A DNA stretch of 64,000 nt from Candidatus Woesearchaeota archaeon (GTDB taxonomy: Archaea > Nanobdellota > Nanobdellia > Woesearchaeales > GW2011-AR9): positions 25,721 to 89,720 of the forward strand of contig JABHQW010000005.1 of assembly GCA_018696595.1 (NCBI GenBank), read 5' to 3'. The position numbers and the translations under genes are program-made. Under the pieces are notes generated by a model. It was not told the DNA's origin. It was given only the letters and a program-made list of their open reading frames with translations, and made no database searches. Positions 1 through 64,000 of this stretch are shown here, one piece after another; position 1 is the first letter of the stretch, and the number at the start of each line of letters is the position of its first letter.

Positions 1-366
1 ACCTATAAATTGGAAATTTTCACAAAAGATATATTTCGCCCACCTCATTATATTAAAGGTTCAAAATTGCAAGTTTTTAGTAACCATTGTAAGTTCTTAA
101 TATTTCTAAACTTTTAGTAAAATGGATGATTTATTTTTTTGAAATGTCTTCAATAGGTTATATTATTTATTGAAAAATATTATAGTTAATATAAACTATT
201 ATTTGGGCCATTTTTTATAAAAATAAATGACTCATTTTAGCTCCAATCAATATTTATAATGTTATATATAACAAAACCTAAAATAATGGTTAGTTTCCTT
301 ACTAGAAAGGCAATTTTAGTGAAAAATTTATTGATTTTAAGTCATTTTGTATGGCAAAACGAGTGG

Positions 367-427
367 GATCTATATTTTTAGATCCAAAAAACCAAAACCT
401 TTATATAAGGATCTACATTTATAGATC
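367..427 (+). promoter_or_regulatory. brxA promoter: BRE/TATA (AAAACC-TTTATATA, TATA 400-407) flanked by two palindromic operators GATCTA-N6-TAGATC (367-384, 410-427)
   Basis: Read directly from the sequence. The ATG at 430 is 22 nt after the TATA box, consistent with a leaderless transcript. Confidence 0.75.
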
Positions 428-429
428 TC

Positions 430-1203
430 ATGAGTTCAAAAAATGTAACTTTGAATGTGGATTCCAGATTATATGACCAATATAGATCATATTGCAGAAA
501 AAATAGAGTATTAGTTTCTCAACAATTTGAAATTATGATGGAAGAAAAGGTTGGTTCTAGTTACAAAAAAGAAAAATCCAAATCTAAAATTATATCTAAT
601 GGAGGTATTAACAAATATGTTGGTTCTTTAACTGGCGAGCCAATTATGATTCATGAGAATAAAATTGTTGCAAACTTATTATTAAAAGACCAATCTCCTA
701 GTTCTATTAAGGAACTTGTTGTTCAAGAAAACTTATTTGGATACAAGACCACTAAAAGTATCCCAAAAAGAGTGAATTCTATCTTAAAGAGAATAGGAAA
801 TCTTGATAATTTATTGCTTAATAAGATTGTTAATGATCTAAGCGGTGATGGAAGAGTTGTAATTTTATATTCTATTTATTTAAGGGATAGATTATTTAAT
901 GAATTATTGAATGAATTGATTATAGAAAAATTTGCTATAAGGGATTTTGAATTTGAAAAGAGAATGATCCAAAAGTTCATTAGCGATAAGTCCGAAGATG
1001 AGAAAAAGATTCAAGAATTTACTAAAGAAACAAAAGATAAGTTAGGAACTGTTATGTTTAATATTTTAAAGGAAGTAGGATTAGTTGTATCACTAGATAA
1101 ATCATACAAATTACATAATTTAATGATTAGTTCTGAGTTGAGAAATTATTATGAAAATAAAGGAGAAACTAAATTTCTAAGAAGTTTGGGTGCATCATTA
1201 TGA
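430..1203 (+). CDS. brxA: BREX protein BrxA (DUF1819-like) with N-terminal ribbon-helix-helix-like extension
   Basis: KYVGSLTGEPIMIHENKIVANLL matches the usual BrxA N-terminus, here starting near residue 62. First gene of the brxABC-pglX-pglZ-brxL order. Confidence 0.85.
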   Translation: MSSKNVTLNVDSRLYDQYRSYCRKNRVLVSQQFEIMMEEKVGSSYKKEKSKSKIISNGGINKYVGSLTGEPIMIHENKIVANLLLKDQSPSSIKELVVQENLFGYKTTKSIPKRVNSILKRIGNLDNLLLNKIVNDLSGDGRVVILYSIYLRDRLFNELLNELIIEKFAIRDFEFEKRMIQKFISDKSEDEKKIQEFTKETKDKLGTVMFNILKEVGLVVSLDKSYKLHNLMISSELRNYYENKGETKFLRSLGASL

Positions 1204-1781
1204 AAATTGAAGAACGACTGGATAAGTTAAATGAAAAGTTACAGGAAACTCGTTTTTTAGAAATGAAAGGTCTTGGAAATGAAGTTCCTTTTTATATATT
1301 TGATTATCCTGCTGAAAAAGAATTGTTAATTAGAGAAACTGTTGCTAAACTTAAAGATTCTTTTTTGAAAAAAGAAATTAATATTCTAGAGATAAATTTA
1401 TATGATTTAGTATTAGGTGTTTTGTTTGAAAGAATTCCTACTGAAAAAATTATTGATTATGAAAAAAAGAAAGGATCAAACGAATTACTAAATAAGCTTC
1501 GACCTATGCTTAAAATAGATCTTGTTAAAGAAAAAATTGCTTCTCTTTTATCTAAAGAAAAATACAATATTATATTTTTAACAGGAATTGGTAATGCTTG
1601 GCCATTAATCAGATCTCATAAAGTACTAAATAATCTACAATCTGTAATTAGTAAAATTCCTTTGGTTGTTTTTTATCCAGGCCACTATACTAAATATGAT
1701 TTAAATTTATTTGGAAAGTTTAAAGATGCTAATTATTACCGTGCATTTAGATTAATAGATTATGCTGAGGAGGAGAATTAA
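1200..1781 (+). CDS. brxB: BREX protein BrxB (DUF1788)
   Basis: GLGNEVPFYIFDYP, GIGNAWPLIRSH, VVFYPG..Y and NYYRAF motifs; ATGA overlap with brxA. Confidence 0.92.
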   Translation: MKIEERLDKLNEKLQETRFLEMKGLGNEVPFYIFDYPAEKELLIRETVAKLKDSFLKKEINILEINLYDLVLGVLFERIPTEKIIDYEKKKGSNELLNKLRPMLKIDLVKEKIASLLSKEKYNIIFLTGIGNAWPLIRSHKVLNNLQSVISKIPLVVFYPGHYTKYDLNLFGKFKDANYYRAFRLIDYAEEEN

Positions 1782-1782
1782 A

Positions 1783-4700
1783 ATGGAAAATTCAATAAAA
1801 ATCAAAGAAATGTTTACAAAAGATATTACACGAGATATTAATGGAGTAATTAAAGTAGATCAAAAGGATGAAAATCATGTTTATACTGAATTAGATGAAT
1901 ATGTAATCACCCAAGAAACTAGAAAATATTTTGATGTGTTCTTTGAGAGATTTATTGAATCAATAGATAGTCCTACTGATAAAATTGGAGTATGGGTTTC
2001 AGGATTTTTTGGATCTGGTAAGTCTCATTTTATCAAAATGATTTCATATCTTCTTGAAAACAAGGAGATCAAAGGTAAAAAACCATTAGAGTTCTTTAAA
2101 GAAAAAATAAATGATCCTCAGATAACTAGTAATATTGAAAAAGCAGTAGGAAAAGGAACAAAAGATGTTATCTTGTTTAACATTGATTCTAAAGCAAACT
2201 CAGCAGGTGCAGGTGCAGAACAAATAGTTAATGTGTTTATGAAAGTATTTAATGAAAAAAGAGGTTATCTTGGTGATGTATTTTGGATTGCGGAGTTAGA
2301 AGAAGATTTAGATTATAAAGGGCTATATGATAAATTTAAAGAAGAGTTCAAAAAAATATCTGGCAACACTTGGGAATCAAAAAGAGAAGCATATGCATTT
2401 GAACAAGATGCAATCATAGAAGCACTTAATAAAATTGATTATCAAAGTAAAGAGTCTTTAGAAAGATTGTTTGAAAGTGATGGAAGTTCTTATTCATTAA
2501 GTGTAGAAAAATTTGCTAATAAAGTTAAGAAATATTGTGATAAAAAAGGAAAGGATCATCAAGTTTTGTTCTTAGTGGATGAAGTTGGACAATATATTGG
2601 AGAAAGTAGCGATTTAATGCTTAATTTACAAACAGTAGTAGAAGATTTAGGAACAAGATTACAAGGAAAGTCGTGGGTTATAGTAACATCTCAGGCAGAC
2701 ATAGATACAATTACTAAAGAACAAGTAAAAGGAGGAGATTTTTCTAAGATTCAGGGAAGGTTTGGAAAACCTTTGAACTTATCAAGTGCTAATGTTGATG
2801 AAGTTATAAAGAAAAGGCTTCTTGAAAAAACTCCAGAAATAAAGAAATCATTAGAATCTTATTATGGGGAGAAAGAAACTATTCTTAAAAATTTAATCTC
2901 TTTTACACAAGGAACTGCTGAAATGAAAAGCTATTCTTCAGCAGAAGGATTTTCTGAAGTATATCCTTTTGTTCCATACCAATTTAATTTATTGCAGAAA
3001 GTATTTGATCAAATAAGAATCACAGGATTTACAGGAAAACACCTTGCAAAAGGTGAGCGTTCTATGTTAAGTGCGTTTAAAGAATCAACTGAAAACTTAG
3101 TTGAGAATTCAATGGGTATATTAGTTCCTTTTTCAGATTTTTACAATTCAATTGAAAGTTTTTTAGATCCAATAATCAAAAGAACTATTGATCATGCAAA
3201 AGCGAATACTAGATTGAATGAGCAAGATATAAAACTATTAGAAACTTTATTCTTAATTAAACATATTAAAGAAATTAAAAGTAATGTAGATAATTTAACT
3301 GTTCTTTCAATTAACAATATTGATGAAGATAAACTTCAATTAAAGAAAAGTATTATTGAAAGTTTAGATAAGCTTAAAGCAGAAACATTAATTCATCAAT
3401 CTGATGATTGTTATTATTTTTTAACAAATGAAGAACAAGAAATTAATAAAGAAATTAAAAATCAAGATGTTGATAGACATTCAGTTAGGGATGATATTTT
3501 TAATATTGTTTATGATGATATCTGTCCTCCAAAATATGGGATATACCAATTTAATAAAATTCTTGATGATAGAACCAAACCAATTCAAAAAGCAGATCTT
3601 ACAATAAAATTTGTGACTCCTCAATATGTAGAACCAATTTATAGTGATCAACAAAACATTGGTGGAAGTAAACAATGTATCATAGATTCAACAGATACTT
3701 TGTTAATTATTTTTCCAGAAAATAGTGAGTTTGTAGAACAAATAAAAGAAAATAGAAAAATTAGCAGTTACTTAGCTCATAAGTACTCTAATAGTCAACC
3801 AGATGTAATTAAAAAAATACTCGATGAGAAAACTGGAGAAAGAGATAAATTAAAAAGTCTTGCAAAAGAAAATATTAGATCTAGATTAGTAGAAGCTGAA
3901 GTTTATATAGATAATACTAAAGTAGATCTTGATTTTAAAGATCCTGCAGACTTTATTAAAGAAGGATTAAAGATCCTAGTAGAAAATGTATATAGGAAAG
4001 CAGGACACATAACCCAGGAGTATGAAACAGAAGATGATCTTAGAAGAATTCTTCAAAACAATGATATGGAAAAATGGGGTATTGGAAATACAACTAATGC
4101 TAATGCAATAAAAGAAGTTTTAGATTATATTAAAGCAAATCATGAACAAAATGTAAAACTTTTATTGGGAGAAATAAAATCAAAATATACAAAGAAACCA
4201 TATGGTTGGAAAGAGATGACTATTGCTGGAATTCTTACTATTCTTTACATAAAAGAAGATATTACAATCAAATATCAACAAGAAGTAGTTAGTTATGATG
4301 TAGATAAAGTAACAAAATATCTGTCAAAAAGAGATTATTCTGATAAAATCCGTATTGGTCTTCGTGAAAAAGCTGGAGAACAAGAGATAAATGAAGTTAA
4401 AAAATTACTTAGAGAATTATTTGAGAAAACAGATATTCCTTCAACTGAAACTGATTTGTATAATTATACAAAAAAAGAAATTGATGAATTACAAGCTTTT
4501 TGTAGTAGTACTTTGAATGAATATTCAATAAATTCATATCCTGGAAAAGAAGCAGTTGATAAACTTGAGAAATACTTAGGTGGTTATAAATTTTTAACTG
4601 AACCTAGTTTATTACTAAAACATCTTGCAGAAACAAAAGATGAATTTAAAGAGCTTCTTGAAGAAGTTAATCCTGTTAAGAATTTCTTTAAAAGTACTCA

Positions 4701-5304
4701 GATTAAGATATTTTCTGAAGGAAGAGAAAAATTAGAAAGATTCGAAAGAAACAAAGTTTATTTGACTGTAAAAGGTAAAACTAACTTTGATGATTTGAAA
4801 AAAATAATTGATCTTCAATCACCATACAAAGAAATTAAAAATATTCCTTTACTAACAAAAGGTATAGAAACTGAATTAAGTTCTGTTGCAAAGGATAAAA
4901 AAACTAATTTGATATCTGCAGTTGATAATTCTGTTAAATTAGTACAAGAAGAATTAAACAAGCACACTAAACTTTCTGAAGACTTTAAGACAGCTATTTT
5001 TACAAGATTAAATGATCTTAAAGGAGTATTGGAAAAATCAGAAGATTGTACTCTAATAGTAAGTCAGAAAACAAGAATTGACGAAACAAAAGGAACCCTA
5101 TTTGAAGAAATAAGTCATGAAGTACAAAGAATTGCAGAAGAAGAAGGGAAGAAAGATACTAGAACAACAAAAAGCATTTCTGGGGGAGAGTTCTTTGGAT
5201 ATCCTAAAACCATTGAAAATGAAGAAGATATTAAAAAATATCTAAAAGAACTAGAAGAAAAACTTAAAGACCTAATTAAAAAGCAAAATCTGAGGGTTTA
5301 CTAA
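1783..5304 (+). CDS. brxC: BREX P-loop ATPase BrxC
   Basis: Walker A WVSGFFGSGKSH, Walker B FLVDEVGQY, ERSML motif. Start moved to ATG 1783 behind the GAGGAGGAG Shine-Dalgarno. Confidence 0.93.
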   Translation: MENSIKIKEMFTKDITRDINGVIKVDQKDENHVYTELDEYVITQETRKYFDVFFERFIESIDSPTDKIGVWVSGFFGSGKSHFIKMISYLLENKEIKGKKPLEFFKEKINDPQITSNIEKAVGKGTKDVILFNIDSKANSAGAGAEQIVNVFMKVFNEKRGYLGDVFWIAELEEDLDYKGLYDKFKEEFKKISGNTWESKREAYAFEQDAIIEALNKIDYQSKESLERLFESDGSSYSLSVEKFANKVKKYCDKKGKDHQVLFLVDEVGQYIGESSDLMLNLQTVVEDLGTRLQGKSWVIVTSQADIDTITKEQVKGGDFSKIQGRFGKPLNLSSANVDEVIKKRLLEKTPEIKKSLESYYGEKETILKNLISFTQGTAEMKSYSSAEGFSEVYPFVPYQFNLLQKVFDQIRITGFTGKHLAKGERSMLSAFKESTENLVENSMGILVPFSDFYNSIESFLDPIIKRTIDHAKANTRLNEQDIKLLETLFLIKHIKEIKSNVDNLTVLSINNIDEDKLQLKKSIIESLDKLKAETLIHQSDDCYYFLTNEEQEINKEIKNQDVDRHSVRDDIFNIVYDDICPPKYGIYQFNKILDDRTKPIQKADLTIKFVTPQYVEPIYSDQQNIGGSKQCIIDSTDTLLIIFPENSEFVEQIKENRKISSYLAHKYSNSQPDVIKKILDEKTGERDKLKSLAKENIRSRLVEAEVYIDNTKVDLDFKDPADFIKEGLKILVENVYRKAGHITQEYETEDDLRRILQNNDMEKWGIGNTTNANAIKEVLDYIKANHEQNVKLLLGEIKSKYTKKPYGWKEMTIAGILTILYIKEDITIKYQQEVVSYDVDKVTKYLSKRDYSDKIRIGLREKAGEQEINEVKKLLRELFEKTDIPSTETDLYNYTKKEIDELQAFCSSTLNEYSINSYPGKEAVDKLEKYLGGYKFLTEPSLLLKHLAETKDEFKELLEEVNPVKNFFKSTQIKIFSEGREKLERFERNKVYLTVKGKTNFDDLKKIIDLQSPYKEIKNIPLLTKGIETELSSVAKDKKTNLISAVDNSVKLVQEELNKHTKLSEDFKTAIFTRLNDLKGVLEKSEDCTLIVSQKTRIDETKGTLFEEISHEVQRIAEEEGKKDTRTTKSISGGEFFGYPKTIENEEDIKKYLKELEEKLKDLIKKQNLRVY

Positions 5305-8300
5305 TGAATAATAAGAAAACTTCATTATTTGCTGATACTTTAAGAGAGAAATTAAGAGCTGAAGTAATTGCAAAAGCTGGCAAATTAGGTTTTACATCAT
5401 CAGGTATAGCTGATGTTAAAGAATATGAAGATTCAATAATTATTAATGGGCAAGTATTTGGAACAGATCTAAAAAAACAAAGAGCAGAATTTAAAGAAGT
5501 TATTCTAAAGAAAGGATATGAAGTTGTTATTGATGAAATTACTTATACTTGGTTTAATAGATTAGTTGCTTTAAAGTTCATGAGTGAAAATGGATATGTT
5601 CCAATTAAAGTATTTAGTAGTTCTATTGAAGGAAATGCTGAACCAGATCTTCTTACAAACTGCCTTGACATAGATTTTATGCAAATAGACAAAAAAAAGT
5701 TATTAGAACTTAAAACTGCTGGAGATGACGAAGAACTCTATAAGTTCTTAATATTATCATTATGTAATCATTTGAATACAATCATGCCTTTCTTGTTTGA
5801 AAAAATAGCTGATTATACAGAACTAATGTTTCCAGAGAAATTATTACGAACAGATTCTATATTAGTGGATATTAATTCAATAATTCCAACAGAAGATTGG
5901 AAAGAAGTAGAAGTAATTGGATGGTTGTATCAAGATTATATTAACCCAAGAAAAGATGAAGTATTTGCAAAACTAAAGAAAAATGTTAAGATTTCAAAAG
6001 AAAATATTCCTGCTGCAACTCAATTGTTTACTCCTAAATGGATTGTTAAATATCTAGTTGAAAACTCAGTTGGCAGATTATGGTTAGAATCAAATCCAAA
6101 TGCTGATTTGCAAAGTAAATTAAAATATTTTATTGATCAAGAATTTGAAGTTCCTTCTGATAAAGTTGTTTCTCCTGAAGAAATAACAGTATTAGATCCT
6201 GCAATGGGATCAGGACACATGCTCGTATATGCATTTGAAGTTTTATTTAATATTTACAAATCTCAAGGATATACTGAATCTGAAATTGCACAAACAATAA
6301 TTAATGAGAACTTGTATGGCCTTGAAATAGATAACAGATCAACACAACTTGCAGGATTTGCAGTAGTAATGAAAGCAAGAGAATATGATAAGGACTTATT
6401 TTCAAAAGAAATTGATCTTAATCTAGTAGCAATACAAGAAACACCATTAGAATGTCCAATAGATGAGAAAAAATATCCAGAACTTTCACATTTATGGAAG
6501 TTTTTTTACGATGCAAAGAACTATGGATCCATCTTGAATGTAGAAGGCTATGATTTCAATAAAATAGATGAAGAATATTTATCTTTTATCAAAAGTTATT
6601 CCTTAACAGCACACTTTGATAGAGAACTAATTGCAGGAATCATTAAACAAGCAAAGATCATGAGTGCAAAGTATGATGTGGTTGTTACAAATCCCCCTTA
6701 TATGGGGACTAAGGGAATGAATATTGATTTAAGAGATTATGCAAAAAAACATTTCCCAAATACTAAATCAGATTTGATGACTATTTTTATGGAAAAAGGA
6801 CTTCTGCTGTGTAATAAACGAGGTTATATGGCCATGATTAATATACCTTCGTGGATGTTTTTATCAAGTTACACATTATTCAGAAAAGAATTACTTTTAA
6901 ATAATTATATTTCATCAATTTTGTTAAATGGAAGGGGTGTTTTTGGATCAGATTTTGGATCTGTAACATTTGTTTTTAAAAAGGAATTAATTAATAAAAA
7001 CAGTATATTTCGAAAATTATATGATAATCCTGTATCTGTAAGAAATAATGAAGTTATCAAATCAATCTTTTTAAATAAAGAGGATAAACGATATATTTTA
7101 AAACAAGAATCTTTTTTAAAAATACCAGGTAATACTTTTGCATTTTGGATTTCTGAAAAAATATTAGATCATTTTGAGAAATGTACCCCCTTAAGAAATG
7201 AATCAGTACCGAGGCAAGGTTTAGCTACAGGCGACAATGATTCTTTTTTAAGATTTTGGCAAGAAATATCTCTAAAAACAATTTCATTTAATTCAAAAGA
7301 TATTAATACCTTTCATAATTCTAATAAAATGTATGCTCCATATAGTAAAGGGGGAGAATTTAGAAAATGGTATGGCAATAATGAATTATTAATTAAATTT
7401 GATAAAAATTCATTTGAAAAATTATCAAATCAAGGAAACAATTTACCTTCAAAACAATATTATTTTAAAGAAGCACTAACTTGGTCATTTATAGGTAGAA
7501 CTGCTCTAGGTGTGAGATATAGAAAAAAAGGATCAGTTTTTGATGTACAAGGTTCTTCAATATTCCCAAAGTCTCAGATGATTTTATACATACTTGGATT
7601 TATGTGCTCTAGATTAGTTAATGAATTTATTTCTATTTTAAATCCTACTATGAGTTTCCAAGTTGGCAACATCGGAGATTTACCAATAATCTTTCCATCT
7701 GATGACGCAATAAAACAAAAGATTGATCAACTAACTCAAGAGAACATCGACATCTCAAAAGAAGAATGGGATTCTCGAGAGACTTCTTGGGATTTTAAGG
7801 TTAACGAATTAATCAAACATAAAGATGAGTCTAATAAGTTAGATGTTGCTTTTAGAAACTATTGTGAGTATTGGAAAGAGAAGTTTTTCAAGCTACACAA
7901 AAATGAGGAAGAACTAAACCAGTTATTCATAGATATTTATGATCTTAATGATGAGCTTGACAATAAAGTTCCTTTAAATGAAATTACTATTCTAAAAGAA
8001 GAGTCTGAGATTAAAGATGATCAATTAGTTTTCAAAAAAGAAGTTATTGTTAAGCAATTCTTGTCATACATTGTTGGTTGTATGTTTGGAAGATATAATC
8101 CTGAAAAAGAAGGGTTAATACTTGCTAATCAAGGAGAAACAATAAGTGATTTTCCAATACAATCTCAGTTTAAACCAGATGATGACAATCTCATCCCAGT
8201 AACAGATAAAGATTATTTCCCTGATGATATTGTTGGAAAAGTAAAAGAGTTCCTAAAAACATATTTCGGAGCAAACAATATTACTGAAAATTTAGATTTT

Positions 8301-8729
8301 ATAGCATCAGGACTCAAGGGATCTGGATCATCTGAAGAAAAGATTAGAAGATACTTCCTAAAAGACTTCTTTAATGATCATAAAAAGACATACAAGAAAA
8401 AACCTATTTACTGGTTGTTTACATCTGGAAAAAATCAAGGTTTTAACACATTAATCTACATGCACAGATACAATAAAGAATTATTGGCAAAAATGAGAAT
8501 GGATTATTTACATGAATTACAAGGTAAGATAGAAGCAAATATTAGCACAATTAGAGATGATGATGCAAGATCACAAAGAGAAAAAGAAGATTTGTCAAGA
8601 CAATATGAAGAGATGAAGAAGTATGATGAATTATTGAATCATAAAGCTTCAGAATATATCGAGATTGATCTAGATGATGGCGTAACAGTTAATCATGCTA
8701 AATTCAAAGATCTTGTGGAGAGTATTTAA
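5304..8729 (+). CDS. pglX: BREX adenine-specific DNA methyltransferase PglX/BrxX
   Basis: IPAATQLFTPKWIVKY, motif I LDPAMGSGHML, motif IV VVTNPPY, C-terminal KKPIYW and IDLDDGVTVNHAKF. Confidence 0.95.
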   Translation: MNNKKTSLFADTLREKLRAEVIAKAGKLGFTSSGIADVKEYEDSIIINGQVFGTDLKKQRAEFKEVILKKGYEVVIDEITYTWFNRLVALKFMSENGYVPIKVFSSSIEGNAEPDLLTNCLDIDFMQIDKKKLLELKTAGDDEELYKFLILSLCNHLNTIMPFLFEKIADYTELMFPEKLLRTDSILVDINSIIPTEDWKEVEVIGWLYQDYINPRKDEVFAKLKKNVKISKENIPAATQLFTPKWIVKYLVENSVGRLWLESNPNADLQSKLKYFIDQEFEVPSDKVVSPEEITVLDPAMGSGHMLVYAFEVLFNIYKSQGYTESEIAQTIINENLYGLEIDNRSTQLAGFAVVMKAREYDKDLFSKEIDLNLVAIQETPLECPIDEKKYPELSHLWKFFYDAKNYGSILNVEGYDFNKIDEEYLSFIKSYSLTAHFDRELIAGIIKQAKIMSAKYDVVVTNPPYMGTKGMNIDLRDYAKKHFPNTKSDLMTIFMEKGLLLCNKRGYMAMINIPSWMFLSSYTLFRKELLLNNYISSILLNGRGVFGSDFGSVTFVFKKELINKNSIFRKLYDNPVSVRNNEVIKSIFLNKEDKRYILKQESFLKIPGNTFAFWISEKILDHFEKCTPLRNESVPRQGLATGDNDSFLRFWQEISLKTISFNSKDINTFHNSNKMYAPYSKGGEFRKWYGNNELLIKFDKNSFEKLSNQGNNLPSKQYYFKEALTWSFIGRTALGVRYRKKGSVFDVQGSSIFPKSQMILYILGFMCSRLVNEFISILNPTMSFQVGNIGDLPIIFPSDDAIKQKIDQLTQENIDISKEEWDSRETSWDFKVNELIKHKDESNKLDVAFRNYCEYWKEKFFKLHKNEEELNQLFIDIYDLNDELDNKVPLNEITILKEESEIKDDQLVFKKEVIVKQFLSYIVGCMFGRYNPEKEGLILANQGETISDFPIQSQFKPDDDNLIPVTDKDYFPDDIVGKVKEFLKTYFGANNITENLDFIASGLKGSGSSEEKIRRYFLKDFFNDHKKTYKKKPIYWLFTSGKNQGFNTLIYMHRYNKELLAKMRMDYLHELQGKIEANISTIRDDDARSQREKEDLSRQYEEMKKYDELLNHKASEYIEIDLDDGVTVNHAKFKDLVESI

Positions 8730-8730
8730 G

Positions 8731-11304
8731 ATGGCAAATGTAGAAAAAACAATAAAAGGATTACTATCTAAATTTAACGCCAGAGAATCTTATGAAACTA
8801 GAAAAATTGTTTTTTGGTATGATACAGATAAAACAGCAAAAGAAGAAGATATCAAAGAAATTCAATCAGAACTAGAAAAACAAGATATTAAAATAGTAAT
8901 CTTAAAAAATAACTTTTTTGAAATAAAAAAGATTATAGAACATGACAATCCAGAATCTAACTTCCTAGTTTATTCTCAAGAAAACGAAAAGAAATATGAA
9001 GAAAATTGGTTATTAGATGTTCAATTATACTCAACAAGGTTTGAAAATAGCCGAGTTGCAGATGTAAAAAGTATTTTTAATATAGATGGATCCAAATTGG
9101 ATAAATTTATTGATGCACATTATAACTTTTTTCAAAGCAAAACAAGAGTTGAGCTATTAATACAACTCTATCATCCCTCATGGGATGAAAGTGATTTTGA
9201 AAAAGGATTATTAGCAGTTATAACAAGAACAAAAGTTCTTGATACAAATAGTATTGTTAGGAATTTATTAATAAAGTCATTAGAAGAACAAGAAAATGAA
9301 TTTTGGTTGGATATTGAAAAGTATAACATTTCTTCTTCGTTTTGGGATTTAGTAAAAAATACTTATGGATATAAATCAGATTATCCAAAGCTATCAAAAT
9401 TATTTTATAGTTTTATAGTAACACATATTGAATATCATACAAAAACAATCCTTAAAGGATATAATTCATATATTAATGAAAGAAAAAATGATTGTGAAGT
9501 ATTTTTAAACAGTTGGATTAGAGATTCTGAAAATCTAAAAGCATATCAAGAATATGCATCTCATTTTGAAGAATCAAATTTTGATGATTTAAGATCTCAA
9601 TTTGATAAAAAGACTAATAAGGATATCTGTGAGGCTGAAGCATTGGAATTCTTTGATAAAGCTTTGATCATAAACATTTCAAATCAGTTGTCTAATAATG
9701 GTCAGAATTATTCATCATATAAAGAATTAATAGAACATAGAAAAGGAAAGGTTTGGTATAAAAATTATAAGCCAGTATATCAAGCATTAGATAGTGCTAT
9801 TTCTTTATTTGAATTTATTTCAGGAGAAAAGATTGATCCTAATTCATTATCTAAATTATATTCCTTATACAAAACTAAATATCATAAAGCAGATTATTAT
9901 TATAGAAAATTCTATGAGCATTTTGATCAATGTAAAAGTGACATACTTAAGAAGAAATTGCGTTCTGAAGTAGAAAAGATATATCATAACAAATTTTTAG
10001 ATAGATTTATTGAAATTTGGACAAATGCAGTAACTTCTGAAAATAAAAAGGATTGGAGTATTGGATCTAATTCAACACAAAATGAGTTTTATGATTTGTA
10101 TGTTAAAAAGTATGCATCTAAAAAAAATAAAGTAGTAATTATAATTTCTGATGCTTTGAGATATGAAGTTGCAAATGAATTAAAAAATAAATTAAATGTC
10201 CAATTAAGGGGGTCAACAGAGATTAAAGACTTAGTTGGAGTAGTTCCTTCTTGTACTAAAATTGGTATGGCTTCATTATTACCTCACAAAACTTTAAACT
10301 ATAATCAAGGAACAGTATCCTGCGATGGTATTAACACTCAAGGAATCAAAAATAGAGAAAAAATACTACAAAACAAGAATAATGATTCAATAGCAATTAA
10401 TTACAAAGAATTAATTAGACTAACACGACAACAAACAAGAGATTTATTTAGAGGAATGAATGTAGTATACATTTATCATAATAAGATTGATGATGTTGGT
10501 GATAATGCTAATTCAGAAAATGAAGTATTTAGTGCATGTAAGAATGCAATTGATGAAATAAAAACTTTAATCAATGATTTAACTAATTCAATTTCATTAG
10601 CAAATATAATTGTAACTGCAGATCATGGGTTTATATATAAGAGAGAAACATTAAAAGATGTAGATAAAGTTGAATTGAACAGATTTAATAGAACAAATAT
10701 TGTTGATTCTTCAAAAAGATATGTTGTTACTAATGAAAATATCGATATGGATAATGTTCATAAATTCTCGTTAGATTATGCAGAAGGAGATCTTTTAGTA
10801 TATGTACCTAAAGGTAATTTGAGATTTAAAACTCAAGGTGCTGGAGTTAACTTTGTTCATGGAGGAATAACTCCTCAAGAAATAACAATTCCTGTCTTAG
10901 TGTATAAACATACTAGATCTGACAAAGATTTAGATAAAAAGAATGTTAAACATGGATATGTGAATGTAACTTTATTAAATACTTCTAGAAAAATAACCAC
11001 TAACATAACTCCAATTAACTTGTATCAAACTGAGAAAGTAACTGAAAAATTAAAACCAATTAAATGCAAAATTTCTTTGATTGATCCAGATACTAAAGAA
11101 AAAGTTAGTGATGAAAAAACATTAATTATTGATAGCGGTTCAGAAAATCCAGATAGAAGAAAATACAATACAAATCTTACACTTAAATCATCTGTTGAAA
11201 ATAAAAAACATCTATTAAGGATATTAAAAGTTGAAGAGGAAAAAGAAGAATTAATTCAATTTGATATAGATTTAGCTATGACAAATGATTTTGATGATTT
11301 TTAG
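8731..11304 (+). CDS. pglZ: BREX phosphatase/nuclease PglZ
   Basis: RKIVFWYD, IISDALRYE, TADHGF and FVHGG motifs. Start set at ATG 8731, just after the pglX stop. Confidence 0.93.
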   Translation: MANVEKTIKGLLSKFNARESYETRKIVFWYDTDKTAKEEDIKEIQSELEKQDIKIVILKNNFFEIKKIIEHDNPESNFLVYSQENEKKYEENWLLDVQLYSTRFENSRVADVKSIFNIDGSKLDKFIDAHYNFFQSKTRVELLIQLYHPSWDESDFEKGLLAVITRTKVLDTNSIVRNLLIKSLEEQENEFWLDIEKYNISSSFWDLVKNTYGYKSDYPKLSKLFYSFIVTHIEYHTKTILKGYNSYINERKNDCEVFLNSWIRDSENLKAYQEYASHFEESNFDDLRSQFDKKTNKDICEAEALEFFDKALIINISNQLSNNGQNYSSYKELIEHRKGKVWYKNYKPVYQALDSAISLFEFISGEKIDPNSLSKLYSLYKTKYHKADYYYRKFYEHFDQCKSDILKKKLRSEVEKIYHNKFLDRFIEIWTNAVTSENKKDWSIGSNSTQNEFYDLYVKKYASKKNKVVIIISDALRYEVANELKNKLNVQLRGSTEIKDLVGVVPSCTKIGMASLLPHKTLNYNQGTVSCDGINTQGIKNREKILQNKNNDSIAINYKELIRLTRQQTRDLFRGMNVVYIYHNKIDDVGDNANSENEVFSACKNAIDEIKTLINDLTNSISLANIIVTADHGFIYKRETLKDVDKVELNRFNRTNIVDSSKRYVVTNENIDMDNVHKFSLDYAEGDLLVYVPKGNLRFKTQGAGVNFVHGGITPQEITIPVLVYKHTRSDKDLDKKNVKHGYVNVTLLNTSRKITTNITPINLYQTEKVTEKLKPIKCKISLIDPDTKEKVSDEKTLIIDSGSENPDRRKYNTNLTLKSSVENKKHLLRILKVEEEKEELIQFDIDLAMTNDFDDF

Positions 11305-11316
11305 GAGGGTAAAAAA

Positions 11317-13347
11317 ATGGTCGAACAAGATACTGATATAAAATTAAACGAAGTATTTGCAGGAAAAGTAGTGAGGAAAGATTTAACTAAAACTTTAGGT
11401 AAAAGTGAAAATGTTCCAATATATGTAATAGAGTATCTTTTAGGGCAATATTGTGCAACTGATGACGATAATATCATAAAAGAAGGATTACAAAAAGTTA
11501 AAAATATTTTAGCAGATAACTTTGTTCGACCAGATGAAGCTGAAAAAGTAAAATCAAATATCAGGGAAAAAGGATACTATACTGTCATTGATAAAGTCAC
11601 AGTTAAATTAAATGAAAGACGAGATGTTTATGAAGCAGAATTTTCAAATTTGGGATTAAAGGGTGTTGAAGTAGAACCAAATGATGTTAAAAGATTTGAA
11701 AAACTTCTTTGCGGAGGTATTTGGTGCATTCTTAAAATAAGCTATTCAACTGAAGAATCTAAAAATCCATTTATTATTGAAAGTTTAAAACCAATTCAAA
11801 TTGCTAGTATGAAAATTCAGGAGTTTATAGATGCGAGGGAAAAATTCCAGACTGAAGAGTGGATTGATGTTATTTTAAGATCTATAGGGATGGAACCAAC
11901 TCAATTAGAAGAGAAAACTAAATGGCATATCCTGGAAAGACTTGTACCTTTAATAGAGAATAATTATAATTTAGTAGAACTTGGCCCAAGAAGTACAGGA
12001 AAATCTCATGTTTACAAAGAAATTTCTGCCAATTCTATTTTAATGTCTGGTGGTCAAACTACAGTTGCAAATCTATTCTATAATATGTCCACTAGAAAAA
12101 TAGGTCTTGTGGGTTATTGGGATGTAGTTGCATTTGATGAAGTTGCAGGAATGAACTTTAAAGATAAAGATGGAATTCAAATCATGAAAGATTATATGGC
12201 ATCAGGATCATTTGCAAGAGGAAAAGAGGAAAAGAATGCTAATGCTTCAATAGTATTTGTAGGTAATATTAATCAAAGCGTTTCATCATTGTTAAAAACT
12301 GCACATCTATTTCAACCATTTCCAGAATCTATGAATAATGATAGTGCTTTCTTTGATAGGATTCATTACTATTTACCTGGATGGGAAGTTCCAAAATTTA
12401 AACCAGAACATTTCACAGATAGATATGGATTTATTGTTGATTATTTTGCAGAATTTCTAAGGGAAATGAGAAAAAGAAATTTTAGTGATCAAATTAGTAG
12501 CTATTTCAAACTTGGTAATAACCTAAATCAAAGAGATGTAATTGCAGTTACAAAAACATTCTCTGGATTAATGAAATTATTGTATCCTAATCAAAAAGCA
12601 ACTAAAGAAGAAATACAACAAGTTCTTGAATATTCACTTGAAGGGAGAAGAAGAGTGAAAGAACAACTAAAGAGAATGGGAGGGATGGAATTCTTTGATG
12701 TTAATTTTTCATATATAGATAATGAAACTTTAGAAGAACATTTTGTAAGTGTGCCTGAATCAGGAGGAAACAAATTAATTCCTGAAGGAGTTATGAATCC
12801 AGGACATATATTCACAGTAGGATATGCTAATGGTACAAAAATAGGTGTCTATAAACTTGAATTACAAGTAGTTAATGGAACAGGAAAATTTGAAAAATCT
12901 GGTTTAAACTCTAATGCCAAAGCAAAAGAAGCCGCAAATACTGCAATAAATTATTTTAAAGCAAATGCTAAAAACATTAGCCAAATGATCAAGTATAAAG
13001 AAAAAGATTATTTCTTACACATACAAGATCAGTATGGTGTTGGTCTAACTTCAGACATTGCTCTTGCATACTTCATTAGTTTATGCTCTGGATCATTAAA
13101 TAAGCCAGTAGATGAACAATTAGTGGTGTTAGGTACTATGACTATAGGTGGATCTATTAATTCAATAGAGAACCTAGCAGATCAATTACAAATATGTTTG
13201 GAAGCAGGAGCAAAGAAAATATTATTGCCTATGTCTTCTGCAGGAAAAATGTCTTCAGTACCTCCGGAATTATTTAGTAAATTTCAAATTGCATTTTATT
13301 CAGACCCAATAGATGCAGTTTACAAAGCATTGGGGTTTAATCATTAG
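11317..13347 (+). CDS. brxL: BREX Lon-like AAA+ protein BrxL
   Basis: VPIYVIEYLLGQYC, Walker A ELGPRSTGKSH, VAFDEV, C-terminal Lon-like domain (GTMTIGGS, GAKKILLP). Confidence 0.95.
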   Translation: MVEQDTDIKLNEVFAGKVVRKDLTKTLGKSENVPIYVIEYLLGQYCATDDDNIIKEGLQKVKNILADNFVRPDEAEKVKSNIREKGYYTVIDKVTVKLNERRDVYEAEFSNLGLKGVEVEPNDVKRFEKLLCGGIWCILKISYSTEESKNPFIIESLKPIQIASMKIQEFIDAREKFQTEEWIDVILRSIGMEPTQLEEKTKWHILERLVPLIENNYNLVELGPRSTGKSHVYKEISANSILMSGGQTTVANLFYNMSTRKIGLVGYWDVVAFDEVAGMNFKDKDGIQIMKDYMASGSFARGKEEKNANASIVFVGNINQSVSSLLKTAHLFQPFPESMNNDSAFFDRIHYYLPGWEVPKFKPEHFTDRYGFIVDYFAEFLREMRKRNFSDQISSYFKLGNNLNQRDVIAVTKTFSGLMKLLYPNQKATKEEIQQVLEYSLEGRRRVKEQLKRMGGMEFFDVNFSYIDNETLEEHFVSVPESGGNKLIPEGVMNPGHIFTVGYANGTKIGVYKLELQVVNGTGKFEKSGLNSNAKAKEAANTAINYFKANAKNISQMIKYKEKDYFLHIQDQYGVGLTSDIALAYFISLCSGSLNKPVDEQLVVLGTMTIGGSINSIENLADQLQICLEAGAKKILLPMSSAGKMSSVPPELFSKFQIAFYSDPIDAVYKALGFNH

Positions 13348-13355
13348 ATGTTAAA

Positions 13356-16300
13356 ATGACAAACGAAATAAAAACTCAAGTGGATAAAGCATGTGTGATA
13401 CTTGCAGGTGCAGGAACTGGTAAATCTTACACTATTAAACAAAAAGCCAAATATCTCGTTGAAGAATTAAAGTATAATCCTGAAGAAATCCTTTGTCTTA
13501 CTTTTTCAAATGAAGCAACTAATTCACTAAAGAAAGGAATGCAAGAAGAGATTAATTCAACAGAAGATGTTGATGTTAAAACATTTCATGCATTTTGTGC
13601 AGATATATTAAGAGAAGAAGGTCATTTAGTTGGCGTTCAAGAAGGTTTTGAGATATTGCTTCCTGATGATGCTAAGATTTTTATGCATAAATATTTAGAA
13701 ATTAAACCTTATTGGTCAAACAGATACATAAACACAATATCTACTGCAAAAGATTTTGGTATTAGTATAGATGATATTAAAGGACATTTGAATAAATTAA
13801 AAGAGAACTTGTCTGGAGATAATCTTGAAGAACAAACAACTGAAATGAAAGTTGAATTAAAAACTCTTTATCTTGAAGAAAACACTAAAGAACTTAGGGA
13901 GCGAAAAAAAGAAATACAACAATTCTTGAAGGGATTTGATAATTATTCTAGATTAAAAGAATTTATCAAAGCATGGGATGATTTTGACAATTTAAAAAAA
14001 GAAAAAAATTATCTTGATTTTTCAGATCTTAATTTTTTTACATTAAAATTATTTAGAGAATTTGGTGCAAAAAAAGATAAATACAAATATGTATTTATAG
14101 ACGAATTTCAAGATACAAATAAATTACAATTTGAGTTAATAGAATTCATTGCAGGACAAAATATCACAGTAGTTGGAGATCCAAATCAATCAATTTATGG
14201 GTTTAGAGGATCGTATAAAGAAAGTTTTGAACATTTTAAGAAAGTTTTCAAAGTAGAAGAAGTTCATAAACTTGATAAAAGTTGGAGATCACCAAATCAA
14301 ATTCTTAATGCATCTCATGAATTAATAAAAAATAATTATGAAAATCCTGAAGATTGTATTAACATTCAAAATGCTAATGGGGATGAAGGCGATAAAGTTA
14401 ATGTAATTGAACTTGTAAATAAATATGAAGAAGCTAGATATATTGCTGATTTAGTGCAGAAAAAGATAGATGAAGGAATTTCTAAAGATGAAATTTGTAT
14501 TCTTCATAGAACTCATAAACAAGCTGAAGAAATAAAAAAAGCATTAGAACTTAAGAACATACAATTTATTTCAGCAGGAAAAATAGATCTACTTCAAAAA
14601 AGAGAGATAAGGACAGTAATAGGATATTTAAGCATATTATCAAATTTAATTAATAGATCTGGTACTGGGGAACAGTCATGGTGGGATTTATTTCATTTTC
14701 AAAATACATTAAGTCCAGAAGACTCAGTTAAAATTGGAAGATATCTTAAAAAACATAACAAACATGAAATGCCTATAGAAGATCAAATAGGGATCGATGA
14801 ATTATTATTAAATTCTATCTCAGAGTTGAACCTATCGAATGAAGCAAAAGTAATTATAAAAAGAGTAGTTGATCTGTTAAGAGAAATACTTAAATCTTCA
14901 AACAAGCCATTACCAGAGATAATCCTTGATATATTTGAAATTTCTGGATTGAATAGGGCTTTTAGTCATCAAAGAAATATTCAGAACATTGAAAGTTTAA
15001 TGAATTTAAAAAAATTCTATGAAATTGCGAAGAATTATTATAATTTACATGAAAAAAATCTAACTGAATTTATTAAGTATCTAGAAATGGTTGACACTTT
15101 AGGAGTTAGTATAGATGCATCAAAAATATTACACATTGATGCTGTTAGATTAATGACGATTCATGCGTCAAAAGGATTGGAATTTGATGTAATTATAACT
15201 TGTAATCTTGCAAAAGATAGATTCCCTGTTGGTAGGACAAGGAATGAACCATTAATTCCTAAAGAATTGTTACCAGATTTCAAGGCACAAATAGATGATT
15301 GGAAAGAAGAAGGTCTTAATGAAAAGGAAATTGAAAAGAAAATAAAAGATTATGATAAGTCTATTCAATTATTTGAAGAAAGAAGACTTTGTTATGTAGC
15401 TTGGACTAGGGCTAAGAAGGAATTACATTTAACTTATGCAAGAAGTTATAATGATGAACCAGATTCAACGACAAAATCAATTTTTTTAGACGAAATAAAA
15501 TATACTGAAACTTGTGAATTTGTAAAAGATGATGAAGAAAAATCATTATTGATTGCACCAAATTCTAATTATGAAATTTACAAATCTATGTTAAAAAATC
15601 AATTAATGAACTCTTTAGATACTGAAGGCGTAGATGATTTGAAGAAAAGATTAATCACTTATTTGGTTTGTAGGGATAAAAAATTAATTGAGGATGATTC
15701 ATCAGATAAAGCTGAATTACAAAGGCATTTAGATAAATGTAATGAAGATGTATCTGGAATTAAATTTAATTCTTCAGATTTTACATTTAGTCCAACAGCA
15801 TTAATTGAATATTCGGAATGTCCAAAAAAGTTTGAACTTAGCAAGATATATCAAATGCCTCAAAGAGGAGATTTTGAATCAGACGGTGGAGGGGCATCAC
15901 TTGGATCTTTTATTCATAAAGTCTTAGAATTAGGAGTAGATCAAAAAACAGACAAATTGGAAGGATATATTGAATTAGCAAAGAAATTAGTTAAAGATAA
16001 TGAATGGGAATCAATAAATATTAATGATGCAATTCCTTTAATTGAAATATTCTGGGAGAGAAATAAAAATAAAATAAATGAAAACTCCAAAACTGAATTA
16101 AAACTGCCTGTAGAAATCGAAGGTTTTAGATTTTTTGGCCTTGCAGATAGAGTAGATACATTGGATGATGGAACAGTTGAAATTGTGGATTATAAAACAA
16201 ATAAAGATGCGATACCTCCTAAAAAAAGGGCATTGCAATTAGGTTTTTACGCATTAGCTCTTCAATCAAAAGGATTCAAAGTTTCAAAATTAACATTAGA

Positions 16301-16532
16301 TATGTTAAAACTTGATAAACCAATTGAAATGAAAATTGAAGGTGATGAAGTTATTGCAGTATTGGGTTGTAATAAATCAGCCAATTTCAAATTATCAGAA
16401 TTAAAAGCAGAAATAGTTGAATTAACAAAAAGTATAAAGAACGATTATGAACATTCGTTTGATTGTACTGATGATGAAAATTCATGTAGATTTTGTGGGT
16501 ATAAATTTTATTGCCCTAAGTGGGATGAATAA
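13356..16532 (+). CDS. UvrD/PcrA-type SF1A helicase fused to a C-terminal PD-(D/E)XK nuclease with four-Cys Fe-S staple (AddA/AdnB-like architecture)
   Basis: AGAGTGKS, IDEFQDTN, VGDPNQSIYGFRG, MTIHASKGLEF, EERRLCYVAWTRA. Nuclease motifs GLADRVD, IVDYKT, QLGFYA. Cysteines in ECPKK and CRFCGYKFYCP. Confidence 0.9.
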   Translation: MTNEIKTQVDKACVILAGAGTGKSYTIKQKAKYLVEELKYNPEEILCLTFSNEATNSLKKGMQEEINSTEDVDVKTFHAFCADILREEGHLVGVQEGFEILLPDDAKIFMHKYLEIKPYWSNRYINTISTAKDFGISIDDIKGHLNKLKENLSGDNLEEQTTEMKVELKTLYLEENTKELRERKKEIQQFLKGFDNYSRLKEFIKAWDDFDNLKKEKNYLDFSDLNFFTLKLFREFGAKKDKYKYVFIDEFQDTNKLQFELIEFIAGQNITVVGDPNQSIYGFRGSYKESFEHFKKVFKVEEVHKLDKSWRSPNQILNASHELIKNNYENPEDCINIQNANGDEGDKVNVIELVNKYEEARYIADLVQKKIDEGISKDEICILHRTHKQAEEIKKALELKNIQFISAGKIDLLQKREIRTVIGYLSILSNLINRSGTGEQSWWDLFHFQNTLSPEDSVKIGRYLKKHNKHEMPIEDQIGIDELLLNSISELNLSNEAKVIIKRVVDLLREILKSSNKPLPEIILDIFEISGLNRAFSHQRNIQNIESLMNLKKFYEIAKNYYNLHEKNLTEFIKYLEMVDTLGVSIDASKILHIDAVRLMTIHASKGLEFDVIITCNLAKDRFPVGRTRNEPLIPKELLPDFKAQIDDWKEEGLNEKEIEKKIKDYDKSIQLFEERRLCYVAWTRAKKELHLTYARSYNDEPDSTTKSIFLDEIKYTETCEFVKDDEEKSLLIAPNSNYEIYKSMLKNQLMNSLDTEGVDDLKKRLITYLVCRDKKLIEDDSSDKAELQRHLDKCNEDVSGIKFNSSDFTFSPTALIEYSECPKKFELSKIYQMPQRGDFESDGGGASLGSFIHKVLELGVDQKTDKLEGYIELAKKLVKDNEWESININDAIPLIEIFWERNKNKINENSKTELKLPVEIEGFRFFGLADRVDTLDDGTVEIVDYKTNKDAIPPKKRALQLGFYALALQSKGFKVSKLTLDMLKLDKPIEMKIEGDEVIAVLGCNKSANFKLSELKAEIVELTKSIKNDYEHSFDCTDDENSCRFCGYKFYCPKWDE

Positions 16533-16560
16533 AATTATTAATAATTAAGAGGTGTTTATT

Positions 16561-16794
16561 ATGGATAAAAAAGAGGAAATTCGTAAAAAAACTTTAGAAG
16601 AATTGGAATCTATGAAGGATAATGTAGATAATGCAATTAAGAATATTAAAAATTTCGAAGGAGTTGATTTTGGATATGAAGTTATGCAAAATGGTGCGTT
16701 TATAACAAATATAAAAAATATTATGGATCTATTAAAAGATGATAGATCATTTAATGGTGATTTTTGGGTAATAAAGAATGAAAAAATAGATTGA
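16561..16794 (+). CDS. Small hypothetical protein (77 aa)
   Basis: GAGGTG Shine-Dalgarno 6 nt before ATG 16561; co-directional with the operon. Confidence 0.65.
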   Translation: MDKKEEIRKKTLEELESMKDNVDNAIKNIKNFEGVDFGYEVMQNGAFITNIKNIMDLLKDDRSFNGDFWVIKNEKID

Positions 16795-16800
16795 ACAAGT

Positions 16801-17574
16801 TTAGTTATACAAAACAATAATCTCAAATTCTTCTTTATCATGATTAATCGCTTGCCAAAGAATATTACATTCTGAATTTAATTTCTCAGTACAGATCTCT
16901 GCAATTTTATTTATTTCATCCAGAGAAGTATTTTGTGGAACTTTCATAGCAATAAGGTAGTTTGATATGCCTTCATCCTTTTTTATCAGTTCGTTTAGTT
17001 CAGAGGGTTGTTTGAACGAAAAATACGACATCTCACAAGCTTTGTCTAAGACTGATTTATGAACATCAATGAAATCAAGTCCACAAAGTCCTATTCCAAA
17101 CATTACTTTTTTCCATTCTCTAAAATTAGGATTTTTTGATAATTCTTCATTATTTTGAATTTTCAAATTAGGTAAATAATATCTATTAACAATGTCTCCT
17201 CTTTGAATGATTGTTTGAGCAATTGCGTTAAATTGGTTCTCGTATGATTCAGTTATTTGTGGTATTGGTAATTGATAAGGTTCTTCATTTTTCGCACCAA
17301 ACCAACATCCTTCAATTGTTGAAACAAATTTATCATCTTGCTTCGCAATCTTTAACAAAATTAATCCATCAGAAAAAGTTATGCTATCATCTTCCCAAGA
17401 TTCAACATCAAGTTCGTGAGGTATTTCAAATTCTTTATCATTTTGTATATCATTAAGAATCTTAAATACAACTTCTTTGTTTTCTGGTTTTTCTTCTAAT
17501 AGTATATGGGCAGTATTAACTACTTCTTCTTTCAAATCTTGATATTTCATTAGTGGATCTGTATATTCTGTCAT
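16801..17574 (-). CDS. Hypothetical protein with C-terminal FtsZ/tubulin C-terminal-like domain and no GTPase domain
   Basis: GLDFIDVHKSVL resembles FtsZ NLDFADVRTVM. TSLDEINKIAEIC..NILWQAIN..FEIIVLY resembles the FtsZ C-domain. No GGGTG(S/T)G tubulin signature. Confidence 0.6.
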   Translation of the reverse strand: MTEYTDPLMKYQDLKEEVVNTAHILLEEKPENKEVVFKILNDIQNDKEFEIPHELDVESWEDDSITFSDGLILLKIAKQDDKFVSTIEGCWFGAKNEEPYQLPIPQITESYENQFNAIAQTIIQRGDIVNRYYLPNLKIQNNEELSKNPNFREWKKVMFGIGLCGLDFIDVHKSVLDKACEMSYFSFKQPSELNELIKKDEGISNYLIAMKVPQNTSLDEINKIAEICTEKLNSECNILWQAINHDKEEFEIIVLYN

Positions 17575-17704
17575 TTTTTATGCCTCAAAACTGTCAAAAA
17601 CTGTTCCCTTTTCTATGTTTGATATATGGTTTTACCAAAGCAAAAGGGAAAACTAATCATAACTATATGAAAAGTTTAACTACTAATAAAAGCTTTTGTT
17701 TTTT

Positions 17705-18049
17705 TCAGACTTTTATCACGATGGGGCTTTTTGGAATTTCATCCAGATTGATTATTTGCCAACCTCTACGCTTCCAATGTATGACTAATCTTGATTTTAC
17801 TGGAGGATTTGCTTTAGCTGTATCAATTAATTTCTGAAGTTGCTCTTTCATCTTTGTATCAACAGTCAGTTTTTCTTGTGAAGTGCTTTTCACTTCATCC
17901 AGATAGACTTGACCATCTTCAACAGAGATTACATCACAAACACCGAACTGTCCACAGCCACTTCCAGCAATCCTTTGTGCAAAACCAGAGCAATTCACAA
18001 TCTTAACATATTTTCTTTCAGAGTCCTTGATATGTTTTTGTGAAATCAT
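17705..18049 (-). CDS. Hjc-like (archaeal Holliday junction resolvase family) PD-(D/E)XK nuclease
   Basis: SERKYVKI..GFAQRIAGSG..CDVISVEDGQVYLDEVKST follows the Hjc pattern E-R..R.AGSG..D..EVKST. ATGA overlap with the integrase. Confidence 0.7.
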   Translation of the reverse strand: MISQKHIKDSERKYVKIVNCSGFAQRIAGSGCGQFGVCDVISVEDGQVYLDEVKSTSQEKLTVDTKMKEQLQKLIDTAKANPPVKSRLVIHWKRRGWQIINLDEIPKSPIVIKV

Positions 18050-19341
18050 TTTTGCACCTCTACAGATTCTTGAGCTTCTTGAATCAATTTTGTGTTTTCA
18101 CTAATGTCTCGATTCATTATTTTCATCAATTGCTCTTTTATTGCTGGATTTTGCAACAATTCCATAAGTGCTGGTTCGTATCTTTCAAAGCCACTAACTT
18201 TTTTCTTGTAGTTGCCTACTTTGTCTGTAAGCATTTTGTTTTCAATTATTAGTTGATCGTTGATTAATCTTTCATCCATTGATTCAGATTGAAGTATTGC
18301 TCTTTCCGAAGAAAATATTTCGTTCATAACTTCAGAATTTTTTACTCCAGCTCTTTTGTAGTAGATGTCTGGTACTCGACTTGCAAGATTCCAACCAAAT
18401 CTGTAGCAAAAGTTTTGGTATGTCTTGATTCTTGTTGCGTAATAGGTGGCACTTGATGCCCTGATTCTGTGTGGAGTTACACTTTTACCTAAAACTTTCA
18501 TTCCTTTTTGATAAAGTTTGGTTCGTATTGCATCATAGCTGTAATTAAACAAGTATGCTTCTTTGTTGTTTGGGTCTGTATGATGTTTTTCAATATACTT
18601 TAACAAGTAAATGCTTGACAAGTATAATCCTATGGTTCTTCCATTGCCACTTTTTGCAATTGAGTTTGTTATGTTTATTGAAACATATCTTGCTTGTGCA
18701 TTTGGATAAACTATATCTTTAATTTTTAGGTTAAGAATCTCGTTTATCCTTGCTCCAGAATCAAACATTAACATTACTAAAGTTTTCATCTTGAATTTGG
18801 TGAATGAATCTTTCATCAATTGGAGTTCATCTATTGAGTAGATTTGTCCTTCTGGTCTTGGTTCGTAAGTATCCATCCATACTACTTCTTTTGGATAAAA
18901 TTCATTTTTGCCTTTTAGCCATTTCCAAAATTTTCTTATGACTTTCTTGATGGTTGCTTTAGTTGTTTCTGCATATTCTTTTCCAGTTAATGGTGATACA
19001 AGGATTCCATCTTCCAACTTTTCAACAAAATCTCTCATATCTTGTTCGTTTATTTCTCTGAACTCTTTTCCTTGCATCCATCCATCAAAATTTCTTAAAA
19101 TGCCCATTACTCTTAATGCTCGGCTTTTACCTATTGACCTTTTTTCTTGCTTTTTAGAGGGGTCACCAGTTCGCATATCTCTTAAATAATGCAAAATGTC
19201 ACTTTTGTTCACACTTTTACTATCTTCAAAGAATTTAGTTTTGGCTTTATCGTACACAGATTCGTGGTCTTGTATCCATCTTCGCCCATTTTTGCCTATT
19301 CTATCTACTACTGTTTCTACAATTTGTACTTTAGTTTCCAT
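18046..19341 (-). CDS. Tyrosine recombinase/integrase with C-terminal coiled coil
   Basis: Catalytic set DSGARINE (R), PHRIR (H-x-x-R), FGW and DIYY (Y). AAGGAGG Shine-Dalgarno. Confidence 0.92.
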   Translation of the reverse strand: METKVQIVETVVDRIGKNGRRWIQDHESVYDKAKTKFFEDSKSVNKSDILHYLRDMRTGDPSKKQEKRSIGKSRALRVMGILRNFDGWMQGKEFREINEQDMRDFVEKLEDGILVSPLTGKEYAETTKATIKKVIRKFWKWLKGKNEFYPKEVVWMDTYEPRPEGQIYSIDELQLMKDSFTKFKMKTLVMLMFDSGARINEILNLKIKDIVYPNAQARYVSINITNSIAKSGNGRTIGLYLSSIYLLKYIEKHHTDPNNKEAYLFNYSYDAIRTKLYQKGMKVLGKSVTPHRIRASSATYYATRIKTYQNFCYRFGWNLASRVPDIYYKRAGVKNSEVMNEIFSSERAILQSESMDERLINDQLIIENKMLTDKVGNYKKKVSGFERYEPALMELLQNPAIKEQLMKIMNRDISENTKLIQEAQESVEVQK

Positions 19342-19489
19342 TTTTTTATTCCTCCTTATCGGAGAAATCCAGAATTAGAATCCTCAACTTTTTGCCACTT
19401 TGTGGACAAGTTTCGTGTCTATGGATTTCAATGATTTGGTATTATCAGTCGCCCTTTGCGTGAACTTGCTTTCAGACGAGAGATAATAA

Positions 19490-19623
19490 TAGCCCCACGC
19501 GGACTTTCAAATCTTCAGGAAGATTTGTAGTCTCCCTAAAGGATATTTGAACCGCGGTCAATGCCTCTCTTTCCCAATAAAGGGTCCAAAGGGCACTATG
19601 ATAGTCCACTACACCATGGGGCT
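19490..19623 (-). tRNA. tRNA-Gln(UUG) with two introns: 19 nt at 37/38 (19567-19585) and 42 nt at 59/60 (19504-19545)
   Basis: Removing both inserts gives a 73-nt cloverleaf (AGCCCCA/UGGGGCU acceptor, GUGCC/GGCAU anticodon stem, CGCGG/CCGCG T stem). The first intron forms a perfect BHB (CUUU/AAAG helix, CCC/GGG outer helix). Confidence 0.9.
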
Positions 19624-19674
19624 GTAAGACTATCTTTGTCTAAGTTCTTTATAAAATTTTTGGATAATCTTTCC

Positions 19675-20052
19675 TCAATTCCCCTTAAACTTTAAGGATA
19701 AGGAATTAATACAAAAACGTTTACCCGTAGGTTTTGGGCCATCACGAAACACATGACCTAAGTGTCCACCACATTTCTTGCAAACAACCTCTTTTCTTGG
19801 AATTAATAGTTTAAAATCAGTTTTAAATTCAACAGCATCTTTCTTAGCATCATAAAAACTGGGCCAGCCACAATTAGAATCATATTTAGTGTTAGAACCA
19901 AATAATTCATTACCACAAGCAGCACAAACATATTTTCCTTTTTTATTATGCTTAACATACTTGCCAGAAAAAGGCGCTTCTGTTCCTTTCTTTCGAAGAA
20001 TATGATATTGCTCTTTAGTAAGTTTATTTTTCCATTCTTGTTCAGAAGTCAT
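19675..20052 (-). CDS. msrB: Peptide methionine (R)-sulfoxide reductase
   Basis: [45 protein letters not shown]. Start reassigned to MTSEQEW. Confidence 0.95.
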
Positions 20053-20126
20053 AAACACAAGTAATGCTTTTCTGCTTATATAATTTTCTTTAATATACAA
20101 TCTAAAAAAAGAAAAAAATGCAAAAA

Positions 20127-20549
20127 TTAAATCCCCAACGTTTGCATTAAAACGTATTGTTGTTTCTTGCTAATCTCTTGACCTGCAAGAACACTATCGT
20201 AAATATTCTTCTCCTCTGATGTCAAAGCATCCATAATGCCCGGACAATCAGATTCCAGTTCACCCATTCTAGCAACAACAATGCTTGGATCTAAAGTCTG
20301 CGTTAAATTCGAAACTATCCGTCCTATCCGCTCAATATCTCCACTATTTGCACTCTCATGCAAAATAGCACCAATATCATCAGCAGGAAGAACCTTTCTG
20401 AGATTCGAATCACTAGAGATGGTTCTTCCAATCGCTCCAAGATTATGCGCTCTTACCTCACTCTCAATCATTCCACGAAAGCCGTACTGGTGAGCCACCA
20501 AAACAGTACAAATCATTCCAATTCCAATCAACATTAACATTTCAATCAT
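20127..20549 (-). CDS. Hypothetical protein with N-terminal hydrophobic segment
   Basis: 140-aa ORF with a GGAGGT Shine-Dalgarno upstream; no family recognised. Confidence 0.6.
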
Positions 20550-20840
20550 TTTATTTTACCTCCAAAGTATTTTTATTTTTTATTAATCTCAAAACCAACA
20601 ATTTAATTTGCCAAGAACTAATTTTCAGACCCCATCAATTCCAGAATTTATTTTCCAGAAACTGTAAGAATTTATATTAGTTCTAATTGTATTTAATAGA
20701 AATAGTGCCAACTAGTAATAAGAAAAGTTCCTTTACCAATACTCATCGTAGTTTTCATAACTATAAAGAATCAGTAAAGGTATAAGTTACTTCCCCCGAA
20801 TAAATGAGTCATAATAAGAATTAAATGATAAGAAAAGATA

Positions 20841-20972
20841 TGTGGGCGGCAGGAATTTCGAAAAAACCGCACTTGTTCCAATTCATTAAGCACAGCTTAA
20901 TACTCGAACCTGCGTAAGCACTAAGCTACTGGGTCCTAAGCCCAGCCCATTTGACCACTCTGGCACGCCCAC
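20841..20972 (-). tRNA. tRNA-Leu(UAG) with 48-nt intron at 59/60 (20855-20902)
   Basis: GUGGGCG/CGCCCAC acceptor, CUGGG/CCCAG anticodon stem, long variable arm, GCAGG/CCUGC T stem. The insert ends in CGAA-AU^U, pairing with T-loop UUCG as the 3' half of a BHB. Confidence 0.88.
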
Positions 20973-21049
20973 ATAATTATTCTTTAAAAGAGGTAAACAC
21001 TTTAAAAACATTTCTATTTAGAAAGCTTAATAGAAAAAAAGGAAGAGGT

Positions 21050-21367
21050 TCACATTCCCATGAAAGTTCCAATAATCCCAAGCACTATAACAAAACAAAG
21101 AAAGAACATAACCACTGAGCTAATAACAATTCCAACAATGGCATAATTACTTCTCTCTTTCTGAACACGACTGATTATTCCAAATACTAGCCCTAAAATA
21201 GAAGCGGCTATAACAATAAAGAAGAATAAGAGAATGAATATGTCTAAAAACGAATCTTCTAAAGGTGCAATATAAGACAATATTAAGTAAATAAAAAGGT
21301 TGACAAAGCTAACAATAGAAGATATAAAACTTATCCCGCCAAAAATATTTTTCTTTTTTTTACTCAT
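21050..21367 (-). CDS. Small membrane protein (about 3 TM)
   Basis: Three hydrophobic stretches; basic N-terminus. Confidence 0.65.
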   Translation of the reverse strand: MSKKKKNIFGGISFISSIVSFVNLFIYLILSYIAPLEDSFLDIFILLFFFIVIAASILGLVFGIISRVQKERSNYAIVGIVISSVVMFFLCFVIVLGIIGTFMGM

Positions 21368-21473
21368 AAGTTATAGTAAATACTCTTGTTCTTTTAATAT
21401 TTTTGGTTTTTATTAAACCCAAACTATAAACACATCAAAAACATTTATAAAAACAAATATAATCCTCAATCTA

Positions 21474-22922
21474 ATGGCAAAGAAAGATCAGAAAGGATTA
21501 ACTGTAAAGAAAGAAGATTTCAATGAATGGTATCCGCAAGTTATTCAAAAAGCGGACTTAGCAGATTATTCATCCGTCTCTGGATGTATTGTTTACAAGC
21601 CCAATTCATATGCTATCTGGGAAAAGATCAAAGAAGTTACTGACAAGAAATTTAAAGCAGTTGGTATTAAAAATGCCTATTTCCCATTATTAATCCCAGA
21701 ATCATTATTACAAAAAGAAGCTAACCATATTGAAGGATTTGCCCCCGAAGTTGCGTGGGTAACTCATGCTGGCAATTCTAAATTGGCTGAACGCTTAGCA
21801 ATTAGACCAACATCTGAAACAATCATGTACGATTCATATTCCAAGTGGATTCGTTCATACAATGATTTACCTCTTCGTATTAACCAATGGAATAACGTTG
21901 TTAGATGGGAATTTAAACATCCAACACCATTCTTAAGAGGAAGAGAATTTTTATGGAACGAAGGACACACTTGTTTCGCTACAAAAAAAGAAGCAGAAGC
22001 AGAAGGGCCAGAAATAATTGGAATTTATGATGATGTTTGTAAAGATTACTTAGCAATGCCTTCTTTGATTGGAAGAAAATCTGAGAAAGAAAAGTTTGCT
22101 GGTGCTGAATATACAACAAGTTTAGAATTTATTATGCCTAACGGAAAATCTATTCAAGGACCTGATTTCCATTTTGACGGGCAAAACTTTTCCAAAGCCT
22201 TTGAGATCTCTTTCACCAACGAAAAAGGAGAAAAAGATTATGTTTGGCAAAATACATGGGCAATTTCTACCAGAATGATTGGCGTTTTAATCGCTATGCA
22301 TGGAGACGATAAAGGATTAGTAATCCCACCAAAATTAGCAATAACTCAAGCAGTAATTGTTCCAATTTTATTTGAAGATTCTAAAAAAGATGTTTTAAAG
22401 AAAGCTAAAGACATCAAAAAAAGTTTAGAAAAAAAAGGAATTTCAGTTTACTTAGATGATCGTGAAAATTATAGTCCTGGTTGGAAATTTAACGAATGGG
22501 AAATGAAAGGCGTTCCCGTTAGGATTGAAATTGGACCAAGAGATTTAGAGAAACATCAAGCGATGGTCGCACGTAGAGATACTTCTGAGAAACAAGCTTT
22601 AGAATTAACTGCTATCGCTGATGAAGTTAGAATTTTATTAGATGACATTCATAAAAATTTATTTGATAAAGCTCAAAAAGTTTTGGATAACTGTATTGTT
22701 AAAGTGGATAATCTTAAAGATGCTAAGAAAGCTTTCAAGGACAAGAAAATTGCTTTTGCACCTTGGTGTGGTTCTGTTCCTTGTGAAGATATTTTCAAAG
22801 AAAAAAGCGGAGCCAAATCATTAAATTCTCCAGAAGAACAACCTAAACTTAAGAAAGGACAGAAATGTTCATTCTGTAAAGAAGAAGCCAAGTATTGGTT
22901 TCATTTTGGAAAAAGTTATTAA
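21474..22922 (+). CDS. proS: Prolyl-tRNA synthetase, archaeal/eukaryotic type
   Basis: AIRPTSET, QWNNVVRWE, FLRGREFLWNEGHT, anticodon domain and C-terminal Zn module ending in KSY. Confidence 0.97.
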   Translation: MAKKDQKGLTVKKEDFNEWYPQVIQKADLADYSSVSGCIVYKPNSYAIWEKIKEVTDKKFKAVGIKNAYFPLLIPESLLQKEANHIEGFAPEVAWVTHAGNSKLAERLAIRPTSETIMYDSYSKWIRSYNDLPLRINQWNNVVRWEFKHPTPFLRGREFLWNEGHTCFATKKEAEAEGPEIIGIYDDVCKDYLAMPSLIGRKSEKEKFAGAEYTTSLEFIMPNGKSIQGPDFHFDGQNFSKAFEISFTNEKGEKDYVWQNTWAISTRMIGVLIAMHGDDKGLVIPPKLAITQAVIVPILFEDSKKDVLKKAKDIKKSLEKKGISVYLDDRENYSPGWKFNEWEMKGVPVRIEIGPRDLEKHQAMVARRDTSEKQALELTAIADEVRILLDDIHKNLFDKAQKVLDNCIVKVDNLKDAKKAFKDKKIAFAPWCGSVPCEDIFKEKSGAKSLNSPEEQPKLKKGQKCSFCKEEAKYWFHFGKSY

Positions 22923-23395
22923 TCCTTGGAAACCCCATTTAAGCTTTCAAACATCTTTCTTTTTTGTGTTTCTTGGTCAAATCCTAGTTCTTCCCATAAA
23001 GGATTGTATAACCCATTAGAAACATTTGGACGAATAACTTTACGAGTGACATTACGACCTTTAAGTTCTTGTGCGATTAAATCAGCAAAAGTATCTGCGA
23101 CGTCAACAGGAACAGGTCCAAAAGTTTCATTCGCACTATAAAAATGAATAAAACAATTCTGATCTTCAACCTGGCGAGGTTGTGGACCTTCAAAGCTCCA
23201 AGATCGAGAAACTGCAACAAAATATTTTCCACCACCAACGACCATTTGATTATTTATCAAACAATCTTTTGGGATGTCATTTCGAAGATAAAGAAAGAGA
23301 TCATTTTTATGACCCAGAGTTACCAAGAATCTGTTGTTTCCCAATAATTCATGACAAAAGTTCTTTTCTCCAAGATGATATTCTAAATTTGACAT
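22919..23395 (-). CDS. Hypothetical protein
   Basis: 158-aa ORF convergent with proS; no family recognised. Confidence 0.6.
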   Translation of the reverse strand: MSNLEYHLGEKNFCHELLGNNRFLVTLGHKNDLFLYLRNDIPKDCLINNQMVVGGGKYFVAVSRSWSFEGPQPRQVEDQNCFIHFYSANETFGPVPVDVADTFADLIAQELKGRNVTRKVIRPNVSNGLYNPLWEELGFDQETQKRKMFESLNGVSKD

Positions 23396-23498
23396 TTTGG
23401 TTATAATTTGGTGATTTATTTAAAAATAATTTGGTTGTTAAGAACAATGATAGATTCAAACCACTACATTTATATTCTTAAAAGTTATGGTTCTATAG

Positions 23499-24644
23499 AT
23501 GTCGTTAAAAAAAGAGGTAATTGTACTTAGTGATATAGAAATGGGTGCAGGCAATCTTACAGATGATTTTATTAGTGATAGACTATTAGCAGAATTAATT
23601 GTAGAGTTAAGTAATCGCCCACACCCTGTTGATTTAATCTTTAACGGAGATAGTTTTGACTTCCTTAAATGCCCCTCTTTCCAAACCAACCAATTAGTTT
23701 ATCACAGACACATTACAGAAAAAGTTTCATTAAATAAATTAAATCTTATTTATCATGCGCACAATAAAGTTTTTAGGGCGTTAAAGAAATTTTGTAAAAC
23801 AAAAAAACACAGATTAATATTTACAATTGGAAATCATGATATGGATTTAGTTTACAAAGGAGTACAAAACAAAATAAAAGAGTATTTAGGGAAACCAAAA
23901 AATGTTTATTTCAAAGAAAAGTATCGTTACAAAAATATTTATGTTGAACACGGACAACAGTATGATTTCTTAACAAGAATAAATTTTGACAAACTGTTTC
24001 TTTCATATAAAGGAGATACAATATTAAATCAATCATTCGTCTCATTTGGGATTATTAGCAGAGCCATGGAACTTAAAGAGAACCACCCATTTATGGAAAG
24101 GATTTTTCCTAGAAAACAGTTATTAAAGTTACATCGTTCTGCAATCAAAAAAATAACCAGAAGAACTGTTGGCTATTTTTTAAAGAGCATGTTATATTAT
24201 CCAATACGTTATTATTATGATCCCACTTATACCTATCCTCGAGAATTGTTTAGAGAATTGTATTTAAGATTAAAGAATGTTCATTGGGACGTTGATAAAG
24301 TAATCCCCACATTTAAAAGAAAGAAAAGACGTTCATTAAAGCAAGGAAAAATTTTCATTTTGGGACATATTCATGAAAAACATATTGAAGATCATAAGGG
24401 AGTTGTTATTGTTCATCCCGGAAGTTGGAGAGATGAATATGATTTAGATATGAACACAAGAAAACTAACATCACGATTAAAAAGATATGTTCAAGTTCTT
24501 GTCACAGATGAAGGAACGGAATATCAAGTGATAGATGTTCCAGTAGATAGAAGTTTTTTTAATTTTGATAAAGTTATTAAGAATGAAGTTAAGTATGTTA
24601 TGCTGGCTGCTAAAGAAGAACGGTTTACTCCTGCTTTAGTTTAA
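23499..24644 (+). CDS. Calcineurin-like metallophosphoesterase
   Basis: LSDIEMG, NGDSFD, IGNHD, EHGQQYD and LGHIH motifs. Confidence 0.8.
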   Translation: MSLKKEVIVLSDIEMGAGNLTDDFISDRLLAELIVELSNRPHPVDLIFNGDSFDFLKCPSFQTNQLVYHRHITEKVSLNKLNLIYHAHNKVFRALKKFCKTKKHRLIFTIGNHDMDLVYKGVQNKIKEYLGKPKNVYFKEKYRYKNIYVEHGQQYDFLTRINFDKLFLSYKGDTILNQSFVSFGIISRAMELKENHPFMERIFPRKQLLKLHRSAIKKITRRTVGYFLKSMLYYPIRYYYDPTYTYPRELFRELYLRLKNVHWDVDKVIPTFKRKKRRSLKQGKIFILGHIHEKHIEDHKGVVIVHPGSWRDEYDLDMNTRKLTSRLKRYVQVLVTDEGTEYQVIDVPVDRSFFNFDKVIKNEVKYVMLAAKEERFTPALV

Positions 24645-24693
24645 TCCACTTAATTACACAAAATTCTTAAAGCATTAATTATTAATAAGAAAA

Positions 24694-25023
24694 ATGGAAA
24701 TTAAAAAAAAAGAGTTGCCAGCTAAAGTGATAAGAATTTCTTTATCAGAAAACAAACAAGAAGTGGGGTGGGTAAGAGTTTACTTAATTAAAAACGAATC
24801 TCACAATTGTTATTATGCTCTTATTGAGAATCTATTTGTTAATGAAGAACATCGTAGAAAAGGTTATGGCAAACAATTAATGTTGGCAGCAATTGAAGAA
24901 GCAAAGAAACAAAAATGTACTTGGATTATTGCTAATAGCAGATATTCCAGAGAACAGATTCATCAATTCTACCAGAAACTGGGATTTGAGGATTATGGAA
25001 AAGAGTTTAAGATGGTTCTTTGA
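24694..25023 (+). CDS. GNAT N-acetyltransferase
   Basis: LFVNEEHRRKGYGKQLM acetyl-CoA motif and FYQKLGF. Confidence 0.9.
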   Translation: MEIKKKELPAKVIRISLSENKQEVGWVRVYLIKNESHNCYYALIENLFVNEEHRRKGYGKQLMLAAIEEAKKQKCTWIIANSRYSREQIHQFYQKLGFEDYGKEFKMVL

Positions 25024-25110
25024 ATAATAGTGTTTTACTACTAATTCACAATTAACAATATTTATATAGATTAGTGATTCCATTTTAATTTCGTTTAGGG
25101 GTGGTATATT

Positions 25111-25722
25111 ATTTTAGAAAAGGAAATAGATCAATTAATAGAAAAGTATTCTAGTTTCAAAGAGATTGAATCCGCAGTTCACCAGTTTATTCTAGAAGAA
25201 AGTTCTGTTAAAACAAAAGATAATGAAAAGAAAAAGGAAAGCCCCCTGGAGAAAGAAGTTTCTAAAGAAAAGATTGAAAATCCAATAAAAAGCAAAGTAA
25301 AAAAAGAGGACCCTGATTTAAAAGTTGATAAAAAAGAAAAAGACACAGAAGAAACAGTTACTTCAATCGATTATTCTTTAGAAGAACAGTTTTTGGCAGA
25401 GAATTTCTATAAATCTAATCTTGATTATAATAGTTTATTTTCATATTCATTTTCTGGAGTGGGTTCTAATTCTTTTGGAGAAATTTATGAAGAGAACATG
25501 GATGAAGCTACCAGTAATAATTCTGAAACAATGGATACAGAAGAAGCAAGAGAAATGCTTGTTGCGGTTCAATATGCTAAAGTTTTAGGAACAATGACTG
25601 AATTAAGTCATGAAAAAAGAAAACAATTTACTAACTGGGTAACTTTTAACAAAGACTTGATGGGATTATTTCATTCTATGTATGCAGTAACTGGTGATGT
25701 TGATTATAGTAAGAGTTTTTAG
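25111..25722 (+). CDS. Acidic/lysine-rich hypothetical protein, probably ATT-initiated (track gives TTG 25393)
   Basis: The frame is open from 25099 with no ATG/GTG/TTG before 25393. TATA at 25061-25068 and AGGGGTGGT Shine-Dalgarno at 25097-25105. Confidence 0.55.
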   Translation: MLEKEIDQLIEKYSSFKEIESAVHQFILEESSVKTKDNEKKKESPLEKEVSKEKIENPIKSKVKKEDPDLKVDKKEKDTEETVTSIDYSLEEQFLAENFYKSNLDYNSLFSYSFSGVGSNSFGEIYEENMDEATSNNSETMDTEEAREMLVAVQYAKVLGTMTELSHEKRKQFTNWVTFNKDLMGLFHSMYAVTGDVDYSKSF

Positions 25723-25967
25723 AAACCAAATAAAATTGCTGTCTGCATCATCAAGTCAAAATTAAATCAATAATCTAAATCAAGCTCGTTGCGAGGGGTT
25801 GCTCCATCCGGGAACGCAGAGCTAACAAGAAAACATAAAGAATTTTGAAGGTGCATTAAGCAATTCTATAAATTTAAGAATAGGAGAGAAAAAATAAGAA
25901 AGAAAAGAAAAAATAAAAAAACTAATAATTAAACAAAATGCAAAAAAAAGCATTTTGAAAATTGTTT

Positions 25968-27872
25968 TTAGTAATTAACTAATACTTGCACATCTCTTCC
26001 AAAGATGTTCTTCAGATCTTCAAAGACTGGTTCTTTAATGAAAGCACGCTTAGGCATTTTCAAAGAAGCAAGAGCTTTCTCAAACTCTTCCAAACTAGAA
26101 TCCTTTAAAGTTCCTAAACTTCCATCTTCGTTGATTTTAGCTTTCTCAATCCTCTTCTCTTTAGCATCAATGTCATGAATTATAAAAGCAAGATCATCAA
26201 GCAAGATAACTTCCCCATACTTGTCTCCATGCTTAACTTTAATCTTAGTTCTTTCAAGTTCCCTTCCACGTTTTCTCTGCATGTACTCAACTAAGAACCG
26301 AATTAAGCCACCAGATCCTTTTCTAGCTTTCTCAACATCTGCTTTAGTTAATTTCTTTTTATCGCTTTTCTTTTTAGCTTCAATAATCTCATTTAAATCT
26401 CTAAGATAACGAGCAGGAACTTTTCCAGTAGAGATTAGTTCATCTTCAAATAGCTTAATAATTTCTGCATCTTGAGCTTTCTCAATACCTTCTAACTTCA
26501 AGACATCTCTGATGATTGTTATGATTTCATCATAAAGAACGACTACGCTTTTCTTATCATGCATTAGTTCAATTTCTTTAAACAATTTCTTAATTCTTTC
26601 AAGATATTTTTCTGCATTCTTAATTAGCTCATCAAGTTCGGTCCCAGACAATTCTTTCTTTGTTCCATGTTCAATCTCTTTTCTAACTTGAACATTTTTC
26701 TTTAAGATTTCTACGTATTCTGGTTCCAACAACTTTTCTCTCTTCACAAAGATTTCTTCCAAAACTTCAGGTGTTTCTTTTGGCGTAGGCGGAGGAATCC
26801 CGTACAACATTAAAGCTGCTTGAGTTGGTGTTAAGATTGCATAGAATGTATCTTCCATACCCATGTCTTTCATTTTCAATTTAATTCTTTTAACACTTTG
26901 TTCACCAGTACTCATGAACAAATCAATTGCTTCTCTGCTTGGCTTGATTCTTCCCATTCTAAGCAACTGTTTCCAAGGCATAAAAATACCCCGATCATAA
27001 AAGGGAACTCCGTCTCTTAACAAAGTAAAGATGATTGGATTAGCATCTTTCAAAGAATCCCAGAAGTCTGTTAAAATGTAAACCTGAATGTTTAATTTGT
27101 TTTTAATCCCAGTCATTTCTCCAGCTTCTACCCCCATTCCAATAATGATTGCTCGTAATTTATCCTTCAACTCTGCTCGAGTCATTTTCTTAACATCAGT
27201 ATCATCAATTACTATCCAAACATCAATGTCTGAAGTAGCAGTAGCTCTTCCTTGTGTTAAAGATCCAGCAAGAACATAACTTAAGATATATTTATCAAAC
27301 TTCTTGATAACCATGCTTTTATGAATTTCAGCAATTTTTATTGCTGCAAGCATTCCGGTATCATAAATTGGGGCTCCCACAGAAACCATCTTGTTCATAT
27401 CATACTTAGCATCATAAGAATTCTGCCAAATGTCTGTTAACAAAACACTCTGAGCTTTGATATTTTTATCGGTCTCTTCGGCGAATTTACCGATGATACT
27501 AGAAAATTTATGATGTAATTCATCTTTACTCATCTTCTTAGAAGTGGTATCATCAACAACAACTAAAACGTGAATTTCATCAGGATTTGGTTTCTTCTCT
27601 TCTTTTTTAGTAGCTTGCGGTGCTTGTCCTTGAGGAGCTTGTGCGGGTTGTTTTGGAGGGGGTAATAATGTAATTCCCACAATATAATCTCCAAACTTAT
27701 CAACAACTTTGTCTTTAAATTTGTCTAACTTTGTTTTGAGAGCTTTAAGTTTCTTCTCCAATTCAGGAGGCAATTTTGGTGCTCCTGCAGGAAGTTGAGG
27801 TTCATTCTTTCCCTTTGCGGGTTTTACACTTTTAGGTTTAACAGATTTATTTGATTTAGTTTTTTTTGCCAT
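25968..27872 (-). CDS. Pol-beta-superfamily nucleotidyltransferase domain protein with a degenerate duplicate N-terminal domain and helical C-terminus
   Basis: LAGSLTQGRATATSDIDVWIVIDD motif. The earlier IHVLVVVDD..KKMSKDEL segment parallels VWIVIDD..KKMTRAEL. Confidence 0.75.
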   Translation of the reverse strand: MAKKTKSNKSVKPKSVKPAKGKNEPQLPAGAPKLPPELEKKLKALKTKLDKFKDKVVDKFGDYIVGITLLPPPKQPAQAPQGQAPQATKKEEKKPNPDEIHVLVVVDDTTSKKMSKDELHHKFSSIIGKFAEETDKNIKAQSVLLTDIWQNSYDAKYDMNKMVSVGAPIYDTGMLAAIKIAEIHKSMVIKKFDKYILSYVLAGSLTQGRATATSDIDVWIVIDDTDVKKMTRAELKDKLRAIIIGMGVEAGEMTGIKNKLNIQVYILTDFWDSLKDANPIIFTLLRDGVPFYDRGIFMPWKQLLRMGRIKPSREAIDLFMSTGEQSVKRIKLKMKDMGMEDTFYAILTPTQAALMLYGIPPPTPKETPEVLEEIFVKREKLLEPEYVEILKKNVQVRKEIEHGTKKELSGTELDELIKNAEKYLERIKKLFKEIELMHDKKSVVVLYDEIITIIRDVLKLEGIEKAQDAEIIKLFEDELISTGKVPARYLRDLNEIIEAKKKSDKKKLTKADVEKARKGSGGLIRFLVEYMQRKRGRELERTKIKVKHGDKYGEVILLDDLAFIIHDIDAKEKRIEKAKINEDGSLGTLKDSSLEEFEKALASLKMPKRAFIKEPVFEDLKNIFGRDVQVLVNY

Positions 27873-28068
27873 TATGATATAATCTCCATTATTTATTTAA
27901 TTATACTATTTTGACTGTCACGTAATAATCAGTCTACTATGAAATATGTTTTAAAGTATTATAATTGTTTTTATAAGTGGTGAGACCCAAAAGTCATGGT
28001 TAAGTTGAATTAAACCATTCCTCTTCAGAAAAGAAATATTTAAATAGGGCTTATGTTTACTTGGAAGT

Positions 28069-28716
28069 ATGTCTGAGAAAAAAGAGAGTGCTATTGATAA
28101 ACATCAAAAAGCTTACAAGAAAATCGAACCTGCTGTTGATACTACAGATCATCATCATAGGGCAGCTTATCTTCAAGCAGAGAAAAATGTTTTGATGGAT
28201 GACAAAGGGGAAATTGAGTATGGTCGTTTAGATAAAGGATTCGAAAAAGATGGCAAAAAAATAAGTGCAGAAGATGCTCGTAAGCAATTTAGAGTAGAAA
28301 TGAAGGATTATTATGAAACAAATGTTGTTAAAGATTCAAAACTTAAAAAAATTCTTAAAGATATGCCTAAAGAACTAAAAAGTGGTTTTTTGAAAATATT
28401 AACTGGTTATGACGAAGATACCCTAACTCAATATCATGATACTCTAGGAGGAGGGATGAAATGGGACACCTACCAAAGAGAAGTACTCCCAGGTTTTAAG
28501 CAAGAGAAAAGACAAGCGTTAGAAAAAAATACAACAGAGCACATATCTAAAGGTGACATTAGTGACATAATTGAAGAAACAGAAATGGAAGTTCATTCAG
28601 ATCCAACACTTACTGAAGCTAAAAGATTACTAGAAGCACATAGCAGAGGTAAAGGACATATTAGTGAAGACGAAGCTAGAAGAATTCTAAAAAATAAATA
28701 CAAAGGCCACAAATAG
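28069..28716 (+). CDS. Hypothetical helical protein
   Basis: 215-aa ORF behind a BRE/TATA (GAAATATTTAAATA); resembles part of the next gene. Confidence 0.7.
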   Translation: MSEKKESAIDKHQKAYKKIEPAVDTTDHHHRAAYLQAEKNVLMDDKGEIEYGRLDKGFEKDGKKISAEDARKQFRVEMKDYYETNVVKDSKLKKILKDMPKELKSGFLKILTGYDEDTLTQYHDTLGGGMKWDTYQREVLPGFKQEKRQALEKNTTEHISKGDISDIIEETEMEVHSDPTLTEAKRLLEAHSRGKGHISEDEARRILKNKYKGHK

Positions 28717-28786
28717 TTTTTGTTGCCACTAACCAGTAATAATAAACGAAAGGTTTATAAAGAGAGTTAACCATTTATATTAAATA

Positions 28787-31081
28787 ATGGCTAGAAATCT
28801 TGCTTTTTTTGGAGATCCGCATGGTAACTTTCAAGGCCTAGATTTAGCTGTAAAAGTAGCTAAAGATAAAGGTATTGAAAGTAGAATTTGTTTAGGAGAC
28901 ATCCCCTTACATTTAGTTGCAGATTTCACAAAGGACCAGGCATCTTTCTCTTCTCAATTTAGAGAACAGATGGCTAATGGCACCCCATACAGAACAGCTG
29001 TAGAAGAAGGCCTCTATAGTGATGCACAATTAGAAAGATTAGCTAATCCACATAAACAAGCATTAGAATCATTGTTAAGACATGGAACATCAACTTATGA
29101 ACTTGTTAAACAAATTGACCCAGGGTTAAAAGTTGTTGCAGGAAACCACGACATTGAAAAACCGATTAAAGAAGTTCTTGCTGAACAATTTATGGACAAT
29201 GTTGCTTCTGTAGAAAATGGATTAAAAACAGTCTGGGCATCAGGAGGGGGAAGTGTTCCAGTTGGTAATGTTGGAATTAAAGAAGGGTTTATGGCAGATG
29301 ACTTTGACAACAGAGTTTATCGATTTAAAGGACTAGAAAAACTATTATTACAACCACAAGGATCAACCCAAGAAGAAAATGAGATTGATTTATTAGTTAC
29401 TCACATTCCGCCAACCATTGCAGGTAATCACGCAGATTCATATTCGGAACATGTAGTAGAAATGTTAGTGCAAAGAGACCAACTAAATTTACCATTACCA
29501 AAAACAATTGTCCATGGTCATCACCACAATAGTGATGCCTTAATAGATTGGCAAAAATATAAAGACAAACATTCTGGACAAGAAGTAGAAATTCTAACCC
29601 TTTCACCAGGAATATTAGCAAGAGAAAGGAATTCCGGGTCTCATTCTAGTTTTTGTTTAACTACATTTGATGAAGATACTAAACAGTTAATTAAAGTAGA
29701 CGAATATCGTATTTACAACGCACTTTCTGGAATTAAAAAAGTTGTTTTATATGGGGAACATTTAGTTAACAACGAAGATAAGAAAATTGAATTCAACCTT
29801 ATTAATAGAACAATTATTAGTGAAGCAAATCGTGAGATGTTCAAAAAAAGTTTAGATTTAGACAGACATTATGAATTGGATAGCAAAGGACTAATTACTA
29901 GTTATGAAAATATGGCTCCAGAACAATTAGATTTTACAATTAGACAAAATTTAACTATTATTAACAGAAAAACTGAAGAAGCAACTAGAACAATTAAAAA
30001 CGTTTTAGATTATGTTAAAAATGAATGGATCTGTGGAAGAAATCCAGAAAGTTCTTTTACCAATCAAGAATTATTAGAAAAACAAATTGAAACTGCAGAC
30101 CTACTAGGAAAAGAAGCAGCCAAGATATTTAATGTTGATTTAGCAGAAATTGATTGTACAGCCGATGAAAGAAAATGGTATAATAGAATCTTAATGAAAA
30201 CTGCTTTTGGAATTGATTTAGATGATTTACAAGAAGCCACTGACGTTAAAAATATGACCTATGAAAGTATTGCGTTTAATTGGGGAATGAGTTTACAAAA
30301 GAAAGTTAGCCAAGAATTGGGAGGTAGAGGACAAAGTCACATCCTAAAAGACATTACAGAAGAAATGTGGATGTCTGTAGTTGATGAAGTTTATCTTCCG
30401 CAAAACTTAGAAAGAAAAACAACCCTTAATAGAAGTGAAGCGATTGGACTTTATTCAAAAGGGCTTAATCAAGGATTATTAAGTGAAGAAGATGCCCTAG
30501 ATACAGGGGCTTATCAAAAAAGACCAGGATTTGTAGGCAATCAAAAAACAGTTACTGAAATAGAAGAGATGTTTGGAATTTCTAAAGAAAAAGCCGCAAC
30601 TAGTTTATACAGTAACGAAATCACTGAACTAAATCAAGAAGCAGTTCCAGACTTACAAGAAAAGATTAATGCAGGATTAAAAATATTAACAAACAATTCT
30701 GGAGACTATATTCTTACACAAGAGGGAGCTAAATATTTGACTGAAGAAAGGAAATCAGAATTAGATTATGTTCCAGTAACAATGAAAGATTTATTAGACC
30801 AAGATAAAGTCAAACTTGTTAAGATGGAAGATGATTATTTAATTAATTATGGAGAAGGTATTGTAAAAATTAATCCTGAAGAAGAAGGTATTGACCCCCA
30901 AGATTATAACACTCAACCACTATGGCAATTTACTCAACAACAACAAACAAGGCAAAGAGAACAACAAACATTAATGAATAGATTAGCTCAACAAGGACCA
31001 GCCCAACATTTGAGAGAACAAAATAATAGTGTAAATAGACCCAATCCAGAACGATTACCGTTGCCTCCAACAAGAGAATAA
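28787..31081 (+). CDS. Metallophosphoesterase fused to a long helical region with Gln-rich tail
   Basis: All five motifs present: GDPHG, LGD, AGNHD, THIPP, HGHHH. C-terminal QQQQTRQREQQ tract. Confidence 0.8.
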   Translation: MARNLAFFGDPHGNFQGLDLAVKVAKDKGIESRICLGDIPLHLVADFTKDQASFSSQFREQMANGTPYRTAVEEGLYSDAQLERLANPHKQALESLLRHGTSTYELVKQIDPGLKVVAGNHDIEKPIKEVLAEQFMDNVASVENGLKTVWASGGGSVPVGNVGIKEGFMADDFDNRVYRFKGLEKLLLQPQGSTQEENEIDLLVTHIPPTIAGNHADSYSEHVVEMLVQRDQLNLPLPKTIVHGHHHNSDALIDWQKYKDKHSGQEVEILTLSPGILARERNSGSHSSFCLTTFDEDTKQLIKVDEYRIYNALSGIKKVVLYGEHLVNNEDKKIEFNLINRTIISEANREMFKKSLDLDRHYELDSKGLITSYENMAPEQLDFTIRQNLTIINRKTEEATRTIKNVLDYVKNEWICGRNPESSFTNQELLEKQIETADLLGKEAAKIFNVDLAEIDCTADERKWYNRILMKTAFGIDLDDLQEATDVKNMTYESIAFNWGMSLQKKVSQELGGRGQSHILKDITEEMWMSVVDEVYLPQNLERKTTLNRSEAIGLYSKGLNQGLLSEEDALDTGAYQKRPGFVGNQKTVTEIEEMFGISKEKAATSLYSNEITELNQEAVPDLQEKINAGLKILTNNSGDYILTQEGAKYLTEERKSELDYVPVTMKDLLDQDKVKLVKMEDDYLINYGEGIVKINPEEEGIDPQDYNTQPLWQFTQQQQTRQREQQTLMNRLAQQGPAQHLREQNNSVNRPNPERLPLPPTRE

Positions 31082-31170
31082 GTTTTATAAACAAAAAAGT
31101 CTTTCTTACAATTATTATCAATTCAAAGAAAATAGAAAAACTTACAAAAAGCAAATAAATTTATTAAAAA

Positions 31171-31407
31171 CTAATTATTGCCAACACTTTCTTCAAACTC
31201 TTCTGCACAAGCTTCAGAACAAAAAGTATGGGGCTCACCTTCAAATTCTTTGATAAGTTTTTTCTCATTAATTGCACCACCACACTCGGCACATTCAACA
31301 ATCTTTTCTTCATCAGTGTAACCCTTCATGAAACTTTCTTCTAAATTTTCTTCCTCAGAGTAGTTCTCTTTTTTTACATTTCCTTCTTCAGCACTATATT
31401 CTTCCAT
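31171..31407 (-). CDS. Small acidic TRASH/YHS-like metal-binding protein
   Basis: CAEC...FCSEAC motif. Confidence 0.75.
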   Translation of the reverse strand: MEEYSAEEGNVKKENYSEEENLEESFMKGYTDEEKIVECAECGGAINEKKLIKEFEGEPHTFCSEACAEEFEESVGNN

Positions 31408-31494
31408 TTTTAGGTTATTTCGGGGGTTTTGCTTTTAAAGTTTTCTATTATACTATATATACCCATATACTTTGTGAAGGGGGGCATATAAGAA

Positions 31495-32625
31495 TTATTC
31501 CAAGATTATGCGCACAATCTTATTGATTGATCTTTCCCAAGAGAAAGAATAAGCGACTGTTTTACGAGCATTTCTACCCAAACGTTCCATTAATTCTTCA
31601 TTCTTAAGCAATTTTTCAATTTTAATGGCTAACATAGTAGAACTATTCCTAGGAAAAAAGATCCCATTGTGATTACGAATCAGATAATTCTTGATAAAAC
31701 CAACCTTAGTTGCAATAACAGGTAAACCACAAGACATCGCCTCCAATGTAGCCAAAGAAGTTGTTTCTGTCAAACTAGGCATTACAAAAATGTCCATCGC
31801 TTTAATGTATTTCTCAACATTATCAACAAAACCAGTAACTTTACAATTCTTGAGTTCTTTAAGTTTCTTAACTAATTCTGGATTCCCGTCTCCAACCATC
31901 AATAATTGTAAATTACTTTGCGCGGGTAATTTCTGAAAGGCTTCCATTAAGATGTTTATGTTTTTCTCATTAGAAATTCTTCCGACATAACCAATTACTT
32001 TTTTGTTTGGGTTAAGACCACACTTCTTTTTTTGTTCGGCTTTATCTTTTGAAGGGGAAAACTTTTCAATATCCACACCTAAACGGGCAACCTTAATGGG
32101 TGTCTTGACACCCCTCTTAACAAGTTCTTCTTTTAATTCTTGATAAGGAGCAATCACTAAAGAAGAAAGGTTTCCCAATCTTTTCATTAAAGGTTTCATA
32201 AAAAAATAAAGAATCTTTGTAAGGGGAGTAATTAGAAATTTCTTAAAAAAATCCCACAAATTAACATGCATATAAAAAACTACTTTTTTCTTTTTTATTC
32301 TTCCTAAAACAATAGCAATCGCACTTAACATTGCTGGTCCTTGAACAAAAACAGTGTCTGTTTGATTAATTTGATTGATAATCTTCTTGTAATTTTTGAA
32401 GGAAAATAGTTTTATTGAAGCATATCCTGATGATTTAATTATTTTAGAAACACCAATAAAAGTTATTTCCTTAGTGTCTTTTTTCTTTTCAAAGTTGGGA
32501 ACAAGTAAATGATAATCAAAATCTCTATTCGCTCTTTTAGTAAATTCTTCAACAAATTTTAAAGTACCATCTATTTTAGGATAATAAGTGTCCACCACAA
32601 TTAATAGTTTTGGTTTTTCATTCAT
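31495..32625 (-). CDS. Glycosyltransferase family 4
   Basis: GYVGRISNEKN, DIFVMPSLTET..LATLEAMSCGLPVIATKVG. Confidence 0.92.
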   Translation of the reverse strand: MNEKPKLLIVVDTYYPKIDGTLKFVEEFTKRANRDFDYHLLVPNFEKKKDTKEITFIGVSKIIKSSGYASIKLFSFKNYKKIINQINQTDTVFVQGPAMLSAIAIVLGRIKKKKVVFYMHVNLWDFFKKFLITPLTKILYFFMKPLMKRLGNLSSLVIAPYQELKEELVKRGVKTPIKVARLGVDIEKFSPSKDKAEQKKKCGLNPNKKVIGYVGRISNEKNINILMEAFQKLPAQSNLQLLMVGDGNPELVKKLKELKNCKVTGFVDNVEKYIKAMDIFVMPSLTETTSLATLEAMSCGLPVIATKVGFIKNYLIRNHNGIFFPRNSSTMLAIKIEKLLKNEELMERLGRNARKTVAYSFSWERSINKIVRIILE

Positions 32626-33272
32626 TTTATTCGAAAGAACTTTTCCGCAAAGAGAGTTCTAATTTTAATGCCATTTTTGATTGCTCGAAATACCAGTAAG
32701 ATAAATGGATATGCAACGTGAACTTTTTGGCTTTTAAATTCTTTTAAAGCATCTAACTTTCTGGAAAATGTTTTTCTTACGTCTACATATAAAGCAGGCC
32801 AACTTGTTTTAAACGAAACAGGATTCCAAACAGAATAAACATAAACTTCTGGTTTTGGTTGAAAATTTACTTTTTCATAAAGATCTAAAGTTATTCTTTG
32901 TACTGTTTTATGGTCTGGGTGGGGATCTTCAATACTGTGAGTGAATATTTTAGTTGGTTTCTCTTTGTTAAGAATTTTAAGTAGTTTTTCTTCCAGATGA
33001 TATTTATCATAATCTTCTTGAATCTTTTGATCACCTAACTTTAGAAAGATTGTTTCGCAACCCATTAATTCTCCCGCCACTAGAGTTTCTTGGGATCTAA
33101 TTCCTTTGATAACATGATCTTTTAACCAGAAATGTGATAATTCCCCCAAAGAGAAAACAACAGAGATTACTTTCTTACCTTCTTCAATGTATTTAGCGAT
33201 AGTTCCGCCTGCCCCAATAACAAAATCATCAGTATGGGCCCCAAATACAAAGATTGTCTCTTTTTTCGCCAT
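32622..33272 (-). CDS. PIG-L/LmbE family N-acetylglucosamine deacetylase
   Basis: GAHTDD..IGAGG and DPHPDH motifs; ATGA overlap with the GT4 gene. Confidence 0.9.
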   Translation of the reverse strand: MAKKETIFVFGAHTDDFVIGAGGTIAKYIEEGKKVISVVFSLGELSHFWLKDHVIKGIRSQETLVAGELMGCETIFLKLGDQKIQEDYDKYHLEEKLLKILNKEKPTKIFTHSIEDPHPDHKTVQRITLDLYEKVNFQPKPEVYVYSVWNPVSFKTSWPALYVDVRKTFSRKLDALKEFKSQKVHVAYPFILLVFRAIKNGIKIRTLFAEKFFRIK

Positions 33273-33356
33273 TGTAATGGGAAATATATTTTACTTTATT
33301 TAACTTTTTGTTTTATGGTAACTTTTATAAAGAAATAGTGAAATTAAACCTTTATT

Positions 33357-33462
33357 GCACCCGTAGTTTAATGGCTAGAATCCGGGCCTTCCATAAGGCC
33401 TGTAATCAACTACTCGCTTTTGAAGTGAGCCTGTGATCCGGGTTCGAATCCCGGCGGGTGCA
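33357..33462 (+). tRNA. tRNA-Gly(UCC) with 34-nt intron at 37/38 (33394-33427)
   Basis: GCACCCG/CGGGUGC acceptor, CGGGC/GCCUG anticodon stem, CCGGG UUCGAAU CCCGG T arm. BHB with CUUC/GAAG helix and UG^A bulge. Confidence 0.92.
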
Positions 33463-33476
33463 TTTATATTTCTTAT

Positions 33477-33836
33477 TCAACCTAACCAGATCTGATCATC
33501 TTTAGAAAGAATTGTCCCCACATAATTCTGTTCTGCAAAATATTCAACTTGTTTCTTAGTCATCTTAGAAACAGGAACGTAACCAAAATCACGTTGAGGA
33601 ACAGAATGTTCAATTCTTTGTTTTTTCAATTCCGTTAGAATCTGGTTTAAACCCAAGCTACCACACCGATAAAAGTGAAAGAAAGTCTTTCCATTACCAA
33701 TCTCTTTGTAACCTTGAAAATTGTAACCAGTACCAAAAATAACCACATCAAATTTAGCGCGATTACTACTAGAAGCAGCAAGCTTTTCTTCCAAAGTTTC
33801 CGAAAGTTCAGGTAGTTTAAGCACTTTCCTGCCCAA
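33477..33836 (-). CDS. Hypothetical protein
   Basis: 119-aa TTG-initiated ORF; no family recognised. Confidence 0.5.
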   Translation of the reverse strand: MGRKVLKLPELSETLEEKLAASSSNRAKFDVVIFGTGYNFQGYKEIGNGKTFFHFYRCGSLGLNQILTELKKQRIEHSVPQRDFGYVPVSKMTKKQVEYFAEQNYVGTILSKDDQIWLG

Positions 33837-33924
33837 ATATCAATGTAATATATAAAAGATTACATTCTGAAAGAGATAGTAAATATTAAATACTAATTAT
33901 ATTTCTTTGAGTATAGGTGATAGC

Positions 33925-34260
33925 ATGAAGATAACTATTGATACAAAACACGACACTCATGAAGACATTCGCAAAGTGTTACACATTCTAACTCACATTC
34001 TTGAAAACAAAGAAAGTAATGCTAAGTTAGATTCTAATTTTAATATCAATTCTAATATTAATTCAAATCCCGTAACTACTGAAGACAAACCAGCTGGATT
34101 TATGAACATGTTTGGAGATTCTTCAACATCAACACCAAGCGATGAACCCACTCAAACAGAACAAGAAACGGCTCCAGACTTCAGCAACTTCATGAATCTA
34201 ATGAACAAGAAAGAAGATGATGGTGAAAATAAAGAAGAACCTAAGCTAGAGTTTTTCTAG
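33925..34260 (+). CDS. Hypothetical protein with low-complexity acidic C-terminus
   Basis: AGGTGA Shine-Dalgarno before ATG 33925 (MKITIDTK). Confidence 0.7.
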   Translation: MKITIDTKHDTHEDIRKVLHILTHILENKESNAKLDSNFNINSNINSNPVTTEDKPAGFMNMFGDSSTSTPSDEPTQTEQETAPDFSNFMNLMNKKEDDGENKEEPKLEFF

Positions 34261-35501
34261 AAAACCCACATTAATCCCAAACCCAAAAGAATTAGTACAA
34301 CATAAAACGCTAGAATGATCTTACCAAATTTCTTTCTATCTCCAAAGATGTAAGCAATTCCGCCTTTCACACCAACATTAGTTAAAGCAGCAAGAAGAAT
34401 TCCATTTCTCGCAATATCTAAAGATAAACTGGTTTTCGATAGTTGTGATAAAGAAACAGTAATTGCATCAACATCTGCAAACCCTGAAATAAAACTTACT
34501 AAATAAACTCCTTTTGAAGACAAATAAACGTCAGCAACTTTTACTAAAGCTAAGATTACAGCAAAGAACACACCAAACTTTAATGCCGGACCCAAAGTAA
34601 AAGGAGAACTTAAATGAACTTTACCTTTAGCCTCTTTAGCTTTTCTCCATAACAGATAAGAAAAGATTGCACAGATCACAATCAAGATTGAAATTGGCAA
34701 AATTAATTCCCACAACAATTCTTTATTAATTACAAACACTTCAATTAAAATTCTTACAAACATAATTGTATTGGCAAGAATAACACCTAAAACCAAAGTA
34801 CGATAAATCTTTGTTTCTTTCTTGCTTCTTACTGCGAAACTTGAAGTAACTGCTGTACTGGAAACTAAACCACCAAGAATACCAGCGATTGTAATTCCTC
34901 TTTCACCAAACCATTTCATTAACACATAACCAGCAAAACCAATCCCAGAAATGAAAACGACCATTAACCAAATAACGTAAGGATTAAACATTTCTAAAGG
35001 GCCGTAACCTTGATTTGGTAATAAAGGAAGAATAACAAAAGCAATTACTGCAAACTTTAAAGTGTCTGCCATCTCTAATGGTTTAATCTTTTTGGCAAAG
35101 TGATGCAACATTGATCGAGCATAAAGAATAATCGTAATAATAACTGCTAGGACAATTGCAAGAGTAACTTCCCCATAATAAGATAAAACGCCTAAAAAGA
35201 AAACTAAAAACCCAGCAACTTCTGATGTTGCCCCAGAATGATGCCGAGAATGGCCAGCAATGTTATAATAAGCAAAGATAATAAGTATTCCCGTCAAGAC
35301 AATACCAACAATCAGAATCATGGGAGAGATTAGTTCTCCAAGGTAAGCAGATAACGCACCAAACAAAGCAATTAATGGAAACGTTCGAATACCAGCATAA
35401 TCATTGCCTCTTTTTCTATACCTAGCATATTCTCTTTCTAGCCCGACAAGTGCTCCTAACGCTAACGCAATTAAAAAGTTTTGTAAGATTGCTAATTCCA
35501 T
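34257..35501 (-). CDS. MgtC/SapB + DUF4010 membrane protein
   Basis: ALALGALVGLERE, AGIRTFPLI, GGLVSSTAVT, GFADVDAIT. Confidence 0.9.
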   Translation of the reverse strand: MELAILQNFLIALALGALVGLEREYARYRKRGNDYAGIRTFPLIALFGALSAYLGELISPMILIVGIVLTGILIIFAYYNIAGHSRHHSGATSEVAGFLVFFLGVLSYYGEVTLAIVLAVIITIILYARSMLHHFAKKIKPLEMADTLKFAVIAFVILPLLPNQGYGPLEMFNPYVIWLMVVFISGIGFAGYVLMKWFGERGITIAGILGGLVSSTAVTSSFAVRSKKETKIYRTLVLGVILANTIMFVRILIEVFVINKELLWELILPISILIVICAIFSYLLWRKAKEAKGKVHLSSPFTLGPALKFGVFFAVILALVKVADVYLSSKGVYLVSFISGFADVDAITVSLSQLSKTSLSLDIARNGILLAALTNVGVKGGIAYIFGDRKKFGKIILAFYVVLILLGLGLMWVF

Positions 35502-35667
35502 TAATGTACCTCTTTTTAGTTAAGTAATGTTTTTTTGTTTATATATTTAACTCACCAACTCATTTAATTTTGTTATAAAACCAACATGCACGGCGCTTTA
35601 GATTTCTTCTAGCGAAGAAATGCGCCTCCATTGGCAATGTAGGTTTTATAACTAGATGAGCAACTAT

Positions 35668-36294
35668 CTAACCACACTCTTCTTTAACGCTCTTAATAGT
35701 AAACGTGAACTGAACAGACTTAATCGTTGGATGAGTAACAACTTCACTTTTTTCACCAACTAAAACAATAATGTATTGTTCGCTAAGTAATTTCCCTGCA
35801 TTCTTTTTCTTAATCTTTACAGGAACAACAATATCATCAGATTCGGGACAATAATTTGGACCGGAAGCTAAAGCCCATTCTAAAGCGCCAGCAGCAGTAT
35901 AATCTCCTTGTCCTCTGTTTAAAGTAAAAGTTTGACCATCACTTGTTTCAATTACAACAGAATTAAAGTTACATTTCTCTGTACAACCTTCTGTTTTATA
36001 CAGGTTCGCAATCGTCCCACAATCCCCATCAATACAGAAAGTTCCAACTTCACATTCAGCATTAGTTTGACAACCAACAGTTTCTTCTACTTCTGGTTCG
36101 GGTTCTTCAGAAACAACGGGTTCTTCAGTTTCTTCTAAAGTTGTCTCAGGAATAACTTCTTTCACTTCAGAATCAATTCCTAAGGCGTCACCTAATTTTT
36201 CATAACTCTTTTCTTTCACATAATCGTAACTCAAATATCCAGTGGAAAATAGAACAACTAAAATCAACACAATAATAATTAATAACTTTTTCAT
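35668..36294 (-). CDS. Membrane-anchored/secreted protein with small Cys-rich module
   Basis: N-terminal TM after MKK; CQTNAECEVGTFCIDGDC. Start set at the ATG after a GGTGA Shine-Dalgarno. Confidence 0.7.
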   Translation of the reverse strand: MKKLLIIIVLILVVLFSTGYLSYDYVKEKSYEKLGDALGIDSEVKEVIPETTLEETEEPVVSEEPEPEVEETVGCQTNAECEVGTFCIDGDCGTIANLYKTEGCTEKCNFNSVVIETSDGQTFTLNRGQGDYTAAGALEWALASGPNYCPESDDIVVPVKIKKKNAGKLLSEQYIIVLVGEKSEVVTHPTIKSVQFTFTIKSVKEECG

Positions 36295-36357
36295 CAATAT
36301 CACCTGAAAATAAAGAAAGTTAATTGGTATATAAAAGTTTTTATGGTACCCTACAAT

Positions 36358-37464
36358 TTATTTCTTATCTTTATGTTTAAAATTGAAGCAACCAACAGTT
36401 CTAACATAACCATTTTTTAACAATGATTCAGTATTCAATTCTTCTGTAGCCCTACCTAAACAAGAAAAACATTTCTTTTCTTCATAGTTCTTGCAGGAAT
36501 CTATACACTTACCAACATAATTATGTCCTCTAATAATCTTTGTAATGTCCTTTTCCCAAATCTCTGCCAAACTTTCCTGCTTAACATTTCCAAGAACGAC
36601 TTGATCAGAAGCCACACAAGGATGTACGCCCCCTTTTTTATCAAGGTACAAATGATGATTAAATCTTGTACAGGGTGGACTTGCTATATAAGTTCCGTGA
36701 GATTCCCATTCATTCCCGTATTCTTCTCTGTCAATCTGACTTAATTTTTCAATAACAGGTTTAGCAATTTTCTCAATAGCATCAAGATTACAAGTTTTTC
36801 CCCTTCCACGAGAAATTGGAGTATCTGCATCAAAAATTAAATTATTATCCCGGGCATATCTAAAAATGTTTGGAAACTCTTTAGAACTTTCTTCTAAAAG
36901 GGTAGTGACTACTCCTAATCTACTTCCGTCATTATATCCTCTGTTAATCATTCTCTTTAGTGCATCATCTCTTCTTGCAGTGTATCCCTTGGAATCAACA
37001 ATTTTGTCCTGGACAGCATTTATTTGGCTATTGTACTTAACCAACAATCTAATGTTTTGGTAATCGTCTAACTGATCTAAGACTTTATCTGTCAGTAAAT
37101 CCCCGGTAGTAAAAATGGTGGTAAAAATATCTTTTGATTTATTGTAACCTAAAATATTGAACAAATCTGTTATATTTCTTTTATGAAATGGTTCTCCAGC
37201 CCCCACAATTCCAATTCTCGTCCCACCAAAAGAAGAGAATTCATCAATCACATCTAAAATTCTTTCAATCGAAACATTATCTGAAGAAGAATCAACCCCA
37301 CCAGACTCAGCAAAGCAATAACCACACTTAAGATGACAGCTCCCTCCAATCTCTAACCAAATTTCATCTAGTCGATCAATTATGCAACCCAAGCCTTCGT
37401 GTGCAGATGTTTTCCAGTTTTTAATAGTTGTTTTGTTACCCATTAGTGAATAATCTAACGACAC
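36358..37464 (-). CDS. Radical SAM/SPASM domain protein
   Basis: CHLKCGYC, GAGEPF, and SPASM cysteines (PPC, VHPC, LGNV, KC..C..C..C.GRA). Confidence 0.88.
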   Translation of the reverse strand: MSLDYSLMGNKTTIKNWKTSAHEGLGCIIDRLDEIWLEIGGSCHLKCGYCFAESGGVDSSSDNVSIERILDVIDEFSSFGGTRIGIVGAGEPFHKRNITDLFNILGYNKSKDIFTTIFTTGDLLTDKVLDQLDDYQNIRLLVKYNSQINAVQDKIVDSKGYTARRDDALKRMINRGYNDGSRLGVVTTLLEESSKEFPNIFRYARDNNLIFDADTPISRGRGKTCNLDAIEKIAKPVIEKLSQIDREEYGNEWESHGTYIASPPCTRFNHHLYLDKKGGVHPCVASDQVVLGNVKQESLAEIWEKDITKIIRGHNYVGKCIDSCKNYEEKKCFSCLGRATEELNTESLLKNGYVRTVGCFNFKHKDKK

Positions 37465-37539
37465 AGTAATTAAACATTTCTATTAAAATATTTAATAAAT
37501 GGAGAAAGTTTTATATAAACTATGCCCTTTTATTAAATA

Positions 37540-38496
37540 ATGACCCTAGATTTGAAAGACAAGAAAATACTTTTTGAATTAGACAAGGATAGTAATGCCA
37601 GTTTCTCAGAGATTGCTAAAAAAGTTCGACTTAGTAAAGAAGTAGTTTTTCATAGAATCAACCGACTTGTAGAAAAGAAAATAATCTTAAAGTTTCATAC
37701 TGTACCAGCAAGCTATCGATTTGGCCTAACTGCTTACAAAGTATATTTAAGATTAAGTGATATTTCAAAAGAAAACTGGGACACATTAGTTAATTATTTA
37801 ATAAAGAACAAAAAAGTTTTTTGGATTGGCACATGTAAAGGCCGGTGGGATTTAATATTTGGAATTTGGGCAAAGACAATTGAAGATTTTTTTACAATTC
37901 ATGATCAAATTTTAGATAAATTTAATAAATATATCCAGGACAAAGAACTTTCTATAAGTCGTGAGAGCTTCCAATATAACAGAAGATGGTTTTATCATGA
38001 CATATTAGACCCAGTAGAATTTAATTTTGGAGAAAAAGAAGAGAAAGTCCAATTAGATGAAAGAAATCAAGAAATATTAAATATCTTGACAGATAATTCA
38101 AGAACAAAATTAATTGAAGTTTCCAAAAAAATTAAACTAAATTCTAAGATGGTAGCTTATAGAATTAAAAGAATGAAGAAAGAAGGAATAATAAAAGGTT
38201 ACAAAATTTTATTAAACCCTTCTTTGATGGGATTTAGTACATGTAAAGCTTTTGTTTTTTTCAAAAATATAAATGAAACTAAAAAGAAAGAATTCATAGA
38301 ATATTGTAAGAGATTACCCAACACAATCAATATCGTGATTACTTTTGCCCCCTGGGATTTGGAAATTATGTTTGAAACTAAAACATATGAGGATTATTTT
38401 AAAATTATGGATGATGTTAAAGAAAGATTCAAAAACATAATTAAAATTTATGATAGTGTTTTAATCAGCTCTGAACCAAAACAAAAATTTTTATGA
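37540..38496 (+). CDS. Lrp/AsnC family regulator with two tandem HTH+RAM units
   Basis: LDLKDKKILFEL..SFSEIAKKV and a second LDERNQEILNIL..IAYRIKRM-type unit; GRWDL and APWDL. Confidence 0.88.
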   Translation: MTLDLKDKKILFELDKDSNASFSEIAKKVRLSKEVVFHRINRLVEKKIILKFHTVPASYRFGLTAYKVYLRLSDISKENWDTLVNYLIKNKKVFWIGTCKGRWDLIFGIWAKTIEDFFTIHDQILDKFNKYIQDKELSISRESFQYNRRWFYHDILDPVEFNFGEKEEKVQLDERNQEILNILTDNSRTKLIEVSKKIKLNSKMVAYRIKRMKKEGIIKGYKILLNPSLMGFSTCKAFVFFKNINETKKKEFIEYCKRLPNTINIVITFAPWDLEIMFETKTYEDYFKIMDDVKERFKNIIKIYDSVLISSEPKQKFL

Positions 38497-38522
38497 AAAA
38501 ATGCTCACAATAAAGGCGCTGC

Positions 38523-41500
38523 TTAAACTTTACTAAACCAAACAGAAAACTTTTCCCACTTAACTTTAAACTCTGCCTGATGTTCATGCTTCCTTACAGA
38601 ATCAGCAATAGAGATCTCCATTTTATCTGCTCCGATTTTCTCTTCAATCTCGGGCTTAAAAGGTTCAAGCATTTCTTTCATTTCCTTGCTAACTTTCAAC
38701 AACAAAACAATTGAATCTAACTTTTCAAGTCCTGCTTTCTTTCTCAGCTGTTGAATATTTCTCATCACTTCACGAGCATATCCTTCAGCATCCAATTCTT
38801 CACTTCTCTCGGTATTCAAATAAACTTGCCCGGACCTAAACTCACTTTCCTGGAAAATATCTGGAACTTCTCTCTCAACAATAATCATATCTTTAGTAAT
38901 CTTAACTTCTTTATCACCAATAGAAAACGTATAAACACTTTCTTTTTCTAAATGTCCAATAATAGTTTCAGGACTATCAATAGTTAACTTAGTAGCAATC
39001 TCTGGAGTTAACTGACCATAAGCCTTACCAATTTTTCCGGGATCACATTTGATTTTAATAGACACACCAGGCAAACTCTCTAAAACATTAATAGATTTAG
39101 TATTAACTTGTTTTTGAATTATGTCCCTCATCTTTTCAACAGCAGCAATCACTTCTTGTTTCTTACTAACAACAACAATTTCTTTAACTGGCCATCTTAA
39201 ACCAAGTTTAGCTTTCTCCCTAGCATTCAAAGCAGATTGAACAATTTGTTTAGAAGCTTCAACTGACTGTTCTAACTCTAAATCAATCTTTTCTTCATTA
39301 ACTGTTGGAAAATTATAATGCATAATGCTTGACTCTTTCAAATTAAACTCTTCCTTGAAATTCTGATAAATTGCTTCAGTAATAAAAGGAGAAATTATGT
39401 TAAATGATTTAATGAATTCCATCAAAACATTAAAGATTGTATAAACTGCAACTTCTTTTTCTTGTTCTTCTCCTAAAGCACATTTATCTCTAACCATTTG
39501 GATATAAGTTCGACTTAATTCTAAAAATAATTCTTCTAATGGAGCAATAGTTTCGTCTAAACGATACTGTTCAAATAATTCTGTTACTTTCTTTAAAGTA
39601 GAATTTAGTTTAGAGAAAATGTATTTCTCTTCGATCCCTAAAACGTTCTCAACAATACTTTTATCAATCTTAACTGGATTAATTTTGTTTTCTTTACACA
39701 AATTAATTAAGAATTTATGAGTGTTCCAAAGGATTAACAAGTGTCTTCCTTTCAAAGCTGCTTCATCCCAACTAAACTTAATATCTTGACCAGCGTTAGT
39801 TTGACACATGTAATATCTTAAAACGTCTGCGCCATGTTTAGTGATCATTTCATTAGGAGAAATAATGTTGCCAATAGATTTACTCATCTTAGTTCCTTCA
39901 ACATCTCTGATCATTCCGTGCATGTAAACATTTTTGTAACAATTCTTATCCATCGCTAATTGTGAACAGATTGATAACATACTAAACCATAACCTAACTT
40001 GTTCAGTTGCTTCCAAAATCAAATCAGCAGGAAAGTTATCAACAAAGTGTTCTTCACTTTGCGGATAATATAAACAATTCCAAGAAGCTGTACCTGCATC
40101 AATCCAAACATCTAAAATGTCAGGAATTCTTTTCATTGTTCCCTTACCACATTTACATTTCCATTTAACTTCATCAATCCAAGGACGATGTAAATCTTCA
40201 GGAATATTTTCTTTACCAACTTTAACTTCAAGCTCTTTAACAGAACCAATAACTTCAATCTCTTTACAATCTTCTTGATCACATTCCCATAACGGAACAG
40301 GAGTTCCCCAATATCTTTGTCGGGTAATAGAATTATCTTTCAAGTTTGAAGTCCAAGCATCAAAACCTTGGGTCTTAGGAACCCAATGAACTTTAGCGTT
40401 CTCTTGAATCATCTCTACTCTAAGATCTTCGATCTTAAAGAACCATTGTTTGGTTGTTTTGAAAATAACAGGTTTATGACATCGCCAACAAGTAGGATAA
40501 TCGTGCTCAACTTTTGTTGTTGCAATTAAGAAACCATCTTTTTCCATATCTTCAATAAACTTTTTATCATCAACTTTAGCAATCCTTCCGGCAAATCTTT
40601 CTCCAATCTCTTTTGGGAATTCTCCTTTCTCAGTAAGATTGTTAAACGCAGGTAAACCATATTCCTTTCCAACAACCTGATCCTCAGGACCACACCCAGG
40701 TGCGCAATGTACTAACCCAGATCCAGCAGTGAAGTCAACATGTTGTTCTGATAAAATAACTGTATGTAATTTAGGATGTTTCTCTTTCATTTCTTTGAAT
40801 TGTGGAATATCCTTTTCCCAAGGATGAACATATTCAGTTCCCAAAAGAGTTTCTCCTTTGAACTCTTCAACAACTGTTAATGCTTTACCAACAACAGATT
40901 GCACAAGTGGACCAACTAAACTTTTCCCGATAACCCAAAGTTCTTCATGATCTTCAAAATCTAATTTAGCTTTTACATAATCCAAATTAGGATTAACCAT
41001 AATTGCAAGATTGAAAGGAATTGTCCAAGGAGTAGTTGTCCAAATAACTAAGAATTCATTTTCTTTACCTTTGATTGGAAATTTTAAGAATACTGAATCT
41101 TCTGTTAATTCTTGATATTCACATTCGTGTTTAGCTAAAGCAGTTTCACAATTACCACACCAAGTCATAGATTTGTCTCCAAGGTATAATCTATCTTTTT
41201 TCCAAGCTTGTTTAACCATCCACCATTCTCCTTCCATATAATTATTGGTTAAAGCCATGTAAGGGTCGTCAAATTTAATTGTACAACCAATTCTTCTGAA
41301 ATCATCATCCATGGTTGCTGCTCTTGCTTTTGCATACTCTTCGCAGAGCTTGATAAATTTACCAACACCAAAACTTTCAATATCTTCTTTAGCTTTAAGA
41401 TCATTTTCTGCCATAACTTTATGAGCAGTAGGTAATCCATGAACATCATAACCATTTCTGTCCCAAACATTGAATCCTTGACTTCTTTTATATCTCAAGG

Positions 41501-41693
41501 CCATATCTTTCAAAGCATAATTCCAAGCATGTCCAAGGTGAATTCTTCCAGAAGTATAAGGTGGGCCTTGTAAGAAGGTAAACTTTTTACCATTTTCATT
41601 TTTATCTTTTAGTTTCTGTAGGATCTTTTGATTCTTCCAGAATTCTAGCATCTCTGGTTCAAGTTCTTTATGATTGTAATTAGGATATTTCAT
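38523..41693 (-). CDS. ileS: Isoleucyl-tRNA synthetase
   Basis: GPPYTSG..HLGH (HIGH), WTTTPWTIP editing domain, RQRYWG, KMSKS. Confidence 0.96.
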   Translation of the reverse strand: MKYPNYNHKELEPEMLEFWKNQKILQKLKDKNENGKKFTFLQGPPYTSGRIHLGHAWNYALKDMALRYKRSQGFNVWDRNGYDVHGLPTAHKVMAENDLKAKEDIESFGVGKFIKLCEEYAKARAATMDDDFRRIGCTIKFDDPYMALTNNYMEGEWWMVKQAWKKDRLYLGDKSMTWCGNCETALAKHECEYQELTEDSVFLKFPIKGKENEFLVIWTTTPWTIPFNLAIMVNPNLDYVKAKLDFEDHEELWVIGKSLVGPLVQSVVGKALTVVEEFKGETLLGTEYVHPWEKDIPQFKEMKEKHPKLHTVILSEQHVDFTAGSGLVHCAPGCGPEDQVVGKEYGLPAFNNLTEKGEFPKEIGERFAGRIAKVDDKKFIEDMEKDGFLIATTKVEHDYPTCWRCHKPVIFKTTKQWFFKIEDLRVEMIQENAKVHWVPKTQGFDAWTSNLKDNSITRQRYWGTPVPLWECDQEDCKEIEVIGSVKELEVKVGKENIPEDLHRPWIDEVKWKCKCGKGTMKRIPDILDVWIDAGTASWNCLYYPQSEEHFVDNFPADLILEATEQVRLWFSMLSICSQLAMDKNCYKNVYMHGMIRDVEGTKMSKSIGNIISPNEMITKHGADVLRYYMCQTNAGQDIKFSWDEAALKGRHLLILWNTHKFLINLCKENKINPVKIDKSIVENVLGIEEKYIFSKLNSTLKKVTELFEQYRLDETIAPLEELFLELSRTYIQMVRDKCALGEEQEKEVAVYTIFNVLMEFIKSFNIISPFITEAIYQNFKEEFNLKESSIMHYNFPTVNEEKIDLELEQSVEASKQIVQSALNAREKAKLGLRWPVKEIVVVSKKQEVIAAVEKMRDIIQKQVNTKSINVLESLPGVSIKIKCDPGKIGKAYGQLTPEIATKLTIDSPETIIGHLEKESVYTFSIGDKEVKITKDMIIVEREVPDIFQESEFRSGQVYLNTERSEELDAEGYAREVMRNIQQLRKKAGLEKLDSIVLLLKVSKEMKEMLEPFKPEIEEKIGADKMEISIADSVRKHEHQAEFKVKWEKFSVWFSKV

Positions 41694-41734
41694 ATTAAGA
41701 AGTGAGTGGGGGGTTATTTAAAAATATATTGCTT

Positions 41735-41758
41735 TTAAAAAAGAAAAAAAGAAAAAAA
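41735..41758 (-). terminator. Oligo-T terminator-like tract
   Basis: A6-G-A7-G-A7 run on + immediately after the stop of the minus-strand gene at 41759; a similar tract lies at 45078-45103. Confidence 0.55.
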
Positions 41759-42421
41759 TTAATCCCCCCTCAAAGCACCCAATACTCCCTTCCAGTTTTT
41801 TACAGTAACTTCTGCTCCAGCTTCTCTTTGGTAAAGTGCACTTTCTCCATCAGATAAACGCCATGAAGCCTGTTCAGTCAATGAACCATCTTTCATAAGA
41901 TACATTTCTGGAAAATCTCTGTTATCAAACAAAGCAACTTTAGAGTCATTTATAGTGAATTCTTCTCTGCCATGTTCAGAATCTCTGTTTCGGAAAAGAT
42001 CAAATGTAGCCGCTATAGGACCAGCATGGTGGTTCATATCAGTAAGAATTCCAATTAAAGGTATTCCTTGTTTTGCTGCATATAATGCCATTGCATATCC
42101 CAATGGTTGTTCTTCATGTCTTTGATATTCCCCTTCACGTGTTAAATTTATAATTCCGGGTCCTAGTGGAAACATCATATCTGTCAACACAATGTCATAA
42201 CTCTTGCCAGCAGATTCTTGAGCAATTTCCTTGATTCTGTTAGACTCGGCTCTCTCAATGAAACCACTGCCGGTACGATTCCCAACATAATCTTGACCCA
42301 GATGAGCTAATGCTTCAACCAAATTACTAGCGACAACAATATTATGCTCGCCAAGTAAATCATTTGCTGAATCTTGGTGGATTTTCTTATCCTCTACTAC
42401 TAATATATCTAATTTTTCCAT
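41759..42421 (-). CDS. Stand-alone receiver (CheY-like) domain protein with insertions
   Basis: ILVVED acidic pocket, DIVLTDMMFP phospho-acceptor strand, ILTD switch strand; no output domain. Confidence 0.7.
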   Translation of the reverse strand: MEKLDILVVEDKKIHQDSANDLLGEHNIVVASNLVEALAHLGQDYVGNRTGSGFIERAESNRIKEIAQESAGKSYDIVLTDMMFPLGPGIINLTREGEYQRHEEQPLGYAMALYAAKQGIPLIGILTDMNHHAGPIAATFDLFRNRDSEHGREEFTINDSKVALFDNRDFPEMYLMKDGSLTEQASWRLSDGESALYQREAGAEVTVKNWKGVLGALRGD

Positions 42422-42568
42422 TTTTATTTTCCCTCTTTCCTTACTAATCTTTGTTAGTAAGTGAGTTTGTCATAACATAGTAGTAACGCAGGAAACATAT
42501 AAGCACCACCTCCTCCCCAGTGGGCACTAATAGAAAGATTTAAATAAAATAACTCCCAAATAAAGAAT

Positions 42569-43321
42569 ATGTATGAAGAATTACTTGCTGAGATTGGCTT
42601 AACAAAATCAGAGATAGCAGTTTACTTTGCTTTATTAGAAATTGGTTCTTCAACAACAGGACCAATAATTAAGAAAGCAGGAATTGCCTCAGGCAAAGCT
42701 TATTTGATTTTAGATAAACTGATACTAAAAGGATTAGTTACCCACGTAATCAAGTCAGGAACTAAATATTACCAAGCAAAAGACCCAGAACAGTTGCTTG
42801 ACTATATGGATGAGAAAGAAAAGAGCTTAATAAAGAAAAAAGAGAAACTTAAGAAAATCATCCCAGTTCTTAAAGCCCAGTATGAAGAACAAAAATACAA
42901 ACCGATAGCAGAAGTTTACGAAGGAGTTAAAGGATTCAAAACATTTTATGAATCAGCATTGAAAGAACTAAAGAAAGGAGACACAATCTATATCATGGGC
43001 GTTCCAAAAAAAGCCAATGAAAAGTTCGAGGGTTATTTAGTTGAATGGAACAAAAGAAGAATTCAAAAAAATATCAAGATGAAAATCATCTACAACCACG
43101 ATTGTAAAGAAGATGGTGTGAAAAGAGAAAAGATGAAATATACCGAAGTTCGTTATATGAACCAAGAATTAGAAACTCCTGCATGGATCGATATTTTTAA
43201 AGATTATGTAGTCACTATTAATGTTCATGGCACCCCTGTTTGTTTTCTTATAAAAAATAAAGAATCATCAGATTCATACAAAAAACATTTTGATATTTTA
43301 TGGAAGCAAAGTAAAAAATAA
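42569..43321 (+). CDS. TrmB family transcriptional regulator
   Basis: GLTKSEIAVYFALLE..IIKKAGI..Y.IL.KL..KGLV wHTH; AEVYEGVKG; PLD-like effector domain. Confidence 0.88.
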   Translation: MYEELLAEIGLTKSEIAVYFALLEIGSSTTGPIIKKAGIASGKAYLILDKLILKGLVTHVIKSGTKYYQAKDPEQLLDYMDEKEKSLIKKKEKLKKIIPVLKAQYEEQKYKPIAEVYEGVKGFKTFYESALKELKKGDTIYIMGVPKKANEKFEGYLVEWNKRRIQKNIKMKIIYNHDCKEDGVKREKMKYTEVRYMNQELETPAWIDIFKDYVVTINVHGTPVCFLIKNKESSDSYKKHFDILWKQSKK

Positions 43322-43344
43322 AAAGTTATTTAAGGTTGATATCC

Positions 43345-44751
43345 TCAATTATCTTCCCCTGGAAATGCGTCACCAACAAATTTTTCAAGCGTTTCTCTTT
43401 TACTTGGTTGACGAAGTTTTTCTAAAGCCTTTCCTGAAAGTTGTCGAGCTCTTTCTCCAGTAATTCGGAAAGGATGACCCATTTCTTTCCAACCATCTGC
43501 TTCTAATTCACCAAACCCAAACTTCATTCTCAAAATCTTTTCTTCTCTGGCTGTTAATGTAGCTAATACTCTTCTTAAACCCTCTCGTAAACGAACTGTG
43601 TAATTAAAATCTGCAGGGTCTGTTGCTTTTTTATCCTGAATAAAAGCACTAAAAGGAACATATTCCCCTCCAAATTCAATCGATTCTTCTAAAGAGAAAG
43701 TATCCTGATATGCTTTCAAACAAACTTTAAGTTTCTTCATTCTATCAGGAATATTTTTTGCAATCTCTTCTTCAGTAGGGCCTCTTTCAATGCCTTTATT
43801 CCTAAAGCCTTCTTTGATTTTTCTTAAGACTACTTGTCTAGCAGTAATGGGTAAAACTTCATCCTGAGTTGGTTCTCTACCTAACTGATGCATTAATTTT
43901 ATTGAATTAACATAATGACTATGAAGTGTTTCGGCTACATAAACGGGAACTTTTATAGTTTTCCCATATTCAGCTAACGCCCTAGTTATAGATTGTTTAA
44001 TCCAATATATCGCATAAGTAGAAAATTTAATTCCTTTCCGATAATCGAACTTATCAACTGCTTTTATTAAACCAAGGTTACCTTCTTGAATTAAATCTAA
44101 ATAATCTAATCCGTGATCCACAAAATGTTTAGCTTTATTCATGACCAATCTTAAGTTTGATTTAACAAACTCATTATGATAATTTCTAATCATTTTCAAG
44201 TTACTTTCTAATCTCAATTGCAAATCTTCAAGTTTTTCTAAGTAAGAAGGTTCAATTTCAGATTCTGAAGAATCATTAATTTCTTTTTCAATCCGTTGAG
44301 ATAAACTCTCTCCAGCAAACCTAATTAATCCCCGATTAGAAACTCTCTTTTTTTTTACACGATATTCAGGAGGGATTTCTTTTAGTTTAATATCGTAAAA
44401 ATATAATTTCTCAAAATAAGAATCCATTAAACTGTCTCTTTCTTCATCATCCAAACAATCAACTAATTCAGTTTCTAATCGAGAAATAAAATAGCCTAAA
44501 TCTTTACGTTCGCATTTTTTTGCTTGTTTAACAAGAAAATCAAGATCTGAAGATGCATCTAAATACAAATCGTAAGGTTGATATTCACAAATCGCTAAAA
44601 AAACTTCTTGAGAGTGATATTCTATTTCAGAAGCCAAATCTTTCTCATTAGAAAAATCACCCAATAGACTGGTTTTGGATTTAACTTCAGCCATATAAAT
44701 AGCGGTTGAACTCTTCCTACCATTATCACCACCAGAACCAGAATTACCCAT
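43345..44751 (-). CDS. Bacterial sigma70 (RpoD-like) protein
   Basis: Region 1.2 (STAIYMAEV), region 2 (SNLRLVMNKAKHFVDHGLDYLDLIQEGNLGLIKAVDKFDYRKGIKFSTYAIYWIKQSITRA), region 3 (TIKVPVY..LGREPT), region 4 (LTAREEKILRMKFG..ERARQ..KALEKLR). Confidence 0.88.
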   Translation of the reverse strand: MGNSGSGGDNGRKSSTAIYMAEVKSKTSLLGDFSNEKDLASEIEYHSQEVFLAICEYQPYDLYLDASSDLDFLVKQAKKCERKDLGYFISRLETELVDCLDDEERDSLMDSYFEKLYFYDIKLKEIPPEYRVKKKRVSNRGLIRFAGESLSQRIEKEINDSSESEIEPSYLEKLEDLQLRLESNLKMIRNYHNEFVKSNLRLVMNKAKHFVDHGLDYLDLIQEGNLGLIKAVDKFDYRKGIKFSTYAIYWIKQSITRALAEYGKTIKVPVYVAETLHSHYVNSIKLMHQLGREPTQDEVLPITARQVVLRKIKEGFRNKGIERGPTEEEIAKNIPDRMKKLKVCLKAYQDTFSLEESIEFGGEYVPFSAFIQDKKATDPADFNYTVRLREGLRRVLATLTAREEKILRMKFGFGELEADGWKEMGHPFRITGERARQLSGKALEKLRQPSKRETLEKFVGDAFPGEDN

Positions 44752-44797
44752 TATTATTACTAAATAAAAAGAAAATATAAAAACCTATCTTAAAAAA

Positions 44798-45025
44798 TCA
44801 TTCAAAATCCAAATTTTCTAAATCTTCGAAATCTGCAGTTAAATCATCTTCTAAAGATTCAAGATCTTCAATTTCGTTTAAAGCTTCTGAGATTTCTGCT
44901 TCTTCTGAACTAGCTGGTTCTTCAGTTGCTGTTTCAGTAGAATCTTCTAAAGTGTCTTCCATTGGTTGACAAGCAACTAAGAAAACTAGACTAATTATAA
45001 GCATTATTGATAATATTCGTTTCAT
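44798..45025 (-). CDS. Small acidic lipoprotein-like protein
   Basis: MKRIL.. signal followed by a FLVAC lipobox; Glu/Asp-rich. Confidence 0.7.
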   Translation of the reverse strand: MKRILSIMLIISLVFLVACQPMEDTLEDSTETATEEPASSEEAEISEALNEIEDLESLEDDLTADFEDLENLDFE

Positions 45026-45103
45026 AATATACACCTCTTTTCGTTAAAGTAATGAAAATTCATTTATTAATGTTTCTAAAAAAGAAAAAAAGAAAAAAGA
45101 AAA

Positions 45104-46147
45104 TTATTCTTCAGTTTCAGTTTCTTCTTCCTCATCTTCAACTTCTTCCTCTATTTCGGTTTCTTCAACATCATCAGAAACTTTATTGTTTTTGTAAACT
45201 TCGTTAAACTCTTTAACAAATTCTCTCAACAATTCTTTAGTTTCTTTCATGTCTTCACGAACAACCCTTTGTTTCTCTTTAGCTTCTTCTAAAGCTTCGG
45301 GACTAGATTTAGCATTGGCCCAGGCCTCTTCAGCTGCTTCCTGATCTGCTTTCAAATCTTCCATTGCTTCCCTAAACTCTTCAGCAATCTCTTTAACTTC
45401 AGCTAATTCAGCCTCAGTATAACCTTTATCTTCTAAAGTAGAAATTCGAACAGTCATAGCATTATAATATTCTTCATGCTTATCTGCTAAGTTACCCATC
45501 TTATTATTAATCAACTGAGTTACTTGCCACCTTTGTTCTCTTCTAACTTTATTCCAGATATTTTTAAGTGCTTTAATTTGTTCTCTTAATTCTTCTGCAG
45601 TTAAATCATCTCCCAGAGATTCAATTTCATCTTTCTTTGCAGTTAATTCTTCTTCTAACTCAGCAATCTTAGCTAAAGCTTCTTCTTTTTCTTCAGCAGT
45701 TAAAGCTTTAGAATTTTCTACTTGATCAACTAACTTCTCTAAAGATCTTAAAATTAAATCGCTAGTTTTAACTAAATGGTTCTTTACGCCAATTCTTAAT
45801 CCTTGTTTAGCTTTTCTACACGTTTCCGCATCTTCATTACAAGCTTCAACATTCTTTTTTGCTTCCATTACTTTTTCTTTTTGTGCTTGAAAATGTTCTC
45901 TAGCTTGTAGGTGTTTCTCTTTTAATAATTGTAATCTTTCTCTAGTTAGTTTTAATCCTTCCTTTGTATTCGCCAAAACTTTCTTTGCTTGCTTTCCAGG
46001 TGCTTGTTTAGCTTTCAACGGTTCAGGAGTTGCATCTAAAACATCTCCTGTTTCTTCTTCTGCTAAAGCTGCTGGTAGAATACTTAAGATAAATAGTGCC
46101 AGTACAGCCAAAGCAAATGTTTTCTTCATTATTTTTTTCATTTTCAT
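45104..46147 (-). CDS. Secreted coiled-coil protein
   Basis: Signal peptide (MKKTFALAVLAL..AALA), heptad-rich body, acidic tail. Start set behind a GGAGG Shine-Dalgarno. Confidence 0.75.
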   Translation of the reverse strand: MKMKKIMKKTFALAVLALFILSILPAALAEEETGDVLDATPEPLKAKQAPGKQAKKVLANTKEGLKLTRERLQLLKEKHLQAREHFQAQKEKVMEAKKNVEACNEDAETCRKAKQGLRIGVKNHLVKTSDLILRSLEKLVDQVENSKALTAEEKEEALAKIAELEEELTAKKDEIESLGDDLTAEELREQIKALKNIWNKVRREQRWQVTQLINNKMGNLADKHEEYYNAMTVRISTLEDKGYTEAELAEVKEIAEEFREAMEDLKADQEAAEEAWANAKSSPEALEEAKEKQRVVREDMKETKELLREFVKEFNEVYKNNKVSDDVEETEIEEEVEDEEEETETEE

Positions 46148-46374
46148 TTCCCTCCAATTTTTTTGTTCATCACAAACGTTTTGTCTGATCATACAGTTCT
46201 GAGAGATCAACTACTTTATAAAGAAACTTTTTGGTCATTGGTTTTTTAGTTGCAAAGAAGCTTGTTTTTAAGAGTTAAAACTTTAGGAAGCTTGAATTGG
46301 GGGTTAAAGGTTTATGGAAAGTGTTTTGTTCTCACACATAAAATATAAAAAGAAGTTCATTATTTTGTTTATTT

Positions 46375-46884
46375 ATGGAAGACTTACATGATACTTGGCC
46401 TCATCGTTGGCTTACACCAAAAGCAGAACCAAGGAATTCTTCAATACACCGATACGGAATCTTTGCAAAAGAAGAGATTAAGAAAGGTGAACCAATTAAT
46501 GCTTTTGGTGGAATTACAGTTCCGAAGGGAGAAATAAAAGAATATAGAAAAATCATCAGTCATGCTGGAATACAAGTTAGCGATGATTTCTTTATTGTTC
46601 CTTCAAGCCATGAAGAAATCAAAGAACAAGGAATATTTAATCACTCTTGTGAACCAAATGTTGGCTTTAATTCTAGTATAACTATGGTTGCAATGAGAGA
46701 TATAAAAGCAGGGAAAGAGTTAGCCACCGATTATGCATTTATGGAATCCTATTTTGAATCTTTTGAATGTAGTTGTGGTTCTTCTAATTGTAGGAAAACA
46801 ATTACAGGCAATGATTGGAAAATTAAAGAGATTCAAGAAAAATATAAAGAATTCTTTTCCCCATACTTACGAGATAAGATATAA
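46375..46884 (+). CDS. SET domain protein-lysine methyltransferase with post-SET
   Basis: YGIFAKEEIKKGE, FNHSCEPN, ELATDY, CSCGSSNCR. Confidence 0.9.
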   Translation: MEDLHDTWPHRWLTPKAEPRNSSIHRYGIFAKEEIKKGEPINAFGGITVPKGEIKEYRKIISHAGIQVSDDFFIVPSSHEEIKEQGIFNHSCEPNVGFNSSITMVAMRDIKAGKELATDYAFMESYFESFECSCGSSNCRKTITGNDWKIKEIQEKYKEFFSPYLRDKI

Positions 46885-46891
46885 TTTCTTT

Positions 46892-46924
46892 TTTCAATAA
46901 CTTTTTATAGCAAATAAACTTTCT
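46892..46924 (+). repeat. 33-bp direct repeat, copy 1 (contains the TATA of the NUDIX gene)
   Basis: TTTCAATAACTTTTTATAGCAAATAAACTTTCT, identical to 47419-47451. Confidence 0.9.
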
Positions 46925-46932
46925 GTTATTTT

Positions 46933-47418
46933 ATGGATAGAAGCACTTTACCTTATCGAAGAAATTGCGAAGGATATTTTTTTACAAATGATGGAAAAGT
47001 ATTAGCCAAAGACACTAAAAAAGGTTATCTTGTTTTTCCGGGTGGGGGTATTGATAAAGGAGAACATGCAGATTCTGCAGTGGTACGTGAAACTTTTGAA
47101 GAAACCGGTGCAATTATTCAATTACCAATTAAAGATTTAGAAACAGTTCAATTTATTTGGGATGAGAATTGGGCAAGGTCAGAAAAACAAAAGAGAAGAT
47201 ATAAAGAATATAAAGGTGAAGAAATGCATTTCTTTTCTGGAAAGATTAAAGAGTTTACAAAAAATGAGGAACAACATGAAGATTATTGGGAAGGTGAAAA
47301 ACTCATGCCCATATCAAAAGCAATTAAGATTATTGAAAAAGAAAAACCATTCCCAGAAAACATGAAAGTTTATCGTGAAGCGCAACTTAAATTTCTAAAT
47401 CAAATAAATAACACTTAA
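46933..47418 (+). CDS. NUDIX hydrolase
   Basis: Nudix box GGGIDKGEHADSAVVRETFEETG. Confidence 0.9.
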   Translation: MDRSTLPYRRNCEGYFFTNDGKVLAKDTKKGYLVFPGGGIDKGEHADSAVVRETFEETGAIIQLPIKDLETVQFIWDENWARSEKQKRRYKEYKGEEMHFFSGKIKEFTKNEEQHEDYWEGEKLMPISKAIKIIEKEKPFPENMKVYREAQLKFLNQINNT

Positions 47419-47451
47419 TTTCAATAACTTTTTATAGCAAATAAACTTTCT
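47419..47451 (+). repeat. 33-bp direct repeat, copy 2 (contains the TATA of the next gene)
   Basis: Identical to 46892-46924; begins on the base after the NUDIX stop codon. Confidence 0.9.
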
Positions 47452-47459
47452 TCTCTTAA

Positions 47460-48167
47460 ATGAAACTTAAATTATCACTTTTATTAGCAATCTTATTATT
47501 AACTTCTCTAGCTACTGCAGCAACGTTACAAGGTAGCGTTTACAATTCCAACTTAGAATTAGAAACAGATGTATTAGTAGAAATTGGCACACAGAAATTC
47601 TTAACCAAAGATGGCAATTACCAATTCGAGTTAACTTTAGGAACACATGAAATAGTTGCCACTAAAGGTTTAGTCTCAACCACAGAAGAAGTTCAAATAA
47701 CTAACACAGGAACAAATGTGTTTGATCTTTTCTTATTAGATGACTTTACAAACGAAGATGATCTTTGGAAAGATACAGAAGAAGAATTCTTTATAGAAGA
47801 TGAAGAAACAAGTTACGCTTTATGGCGTTATGTATTAGGAGGATTAGTAATTTTGGCACTTTTGATCAGATTCTTTTGGATGAGAAAAAAGTTTGGTTCA
47901 GTAAGAAAGTTTAGACAACACCACAAATCAGAAAATAGGAAAACAGTTGAGCAACATCAAAAAGAGATTGATAAAGAGCCAGGATATATTGACCGAGCAG
48001 TAGAAATTATTAAGAAACATGATGGAAGGATTCATCAAAAAACTTTAAGAAAAGAGATGTTAGACATTTCCGAATCTAAAGTTAGCCTAATTCTAACTGA
48101 ACTTGAGCATAAAGGCAAGATTGAGAGGATTAAGAAAGGCCGTGGGAATGTTATTATATTAAAGTAA
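47460..48167 (+). CDS. Membrane-anchored winged-helix regulator (COG2512-like): signal, extracellular beta domain, TM, cytoplasmic wHTH
   Basis: Signal peptide, TM YVLGGLVILALLIRFFW, and C-terminal HDGRIHQKTLRKEMLDISESKVSLILTELEHKGKIERIKKGRGN. Confidence 0.8.
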   Translation: MKLKLSLLLAILLLTSLATAATLQGSVYNSNLELETDVLVEIGTQKFLTKDGNYQFELTLGTHEIVATKGLVSTTEEVQITNTGTNVFDLFLLDDFTNEDDLWKDTEEEFFIEDEETSYALWRYVLGGLVILALLIRFFWMRKKFGSVRKFRQHHKSENRKTVEQHQKEIDKEPGYIDRAVEIIKKHDGRIHQKTLRKEMLDISESKVSLILTELEHKGKIERIKKGRGNVIILK

Positions 48168-48222
48168 AATTTTAACTATTCTTAAGTAAGATTTTTAAGC
48201 TATCTGCTTTATTTGCTAATTA

Positions 48223-49578
48223 ATGAAGAAAGAGAAGAAAGAACAACCAGAACAAGTAAGCTTAATAGATCAATACTTAGATAAAGTTGGAAAAACTCCT
48301 TTATTCAGTAAAAAAGAAGAAGTAGAATGGGGACAGAAAGTTGAGAATTCTTATCGAAATCTAGTTGGTGCCCTTTATAATCACGAAGAAAGAATTGACG
48401 ATGAAATAAGATCTGGCATGTCTATTTTATTGGAAGAGTTACTTATTACCTATGGTGAAGAAAAACGAGAAAGAATTGTAGAAGAAGGGCCAAGTTGTTT
48501 AGAAATCAATGACCCTTATAGAATTATTTCTGAATTGGAAGATTTAGTTTCGAAAGGCAATAAAAAAACAGAAAAAGTTCAAAACCAGGTTTTTAAATTA
48601 TTATATTGGTCTGAATATACCCATCAACCCGAAGAAGGAGAAGAAATCTCAAATGACCTTCCTGAAAAACTTAAGAAAGGAAATTTAAATAAATGTAGAG
48701 AAGCTATTCTTAGTACTGCAGAAAGGATTGCAGAAGAAAACCAAGATTTAGATATAAAAGAAGAAATAGAAGCTATTAATGAATATAAAAGAGAATTAAT
48801 GGAAAGAAATCTAAAACTTGTTGTAAGTGTTGCCAAAGAATATCAAGGCATGGGATTGCAGATGGCTGATTTAATTCAAGAAGGTAATTGGGGTTTAAAA
48901 GAGGCAGTAGATTTCTTTGATTACAGAAAAGGACTCAAATTTTCTACTTATGCCACTCGGAGTATAAAACAAACAATATCAAAAGGAATTGCCCACTATG
49001 CAAAAACAGTAAAAATCCCAAATCAAGTTGGTTTAGTTCGTAGAAAATGGCGGAAAGCTTCAGAAGAACTATTGCAAGGATTAGAAAGAGAACCAAATGA
49101 AAACGAGATTGTTGCCCAGATGATTGAGAATAATCCTGATGATTATGATACAGAAAATACTAAAGAGATTATTGAAAAAATGAGGGCATTAGACCAAGTT
49201 GAGGGAGAACTGGTTCCTTTAGAAAAACATACTAATCTTGAGGTAAGAATCACATTTAAAGATTTAATAGAAGATAATAACGCCTTTGAGGGAGAACAAT
49301 ACAGCTCAAACAGAGAATTAATATTAGAAACAGATAGGGTACTTACTACCTTAACTCAACATCAAGAAAAAATTCTTAGAATGAGACACGGAATTGCTCG
49401 GAATCGTGCTGACCCACAAAATGAAATTGAATCTGGCGAAGATATTCCCCATTCATTAGAAGAAATTGGACAACATTTTGGTGTAAGTAGAAGAGCAATT
49501 CATTATCATGAGAAAAAAGCTTTGAAGAAATTGAGAACAATACTTAAAGCCGAAAAACTAAGAACATTTTGGGATTGA
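48223..49578 (+). CDS. Second bacterial sigma70 (RpoD-like) protein
   Basis: Region 1.2 (IDQYLDKVGKTPLFSKKEEVEW), region 2 (RNLKLVVSVAKEYQGMGLQMADLIQEGNWGLKEAVDFFDYRKGLKFSTYA), region 3 (LEREPNENEI), region 4 (HSLEEIGQHFGVSRRAIHYHEKKALKKLR). Confidence 0.88.
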   Translation: MKKEKKEQPEQVSLIDQYLDKVGKTPLFSKKEEVEWGQKVENSYRNLVGALYNHEERIDDEIRSGMSILLEELLITYGEEKRERIVEEGPSCLEINDPYRIISELEDLVSKGNKKTEKVQNQVFKLLYWSEYTHQPEEGEEISNDLPEKLKKGNLNKCREAILSTAERIAEENQDLDIKEEIEAINEYKRELMERNLKLVVSVAKEYQGMGLQMADLIQEGNWGLKEAVDFFDYRKGLKFSTYATRSIKQTISKGIAHYAKTVKIPNQVGLVRRKWRKASEELLQGLEREPNENEIVAQMIENNPDDYDTENTKEIIEKMRALDQVEGELVPLEKHTNLEVRITFKDLIEDNNAFEGEQYSSNRELILETDRVLTTLTQHQEKILRMRHGIARNRADPQNEIESGEDIPHSLEEIGQHFGVSRRAIHYHEKKALKKLRTILKAEKLRTFWD

Positions 49579-49630
49579 TAAAGCAAAGTTTTAAATAAAA
49601 TCAAGACAATTTCTAGTTAAATTAAACTGT

Positions 49631-49902
49631 GGGGAAAGCTAGGCTGGGAGGTTAGCGTTCTCTTGTTACTGTCAACACGCTTTAGACAGAGCCGAAGCCC
49701 GCGGAAGGGTCAGTTTTGTTTTGTTGGTCCTGATTGTCTTTGCTGACGGCTTGTCCTTTGGGATGGGCTTGCTGGGAATCTGGTCAGATGTGGAAGCAAG
49801 CAGCCATAACCTTTAAGTTTCATGTTCAGAGGGTTGCAAGTTTGAGAAGCTTTCGGGATTAAGCCAACGATGCTTAGTTGATTCGACTATCGGGCGTGCC
49901 CT
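49631..49902 (+). ncRNA. ffs: Archaeal SRP (7S) RNA
   Basis: Alu-domain start GCUAGGCUGGGAGGUUAGCG..UGUUAC, GCCGAAGCCCG, helix 8 UGGUCAG..GGAA..AGCAGCCA, 3' CGGGCGUGCC. Ends are approximate. Confidence 0.88.
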
Positions 49903-50306
49903 TAATCAGTTTTTTTTGGTATAAAATATAAGAAATTTTTATCTTCAGTTAGTTGATAAGGATAAGCCCCTACACAAGTTCTGGCTACGGCATCTTCTAA
50001 ACTAAAATCATTAACACTAAAAGTAAATCCTTTTGGAACCCTAACTGAGATGTCGTTCATTAACCCATATCTTACTATTGCTGAGACACATTGATGTTGC
50101 CAAGTACCAAATGTTTCAATTTGTTCTTCTCCTTTATTTGCCAATTCTTCAACAGTCTTTTTTGCATCAAATGCAATTCCAAAACGATAAGCATTTGTTT
50201 GATCTGCTCTTTTTGTAACTTTATCAATAAAATCTGGAGGAATGTCTTGATCATATTCTGGAAGAAGTTCTCCTTTTCTCATTCCTACAACAATTGCTGG
50301 TATCAC
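49902..50306 (-). CDS. Hypothetical protein
   Basis: 134-aa GTG-initiated ORF; no family recognised. Confidence 0.55.
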   Translation of the reverse strand: MIPAIVVGMRKGELLPEYDQDIPPDFIDKVTKRADQTNAYRFGIAFDAKKTVEELANKGEEQIETFGTWQHQCVSAIVRYGLMNDISVRVPKGFTFSVNDFSLEDAVARTCVGAYPYQLTEDKNFLYFIPKKTD

Positions 50307-50343
50307 TTTAAGTTAATTTTTAGAACGAGTTTAAAAGATTTTC

Positions 50344-50820
50344 TTAATAAACTACAGCTACTACAACACCTTTGATTTGATCGAACCTTACTTTAAACGG
50401 ATCTTGAAATTTATTATTATCACCTTTTACAATAAAGTAAGGCCCATCTTTATCTGTTCCTTTCTCAATCACTCGATGGATAATTGTTCCGTAACTAGAT
50501 TTGTAAGAAATGACATCCCCAACATTAATCGAATCAGCATCTTCTGGTAGAATTTCAATCGCATTACTAGTTTCATCAATAAACGGATCCATTGAATTGG
50601 TATCTGTAAAAGAAGCCCAAGTTGCACCTTCAATATCTAAAACAACTTTGTTCCTATAAACTTTAATTTGATTTTCTTTCACCCAGTCACTTGGCGAAAA
50701 TACTTCTTTCCCCCCAAATAAGCTAGCAGGGATTTGTTTATCGGATAAAGAAATAACTCCGATTGAAAATATAACTAGTAGAATTGCAAATGAAACTAAG
50801 ATTGATTTAATCCACCCCAT
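50344..50820 (-). CDS. Signal peptidase I-like (S26, Ser/His type)
   Basis: N-terminal TM, TNSMDP (Ser), GDVISY, IIHRV (His), VKGDNN. Confidence 0.8.
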   Translation of the reverse strand: MGWIKSILVSFAILLVIFSIGVISLSDKQIPASLFGGKEVFSPSDWVKENQIKVYRNKVVLDIEGATWASFTDTNSMDPFIDETSNAIEILPEDADSINVGDVISYKSSYGTIIHRVIEKGTDKDGPYFIVKGDNNKFQDPFKVRFDQIKGVVVAVVY

Positions 50821-50899
50821 AATTACTACTTTGTGGGAGTTGGGTTTTTAAAGATGTATATAGTAGAAGCTTGATTTTAAGAAATAACTATTAAAGCAT

Positions 50900-51370
50900 T
50901 CACATAAAACTTTCTAAACTTAAATTAACAAGATTCTCTTTTGCTTGTAACTCTTTGAAATTCTTACCAATACTTACAAATAGTTGGCCGTTACATAAAG
51001 TTCTTGAAAGTGGTATTCCTTTATTAGCTAAACTTGCTACACATTCAGAAATTAAAGAATTAGGTAACTCAGATCTTAAAGCAATCTCAGAAAAAGATAA
51101 AGGTTGCTCTTCAGTATAAAGTGTTAAAAAGATTTTCTTTTCAGTTTGATTTAAAGATTCAATTTGTGGTTTTTCTAAATTGCAACCTTGGTTAAGTTGG
51201 ATTTGATCCAAACGAGAAGATAGCTTTTCAAGTTTAACATCCATTTCTTGTAGATAATCAAACAAAGATTGGATCTCAGTGGTGTTCTCATTAATCGCGC
51301 TAAGATGTTCTTCTAGAGCTTGACGGACTTTATGAAATTCAGTTCTGACACCTTGGTATAAGCTACACAT
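50900..51370 (-). CDS. Coiled-coil + winged HTH protein
   Basis: N-terminal heptads, then LNQTEKKIFLTLY..LSFSEIA..L.NKGIP HTH. Confidence 0.7.
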   Translation of the reverse strand: MCSLYQGVRTEFHKVRQALEEHLSAINENTTEIQSLFDYLQEMDVKLEKLSSRLDQIQLNQGCNLEKPQIESLNQTEKKIFLTLYTEEQPLSFSEIALRSELPNSLISECVASLANKGIPLSRTLCNGQLFVSIGKNFKELQAKENLVNLSLESFM

Positions 51371-51582
51371 TTTTTAGTATTAAACCCCTCTTAGAAAGAA
51401 CAGAAAAACGTACTGTTCCCTTACTACCACCCGAGATTTAACAAATCTTACTGGTTTAAATATGTTTCTATTTTAGAAAATGTATCATTTTTAAGTGGTC
51501 AGAAAAAGTATTTAAAGATATTGTTTTTCTGTAATGTCCACTTAACAAAAGTCTTAAAAACATTCTCAATTTCTTTTACTAT

Positions 51583-52203
51583 ATGGTTAGATCAAAGAAA
51601 GATTTAGAAGTACAACTAAGCAAACTAAAGAATTTCGCAGAACCTTCTTTAGAGTTAGAACAATATGCAACACCTGACACAATTGCAGCAGATTGGATCT
51701 GGCAAATGGCTTTGAACGGAGAAGTTGCAGGAAGAACTTTCTTAGATGCTGCTTCTGGCCCAGGAATTCTTGGAATTGCTTTATTACTAATGGGAGCGAA
51801 GAAAGTTTATTTTGTTGATAAGGATGAATCGGCAATGAAAATATGTATGAACAATTATAATCAAATCAAAGAAGAATATGAAATTGGTGAAGCGGAATTT
51901 ATTATTGAAGACATTTCTTTGTTTGACCAGGAAGTAGATATTACTGTTCAGAATCCGCCCTTTGGAACAAAAACAGAACATGCTGATAAAAAGTTTTTAG
52001 AAAAAGCGTTTGAAGTTTCTAAGATAGTTTACTCAATGCATAAGTATTCTACAAAATCTTTTGTAGAAGCAATTGCCAAAGACTTCGATTTTGAGATTAC
52101 TCATTTCTGGAGATACGATTTTCCGATAAAAGCTACGTTCATGCATCACAAGAAACCGGTTAAAATGGTAGATGTAGGATTGTGGCGGATGGAAAAAAAG
52201 TAA
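51583..52203 (+). CDS. METTL5-like N6-adenine RNA methyltransferase
   Basis: LELEQYATP, DAASGPGILG, NPPFG, YSMHK, HKK..V.V. Confidence 0.88.
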   Translation: MVRSKKDLEVQLSKLKNFAEPSLELEQYATPDTIAADWIWQMALNGEVAGRTFLDAASGPGILGIALLLMGAKKVYFVDKDESAMKICMNNYNQIKEEYEIGEAEFIIEDISLFDQEVDITVQNPPFGTKTEHADKKFLEKAFEVSKIVYSMHKYSTKSFVEAIAKDFDFEITHFWRYDFPIKATFMHHKKPVKMVDVGLWRMEKK

Positions 52204-52261
52204 TACATATTTCTAAGAATATAAATATTTATAATTACTTTTAAAATGCTTTAAATCATAA

Positions 52262-52504
52262 ATGTCAAAAGAAACGATTGAAGACAAATTACCGGATGTT
52301 GTTAATGTTAGTTGGTCAATCACAAAAAAAGGAGGAAAAGGGATCGTTAGACATAATCCAGATTTAGGAAAATATAATGATTTATTTGTAGCGGGAAGAG
52401 AAACAGTCCATATTGGAGATCATAGTTATATCAAAACTGTTGATGAAGCGTTCATGAAAGGTAATGAACCAACAGCACATTTACAATATCAAAGGAAGTT
52501 CTAA
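52262..52504 (+). CDS. Small hypothetical protein
   Basis: 80-aa ORF behind a BRE/TATA (ATAAATATTTATAA). Confidence 0.55.
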   Translation: MSKETIEDKLPDVVNVSWSITKKGGKGIVRHNPDLGKYNDLFVAGRETVHIGDHSYIKTVDEAFMKGNEPTAHLQYQRKF

Positions 52505-52559
52505 TCCAAACATTTTTATATTTCTTATTATATACTATTAATAATAAAGAGGACTAAAA

Positions 52560-55199
52560 ATGAAAGATTCTATTAATTATCACGCACTGGATGAGGAAAA
52601 TACGTTAAAAGTATTGAAAACTACAAAAAAAGGTTTAACTAACCATGAAGCAGAACATCGAAGACAAACCTACGGATTTAATGAATTAAAAGCAGAGAAA
52701 ACAGTAAGTCCAATAAAAATTTTCTTAGAACAATTTGCCAGCCCATTAATCTGGATTTTATTATTTGCGTTAATAGTTTCCATTATTTTAGGAGAAGTTA
52801 CTGATGCAGTAGTAATCTCAGTCATTGTTATTCTCAACTCTATTCTAGGATTTGTTCAAGAGTTTAGAGCAGAAAAAGCCATTGAAGCATTAAAGAAAAT
52901 GGCTTCCCCAAAAGCAAGAGTTCTCAGAGAGGGTAAAGAAATAAGAATAGAAAGTAAATATTTAGTCCCAGGAGATATTATTATATTAGAAACGGGAGAT
53001 AAGATTCCCGCAGATTCCCGTTTATTAGAAGTACATAGTTTACATTCTCAAGAAGCACCATTAACAGGAGAATCTCAACCAATAACAAAAATCTCAGAAA
53101 AATTAGCAGAAAAAACCGTTCTTGCAGAAAGAAAAAATATGGTTTACGCTTCTACAATTATTTCTCAAGGAAGAGCCTTAGCTATAGTTACCTCAACAGG
53201 GATGAACACAGAAGTTGGAAAGATTGCTAAACTAATAAAAGAAGCCCATGAGAAATTAACACCATTACAAAAGAAGTTAAGACAATTAGGAAAGTACCTT
53301 ACCATTGCTGTAATCGTAGTAGCAGTAATGATTTTCTTAGCTGGAATATTCTCAGGGCACCCAATAGAAACAATGTTCTTAACTGCAATTGCTTTAGCAG
53401 TAGCAGCAATCCCAGAAGGACTACCCGCAGTAATTACAATCTCTCTAGCTTTAGGCGTGCAGAAGATGATTAAAAAGAATGCCTTAGTTAGAAAACTTCC
53501 TTCTGTAGAAACTTTAGGAAGTGTTAGTGTTATTTGTACCGATAAGACTGGAACGCTTACACACAACCAAATGACGGTTGTTAAAGCTTGGGCTAACGAT
53601 CAAGAATATGAAGTTTCAGGTGCAGGTTATGAACCAAAAGGAAGTTTCTCTATTGAAGGAAAACTTGCTAATCCAGAAATGTTACATCAGATGTTGAAAA
53701 TTGGCATGTTATGTAATGATGCGAAGTTAACTGGAAAAGATAAAAACAGAGAAGTTTTAGGAGATCCAACCGAAGCAGCATTAATTGTTTCTGCAGAAAA
53801 AATTGGTTTTAAATTAAAAGAACATTCTAAAAAAGAACCAAGAGTCGATGAAATTCCTTTCACTTCCGAAAGGAAGATGATGACAACCATCCATAAAGGA
53901 AAAGTTTCTTACACTAAAGGTGCCCCTGACATAATTATTGAAAAATGTGACCAGATATTAATTAATGGTAAAATACAAAGACTAAACAGACACAAGAAAA
54001 AAGAATTATTAAAACAAAATGAGATATTTGCTCAACAAGCATTACGTGTTTTAGGGTTTGCTTATAATGAAAACTTCAAGAAAAATGAAGATTCTGAAAC
54101 TGGAATGGTTTTTGTTGGATTACAAGCAATGATTGACCCCCCAAGGGAAGAAGTTAAAGAGTCAATTAAAGTCTGTCAAGAAGCAGGAATTAGAGTAATA
54201 ATGATTACTGGTGATCATGTAACAACGGCCCAAGCAATTGCTAAAGAGTTAGGCATCAAGGGCGAAGCAATTACTGGGCAGGATTTAGAAAAAGTTGATC
54301 TGAAAAAGAAAATAAAAGACACCAACATATTCGCTAGAGTTAATCCTAAAGATAAATTAGATGTTGTTAAAGCATTGAAACAACAAGGTTACGTTGTAGC
54401 AATGACCGGAGATGGAGTTAATGATGCCCCTGCTTTAAAGAAGGCTGACATTGGCATTAGTATGGGTATTACAGGAACAGATGTTGCTAAAGAAGCTTCC
54501 GATATGATTCTTACTGATGATAATTTTACAAGTATTGTTAGTGCAGTTGAAGAAGGAAGAGGAATATTTGACAACATTAGAAAATTTGTTAATTATTTAT
54601 TATCAAGTAATCTGGGAGAAATCACAGCGATATTTTTTGCGTTTATTTTAAGTCCATTTTTATTTCCTAATGCTGCTTTAGTTTTACCATTAACTGCCAT
54701 CCAAATTTTATGGGTTAATTTAGTTACAGATGGTTTACCTGCTGTTGCTTTAAGTTTGGACCCTCATGCTAAAGGTATCATGTTACGTAAACCCCGGCCA
54801 GCACATGAAAGTATTTTATCTAAAGAATTATGGATGGACATTATTGTATTTGGTACACTAATAGGAGTTGGCACATTAATCTTATTCTTTTTATATCACG
54901 ATTCAGGAACAGCAAAAGCACAAACGGTTGCATTTACTGCTTTAGTAGTTTTTGAAATTGTTAGAATTAGAATGATTAGAAGCGATTACAAGTTAGGAAT
55001 GTTCAGTAACAAATGGTTAGTAGCAGCCATATTTGGATCATTCTTATTACAGTTAATAGTAATTTACACCCCGTTATCTAAAGTATTTGGAACGGTGCCA
55101 TTAGAACTTTTTGATTGGGGAGTGATTGTCCTTGTAGGTGTAATCCTGTTAGCATTACATTGGGTTTATGTTTGGATTAAAAGAAAGATGAGGGAATAA
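52560..55199 (+). CDS. P-type ATPase, P2A (Ca2+-type)
   Basis: TGES, PEGLP, DKTGTLT, KGAP, MITGD, GDGVNDAPALK, NLVTDGLP. Confidence 0.95.
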   Translation: MKDSINYHALDEENTLKVLKTTKKGLTNHEAEHRRQTYGFNELKAEKTVSPIKIFLEQFASPLIWILLFALIVSIILGEVTDAVVISVIVILNSILGFVQEFRAEKAIEALKKMASPKARVLREGKEIRIESKYLVPGDIIILETGDKIPADSRLLEVHSLHSQEAPLTGESQPITKISEKLAEKTVLAERKNMVYASTIISQGRALAIVTSTGMNTEVGKIAKLIKEAHEKLTPLQKKLRQLGKYLTIAVIVVAVMIFLAGIFSGHPIETMFLTAIALAVAAIPEGLPAVITISLALGVQKMIKKNALVRKLPSVETLGSVSVICTDKTGTLTHNQMTVVKAWANDQEYEVSGAGYEPKGSFSIEGKLANPEMLHQMLKIGMLCNDAKLTGKDKNREVLGDPTEAALIVSAEKIGFKLKEHSKKEPRVDEIPFTSERKMMTTIHKGKVSYTKGAPDIIIEKCDQILINGKIQRLNRHKKKELLKQNEIFAQQALRVLGFAYNENFKKNEDSETGMVFVGLQAMIDPPREEVKESIKVCQEAGIRVIMITGDHVTTAQAIAKELGIKGEAITGQDLEKVDLKKKIKDTNIFARVNPKDKLDVVKALKQQGYVVAMTGDGVNDAPALKKADIGISMGITGTDVAKEASDMILTDDNFTSIVSAVEEGRGIFDNIRKFVNYLLSSNLGEITAIFFAFILSPFLFPNAALVLPLTAIQILWVNLVTDGLPAVALSLDPHAKGIMLRKPRPAHESILSKELWMDIIVFGTLIGVGTLILFFLYHDSGTAKAQTVAFTALVVFEIVRIRMIRSDYKLGMFSNKWLVAAIFGSFLLQLIVIYTPLSKVFGTVPLELFDWGVIVLVGVILLALHWVYVWIKRKMRE

Positions 55200-55200
55200 A

Positions 55201-56277
55201 GTGTACACTTACATAGACACAAATGAACGACTAAAAGAGATCTGTGAAGAATTAGAAAAAGAAAGTTCTTTAGGCATAGATTTAGAATGTGAAAATAATC
55301 TTCACCATTACGGAGCTTATATCTCTTTGATTCAGATTTCTGATAATAAAAATAATTATGTGGTTGATATCTTAAAAGTCATTGAACTAAAACCGTTGAT
55401 TAAAATATTACAAGATAAAGAGATCCAGAAAATATTTCACGGTTCTGATTTTGATTTAAGAATCCTTAATCATCAACTGAAATGTAAACCTAAAAATGTT
55501 TTTGATACTCAGATTGCAGCACAATTATTAGGGAAAACAGAGATTGGGTTGGGTGCTTTAATTAAAAACTATTTTAATGTTGAAAAGATTAAAAAGTTTC
55601 AAAGAGCAGACTGGACTAAGCGACCCCTAACAGAAGAGATGTTAGATTATGCTTCTGGTGACACCATCTATTTGATTAGGTTACGTGATGTTTTAGTAAA
55701 AGAATTGAAACAGAAGAATCGTTTACCTTGGGTAAAAGAAGATTTCTTAGTATTAGAAAAGAAAGAATGGAAATATGAAGAAGGAACTTTCAATACTGTA
55801 AAAGGTTACTCTCATTTAGAACCAAGAGAAAGGTCAATCTTTAAACATCTTTATGAATTGAGAGATCGGTTAGCTAAGCGAGTAGATCGGCCGATTCATT
55901 TTGTTATTAATAATAAACGTTTAATGGAATATACGGTTGATCCCCCTAAAGATTGGTCCCGAATAAGAGGAGTACATCCAATTATTAAAAAAAGCGGACG
56001 TTTATTTTATTTAGAAGTACAAAAAGGAAAGAAAGAAAAAATTGAAATTGTTAAAACTGTTGGTAAGAAACTTGCTATTAACAAAAGAGCACAACTAGAG
56101 AAGTTGGAAGTGTTACAAGTAAAGTTAGGAGAAGAATTAAAAATTCAAAAGTCTCTTATCATGAATAAAGAACAAATGATTAAGATTGTTGTTTCTGAAA
56201 GTTTGGATATTTTGAAAAAGTGGCAGAAGGATCTGATTAAAGAAGAATGGAAAAAGATTTCAACACAGATTAAGTAA
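55201..56277 (+). CDS. rnd: RNase D-like DEDDy 3'-5' exonuclease with HRDC domain
   Basis: IDLECEN, LIQIS, FHGSDFDL, DTQIAA, DWTKRPL..MLDYASGD, R.RLAKRVDRP. Confidence 0.85.
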   Translation: MYTYIDTNERLKEICEELEKESSLGIDLECENNLHHYGAYISLIQISDNKNNYVVDILKVIELKPLIKILQDKEIQKIFHGSDFDLRILNHQLKCKPKNVFDTQIAAQLLGKTEIGLGALIKNYFNVEKIKKFQRADWTKRPLTEEMLDYASGDTIYLIRLRDVLVKELKQKNRLPWVKEDFLVLEKKEWKYEEGTFNTVKGYSHLEPRERSIFKHLYELRDRLAKRVDRPIHFVINNKRLMEYTVDPPKDWSRIRGVHPIIKKSGRLFYLEVQKGKKEKIEIVKTVGKKLAINKRAQLEKLEVLQVKLGEELKIQKSLIMNKEQMIKIVVSESLDILKKWQKDLIKEEWKKISTQIK

Positions 56278-57618
56278 ATGCTCCCTGAAGAAATTCATCT
56301 CTTTAGGAAACTTGTTTATTTTCTCTAAAGTGTTTTTGTGGCTTTTCTTAAGTTGTTTGATTTCTTCCTGGGTTAAACCAGAATTAGTTTGATAAGAAAT
56401 TTTTGGTTCTAAAACTGTTCTATTTGTTTCTGTAATTTCAGTAACACCAAACTGAGAAGGATTGTTAAATATTGGAGTTCCTTTCTGTAATCCAAATGTT
56501 GAAGTAGAAACCAAAGCAATGTTTTCTTGGTTATCTGTTAGAAAATTAATTGTTTCCATAAACTCTTCTTTAGTTTCAGTAGGAAAACCAAACATAATGT
56601 AAAGAACATTCTTAATCTCTGCTTTTTTAGAATCAGCTAAGACACTAGTAATGTCCTCTTTGTTTGTACCTTTTTGCATTAAACCCAAGACCCTATTACA
56701 TCCAGATTCCACCCCCCAGATTACACTCTTCAATCCAGATTCAGACAAAATACTTAATGTTTCTAGATCCAAATCTTTTGTCGGTCTTAATTGACACATC
56801 CAAGAAACATTTAATGGTTTCAACATCTCTGCTAGTTGCAATAATCTTTTCTTAGAAATCATATCATCAATAAAGAAGAATTGTTTTTGTTTCGAGTTTA
56901 TGATTGTTTCTTTGATTTGTTCTAATGGAAATTCGTAATACTCTTTATTCTGATGGTGTGTACAAAAGGTACATCTTTTATAAAAACAAGTGCTAGTTGT
57001 TTTGATAGGAATTACTGCTTGGGAAACAAAATAGTCTTTAAGGTTACAAGTATTAAAGTCTAAGATATTATCACAATTAAGTTCTTGATGATTAACTTTC
57101 TTTTCAGTTAAGTATTCCAACAATTCAACTTCATTTTGACAATATTTCGTTGCTTGCGCGATGATTTTCTCATTTACAGCAGGACCACCGACAACGGTTT
57201 TGATTCCCTGTTTCTTTAATTCTTTAAGTAAGGCTAAAGAATAAAATGCTTGGCTAGAATATACAATACTGAAAGCAACTAAGTCTGTATTTTGATCTTT
57301 AATTTGTTCTGTTAATTCTTTTAACAATTCTGGATCTTGGTTACCAACAACTTTCTTATTGTTTTCAGAATAAGTAGTTTTAGTTAATTGATGATATTCT
57401 TTAGATATCTGTTCATATTCTTCTTTAGAGTAATCTTTAGTAAAGTTTTGAAAGTATTGTTGATATTTATAAAACTTTAATTTATGAAATTCTAAGTTTA
57501 AATCCAATATAGCTGTTTCCATTTTGGAATTTGCTTTTAAAAAAGCACTCAGATTAACTAGCGAATATGGCGGACTAGCTGGAGTACAAAAGGGAGGATA
57601 AACTAATAATATTTTCAT
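56260..57618 (-). CDS. B12-binding radical SAM protein
   Basis: N-terminal cobalamin-binding-type domain (PPYSL.., VVGGP), CFYKRCTFC, WGVESG..RVLGLMQKG, MFGFPTET. Confidence 0.85.
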   Translation of the reverse strand: MKILLVYPPFCTPASPPYSLVNLSAFLKANSKMETAILDLNLEFHKLKFYKYQQYFQNFTKDYSKEEYEQISKEYHQLTKTTYSENNKKVVGNQDPELLKELTEQIKDQNTDLVAFSIVYSSQAFYSLALLKELKKQGIKTVVGGPAVNEKIIAQATKYCQNEVELLEYLTEKKVNHQELNCDNILDFNTCNLKDYFVSQAVIPIKTTSTCFYKRCTFCTHHQNKEYYEFPLEQIKETIINSKQKQFFFIDDMISKKRLLQLAEMLKPLNVSWMCQLRPTKDLDLETLSILSESGLKSVIWGVESGCNRVLGLMQKGTNKEDITSVLADSKKAEIKNVLYIMFGFPTETKEEFMETINFLTDNQENIALVSTSTFGLQKGTPIFNNPSQFGVTEITETNRTVLEPKISYQTNSGLTQEEIKQLKKSHKNTLEKINKFPKEMNFFREHLLNLC

Positions 57619-57667
57619 AAAGTATATTTTATGGAGTTACTTTAAAAGAATTATGTGAATTATGTGA

Positions 57668-58375
57668 TTATAAGTCATAATCTTCTTCTATTAAGACTTG
57701 TTCATGAATCTGTCCAGGAAGTTGATTATAAAAAATCTTATTTGAAGGGATCATTTTAAGTTCTGATAATCCTTCACGATTGAACCACCCATACTCAGAA
57801 ACATCACTATCTTTCTCAATCAAATGAGGTAATTTTTCTACAAAGTCACATAACATATGTATCAAATAAACATGATGTTTAATATTTCCTAAATTGTCCT
57901 TAATGATAGTGGGATAAATCCCTTTAACTTTCTTTGGTTTAATTTTCATACCGCATTCTTCCATTAATTCTCTTTCAGATGCTTCAAAGAAACTTTCACC
58001 ATGCCCTACTTTCCCGCCAGGAATTAACCAATAATTAAGATAAGGTTTTTTTGCTCTTTTAGCAAAAAGAATTTTTCCTTCATGTTCCACCTCACAACAA
58101 ACAACTGGAATAGGATATTGCTCTTTGAGCTCAAATTGTTTAGCATACATTCCAAACTTTTCGCCTTCAGTAGTTAAAGAATATTCCCCAGAATCTTCTT
58201 TTCTAATTAAATTTAAAGAAGTAAGTAGTTTCAAATGATAATTAACCCGACCTGAATCTTTCTCATCTAAACAAGACATAATCTCAGAGTATGTTTTATT
58301 CCCCCGCATCAGAAAATTAATAACTTGTACTTTGGTCTTCTCTTTCAAAGCGTCATTTAATTTCTTTTTATCCAT
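57668..58375 (-). CDS. ArsR-type HTH fused to NUDIX hydrolase
   Basis: N-terminal KTYSEIM..SGRVNYHLKLL HTH; GGKVGHGESFFEASERELMEECG Nudix box. Confidence 0.85.
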   Translation of the reverse strand: MDKKKLNDALKEKTKVQVINFLMRGNKTYSEIMSCLDEKDSGRVNYHLKLLTSLNLIRKEDSGEYSLTTEGEKFGMYAKQFELKEQYPIPVVCCEVEHEGKILFAKRAKKPYLNYWLIPGGKVGHGESFFEASERELMEECGMKIKPKKVKGIYPTIIKDNLGNIKHHVYLIHMLCDFVEKLPHLIEKDSDVSEYGWFNREGLSELKMIPSNKIFYNQLPGQIHEQVLIEEDYDL

Positions 58376-58488
58376 AAAAGTGTTAAAATGGGTACTTGTT
58401 TAAAAATCATTTGTGAAATTCACTTCACATATTAAAATATTTCATACCAAAAAGTTTAAATATTACTTGTTATATATACTTATATAAG

Positions 58489-58755
58489 ATGCCTCAAACA
58501 ACAATCTTGCATAGCCCCACATTAGAATCTGTATTGATGGTAGAGAAAGCAATACAAAAATATTCCCAAGAATGTGGCAAATATCAATTATGGAAGAAAT
58601 TGCCCAAGAAAATGATGTATCAAACATTTCAAGTAATTTTAAAATATTTACAAGAATCAGGAAAAATTATTGTTGACAATGATGGTTGTGTAATATGGAC
58701 GTTTAATCCTAAAAGAGTAAAGAAATTAATTAGTGAAGGATTGATTGTAAAATAG
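58489..58755 (+). CDS. Small wHTH-like protein (possible antitoxin partner)
   Basis: 88-aa ORF behind a BRE/TATA; ends 2 nt from the stop of the convergent RelE-like pseudogene. Confidence 0.65.
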   Translation: MPQTTILHSPTLESVLMVEKAIQKYSQECGKYQLWKKLPKKMMYQTFQVILKYLQESGKIIVDNDGCVIWTFNPKRVKKLISEGLIVK

Positions 58756-58757
58756 AA

Positions 58758-59088
58758 TTAATACTTAAACTTCTTTTCATATTCTTTATGGGAAAACCAT
58801 TCCAGAATAATCCCCCATAATTCTAACTTCATCACTTTAAATAGTATAAATGAGTCTCCAAGCATCAGGCAAATTATACTTCCAAAGATTAGTTAAGCCA
58901 TATTCTTGAACATAGGACTTTGGCCACAACTTCTTTGGAACTTTTACCCCACAAGTAATATCCTTCTTAATGTCATCTAATGCTCTATCGATAAACTTAT
59001 AGAGCTTTTGATCTTCAGATTTTCCAGATTTGAGACTATCAAACTGTCCTTTTAGTTTCTTGTTAATAAATGCAACATTAGTTTCCAT
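58758..59088 (-). pseudogene. RelE/HigB-like toxin pseudogene (nonsense codon plus +1 frameshift)
   Basis: LWKYNLPDAWRLIYTI then TAA (58837-58839), in-frame SDEVRIMG, an extra G in the G5 run, then IILEWFSHKEYEKKFKY*. Confidence 0.75.
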
Positions 59089-59404
59089 TATTCCATTTAT
59101 GCCAACCTTTATTCTCTTTGTCAAACTCACCATTGGCTAACTTTCTTTTTGGAAATAATGTTCCACCAGACTTATGTTGACCAAAAGCAAGTTTTGCACC
59201 GCAAGATTTACATCTTAATTCGTAATAATCATTTCCTTCTACAGTTCTAACAATAAATTGCAAATCATCGTTGTTACACTGGCCACAATTAGATTCGTCA
59301 AACACTTCTTGAAACTCAGATAATTTCTTAAAAGCATCTTTAGCGGAATCGGAATCAATCTCTACGTTTAATCTTTGGTTCTTCGTTGTATAGTTTATTT
59401 TCAT
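59078..59404 (-). CDS. Zn-ribbon protein (CGQC...CKSC)
   Basis: Two CxxC motifs. Start set at MKINYTTKN. Overlaps the toxin start by 11 nt. Confidence 0.7.
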   Translation of the reverse strand: MKINYTTKNQRLNVEIDSDSAKDAFKKLSEFQEVFDESNCGQCNNDDLQFIVRTVEGNDYYELRCKSCGAKLAFGQHKSGGTLFPKRKLANGEFDKENKGWHKWNNGN

Positions 59405-59630
59405 GTTAAGTTTAATGAAGAACTTATTTATATATTCTTTCCAAGGTTGTCTAGTGCGGGAGTGGGTCACAAATTGGCTCATAACAATAGTATAAGCGTA
59501 ATAATTTTCCACTTTCAGCGCTTCTCCCTGAGAAATACTAAGACATACGCTTATACAGTGTTACACTCAATAAATTTGAAGTCCTAAAAGTAGAAGAGGG
59601 CAATTTCTTAAAAAACAAATGGGGTCGTCT

Positions 59631-60368
59631 TTATTTCTTCGCTAACTTCCACATTAACTTAAACTGATTCTTGTAACTCTCTGCATTATCCTGATTCTTT
59701 ATTACTATTGCAACAGGTGGTTTCGCTGTCCAAACTAACAATAAAGCTGTATCTTTATAGATCATTGTGTCCGTGATACTTGGATATTCTTTTGGATGAA
59801 AACGTGCATCTCCAAAATAATCTTTTAACAATTCGGGGTTCTTCTTTTTCAATTCCTCTGTAAAAATAACTTTGGATTTAATCTTGTATTTTCTCTTTTT
59901 CTTCTGCCACAAATCCCAATATGCTCCCATCTTCTCCCTAAACAACCCTGATACTCCAAAATCAAAATAGTCTCCATTAGGATTTAATTCTTCTAACATC
60001 TTATCCATTGAAGAACGGATACCTTTGATCCCATAGTAAACAGTAACTTCCTGTTTTTCTTTACTTGCTTCTAACTTCTGATTTAATGCAGGAAGAACAC
60101 TCTGTAATTTATCCTGCCTTTCTTTTAGAACATCCATTAACCTGTCTGGACTTGCTGGCTCAAAATATTGCTTCTTGCCTTTAATGATTGAAGAAACCAA
60201 ACCTTTCTCTTTCAATCTTTGAAGAATTTGATAAGTCGTTCCTCTATGCAATGCTGTTTTCTTAATGATTGGACCTGCTAATGTTGGGCCAGTTTCTAAA
60301 AGAGCAAGATAGACTTTTGCTTCTGCTTCTGATAATCCTAGTTCTTGCAGTATTTCTTTTTCTGTCAT
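59631..60368 (-). CDS. TrmB family transcriptional regulator
   Basis: GLSEAEAKVYLALLE..IIKKT..Y..L.RL.EKGLV; paralog of 42569-43321. Confidence 0.88.
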   Translation of the reverse strand: MTEKEILQELGLSEAEAKVYLALLETGPTLAGPIIKKTALHRGTTYQILQRLKEKGLVSSIIKGKKQYFEPASPDRLMDVLKERQDKLQSVLPALNQKLEASKEKQEVTVYYGIKGIRSSMDKMLEELNPNGDYFDFGVSGLFREKMGAYWDLWQKKKRKYKIKSKVIFTEELKKKNPELLKDYFGDARFHPKEYPSITDTMIYKDTALLLVWTAKPPVAIVIKNQDNAESYKNQFKLMWKLAKK

Positions 60369-60475
60369 ATACTATCAATAATCAAATTCAATATTTAAAT
60401 ATTTCTATTTTGTCATCTTGATTAAGACTACAATTCTTTAAATATGCCTACAAACAAACCACTCTATGGTGGAAA

Positions 60476-62071
60476 ATGGTAGAATCACGATTGAATTTAT
60501 CAAACATAGAGCAAGAACTTGGAGAACATTCTGCTAGAGACTTCTTTACTCACACACAAGCTAGATATTTAGGAAAAATCCCAGAAGACCAAACTTTAGA
60601 TTCTGTTCTTGATACAGTAAGTCAACAATTACAAACTCCACCAGATCTACTTTGGGCTTCACAAAAATTTCAGTTACTCTTTAGAGCTACAAAACCAGAA
60701 CACCTAAGACTTCTTGATTTGGAAGAATATGTAGATGAAGCAGAAGCAGCGGTTAATGCAGGCAGAGTAATGAGTCTTCTTCCTTATAATGCTCTTATGG
60801 GAGAAACTACAATAAGAAAATATCTCCCTTCAAGACCTGATAAATTCTCTGGAAATTGGAGGCACAGCATGGATCCTTATGGAATTTTCAGAGGAATGGA
60901 TAGAGTTACAGCAGTAGATGATGATGGAAATGAAACTTACCTTGCCACAAGAAAATTTCCTTACGCAGTTCTGGCAAATATAACTGAAGCCTGCCATATT
61001 GGATGTGATGGTTGTTACAAGGGCTCAATGGTAAGAACGGCATTATCCTCCCTTGCAGAAGTTTATCCTGAATATGCACAAATTAAAAGACAACTTAATA
61101 CTCAAGAAAAAAGAGCAGAGAGACAGGCAGAACTTCTTACACAATGGCTTAACCAAAATCCAGAAGTTGATACTATTGTCATAAGTGGCGGAGAACCAAC
61201 TTTATTCTCAAATTCTGCTCTAGAGAAAATTCTTGAACAATACAGACAAGCAGAGCATGTAGGAGTTGTCAGAATGTGTACTTCCTCTGTCTTTCAGGGA
61301 ATGTGGTACAGAGTAGATGATGAATTTGTGCAGATGTTACAAGATTTTGAAAGAGAAACAGGAAAACAATTCTACATTAATGCTCATGTTACAGACGATT
61401 ATCAACTATCAGCACCAGAAGCAAAAATGGCAGTAGAAAAACTTGAACGAGCAGGAATTACACTTCATCTTCAAATGCCATTACAGGAGGGAATTAATTT
61501 TCAAAGAAATAATATAGCATGGAGTGTTGACAAACTAAAAAGAATCTCAAAACTTGCTTATGGCTTAGGTGTAATTCCTTACAAAATGATAGTTGATATG
61601 CACTCTCCATCACATCCAGACTTAACAGTTCCAATTGAAACAGTTACAAGAGTAATTGGATTTTTAGACCAACATGAACACCATTCAGATCATGAACGAT
61701 GGCAGGCTTATAATGTTCTTCACGAACAGGGAAATCTTTACTTAACTGCTTATCCCCATTTTACTGCTGTTAAAGATGTTGATACTGAAAGTCAAAGAGT
61801 TACATACTTTATTCCGAAGGTAGAATTTGATGGAAGAAAAAGAGTAGTTGTTCACACCTACGAAGAACCCCTTATTCACGGACACAATGATAACCCTTAC
61901 AGTTTTAAGAGATTATTATTCTTTAGTCAAATCTCCGATAGAGATGTAAGACAAAAGATTAAACAAGTGAGAAAAGCCTACAGAAAAATGAATGGAGATC
62001 CCCAGACAATTAGAGATTTCTATAAAGAATCAGGAATAGAATATGCAGAGAATAAACCGCTGAGAATCTAG
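60476..62071 (+). CDS. Divergent KamA/EpmB (lysine 2,3-aminomutase)-family radical SAM protein
   Basis: CHIGCDGC, ISGGEP, INAH, LQMPLQEGIN, GVIPY follow the KamA motif order. Confidence 0.75.
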   Translation: MVESRLNLSNIEQELGEHSARDFFTHTQARYLGKIPEDQTLDSVLDTVSQQLQTPPDLLWASQKFQLLFRATKPEHLRLLDLEEYVDEAEAAVNAGRVMSLLPYNALMGETTIRKYLPSRPDKFSGNWRHSMDPYGIFRGMDRVTAVDDDGNETYLATRKFPYAVLANITEACHIGCDGCYKGSMVRTALSSLAEVYPEYAQIKRQLNTQEKRAERQAELLTQWLNQNPEVDTIVISGGEPTLFSNSALEKILEQYRQAEHVGVVRMCTSSVFQGMWYRVDDEFVQMLQDFERETGKQFYINAHVTDDYQLSAPEAKMAVEKLERAGITLHLQMPLQEGINFQRNNIAWSVDKLKRISKLAYGLGVIPYKMIVDMHSPSHPDLTVPIETVTRVIGFLDQHEHHSDHERWQAYNVLHEQGNLYLTAYPHFTAVKDVDTESQRVTYFIPKVEFDGRKRVVVHTYEEPLIHGHNDNPYSFKRLLFFSQISDRDVRQKIKQVRKAYRKMNGDPQTIRDFYKESGIEYAENKPLRI

Positions 62072-62416
62072 GAACGGCGACCCCCTAACTTCCTTAACTT
62101 GATTAGCCTTCGGCTTTGATGAAAAGAAATTGCCCTTTGATTCTGTGTCTTAATGGCTCACTGTGTTCGCAGGATGGACGGACTTCAAATTTACTTTGAA
62201 TTTTTCCCTTCGGGAACGTTGCACTAAAATTCAATCCCTATCGGGAGAGTTTAACAGCGATTAAGAGATTCCGAAGTCTTGCAGACTTCTCCATCCAAAT
62301 TCGGTTTTGTGGGTTGCCTCAAAACCGAACTTCTCTTAATCACGATGTTAAGTGCAATAATTCTAGTGGTAAGGAAAGTTAAAAACTAATCTTAAATGGG
62401 GGTGAGAAAATTTAAC
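62072..62416. ncRNA. Highly structured intergenic element (candidate ncRNA or MITE-like unit), copy A
   Basis: Multiple perfect stems, e.g. 62259-62268/62332-62341 and 62300-62309/62320-62329; terminal pairing 62086-62096/62370-62381. Confidence 0.5.
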
Positions 62417-62466
62417 ACAATCTTTAAAAGCAAGTAAGAAATACTTCTTAGTATTAAAAGAGGAAG

Positions 62467-63738
62467 ATGGTTAATAAAAAACTTGCTGACTGGATAAAAT
62501 CAGAAGAAGCACAAGGATACACAGAACAACAACTTAAGAACTATCTTATTAAGAAAAAATATAACAAAAAAGATATTGAAGATGCAATTTCTTTAGCAAA
62601 ATCTCACAGAACATTCAACTTCAAGGATTTCATCAAACCAACACCATTAAAATTATTTTTTCCAATTTTATTTCTAGTCTTAATTTTAGTCTCGTTTTTC
62701 ATCAATTCTTCTTTTCTCCCAGAAACAGGAGAACAATATTGCCAACAGATTAAGTCAGGACAAGAAATGGATGTCTTAAAAGAACAAATTAAAGACACAT
62801 CAAGTATAAACAATATTGATCCTAAAGAAGTTGTTAATCTTTTAGAAAAACAGGAACTTCTAGATAAGAAAAAAATTCAAAGTAGCCAAGAATTTAGAAA
62901 TCAATTGTTGCCAGTTATGATGGGAAACATATATTTTTATCCTTCATTAATCTATAAATTAAATCCTTTTTTTCCTGTTCCTTGTGAATTTATTCTAGTT
63001 TCAGAAGAAGTTAAAGAATTTACCTCCTTTAGATGCTCTTATTATATAAGCCAAGAGGATTACCAATGTCTTAAAGACCAAGCAGAAAAAGAACAGAATG
63101 ACCAATGGACTTCTATGGCCACTTATTTCCAAAATGCGCCAGAATACAAACAAATTCATAACCTAGATTTATTATTTAACTCAATTTTATTAATTATAAT
63201 CATTTATTTAATAATCTGTGGCATCTCCCTCCTATTTGACTATAGCAAACAAAAAAGTAAGAAAACAAAACTACTATTATCCTTATTGTTGCTAATCAGT
63301 CCTTTTTTCTTATATTTAATTGGTTTAGATTACGCTCTATTTTATTATCCATTTGTAATTTTATTTTCCATCTTATTATTTGTAAAAGAAAAACCAAAAA
63401 AAATTATTTTGTACATATCAATATTTTTGCTAATTGTTTTATTAATAGGAATGTTATTCTTATTTAGTTCTAACATTATGAAAGGTACAATTGGCGGATT
63501 CTCTTCGCAAGAGGATTCATTCTCTTATAAAATAGCATTTTGTGAAGACACTTGGGTTCTTCCAATGGAATCAAAAATAAGTTATAGAATAACTGAGAAA
63601 TATATTAATGAAGAATGGAATGTGTGTTCTAAACCATGTTCAATACTTTGTAAAGATTATTGTGAAAGTGAAAAACCTAGCAGGAGAGAATTCTCAATGC
63701 TAAGAGGGGATAAACCTTCTTGTATTTGTGGATGTTAA
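62467..63738 (+). CDS. Multi-pass membrane protein with Cys-rich extracellular segments
   Basis: N-terminal LADWIKSEEAQGYTEQQLKNYL module, about 5 TM segments, C-terminal C..C..C...C..CICGC. Confidence 0.8.
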   Translation: MVNKKLADWIKSEEAQGYTEQQLKNYLIKKKYNKKDIEDAISLAKSHRTFNFKDFIKPTPLKLFFPILFLVLILVSFFINSSFLPETGEQYCQQIKSGQEMDVLKEQIKDTSSINNIDPKEVVNLLEKQELLDKKKIQSSQEFRNQLLPVMMGNIYFYPSLIYKLNPFFPVPCEFILVSEEVKEFTSFRCSYYISQEDYQCLKDQAEKEQNDQWTSMATYFQNAPEYKQIHNLDLLFNSILLIIIIYLIICGISLLFDYSKQKSKKTKLLLSLLLLISPFFLYLIGLDYALFYYPFVILFSILLFVKEKPKKIILYISIFLLIVLLIGMLFLFSSNIMKGTIGGFSSQEDSFSYKIAFCEDTWVLPMESKISYRITEKYINEEWNVCSKPCSILCKDYCESEKPSRREFSMLRGDKPSCICGC

Positions 63739-63885
63739 TTTTCTCACCCCTATTGATGATAAACAAGTGGTGTTAGCACCCCACTAAACCTTTATACCAC
63801 CAGAATTACTTGCTCCACTACGTTACGCACCATGAGATAAACTCATGGGCACATAACAAACATTATCCACAATTTTTAGGGCACC
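63734..63885 (-). repeat. Inverted homolog (copy B) of the 62072-62416 element
   Basis: 14-bp perfect inverted repeat 63737-63750 vs 62399-62412; 17/19 match 63795-63813 vs 62354-62371; TGCCCT..TGTG..TAATG block 63861-63884 vs 62131-62155. Confidence 0.7.
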
Positions 63886-64000
63886 TTACTACGTAGTTTT
63901 TCATGTTTTTATCGCATTCCCACCAAAATAAATGAAGACTGGGAATGTTAAGCTATGAGCTCATAAGTAAAAACAAGACCAATGAAATAAGCAATCTTCA

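Follow-up and report, generated by a model that had tools for sequence, protein, structure and literature searches.

A predicted ribbon-helix-helix domain at the N-terminus of BrxA and twin palindromes on the promoter of an archaeal BREX operon

The BREX operon and its promoter

The 64,000-nucleotide stretch of DNA that was analysed, hereafter the window, carries the genes brxA-brxB-brxC-pglX-pglZ-brxL in this order on one strand, as assigned with Pfam and PADLOC models, and all six core genes of a type 1 BREX system are found in this single cluster. The brxA gene (430-1203) is followed, also on the plus strand, by brxB (1200-1781), brxC (1762-5304), pglX (5304-8729), pglZ (8695-11304) and brxL (11317-13347), with adjacent genes abutting or overlapping and with high-scoring products such as BrxC (1252 bits), PglX (1295 bits) and BrxL (1094 bits). 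A UvrD-type helicase fused to a PD-(D/E)XK nuclease, encoded 9 nt past brxL on the same strand (13356-16532; Pfam/PADLOC), is a possible accessory gene of the BREX island, which also encodes a tyrosine recombinase. The source organism is a tiny, uncultivated marine DPANN archaeon (Woesearchaeota-type), and the genome searched comprises 1,186,834 bases (~1.19 Mb; 97% complete). BREX is a very rare operon in this phylum, as the BrxA family model has matches in one of 401 genomes, and a search with the BrxA part of the protein found no BrxA in 400 other genomes of the order. The absence of a WYL regulator, previously noted for the window only, extends to the whole of the 97% complete genome, where no WYL domain (PF13280) was found.

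Upstream of brxA lie two exact 18-bp palindromes, the predicted distal operator op1 (GATCTATATTTTTAGATC, 367-384, from -63 to -46 relative to the ATG) and the predicted proximal operator op2 (GATCTACATTTATAGATC, 410-427, from -20 to -3), which share identical arms (GATCTA-N6-TAGATC) and are spaced 43 bp from start to start. Op1 widens further to a 20-bp palindrome (GGATC..GATCC, 366-385). Both had been picked out at these coordinates by the first-pass annotation, and they turn out to be the only two exact matches of the pattern in the genome; relaxing the search to one mismatch, or to the degenerate GAKCNA-N6-TNGMTC, leaves op1 and op2 as the sole matches in the window, where shuffles give an expectation of 0.2. 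Between them lies a promoter of archaeal type (394-407, plus strand), made up of a BRE-like AAAACC (394-399), recognised by eye only, and the TATA box TTTATATA (400-407). The palindromes do flank the TATA box as first described, with its octamer at 400-407 and not at 401-408. Op2 sits downstream of the TATA box and ahead of the start site, with its final base 2 nt before the ATG, and among the 157 promoters of leaderless type in the genome it is the only perfect 6-N6-6 inverted repeat in the TATA-to-ATG interval. Searches of the upstream spacer for Rfam families and tRNAs found none. Op1 had also been flagged as a terminator hairpin on the minus strand, a candidate that was rejected: there is no convergent gene, a run of A follows on the plus strand, and op2 is shaped alike.

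The TATA box begins 30 nt ahead of the ATG at 430, which is the modal leaderless distance of the genome (TATA at -30 in 75 of 1009 ORFs, and at -31 to -29 in 135). This geometry indicates that the start codon is the ATG at 430, as first annotated, and not a codon downstream.

The N-terminal domain of BrxA and its stand-alone relatives

The ORF at 430-1203 encodes a BrxA of 257 aa. Its canonical domain (DUF1819, residues 62-257 plus the stop codon; 613-1203, plus strand) places it in the BrxA family, with Pfam PF08849 matching residues 62-243 (E 7.6e-37; 127.3 bits versus a cut-off of 23) over profile positions 2-182 of 184, and the PADLOC BrxA model matching residues 62-253 (E 5.5e-39). All nine PADLOC BrxA models begin at residue 61-63 and, therefore, about 61 N-terminal residues are extra, in good agreement with the roughly 60 estimated initially. 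This extension comprises an RHH-like domain (residues 1-42; 430-555, plus strand), recognised by AF2, homology and RHH profile matches of family members, and a Lys/Ser-rich linker (residues 43-61; 556-612, plus strand), recognised by the alignment of homologues and by a pLDDT <50 in the full-length model, whose sequence and length vary across fused homologues. Thirteen fused BrxA proteins of 253-292 aa retain the N-terminal domain, with full-length identities to the query of 60-76% and with N5, T7, L8, L14, Y15, C22, S30, Q32, E34 and M37 invariant among them. No fusion of BrxA with a ribbon-helix-helix turned up in the searchable literature, where no paper mentions the two together; in a 2026 survey of BREX domains, the additions to BrxA are C-terminal wHTH domains, and an N-terminal RHH is not described (PMC12839542).

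Translation could also start downstream, in which case the first 60 codons would be an untranslated leader kept open by chance, and one database entry (P0014, 221 aa) does begin with MEEKVG. This reading is, however, close to refuted, given that the extension is conserved as protein in the 13 homologues and is homologous to independent 45-aa proteins, that no in-frame ATG occurs ahead of the BrxA domain or near residue 62, and that the TATA box stands at the modal leaderless distance from the ATG at 430.

Regarding the fold, AF2 on the domain alignment (pLDDT 77) predicts an extended KNVTLNV segment, a helix (12-24), a loop (25-30) and a second helix (31-41), which is the order of elements of an RHH (a short strand that alternates polar and hydrophobic residues, helix A, a tight turn and helix B within ~45 residues). 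DSSP does not call the strand in this monomer model, as expected if the strand pairs only in the dimer; RHH domains form intertwined dimers, in which a ribbon made of both strands reads the DNA, and the structure models are of single chains only. The full-length AF2 model, built on 13 sequences, is poor (pLDDT 51). In profile searches, residues 1-65 gave only a sub-threshold Pfam match to Pox_D5, also seen in 18 family members and treated as a helical chance match, and no curated RHH model matched the window's own domain. Members of its family match RepB-RCR_reg, DUF6364 (3.4e-5), DUF6290, RelB, CcdA, CopG_antitoxin, RelB_DinJ and aCcr1 (7 of 32 members, best 0.002), and Arc-like repressor PHROGs are matched by up to 20 of the 32 (best 1.5e-5), all these RHH profile matches (Pfam, NCBIfam and PHROGs) having E values of 1e-5 to 1e-2 and every one lying below curated cut-offs. 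The comparison with Pfam RHH_1 members by hhalign covers the strand and helix A (probability 39%, P 3e-4), and the top named clusters among the ESM Atlas matches listed are all of RHH type (for example RHH_1, RHH_3, Arc, ParG and NikA-like). The family profile found nothing significant among PDB sequences, where the best matches were to picornavirus 3A fragments and span 14 residues, and 2kel, presumably the archaeal-virus RHH regulator SvtR, appeared at E 0.35; Foldseek (PDB and BFVD) and VIA-align wide with the 48-residue monomer model gave no match above noise. No helix-turn-helix families were matched, and the consistent matches are all RHH-type. Taken together, the family is weakly but consistently assigned to the Arc/RelB/CopG-type RHH proteins, the assignment of the BrxA domain being transitive via its family members. 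The RHH N-terminus proposed from the letters agrees with the order of elements and with the sub-threshold family matches, while the fold searches of the monomer came back empty.

The independent relatives of BrxA residues 1-45 are stand-alone proteins of 42-54 aa from Woesearchaeota-type genomes (E 1e-10 to 1e-15), found in 91 of 401 phylum genomes and in at least 1126 clusters; the source genome holds no second copy of the domain, and PADLOC 2.0 has no model matching the family. Among 25 next downstream genes on the same strand, starting from -39 to +139 nt relative to the stop codon of the stand-alone gene, 21 encode a methyltransferase or a restriction function, and all of these 21 overlap that stop codon or begin no more than 10 nt past it. 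Most commonly, the stand-alone family precedes a methyltransferase or hsdM gene. The promoters of the stand-alone genes share a box (TACATTTGTA) located 18 nt after a TATA-associated box, between TATA and start site, and the words ACATTTG, ATTTGTA and TACATTT are enriched 30-46-fold upstream of these genes (ATTTGTA occurs in 1.3% of the G000 promoters). Judging by its letters, this is the same core box as in the BREX operators, whose centres read TACATTTATA, TACATTTTTA or TACAAATGTA; the operator centre is TATA-like and, therefore, part of the motif sharing could be due to AT-rich promoter composition.

Palindromes across the fused loci

The operators were compared in five distinct fused loci with 62-93% protein identity (the window, L004, L005, L006 and L007); the scan of genome contigs gave one locus, that of metagenomes four and that of viral contigs none, and the comparison leaves out the fused proteins P0002-P0012 and the nearest unfused BrxA proteins P0015-P0022. 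In all five loci, op1 is found at -61 to -64, followed by the TATA box and by op2 at -19 or -20, whereas the surrounding DNA and the genes upstream vary from locus to locus. The operators travel with the fused gene, and the co-occurrence of palindromes and RHH-BrxA fusions, a point raised by the first-pass annotation, holds for both palindromes at fixed positions in 5/5 loci. The degenerate operator pattern is absent from all others of the 63 loci examined and from the rest of the source genome. In L005 op1 and L007 op2, both arms are altered to a symmetric GAGC..GCTC (GAGCCA..TAGCTC), which indicates that the dyad symmetry is under selection. On the other hand, L005 and L007 each combine GATC-type with GAGC-type arms, both of which one protein would need to recognise; this counts against the main reading, that of a repressor of its own operon.

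The GATC within each half-site had led to the suggestion of methylation-sensitive operators, in which modification of this tetranucleotide would alter repressor binding and tie expression to the methylation state. GATC is indeed retained by 8 of 10 operators in one or both outer arms, but the other two carry GAGC/GCTC symmetrically in its place, and one further half-site reads GGATT. Moreover, the 97% complete genome yielded no methyltransferase of the D12 (Dam) class, the N6_N4 family giving no more than a match below threshold, and the depletion of GATC (observed/expected 0.77) does not exceed that of other 4-base palindromes such as CATG (0.76) or GCGC (0.72). The PglX enzymes of BREX are reported to methylate asymmetric 6-bp sites, which also speaks against the idea. 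Methylation-sensitive regulation is, on these data, highly improbable, and the original suggestion is not upheld.

The RHH domain might also have no regulatory role and serve instead to dimerise BrxA or to tether the BREX complex to DNA during defence, in which case the palindromes would be targets of BrxA's own helix-turn-helix lobes or of a different host factor. In its canonical form BrxA is monomeric and binds DNA (PMC9240713), and forced dimerisation could matter for its function, while a regulatory role of BrxA itself has been raised as a possibility (PMC12839542). This interpretation seems very unlikely for a pair of palindromes that are unique in the genome and located exactly on the promoter, with an operator centre that matches the motif at the promoters of stand-alone RHH genes, which lack the BrxA part, and for a domain with no other copy in the genome.

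Proposed self-repression and its known counterparts

The most likely interpretation, to which we assign a probability of about 0.65, is that RHH-BrxA represses the BREX operon from which it is expressed. One archaeal promoter (TATA 400-407) would drive the operon as a leaderless mRNA starting at or next to the ATG at 430, and the first product of the operon would be a BrxA whose N-terminal RHH domain is attached through a flexible linker. Two RHH dimers would bind each 18-20-bp palindrome. Once bound at op2, which separates the TATA box from the start site, the protein would exclude RNA polymerase, and op1, which lies upstream at a distance of four helical turns and faces the same side of the helix, would aid binding to op2. 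The amount of BrxA would in this manner cap the expression of all six BREX genes. The domain itself probably originated from a small RHH gene of the restriction-modification-leader type, which would have been joined to brxA by the loss of its stop codon. A core subunit repressing its own operon had already been put forward in the first-pass annotation, and the fusion, the conserved operators and the lack of a WYL domain agree with it; binding and repression are what we infer from them.

A two-step switch such as that of the controller (C) proteins of type II restriction-modification systems would combine the same elements differently, with a distal site filled first to stimulate transcription and a proximal one filled afterwards to repress it, and would result in a timed burst of BREX upon entering a new cell, followed by a cap. 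Operators of unequal quality flank the promoter, the island looks mobile judging by its tyrosine recombinase, and, like C genes, the stand-alone homologues stand first in restriction-modification operons. However, the better palindrome of the two varies by locus, without a consistent pattern of strong distal and weak proximal sites, no activation surface is evident in the sequence, and transcription in archaea is less often activated by upstream binding, all of which makes a switch of this kind unlikely.

Self-repression by RHH-BrxA would have several partial counterparts. BrxR and CapW are WYL-domain repressors of BREX and CBASS (PMC9122589, PMC9122601). BrxR resembles the repressor proposed here in that its gene heads a BREX locus and its targets are inverted repeats of the promoter region, but it is a separate bacterial gene of wHTH-WYL architecture, with a WYL domain and an N-terminal winged helix, whereas here the predicted RHH-like module is fused to BrxA under an archaeal TATA promoter, and no WYL domain was found in the genome. 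MtsR of MANTIS is a putative and uncharacterised Arc/CopG-type repressor linked to a BREX-related methylation defence operon (bioRxiv 10.64898/2026.09.23.753747), and in this case too the regulator is a separate bacterial gene and not a part of an archaeal BrxA. A regulator fused to a core defence component is found in SsoII-type methyltransferases, whose N-terminal DNA-binding helix-turn-helix region represses their own gene; the module there is a helix-turn-helix on a methyltransferase, and here an RHH-like one on BrxA. PutA and the RHH antitoxins RelB, CcdA and ParD repress their own operons through an N-terminal RHH, while their C-terminal part has another job. Transcription that follows the state of the C-terminal part, as predicted here, is common to both situations, although the C-terminal functions are unrelated, and the family matches the RelB and CcdA profiles weakly. 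SvtR and aCcr1, small RHH proteins of archaea or archaeal viruses that repress by promoter binding, come closest in sequence among solved or curated proteins, though with marginal matches (E 0.35 for 2kel; best 0.002 for aCcr1), and neither is known to be associated with defence operons.

C proteins are small dimeric DNA-binding proteins encoded first in their operon, with two palindromic operators at their own promoter; they are of Xre-type helix-turn-helix, mostly bacterial, and usually lie ahead of a nuclease gene. The stand-alone homologues reproduce this arrangement, with a small gene placed first in a restriction-modification operon and a box at its own promoter. RHH-BrxA shares with C proteins a presumed DNA-binding regulator first in the operon, twin palindromes and, as predicted, feedback on a methylation-based defence, but the domain is RHH-like instead of Xre-type, and its family stands mostly ahead of methyltransferase or hsdM genes. 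It may work like a C protein, though it is not a member of a C-protein family. The feedback behaviour of the C proteins of type II restriction-modification systems is treated in PMC12255303. As a more tentative extension of self-repression, we consider it possible, but less likely than not, that an undescribed family of RHH-type controllers, common in Woesearchaeota-type genomes and heading type I, II and III restriction-modification operons, was captured in BREX by fusion to BrxA, with BrxA occupancy of the promoter reporting the unengaged BrxA pool. If so, C proteins with their helix-turn-helix would have an archaeal equivalent in this family, and promoter occupancy would track the BrxA that is outside BREX complexes and off foreign DNA, providing a stoichiometric feedback and, perhaps, derepression upon infection.

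To our knowledge, the control of BREX has been described in bacteria alone, for systems in which a WYL repressor is encoded separately, and none is known for archaea. The locus offers a minimal and easily tested case, with a 45-residue domain, two 18-bp sites and one leaderless promoter. The level of the BREX operon would be set by a core subunit itself, which would link BrxA to a defined DNA site, and a rare defence operon may have been fitted to archaeal transcription through a regulator module that is common in the phylum. The side finding, a large unannotated RHH-like family at the head of DPANN restriction-modification operons, is perhaps the more general one.

The BREX operon and its setting

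After about 430 bases of non-coding, AT-rich DNA at its start, the window carries seven co-oriented and tightly packed genes. Six of them, identified by Pfam and PADLOC models on the plus strand, are brxA (430-1203), brxB (1200-1781), brxC (1762-5304), pglX (5304-8729), pglZ (8695-11304) and brxL (11317-13347), which constitute a complete type 1 BREX operon at 430-13347. A gene for a UvrD-type helicase fused to a PD-(D/E)XK nuclease (1058 aa, 13356-16532, plus strand) starts 9 nt past brxL. In another locus where BrxA has the N-terminal extension described below (a fused locus, L006), a gene for a PD-(D/E)XK nuclease lies upstream of brxA, with its end 83 nt away, and such a nuclease may be an accessory of this BREX lineage. 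In all the fused loci brxB follows, and L006 and L007 also extend into brxC. Upstream of the fused BREX in L007, a metagenome contig, positions 3-2924 encode a type IV restriction protein of the GmrSD type, which has DUF5655, and a DUF2779/Cas4-like nuclease, making it a defence island.

Downstream of the BREX genes, a tyrosine recombinase gene (18046-19341, minus strand) is followed by the housekeeping genes for MsrB and prolyl-tRNA synthetase, so that BREX looks like part of an integrated island or element, with no tRNA or Rfam match marking either end. Upstream of the 446-nt AT-rich spacer (G000:C8 24651-26774; L008 2-1054) lie two genes without a significant Pfam family, one of which shows a sub-threshold match to Linker_histone (winged-helix-type) at its C-terminus. 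The genome (G000; 1.19 Mb, 32.3% G+C, 97% complete) encodes small proteins whose close homologues carry Woesearchaeota or Nanoarchaeota labels in public records.

The N-terminal domain of BrxA and its stand-alone relatives

Canonical BrxA has 199 aa (PMC9240713). The protein of the window has 257, and its extra N-terminal residues, already proposed in the first-pass annotation, are borne out by the Pfam BrxA model, which spans residues 62-243, and by all nine PADLOC BrxA models, which start at residue 61-63. Thirteen database proteins of 253-292 aa align over their full length at 60-76% identity, and the first 37 residues of the fused proteins contain eleven invariant positions (M1, N5, T7, L8, L14, Y15, C22, S30, Q32, E34 and M37), followed by a Lys/Ser-rich stretch of about 19 residues that differs between proteins both in length and in sequence. 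BrxA proteins without the extension, the closest of which have 198-218 aa and 45-56% identity, start just ahead of the conserved YxGSLTGEP motif. The extension is a conserved, separate domain.

We consider this domain very likely (roughly 85%) to be of the ribbon-helix-helix (RHH) type, as had been suggested from the sequence. An AF2 model from a 32-sequence alignment of fused and stand-alone members (pLDDT 77) shows an extended N-terminal segment, a helix at 12-24, a six-residue turn and a helix at 31-41, which fits that fold. The 32 family members match RepB-RCR_reg (17), DUF6364 (14, best E 3.4e-5), DUF6290, RelB, CcdA and CopG_antitoxin in Pfam, RelB_DinJ (16) and aCcr1 (7) in NCBIfam, and Arc-like repressor families in PHROGs (20, 16 and 11, best E 1.5e-5), all of them families labelled or recognised as RHH-type. 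Among the ESM Atlas matches listed, the top named clusters are likewise all RHH-type (RHH_1, RHH_3, Arc, ParG, NikA-like), with scores of 0.88-0.89 that give a lead only. When the profile is compared with that of 23 RHH_1 domains, defined by Pfam in related genomes, the strand and helix A align in register (P 3e-4, probability 39%). The strand KN(V/I)TLxV follows the alternating pattern of Arc and CopG, with which we also compare a helix B beginning S-(R/Q)-Q after a G/N-containing turn. The window's own domain matched no curated model, and fold searches with the 48-residue monomer model returned only noise, as expected for half of an intertwined dimer and thus uninformative either way.

When the whole BrxA protein was searched in six frames against 401 genomes of the phylum, the BrxA part was matched in the window's own genome only, whereas residues 1-45 were matched in 91 of the 401; in a close relative (G380), residues 1-81 are present at a contig end. 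The Pfam model finds the BrxA family in one of the 401 genomes, and the BrxA part as query had no match in 400 other genomes of the order; by BrxA counts, these archaea with their small genomes very rarely have type 1 BREX. We infer that a BREX operon taken up from outside was fused with a regulator module that is common in the phylum. The matches to residues 1-45 are independent genes of 42-54 aa with 38-57% identity to the BrxA N-terminus, and T7, Y15, C22, S30 and E34 are kept without exception whether the domain is fused or free. At least 1126 clusters of such small proteins came out of a profile search, none with Pfam annotation and none matching a PADLOC model. Long proteins, among the best 150 representatives at 50% identity, are limited to the BrxA fusion (257 aa), one of 561 aa that matches the domain in seven short repeats and one of 160 aa that carries the domain C-terminally.

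The neighbours of the small genes were counted at 28 stand-alone loci (L010-L037); of three unpublished genomes in the match table for residues 1-45 (G242, G243, G359), only G242 supplied a locus (L021, 1 of the 28), and no conclusion rests on that locus by itself. A same-strand gene of at least 50 aa starts between -39 and +139 nt from the small gene's stop at 25 of the 28 loci, and in 23 of these 25 it overlaps the stop codon or begins no more than 10 nt past it. Since most free genes have a stop codon that touches or overlaps the start of the next gene, a fusion would arise from the loss of a single stop codon. By Pfam, 21 of the 25 next genes belong to restriction-modification of type I, II, III or IIG (N6_N4 methyltransferases, type III Mod, type I HsdM, an HsdR/ResIII helicase, type IIG enzymes and a PLD nuclease-SNF2 protein); of the other four, one encodes a Bro-N protein, one a RhuM protein, and two have no match. 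This gene order marks the members of the small family as leader genes dedicated to operons for defence by DNA modification.

The brxA promoter and its twin palindromes

The starts of TTTAWAWA octamers upstream of all ATG-started ORFs of at least 120 aa in the genome (n = 1009) form one sharp peak at -29 to -31 from the ATG (135 ORFs: 21 at -29, 75 at -30 and 39 at -31), with a shoulder of 17 ORFs each at -32 and -33, a background of 0-5 elsewhere and almost none nearer. Archaeal transcription begins about 26 nt past the TATA box, so most genes would be leaderless, and this archaeon appears to work mainly with mRNAs starting at the ATG. The TATA box of brxA has its first base at precisely -30 from ATG 430, and the window sequence has no in-frame ATG near the start of the BrxA domain, so the BrxA part is made only as a fusion; ATG 430 is the start codon, which removes the downstream start that would have spoken against the earlier proposal. 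The TATA box does lie between the two palindromes, with its octamer corrected from 401-408 to 400-407.

These palindromes, GATCTA-N6-TAGATC, are exact at 367-384 (distal, op1) and 410-427 (proximal, op2), where they had been placed before, and are the only two such sites in the whole genome. The degenerate pattern GAKCNA-N6-TNGMTC finds only op1 and op2 in the window (0.19 expected) and is absent from 52 other loci examined. Among the genome's 157 leaderless-type promoters, only that of brxA has a perfect 6-N6-6 inverted repeat between TATA and ATG. An RNA hairpin at op2 was ruled out, as transcription starts at the ATG and op2 is not in the mRNA.

The co-occurrence of palindromes and fusion was found in all five distinct fused promoters examined, those of the window, L004 (93% protein identity to the window's BrxA; identical in sequence to L001 and L009) and L005, L006 and L007 (62-64%). 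Counting from the ATG, each has an 18-bp palindrome at -61 to -64, a TATA box at about -30 and a second 18-bp palindrome at -19/-20, ending 1-2 nt before the ATG, with start-to-start spacings of 42-44 bp, or about four helical turns. Outside these elements, both between them and on either side, the DNA is not the same from locus to locus, nor are the genes upstream (GmrSD-type and Cas4-like nuclease in L007, PD-(D/E)XK nuclease in L006, unknown in L005 and the window), and the whole intergenic space is about 50 nt in L005 and 83 nt in L006. The outer arms match at 4-6 of 6 positions. In L005 op1 (630-647) and L007 op2 (2981-2998), both GAGCCA..TAGCTC, the left T and right A of GATC have changed together, which argues that it is dyad symmetry that is selected, not GATC itself. 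The other operator of each of these promoters remains GATC-type. In the strand predicted to read the DNA, Q4 and R9 are found in the L005 and L007 proteins, where the GATC-only loci have K4; Q4/R9 with GAGC arms may represent a shift in specificity, the numbers being very small.

The operator centres recall the promoters of the free genes. Over the 70 nt that precede each of the 28 free genes, compared with flanking DNA, ACATTTG (46-fold), CATTTGT (34-fold), ATTTGTA (31-fold, 10 of 28 loci) and TACATTT (30-fold) exceed most TATA words of the same list, although for an AT-rich, TATA-like box in related loci these enrichments overstate independence. ATTTGTA occurs upstream of just 1.3% of the ORFs of G000, which has no free copy of the domain gene. 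The TATA-anchored consensus of the free-gene promoters is AATATTTATAAATATGTGTAAATATTTATA, with a second A(C/T)ATTT(G/A)TA box 18 nt past the TATA-associated one, between TATA and the expected start site. The BREX operator centres are TACATTTATA, TACATTTTTA, CACATTTATA and TACAAATGTA, and the window's op2 centre lies 18 nt past the TATA-associated box, the same geometry. The shared box would thus link the domain family to the BREX operators, the GATC/GAGC outer arms being peculiar to the fused subfamily.

Predicted autoregulation and its precedents

The most economical reading, in which we infer binding, the sign of its effect and any relieving signal alike, is autorepression by RHH-BrxA through op1 and op2. 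Dimers would bind both palindromes; with op2 occupied, downstream of the TATA box and ahead of the start site, RNA polymerase could not be recruited, a mode of action shared by several archaeal repressors, and op1, on the same DNA face four turns away, would add cooperativity, making the operon self-limiting. No other copy of the domain was found in G000, and the WYL regulator missing from the window was not found in this 97% complete genome either. The main variant is a switch in which RHH-BrxA would first activate and then repress, in the manner of C proteins, the controllers of bacterial type II restriction-modification systems; the free homologues, heading restriction-modification operons, hold the position of C proteins, and the family looks like their RHH counterpart. 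Methylation of GATC, which had been suggested to tune the operators, finds no support: GATC is not conserved at 3 of the 20 half-site positions expected to carry it, no D12-class methyltransferase was found in G000, where an N6_N4 match is sub-threshold only, and GATC is depleted there no more than other 4-base palindromes.

In SsoII-type methyltransferases a regulator is fused to a core component, as in RHH-BrxA, and in PutA and RHH antitoxins an N-terminal RHH on a working protein represses its own operon, as predicted here. Described BREX regulation relies on a separate WYL protein, BrxR (PMC9122589, PMC9122601), whereas here an RHH-like domain is fused to BrxA. A 2026 survey of BREX domains lists winged-helix additions at the C-terminus of BrxA and suggests that BrxA may act in regulation, but does not describe an N-terminal RHH (PMC12839542), and no paper combining BrxA with ribbon-helix-helix was found in the literature searched. 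Some operons of MANTIS, a system related to BREX, are said to include MtsR, a putative repressor of the Arc/CopG type (bioRxiv 10.64898/2026.09.23.753747), so RHH regulators beside such systems have precedent. Beyond the BrxA fusion, the leader family of restriction-modification operons is possibly the more general novelty.

Follow-up and report, generated by a model that had tools for sequence, protein, structure and literature searches.

The gene at 43345..44751 on the minus strand of the window (the whole 64,000-nucleotide stretch of DNA that was analysed), hereafter copy 1, is almost certainly a chromosomal, selectively maintained, RpoD-derived sigma-70 homologue of the kind found in Woesearchaeota and other DPANN archaea. 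A full-length bacterial-type sigma had been proposed in the initial annotation and, indeed, regions 1.2, 2, 3 and 4 are found in order in profile matches, alignment and structural model, and the three peptide strings quoted there are all present in the translation. The chance that a random AT-rich frame of 468 codons stays open is ~1e-16. The gene and the parts of its product are the following.

43345..44751, minus strand: copy 1, RpoD-type sigma-70 homologue, 468 aa (coding sequence including the stop, ATG start)
Protein N-terminus, before region 1.2: tail of 13 aa, Gly/Ser-rich
44578..44712, minus strand: region 1.2, aa 14-58 (alignment; helices 15-25 and 33-56 in the model)
44197..44577, minus strand: non-conserved region between 1.2 and 2.1, aa 59-185, acidic (pI 4.7)
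43957..44196, minus strand: regions 2.1-2.4, aa 186-265 (Pfam, phmmer, alignment)
43855..43956, minus strand: region 3.0, aa 266-299
43777..43854, minus strand: lineage-specific insertion, a 26-aa extra helix between 3.0 and 3.1, aa 300-325
43612..43776, minus strand: regions 3.1-3.2 including the sigma-finger hairpin, aa 326-380
43366..43611, minus strand: regions 4.1-4.2, aa 381-462 (Pfam, phmmer, alignment)

When compared with domain profiles, copy 1 exceeded the Pfam cut-offs for region 2 (Sigma70_r2, PF04542; 66.6 bits vs. 24) and region 4 (Sigma70_r4, PF04545; 34.5 bits vs. 24.1, aligned to RpoD 4.2); the region 3 match (Sigma70_r3, PF04539) is slightly below its cut-off (21.8 bits vs. 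25.3) and aligns to RpoD 3.0-3.2 with the 26-aa insertion, a shorter form of which is common to all 7 members of the clade that unites copy 1 with its paralogue (see below). Region 1.2 is below the reach of Pfam at E<=0.01 but lines up with the region-1.2 column (Y..E......LL...E..LA..IE), and the model folds it into helices. Region 1.1 is absent from copy 1, with no PF03979 match in Pfam and with alignment and model in agreement. Among whole-family profiles, the sigma superfamily model TIGR02937 gave 93.9 bits (cut-off 42.9), the NCBIfam RpoD model NF004208 gave 255.7 bits (E 1e-75) and did not reach the equivalog cut-off of 555, and TIGR02393 gave 233 bits, below the cut-off of 354, so that by score the protein is not placed in the RpoD/SigA equivalog. 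A phmmer search of the PDB retrieved RpoD/SigA chains at E 5e-56. The AlphaFold2 model (mean pLDDT 84.6) has the overall sigma fold with helical sigma2, sigma3 and sigma4 domains, and the 50 Foldseek matches shown were all sigma factors (best E 7e-15), most of them, including the best ones, being E. coli sigma70 from structures of the RNAP holoenzyme or of its promoter complexes.

An orthologue (P0002) shares 56% identity with copy 1 and has likewise kept its full length: at an amino-acid divergence of 44%, the two differ in length by small indels only. The stretch aa 59-185, at 47% identity, is one of the most weakly conserved. Helix 2.2, which binds the core enzyme, is intact in copy 1. In an alignment with 13 archaeal and 14 other homologues, regions 2.1-2.2 show no or almost no variation at positions 199-203, 219-228, 231 and 235, and the same applies to F243, S244, T245, Y246, W250, Q253 and R257. 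Among the −10/melting residues (E. coli numbering for these and for the region 4.2 residues), Y430, W434, Q437, T440 and R441 are retained, and Y425 and T432 are replaced by Ile and W433 by Tyr (by Asn in the orthologue). The region 4.2 helix had been described as altered, and this is borne out by the replacement of R584 with Gly in copy 1 and His in the orthologue; E585, R586, R588 and Q589 of the helix-turn-helix are retained. With R584 lost and W433 changed, the classical −35 and −10 functions may be altered. Regions 2, 3 and 4 are basic (pI ~9.5), and the N-terminal half is acidic.

The surroundings of copy 1 comprise the following features.

33357-33462: tRNA, 106 nt
38523..41693, minus strand: isoleucyl-tRNA synthetase (ileS), one conserved flank of the slot that holds the sigma genes
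42569..43321, plus strand: TrmB-family regulator in convergent orientation to copy 1, the two stops 23 nt apart
44798..45034, minus strand: small acidic protein with a signal peptide and a lipobox-like Cys, directly upstream of copy 1
45104..46210, minus strand: secreted coiled-coil protein, a conserved neighbour
47460..48167, plus strand: DUF7343 membrane-anchored winged-helix protein, the conserved upstream flank of the slot
48223..49578, plus strand: copy 2, a 451-aa paralogue with regions 1.2, 2 and 4, 32% identical to copy 1
49632..49902, plus strand: archaeal SRP RNA (100.6 bits), 53 nt past copy 2, marking the contig as archaeal

The archaeal surroundings noted in the initial annotation are thus evident within the window, in the SRP RNA and the tRNA, and the contig chimerism that it had raised as a concern is excluded by syntenic relatives and by assemblies made independently. 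On one of these, an ENA contig of 4777 nt, the coiled-coil gene, the small gene, the sigma gene, the TrmB gene, orf220 and ileS are present with 1 nt difference, more fragments of the locus were found in two samples from JGI and in two further ones from ENA, and the exact copy 1 protein was found on 31 contigs, the longest of 284 kb. The relatives available at the DNA level are either 98.6-100% identical (0-8 nt differences) or saturated, at 30-38% amino-acid identity. On the 15-kb contig of the orthologue, the gene order is as here, copy 2 included. The GC content of copy 1 (32.3%) equals that of the genome, its codon-usage distance is under that of the median gene, and the genome is 97% complete with 0.38% estimated contamination. 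Given the independent assembly, the syntenic orthologue contig and the native GC content and codon use, copy 1 is not chimeric and is a sigma-70 family protein on a genuinely archaeal DPANN chromosome; an assembly chimera or bacterial contamination of the bin, which is also at odds with the archaeal promoter of the gene, the proximity of the SRP RNA to copy 2 and the low contamination estimate, has negligible probability.

Upstream of both sigma genes, TATA-like elements were identified.

44776..44783, minus strand: TATA box TTTTTATA of copy 1, the TTTATA hexamer starting at −30 from the ATG
48192..48199, plus strand: TATA-like box TTTTTAAG of copy 2, starting at −31

The box reported earlier for copy 1 was recovered as TTTTTATA at 44783-44776 of the minus strand, 24 nt from the ATG at 44751. 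Upstream of the 884 long ORFs of this genome, 522 TATA-like hexamers start between −31 and −28 from the ATG, compared to ~16 per position outside this range. The TTTATA of copy 1 sits on this genome-wide peak, and the box hence exceeds the chance expectation; its position implies a promoter of the canonical leaderless archaeal type. Sigma70-type −35/−10 sites were not enriched around the locus (59 vs. 61.4 +/- 8.9 in shuffles).

Sigma-70 homologues (sigma region 2) were detected in 166 of the 401 high-quality genomes of the phylum and in 32 of the 41 genomes of the family. A search of genome and metagenome contigs for related loci yielded only distant homologues of copy 1 (27-36% identity), the named records being all bacterial, and an additional 69-residue fragment at 52% identity; the NCBI name of a same-genus homologue is 'sigma-70 family RNA polymerase sigma factor [Candidatus Woesearchaeota archaeon]'. 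In single-cell genomes of DPANN, sigma factors were reportedly noted in 2013 (Rinke et al., Nature). Castelle et al. (2021, Front Microbiol; PMC8204110) described sigma-70 genes of DPANN, in particular of Woesearchaeota, as family fam00359, and from lineage and annotation we infer that copy 1 belongs to this family. Of the original interpretation, a bacterial-type sigma encoded in an archaeal chromosome under an archaeal promoter stands, whereas the undescribed status attributed to such a factor in archaea does not, given the report of Castelle et al.

Conceivably, copy 1 could be a functionless relic of horizontal transfer that is drifting to loss, as the dispensability of the sigma in relatives, its fast evolution and the changes of R584 and W433 might suggest. 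However, two lineages that have diverged by 44% retain intact frames of 465-468 aa despite a GC content of 32%, the promoter is canonical, the functional motifs are conserved across dozens of archaeal copies and the family is widely retained, in the 166 of 401 genomes given above; we consider such decay highly improbable.

Copy 1-type and copy 2-type proteins form a clade with 97/91 support in the tree and share an insertion in the alignment, and copies 1 and 2 are, judging by these comparisons, paralogues by duplication within this lineage; the Trp-Trp dyad is lost in copy 2 (which reads RS). Both copies lie between ileS and the gene of the DUF7343 membrane regulator, in a variable slot that contains 0-3 recognisable sigma genes in related genera. 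Between these two flanking genes, no recognisable sigma gene was found in two genomes (G014 and G004), and in a third (G016) a different sigma of 266 aa occupies the position of copy 1. Between genomes, the sigmas share 30-38% identity, as against 55-96% for the flanking genes and 84-85% for RpoA1, and in the relatives SigA-like bacterial genes were acquired independently at least once more (99/92 support). These comparisons indicate that the sigma genes in the slot are gained, lost, duplicated and diverging very fast. The neighbourhood of the small acidic protein is conserved in the contig of the orthologue, G002 and G016, and the TrmB-family regulator in the orthologue's contig and the independent assemblies. 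The DUF7343 protein (signal peptide, outer domain, TM helix and cytoplasmic wHTH) adjoins a sigma gene in 4 genera of the family (g1, g11, g17 and g22) and not in others; it was accordingly rejected as an obligatory sigma partner, and the adjacency may be inherited synteny. A BREX island is located 27 kb from the locus.

The very fast divergence of the sigmas fits a conflict gene or a gene under relaxed constraint at least as well as a housekeeping regulator. If DPANN sigmas were virus-derived or anti-virus genes that redirect or protect the RNAP in an arms race with viruses or mobile elements, their rapid divergence, tandem duplication and presence or absence in a hot spot would be explained. 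Apart from the identity contrast with the flanks, the 0-3 copies per slot with the different, 266-aa sigma of G016 and the further SigA-like acquisition, the auxiliary genes of DPANN viruses include two rpoS-like genes, one from a prophage (PMC12647753), and the BREX island, too, would be compatible with such a role. Nevertheless, we consider it unlikely: the composition of copy 1 is fully native, the locus is syntenic and vertically inherited with no obvious insert, and the sigmas' own match is to a generic MzaA-like protein, with no MZA partners. There are no PHROG or PADLOC matches among the neighbours, on which ground a prophage or defence-island origin of the locus was rejected; matches in the phage database are rpoD genes of host type, located in phage records or in bacterial records filed wrongly.

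The genome encodes archaeal rpoA1 (1162 bits), a split archaeal rpoB, TBP, TFB and TFE. A profile search for bacterial core RNAP subunits, suggested in the initial annotation as a check, detected no rpoB, rpoC or rpoA of bacterial type at the cut-off in this 97%-complete genome; TIGR02013, TIGR02386 and TIGR02027 match the archaeal subunits only, below cut-off, that is, there is no cognate bacterial core enzyme. Substitution of the sigma for TFE is ruled out because TFE-alpha occurs in this genome (G000) and in 37 of 40 relatives, whether or not they have a sigma. The presence of archaeal RNAP, TBP, TFB and TFE, the lack of bacterial subunits and the patchiness of the sigma in relatives argue for an accessory rather than a replacement role.

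Tentatively, copy 1 can be envisaged as an accessory transcription factor that targets the RNAP and the promoter DNA of the archaeon itself, a reading that we prefer to each of the alternatives but hold to be possible rather than probable. The protein would be dispensable, would remain in the cytoplasm of the archaeon and would not serve as a general initiation factor. Its invariant surface in regions 2.1-2.2 would contact the clamp coiled-coil of Rpo1, which corresponds structurally to the clamp helices of bacterial beta-prime, and AT-rich promoter DNA would be bound by regions 2.3-2.4 and by the helix-turn-helix of region 4.2. Through the combined contacts, the protein would influence the formation of open complexes at some of the promoters that depend on TBP, TFB and TFE. 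Docking on the clamp is plausible from the sequences: the Rpo1 coiled-coil (aa 228-278) is invariant in 22 relatives and aligns without gaps to a clamp hairpin of bacterial beta-prime, 13 of the 47 coiled-coil residues being identical (hand count). Complex prediction for copy 1 aa 1-300 with Rpo1N aa 1-420, with alignments as input, gave a score of 0.01, which is uninformative either way. Archaeal RNAP is not known to have a sigma4 docking site equivalent to the beta flap-tip helix, which counts against this reading, as do the altered −35 and −10 residues, the unenriched sigma70-type sites around the locus and the very fast divergence. The broader notion that Woesearchaeota sigmas are RNAP-binding selectivity or melting factors for the archaeal polymerase, or else are delivered to the RNAP of a bacterial partner, appears doubtful.

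The same features could serve a regulator that is independent of RNAP, with the free protein binding duplex or melted AT-rich DNA via 2.4, 3.0 and 4.2 as an ordinary repressor or activator. The lack of the autoinhibitory region 1.1, the basic regions 2-4 beside an acidic N-terminal half and the four residues retained in the 4.2 helix-turn-helix are consistent with this possibility, and regulation by bacterial-type HTH proteins is general in archaea (PMC2995911). However, the best-conserved part of the archaeal copies is the core-RNAP-binding region 2.1-2.2, not the DNA-reading residues, which is unexpected without a polymerase contact, even if those residues also have a structural role, and we deem a purely DNA-binding regulator unlikely.

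Still less likely, and in our view quite improbable, is an effector that is transferred into a bacterial host, where it competes for or reprograms the host core RNAP. All bacterial beta-prime-binding determinants (the equivalents of D403, Q406, E407 and N409) are kept despite the lack of a bacterial core enzyme, and the sigma family evolves fast and expands; yet, when the translation was examined, copy 1 had no signal peptide or recognisable export signal, and its housekeeping-like specificity is not obviously able to reprogram a host. No bacterial host of DPANN is known. Woesearchaeota do carry many bacterial-type genes (PMC8204110), in keeping with an effector, but the known hosts of DPANN are archaea (PMC8204110).

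Should the Woesearchaeota sigmas prove to be selectivity or melting factors of the archaeal polymerase, with region 2.2 docked on the Rpo1 clamp coiled-coil, fast-diverging paralogues would provide alternative promoter programmes atop TBP/TFB/TFE, that is, a hybrid bacterial/archaeal initiation. Sigma factors typify transcription in bacteria, and textbooks describe archaea as sigma-free, so a motif-conserved, widely retained DPANN sigma family poses a real puzzle on the mixing of transcription machineries. The locus is a good experimental entry, with a clear orthologue, a defined archaeal promoter and a marine population that is abundant and has repeatedly been assembled (17 runs cover at least half of the stretch, and no RNA run was listed for the gene); copy 1 is among the most RpoD-like archaeal copies in this comparison, and the DUF7343-ileS slot displays the gain, loss and divergence of the sigma family directly. 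What is new here is locus detail, namely the paralogy, the 0-3-copy slot, the rate contrast with the flanks and the position of the promoter, and is descriptive, not conceptual.

Compared to RpoD/SigA (group 1), copy 1 has regions 1.2, 2.1-2.4, 3.0-3.2 and 4.1-4.2 in the same order, a nearly unchanged helix 2.2 and a non-conserved region between 1.2 and 2.1, with ~57% identity in region 2 (hand count) and 43-44% over whole local alignments. It differs in the absence of region 1.1, the 26-aa extra helix between 3.0 and 3.1, the changes of R584 to Gly, W433 to Tyr and Y425 to Ile, the lack of a dnaG-rpoD operon context and of a bacterial core RNAP, and the archaeal promoter. Like group 2 (RpoS-like) sigmas, copy 1 is dispensable, with RpoD-like regions 2-4 and no region 1.1, whereas the long 1.2-2.1 region and the archaeal host set it apart; the RpoS-like model TIGR02394 gave 175 bits, below the cut-off of 378.7. 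With archaeal TFE-alpha and Spt5, which bind the RNAP clamp coiled-coil, only a functional analogy is proposed, there being no sequence or fold relation to sigma: in bacteria, sigma region 2 binds the homologous clamp hairpin and aids DNA melting, as TFE does in archaea. The sigma domains also match MzaA, the sigma-70 family part of the MZA anti-phage system (208 bits in NCBIfam, 153 bits in PADLOC), but copy 1 is far under the cut-off of 800 and the other MZA genes are absent among its neighbours (PADLOC). As in the DPANN sigma-70 family (fam00359, PMC8204110), a bacterial-type sigma is found beside TBP, TFB and TFE in Woesearchaeota, with no anti-sigma recognised, and copy 1 is no different in kind from the members of that family.

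Copy 1, the sigma-70 homologue gene under study, lies on the minus strand in a part of the window that also carries a second sigma gene, copy 2.

Features of the window referred to in the text (coordinates, strand, description)
430-16532 (+): complete type 1 BREX anti-phage system (BrxA, BrxB, BrxC, PglX methyltransferase, PglZ, BrxL)
33357-33462 (+): 106-nt tRNA, probably an intron-containing archaeal tRNA
38523-41693 (-): ileS
41759-42421 (-): gene for a 220-aa protein, between ileS and TrmB
43345-44751 (-): copy 1, 468 aa
44783-44776 (-): TATA box of copy 1, TTTTTATA, separated from the ATG by 24 nt
46375-47418 (+): SET-domain protein and NUDIX hydrolase, between copy 1 and copy 2
47460-48167 (+): DUF7343 protein, winged-helix and membrane-anchored
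48192-48199 (+): TATA-like box of copy 2, TTTTTAAG, starting at -31
48223-49578 (+): copy 2, 451 aa

The initial annotation of copy 1 as a bacterial sigma70-like protein was borne out by Pfam, NCBIfam, PDB and Foldseek comparisons. The product matches Sigma70_r2 (66.6 bits) and Sigma70_r4 (34.5 bits), with Sigma70_r3 slightly below the Pfam cut-off (21.8 bits), and its top NCBIfam models are RpoD/SigA throughout (NF004208, 255.7 bits, E 1e-75, far short of the equivalog cut-off of 555 bits). The top matches in a PDB sequence search were RpoD/SigA chains (E 5e-56), aligned in two blocks, aa 155-300 and aa 325-461, which implies ~25 extra residues between regions 3.0 and 3.1. Under the E. coli numbering transferred through this alignment, the residues for core binding (D403, Q406, E407, N409), -10 recognition and melting (Y430, W434, Q437, T440, R441) and -35 recognition (E585, R586, R588, Q589) are retained, while Y425 and T432 are replaced by Ile, W433 by Tyr and R584 by Gly, the last being the alteration in region 4.2 that had been noticed at the outset. 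The AlphaFold2 model is an all-helical sigma (pLDDT 84.6), the top Foldseek matches of which are E. coli sigma70 within holoenzymes. Region 1.2 is supported by the alignment and the model alone, and region 1.1 is missing from both.

Copy 1 is the archaeal host's own gene. The window (C8:25721-89720) belongs to a genome of 1.19 Mb (8 contigs, 97% complete, 0.38% contamination) that encodes archaeal rpoA1 (1162 bits), a split archaeal rpoB, TBP, TFB and TFE-alpha; RpoA1 of G001, a genome of the same genus, bears the NCBI name Candidatus Woesearchaeota archaeon. A genome-wide search for bacterial RNA polymerase subunits had been suggested initially, and in it the bacterial rpoB, rpoC and rpoA models matched only the archaeal subunits, below cut-off. 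An archaeal SRP RNA lies 53 nt past copy 2, the GC content of copy 1 (32.3%) equals that of the genome, and its codon-usage distance is below that of the median gene. A chimeric contig, one of the two conditions under which the initial interpretation was to fall, is excluded by independent assemblies (ENA, JGI), such that this explanation retains a vanishing probability: a 4777-nt ENA contig, which differs from the window at just one nucleotide, spans the coiled-coil gene, small gene, sigma, TrmB, orf220 and ileS, and the sigma 3' end is joined to TrmB in four further fragments, two each from JGI and ENA. The identical protein is encoded on 31 contigs of up to 284 kb, and the stretch is found in marine and seawater metagenomes from 15 studies. 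The lone difference (L121:806-2212, the independent 4.8-kb assembly) is the non-synonymous Y262D at the end of region 2.4 of copy 1, apart from which the population is clonal over this stretch.

Upstream of 884 long ORFs of the source genome, 522 TATA-like hexamers start at -31 to -28 from the ATG, compared to ~16 per position elsewhere, a peak that is a signature of leaderless archaeal transcription. The TTTATA of copy 1 at -30 and the copy 2 box from -31 both coincide with this peak, in agreement with the archaeal promoter originally assigned to copy 1. The locus shows no enrichment of sigma70-type -35/-10 sites (59 vs. 61.4 +/- 8.9 in shuffles).

Elsewhere in the window, the BREX genes, followed by a UvrD-helicase/PD-(D/E)XK nuclease gene, have a GC content of 25-30% compared to ~32% for the genome, which suggests that this DPANN archaeon gained them as a defence island by horizontal transfer. 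The 106-nt tRNA was identified by Rfam (53 bits) and missed by ARAGORN in bacterial mode.

Sigma70_r2 matches occur in 166 of 401 high-quality genomes across the phylum (within the source family, in 32 of 41) and in none of 4 model archaea used as controls; all matches listed come from the same family, order or class. In the maximum likelihood tree, copy 1 groups with its orthologue P0002 (100/99), the third sigma of G001 joins them (93/81), and this group is sister to that of copy 2 (99/91) within a seven-member clade (97/91), all 7 members of which share the insertion between regions 3.0 and 3.1; thus, copy 1 and copy 2 are paralogues that arose by duplication within the lineage. Three sigmas from other Woesearchaeota genomes nest in a bacterial SigA-like subgroup (99/92), indicating that sigma genes entered these archaea more than once. 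One member of that subgroup is a gene from a dnaG-rpoD operon. The three sigmas (L015, L016 and L018, from G037, G006 and G025) seem to have been acquired separately and more recently; the G006 gene has a GC content of 52.6% vs. 42% in its flanks.

Among 5.8 billion proteins searched, P0002 is the sole close relative of copy 1 (56% identity, full length); it also ranked first when 1.84 billion representatives were searched exhaustively with HMMER, followed by RpoD-like proteins at 190-250 bits, one of which (P0122) is located in a dnaG-rpoD operon. The gene order of its 15-kb contig is that of the window (sigma2, DUF7343, SET, two unannotated, coiled-coil gene, small gene, sigma1, TrmB, two unannotated, ileS, one unannotated, MgtC). 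In regions 2, 3.0 and 4 the two proteins share 61-68% identity, compared to 46-47% in the insertion and the non-conserved region. Two full-length frames at 44% divergence imply purifying selection on the frame, the chance of a 468-codon frame staying open in 32% GC DNA being ~1e-16; a formal dN/dS is precluded by the near-identity of strain variants (98.6-100%) and by saturation among the remaining relatives. That the gene is a relic appears highly improbable. The SET gene is also found in the P0002 contig. The 220-aa gene, whose product has at its N-terminus a faint similarity to a response-regulator receiver domain (16 bits, below cut-off), is kept in the near-identical strain contig and has a 215-aa counterpart at the corresponding place on the contig of P0002.

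Across the family, the genes for DUF7343 and IleRS flank a variable slot, which holds one sigma gene in G018 and G023, two in G012, three in tandem in G001 and no recognisable one in G014 and G004; in the source genome, a rearrangement has separated the pair. The G001 sigmas (L038:2557-6991; 476, 494 and 488 aa) directly follow DUF7343, where the source genome has one. In G016, a different sigma of 266 aa (L111:8209-9006; r2 48.6 bits, r4 33.1 bits) occupies the position of copy 1, between a small acidic gene and ileS; the copy 1 query missed it, so counts obtained with that query understate the number of genomes with a sigma. Its GC content is slightly raised (38.7% vs. 34.4%). Between the source and same-genus genomes, identity is 87% for NUDIX, 84-85% for RpoA1, 72-79% for DUF7343, 73-76% for two downstream ORFs, 67% for IleRS and 55% for the small acidic protein, compared to 30-38% for the sigmas, among them the one that takes the place of copy 1 in G002. 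In these fast-evolving sigmas, the core-binding surface of region 2.1-2.2 as well as F243, S244, T245, Y246, W250, Q253 and R257 show little or no variation. This rate and copy-number pattern would fit a conflict gene of a virus or mobile element, and rpoS-like genes have been described among the auxiliary genes of DPANN viruses, one of them prophage-derived (PMC12647753); however, the neighbours of copy 1 have no phage or defence matches, and we consider this origin rather unlikely.

The DUF7343 protein consists of a signal peptide, an outer domain, a TM helix and the cytoplasmic DUF7343; its gene, with one orthologue per genome in 22 of 23 family genomes, is directly upstream of and codirectional with a sigma gene in 4 genera (the window and relatives G001, G002, G012, G018 and G023). 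It is the sole neighbour of the sigma genes that recurs, and may act as an anti-sigma-like partner or simply reflect inherited synteny.

Conservation of the core-binding helix points to a polymerase as the partner of copy 1; a role as a stand-alone HTH regulator is considered about as unlikely as the conflict gene. The only polymerase encoded in the source genome is archaeal. The Rpo1 clamp coiled-coil of this enzyme (aa 228-278) does not vary across 22 relatives, and its gapless alignment to a bacterial beta-prime clamp hairpin shows, by hand count, 13 identities over 47 coiled-coil residues. Together, the helix, the archaeal-only polymerase and the clamp homology favour, tentatively and from sequence comparison, the possibility that copy 1 is a dispensable accessory transcription factor that would dock on the Rpo1 clamp of the archaeon's RNA polymerase and contact AT-rich promoter DNA. 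An effector aimed at the RNA polymerase of a bacterial partner, one of the roles initially considered, is improbable given that copy 1 has no visible export signal. Replacement of TFE by sigma was rejected: TFE-alpha is encoded in the source genome and 37 of 40 relatives, irrespective of sigma.

The initial interpretation is thus partly supported: it stands as regards a native gene with an archaeal promoter, on a non-chimeric contig and in a genome in which no bacterial polymerase subunits were found, but not as regards novelty. Sigma-70 genes (fam00359) have been reported in DPANN as "particularly prevalent in Woesearchaeota", with mis-binning ruled out, no anti-sigma factors found and the mechanism left open (Castelle et al. 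2021, PMC8204110); copy 1 belongs to this already known, unexplained kind, the DPANN sigma-70 homologues.
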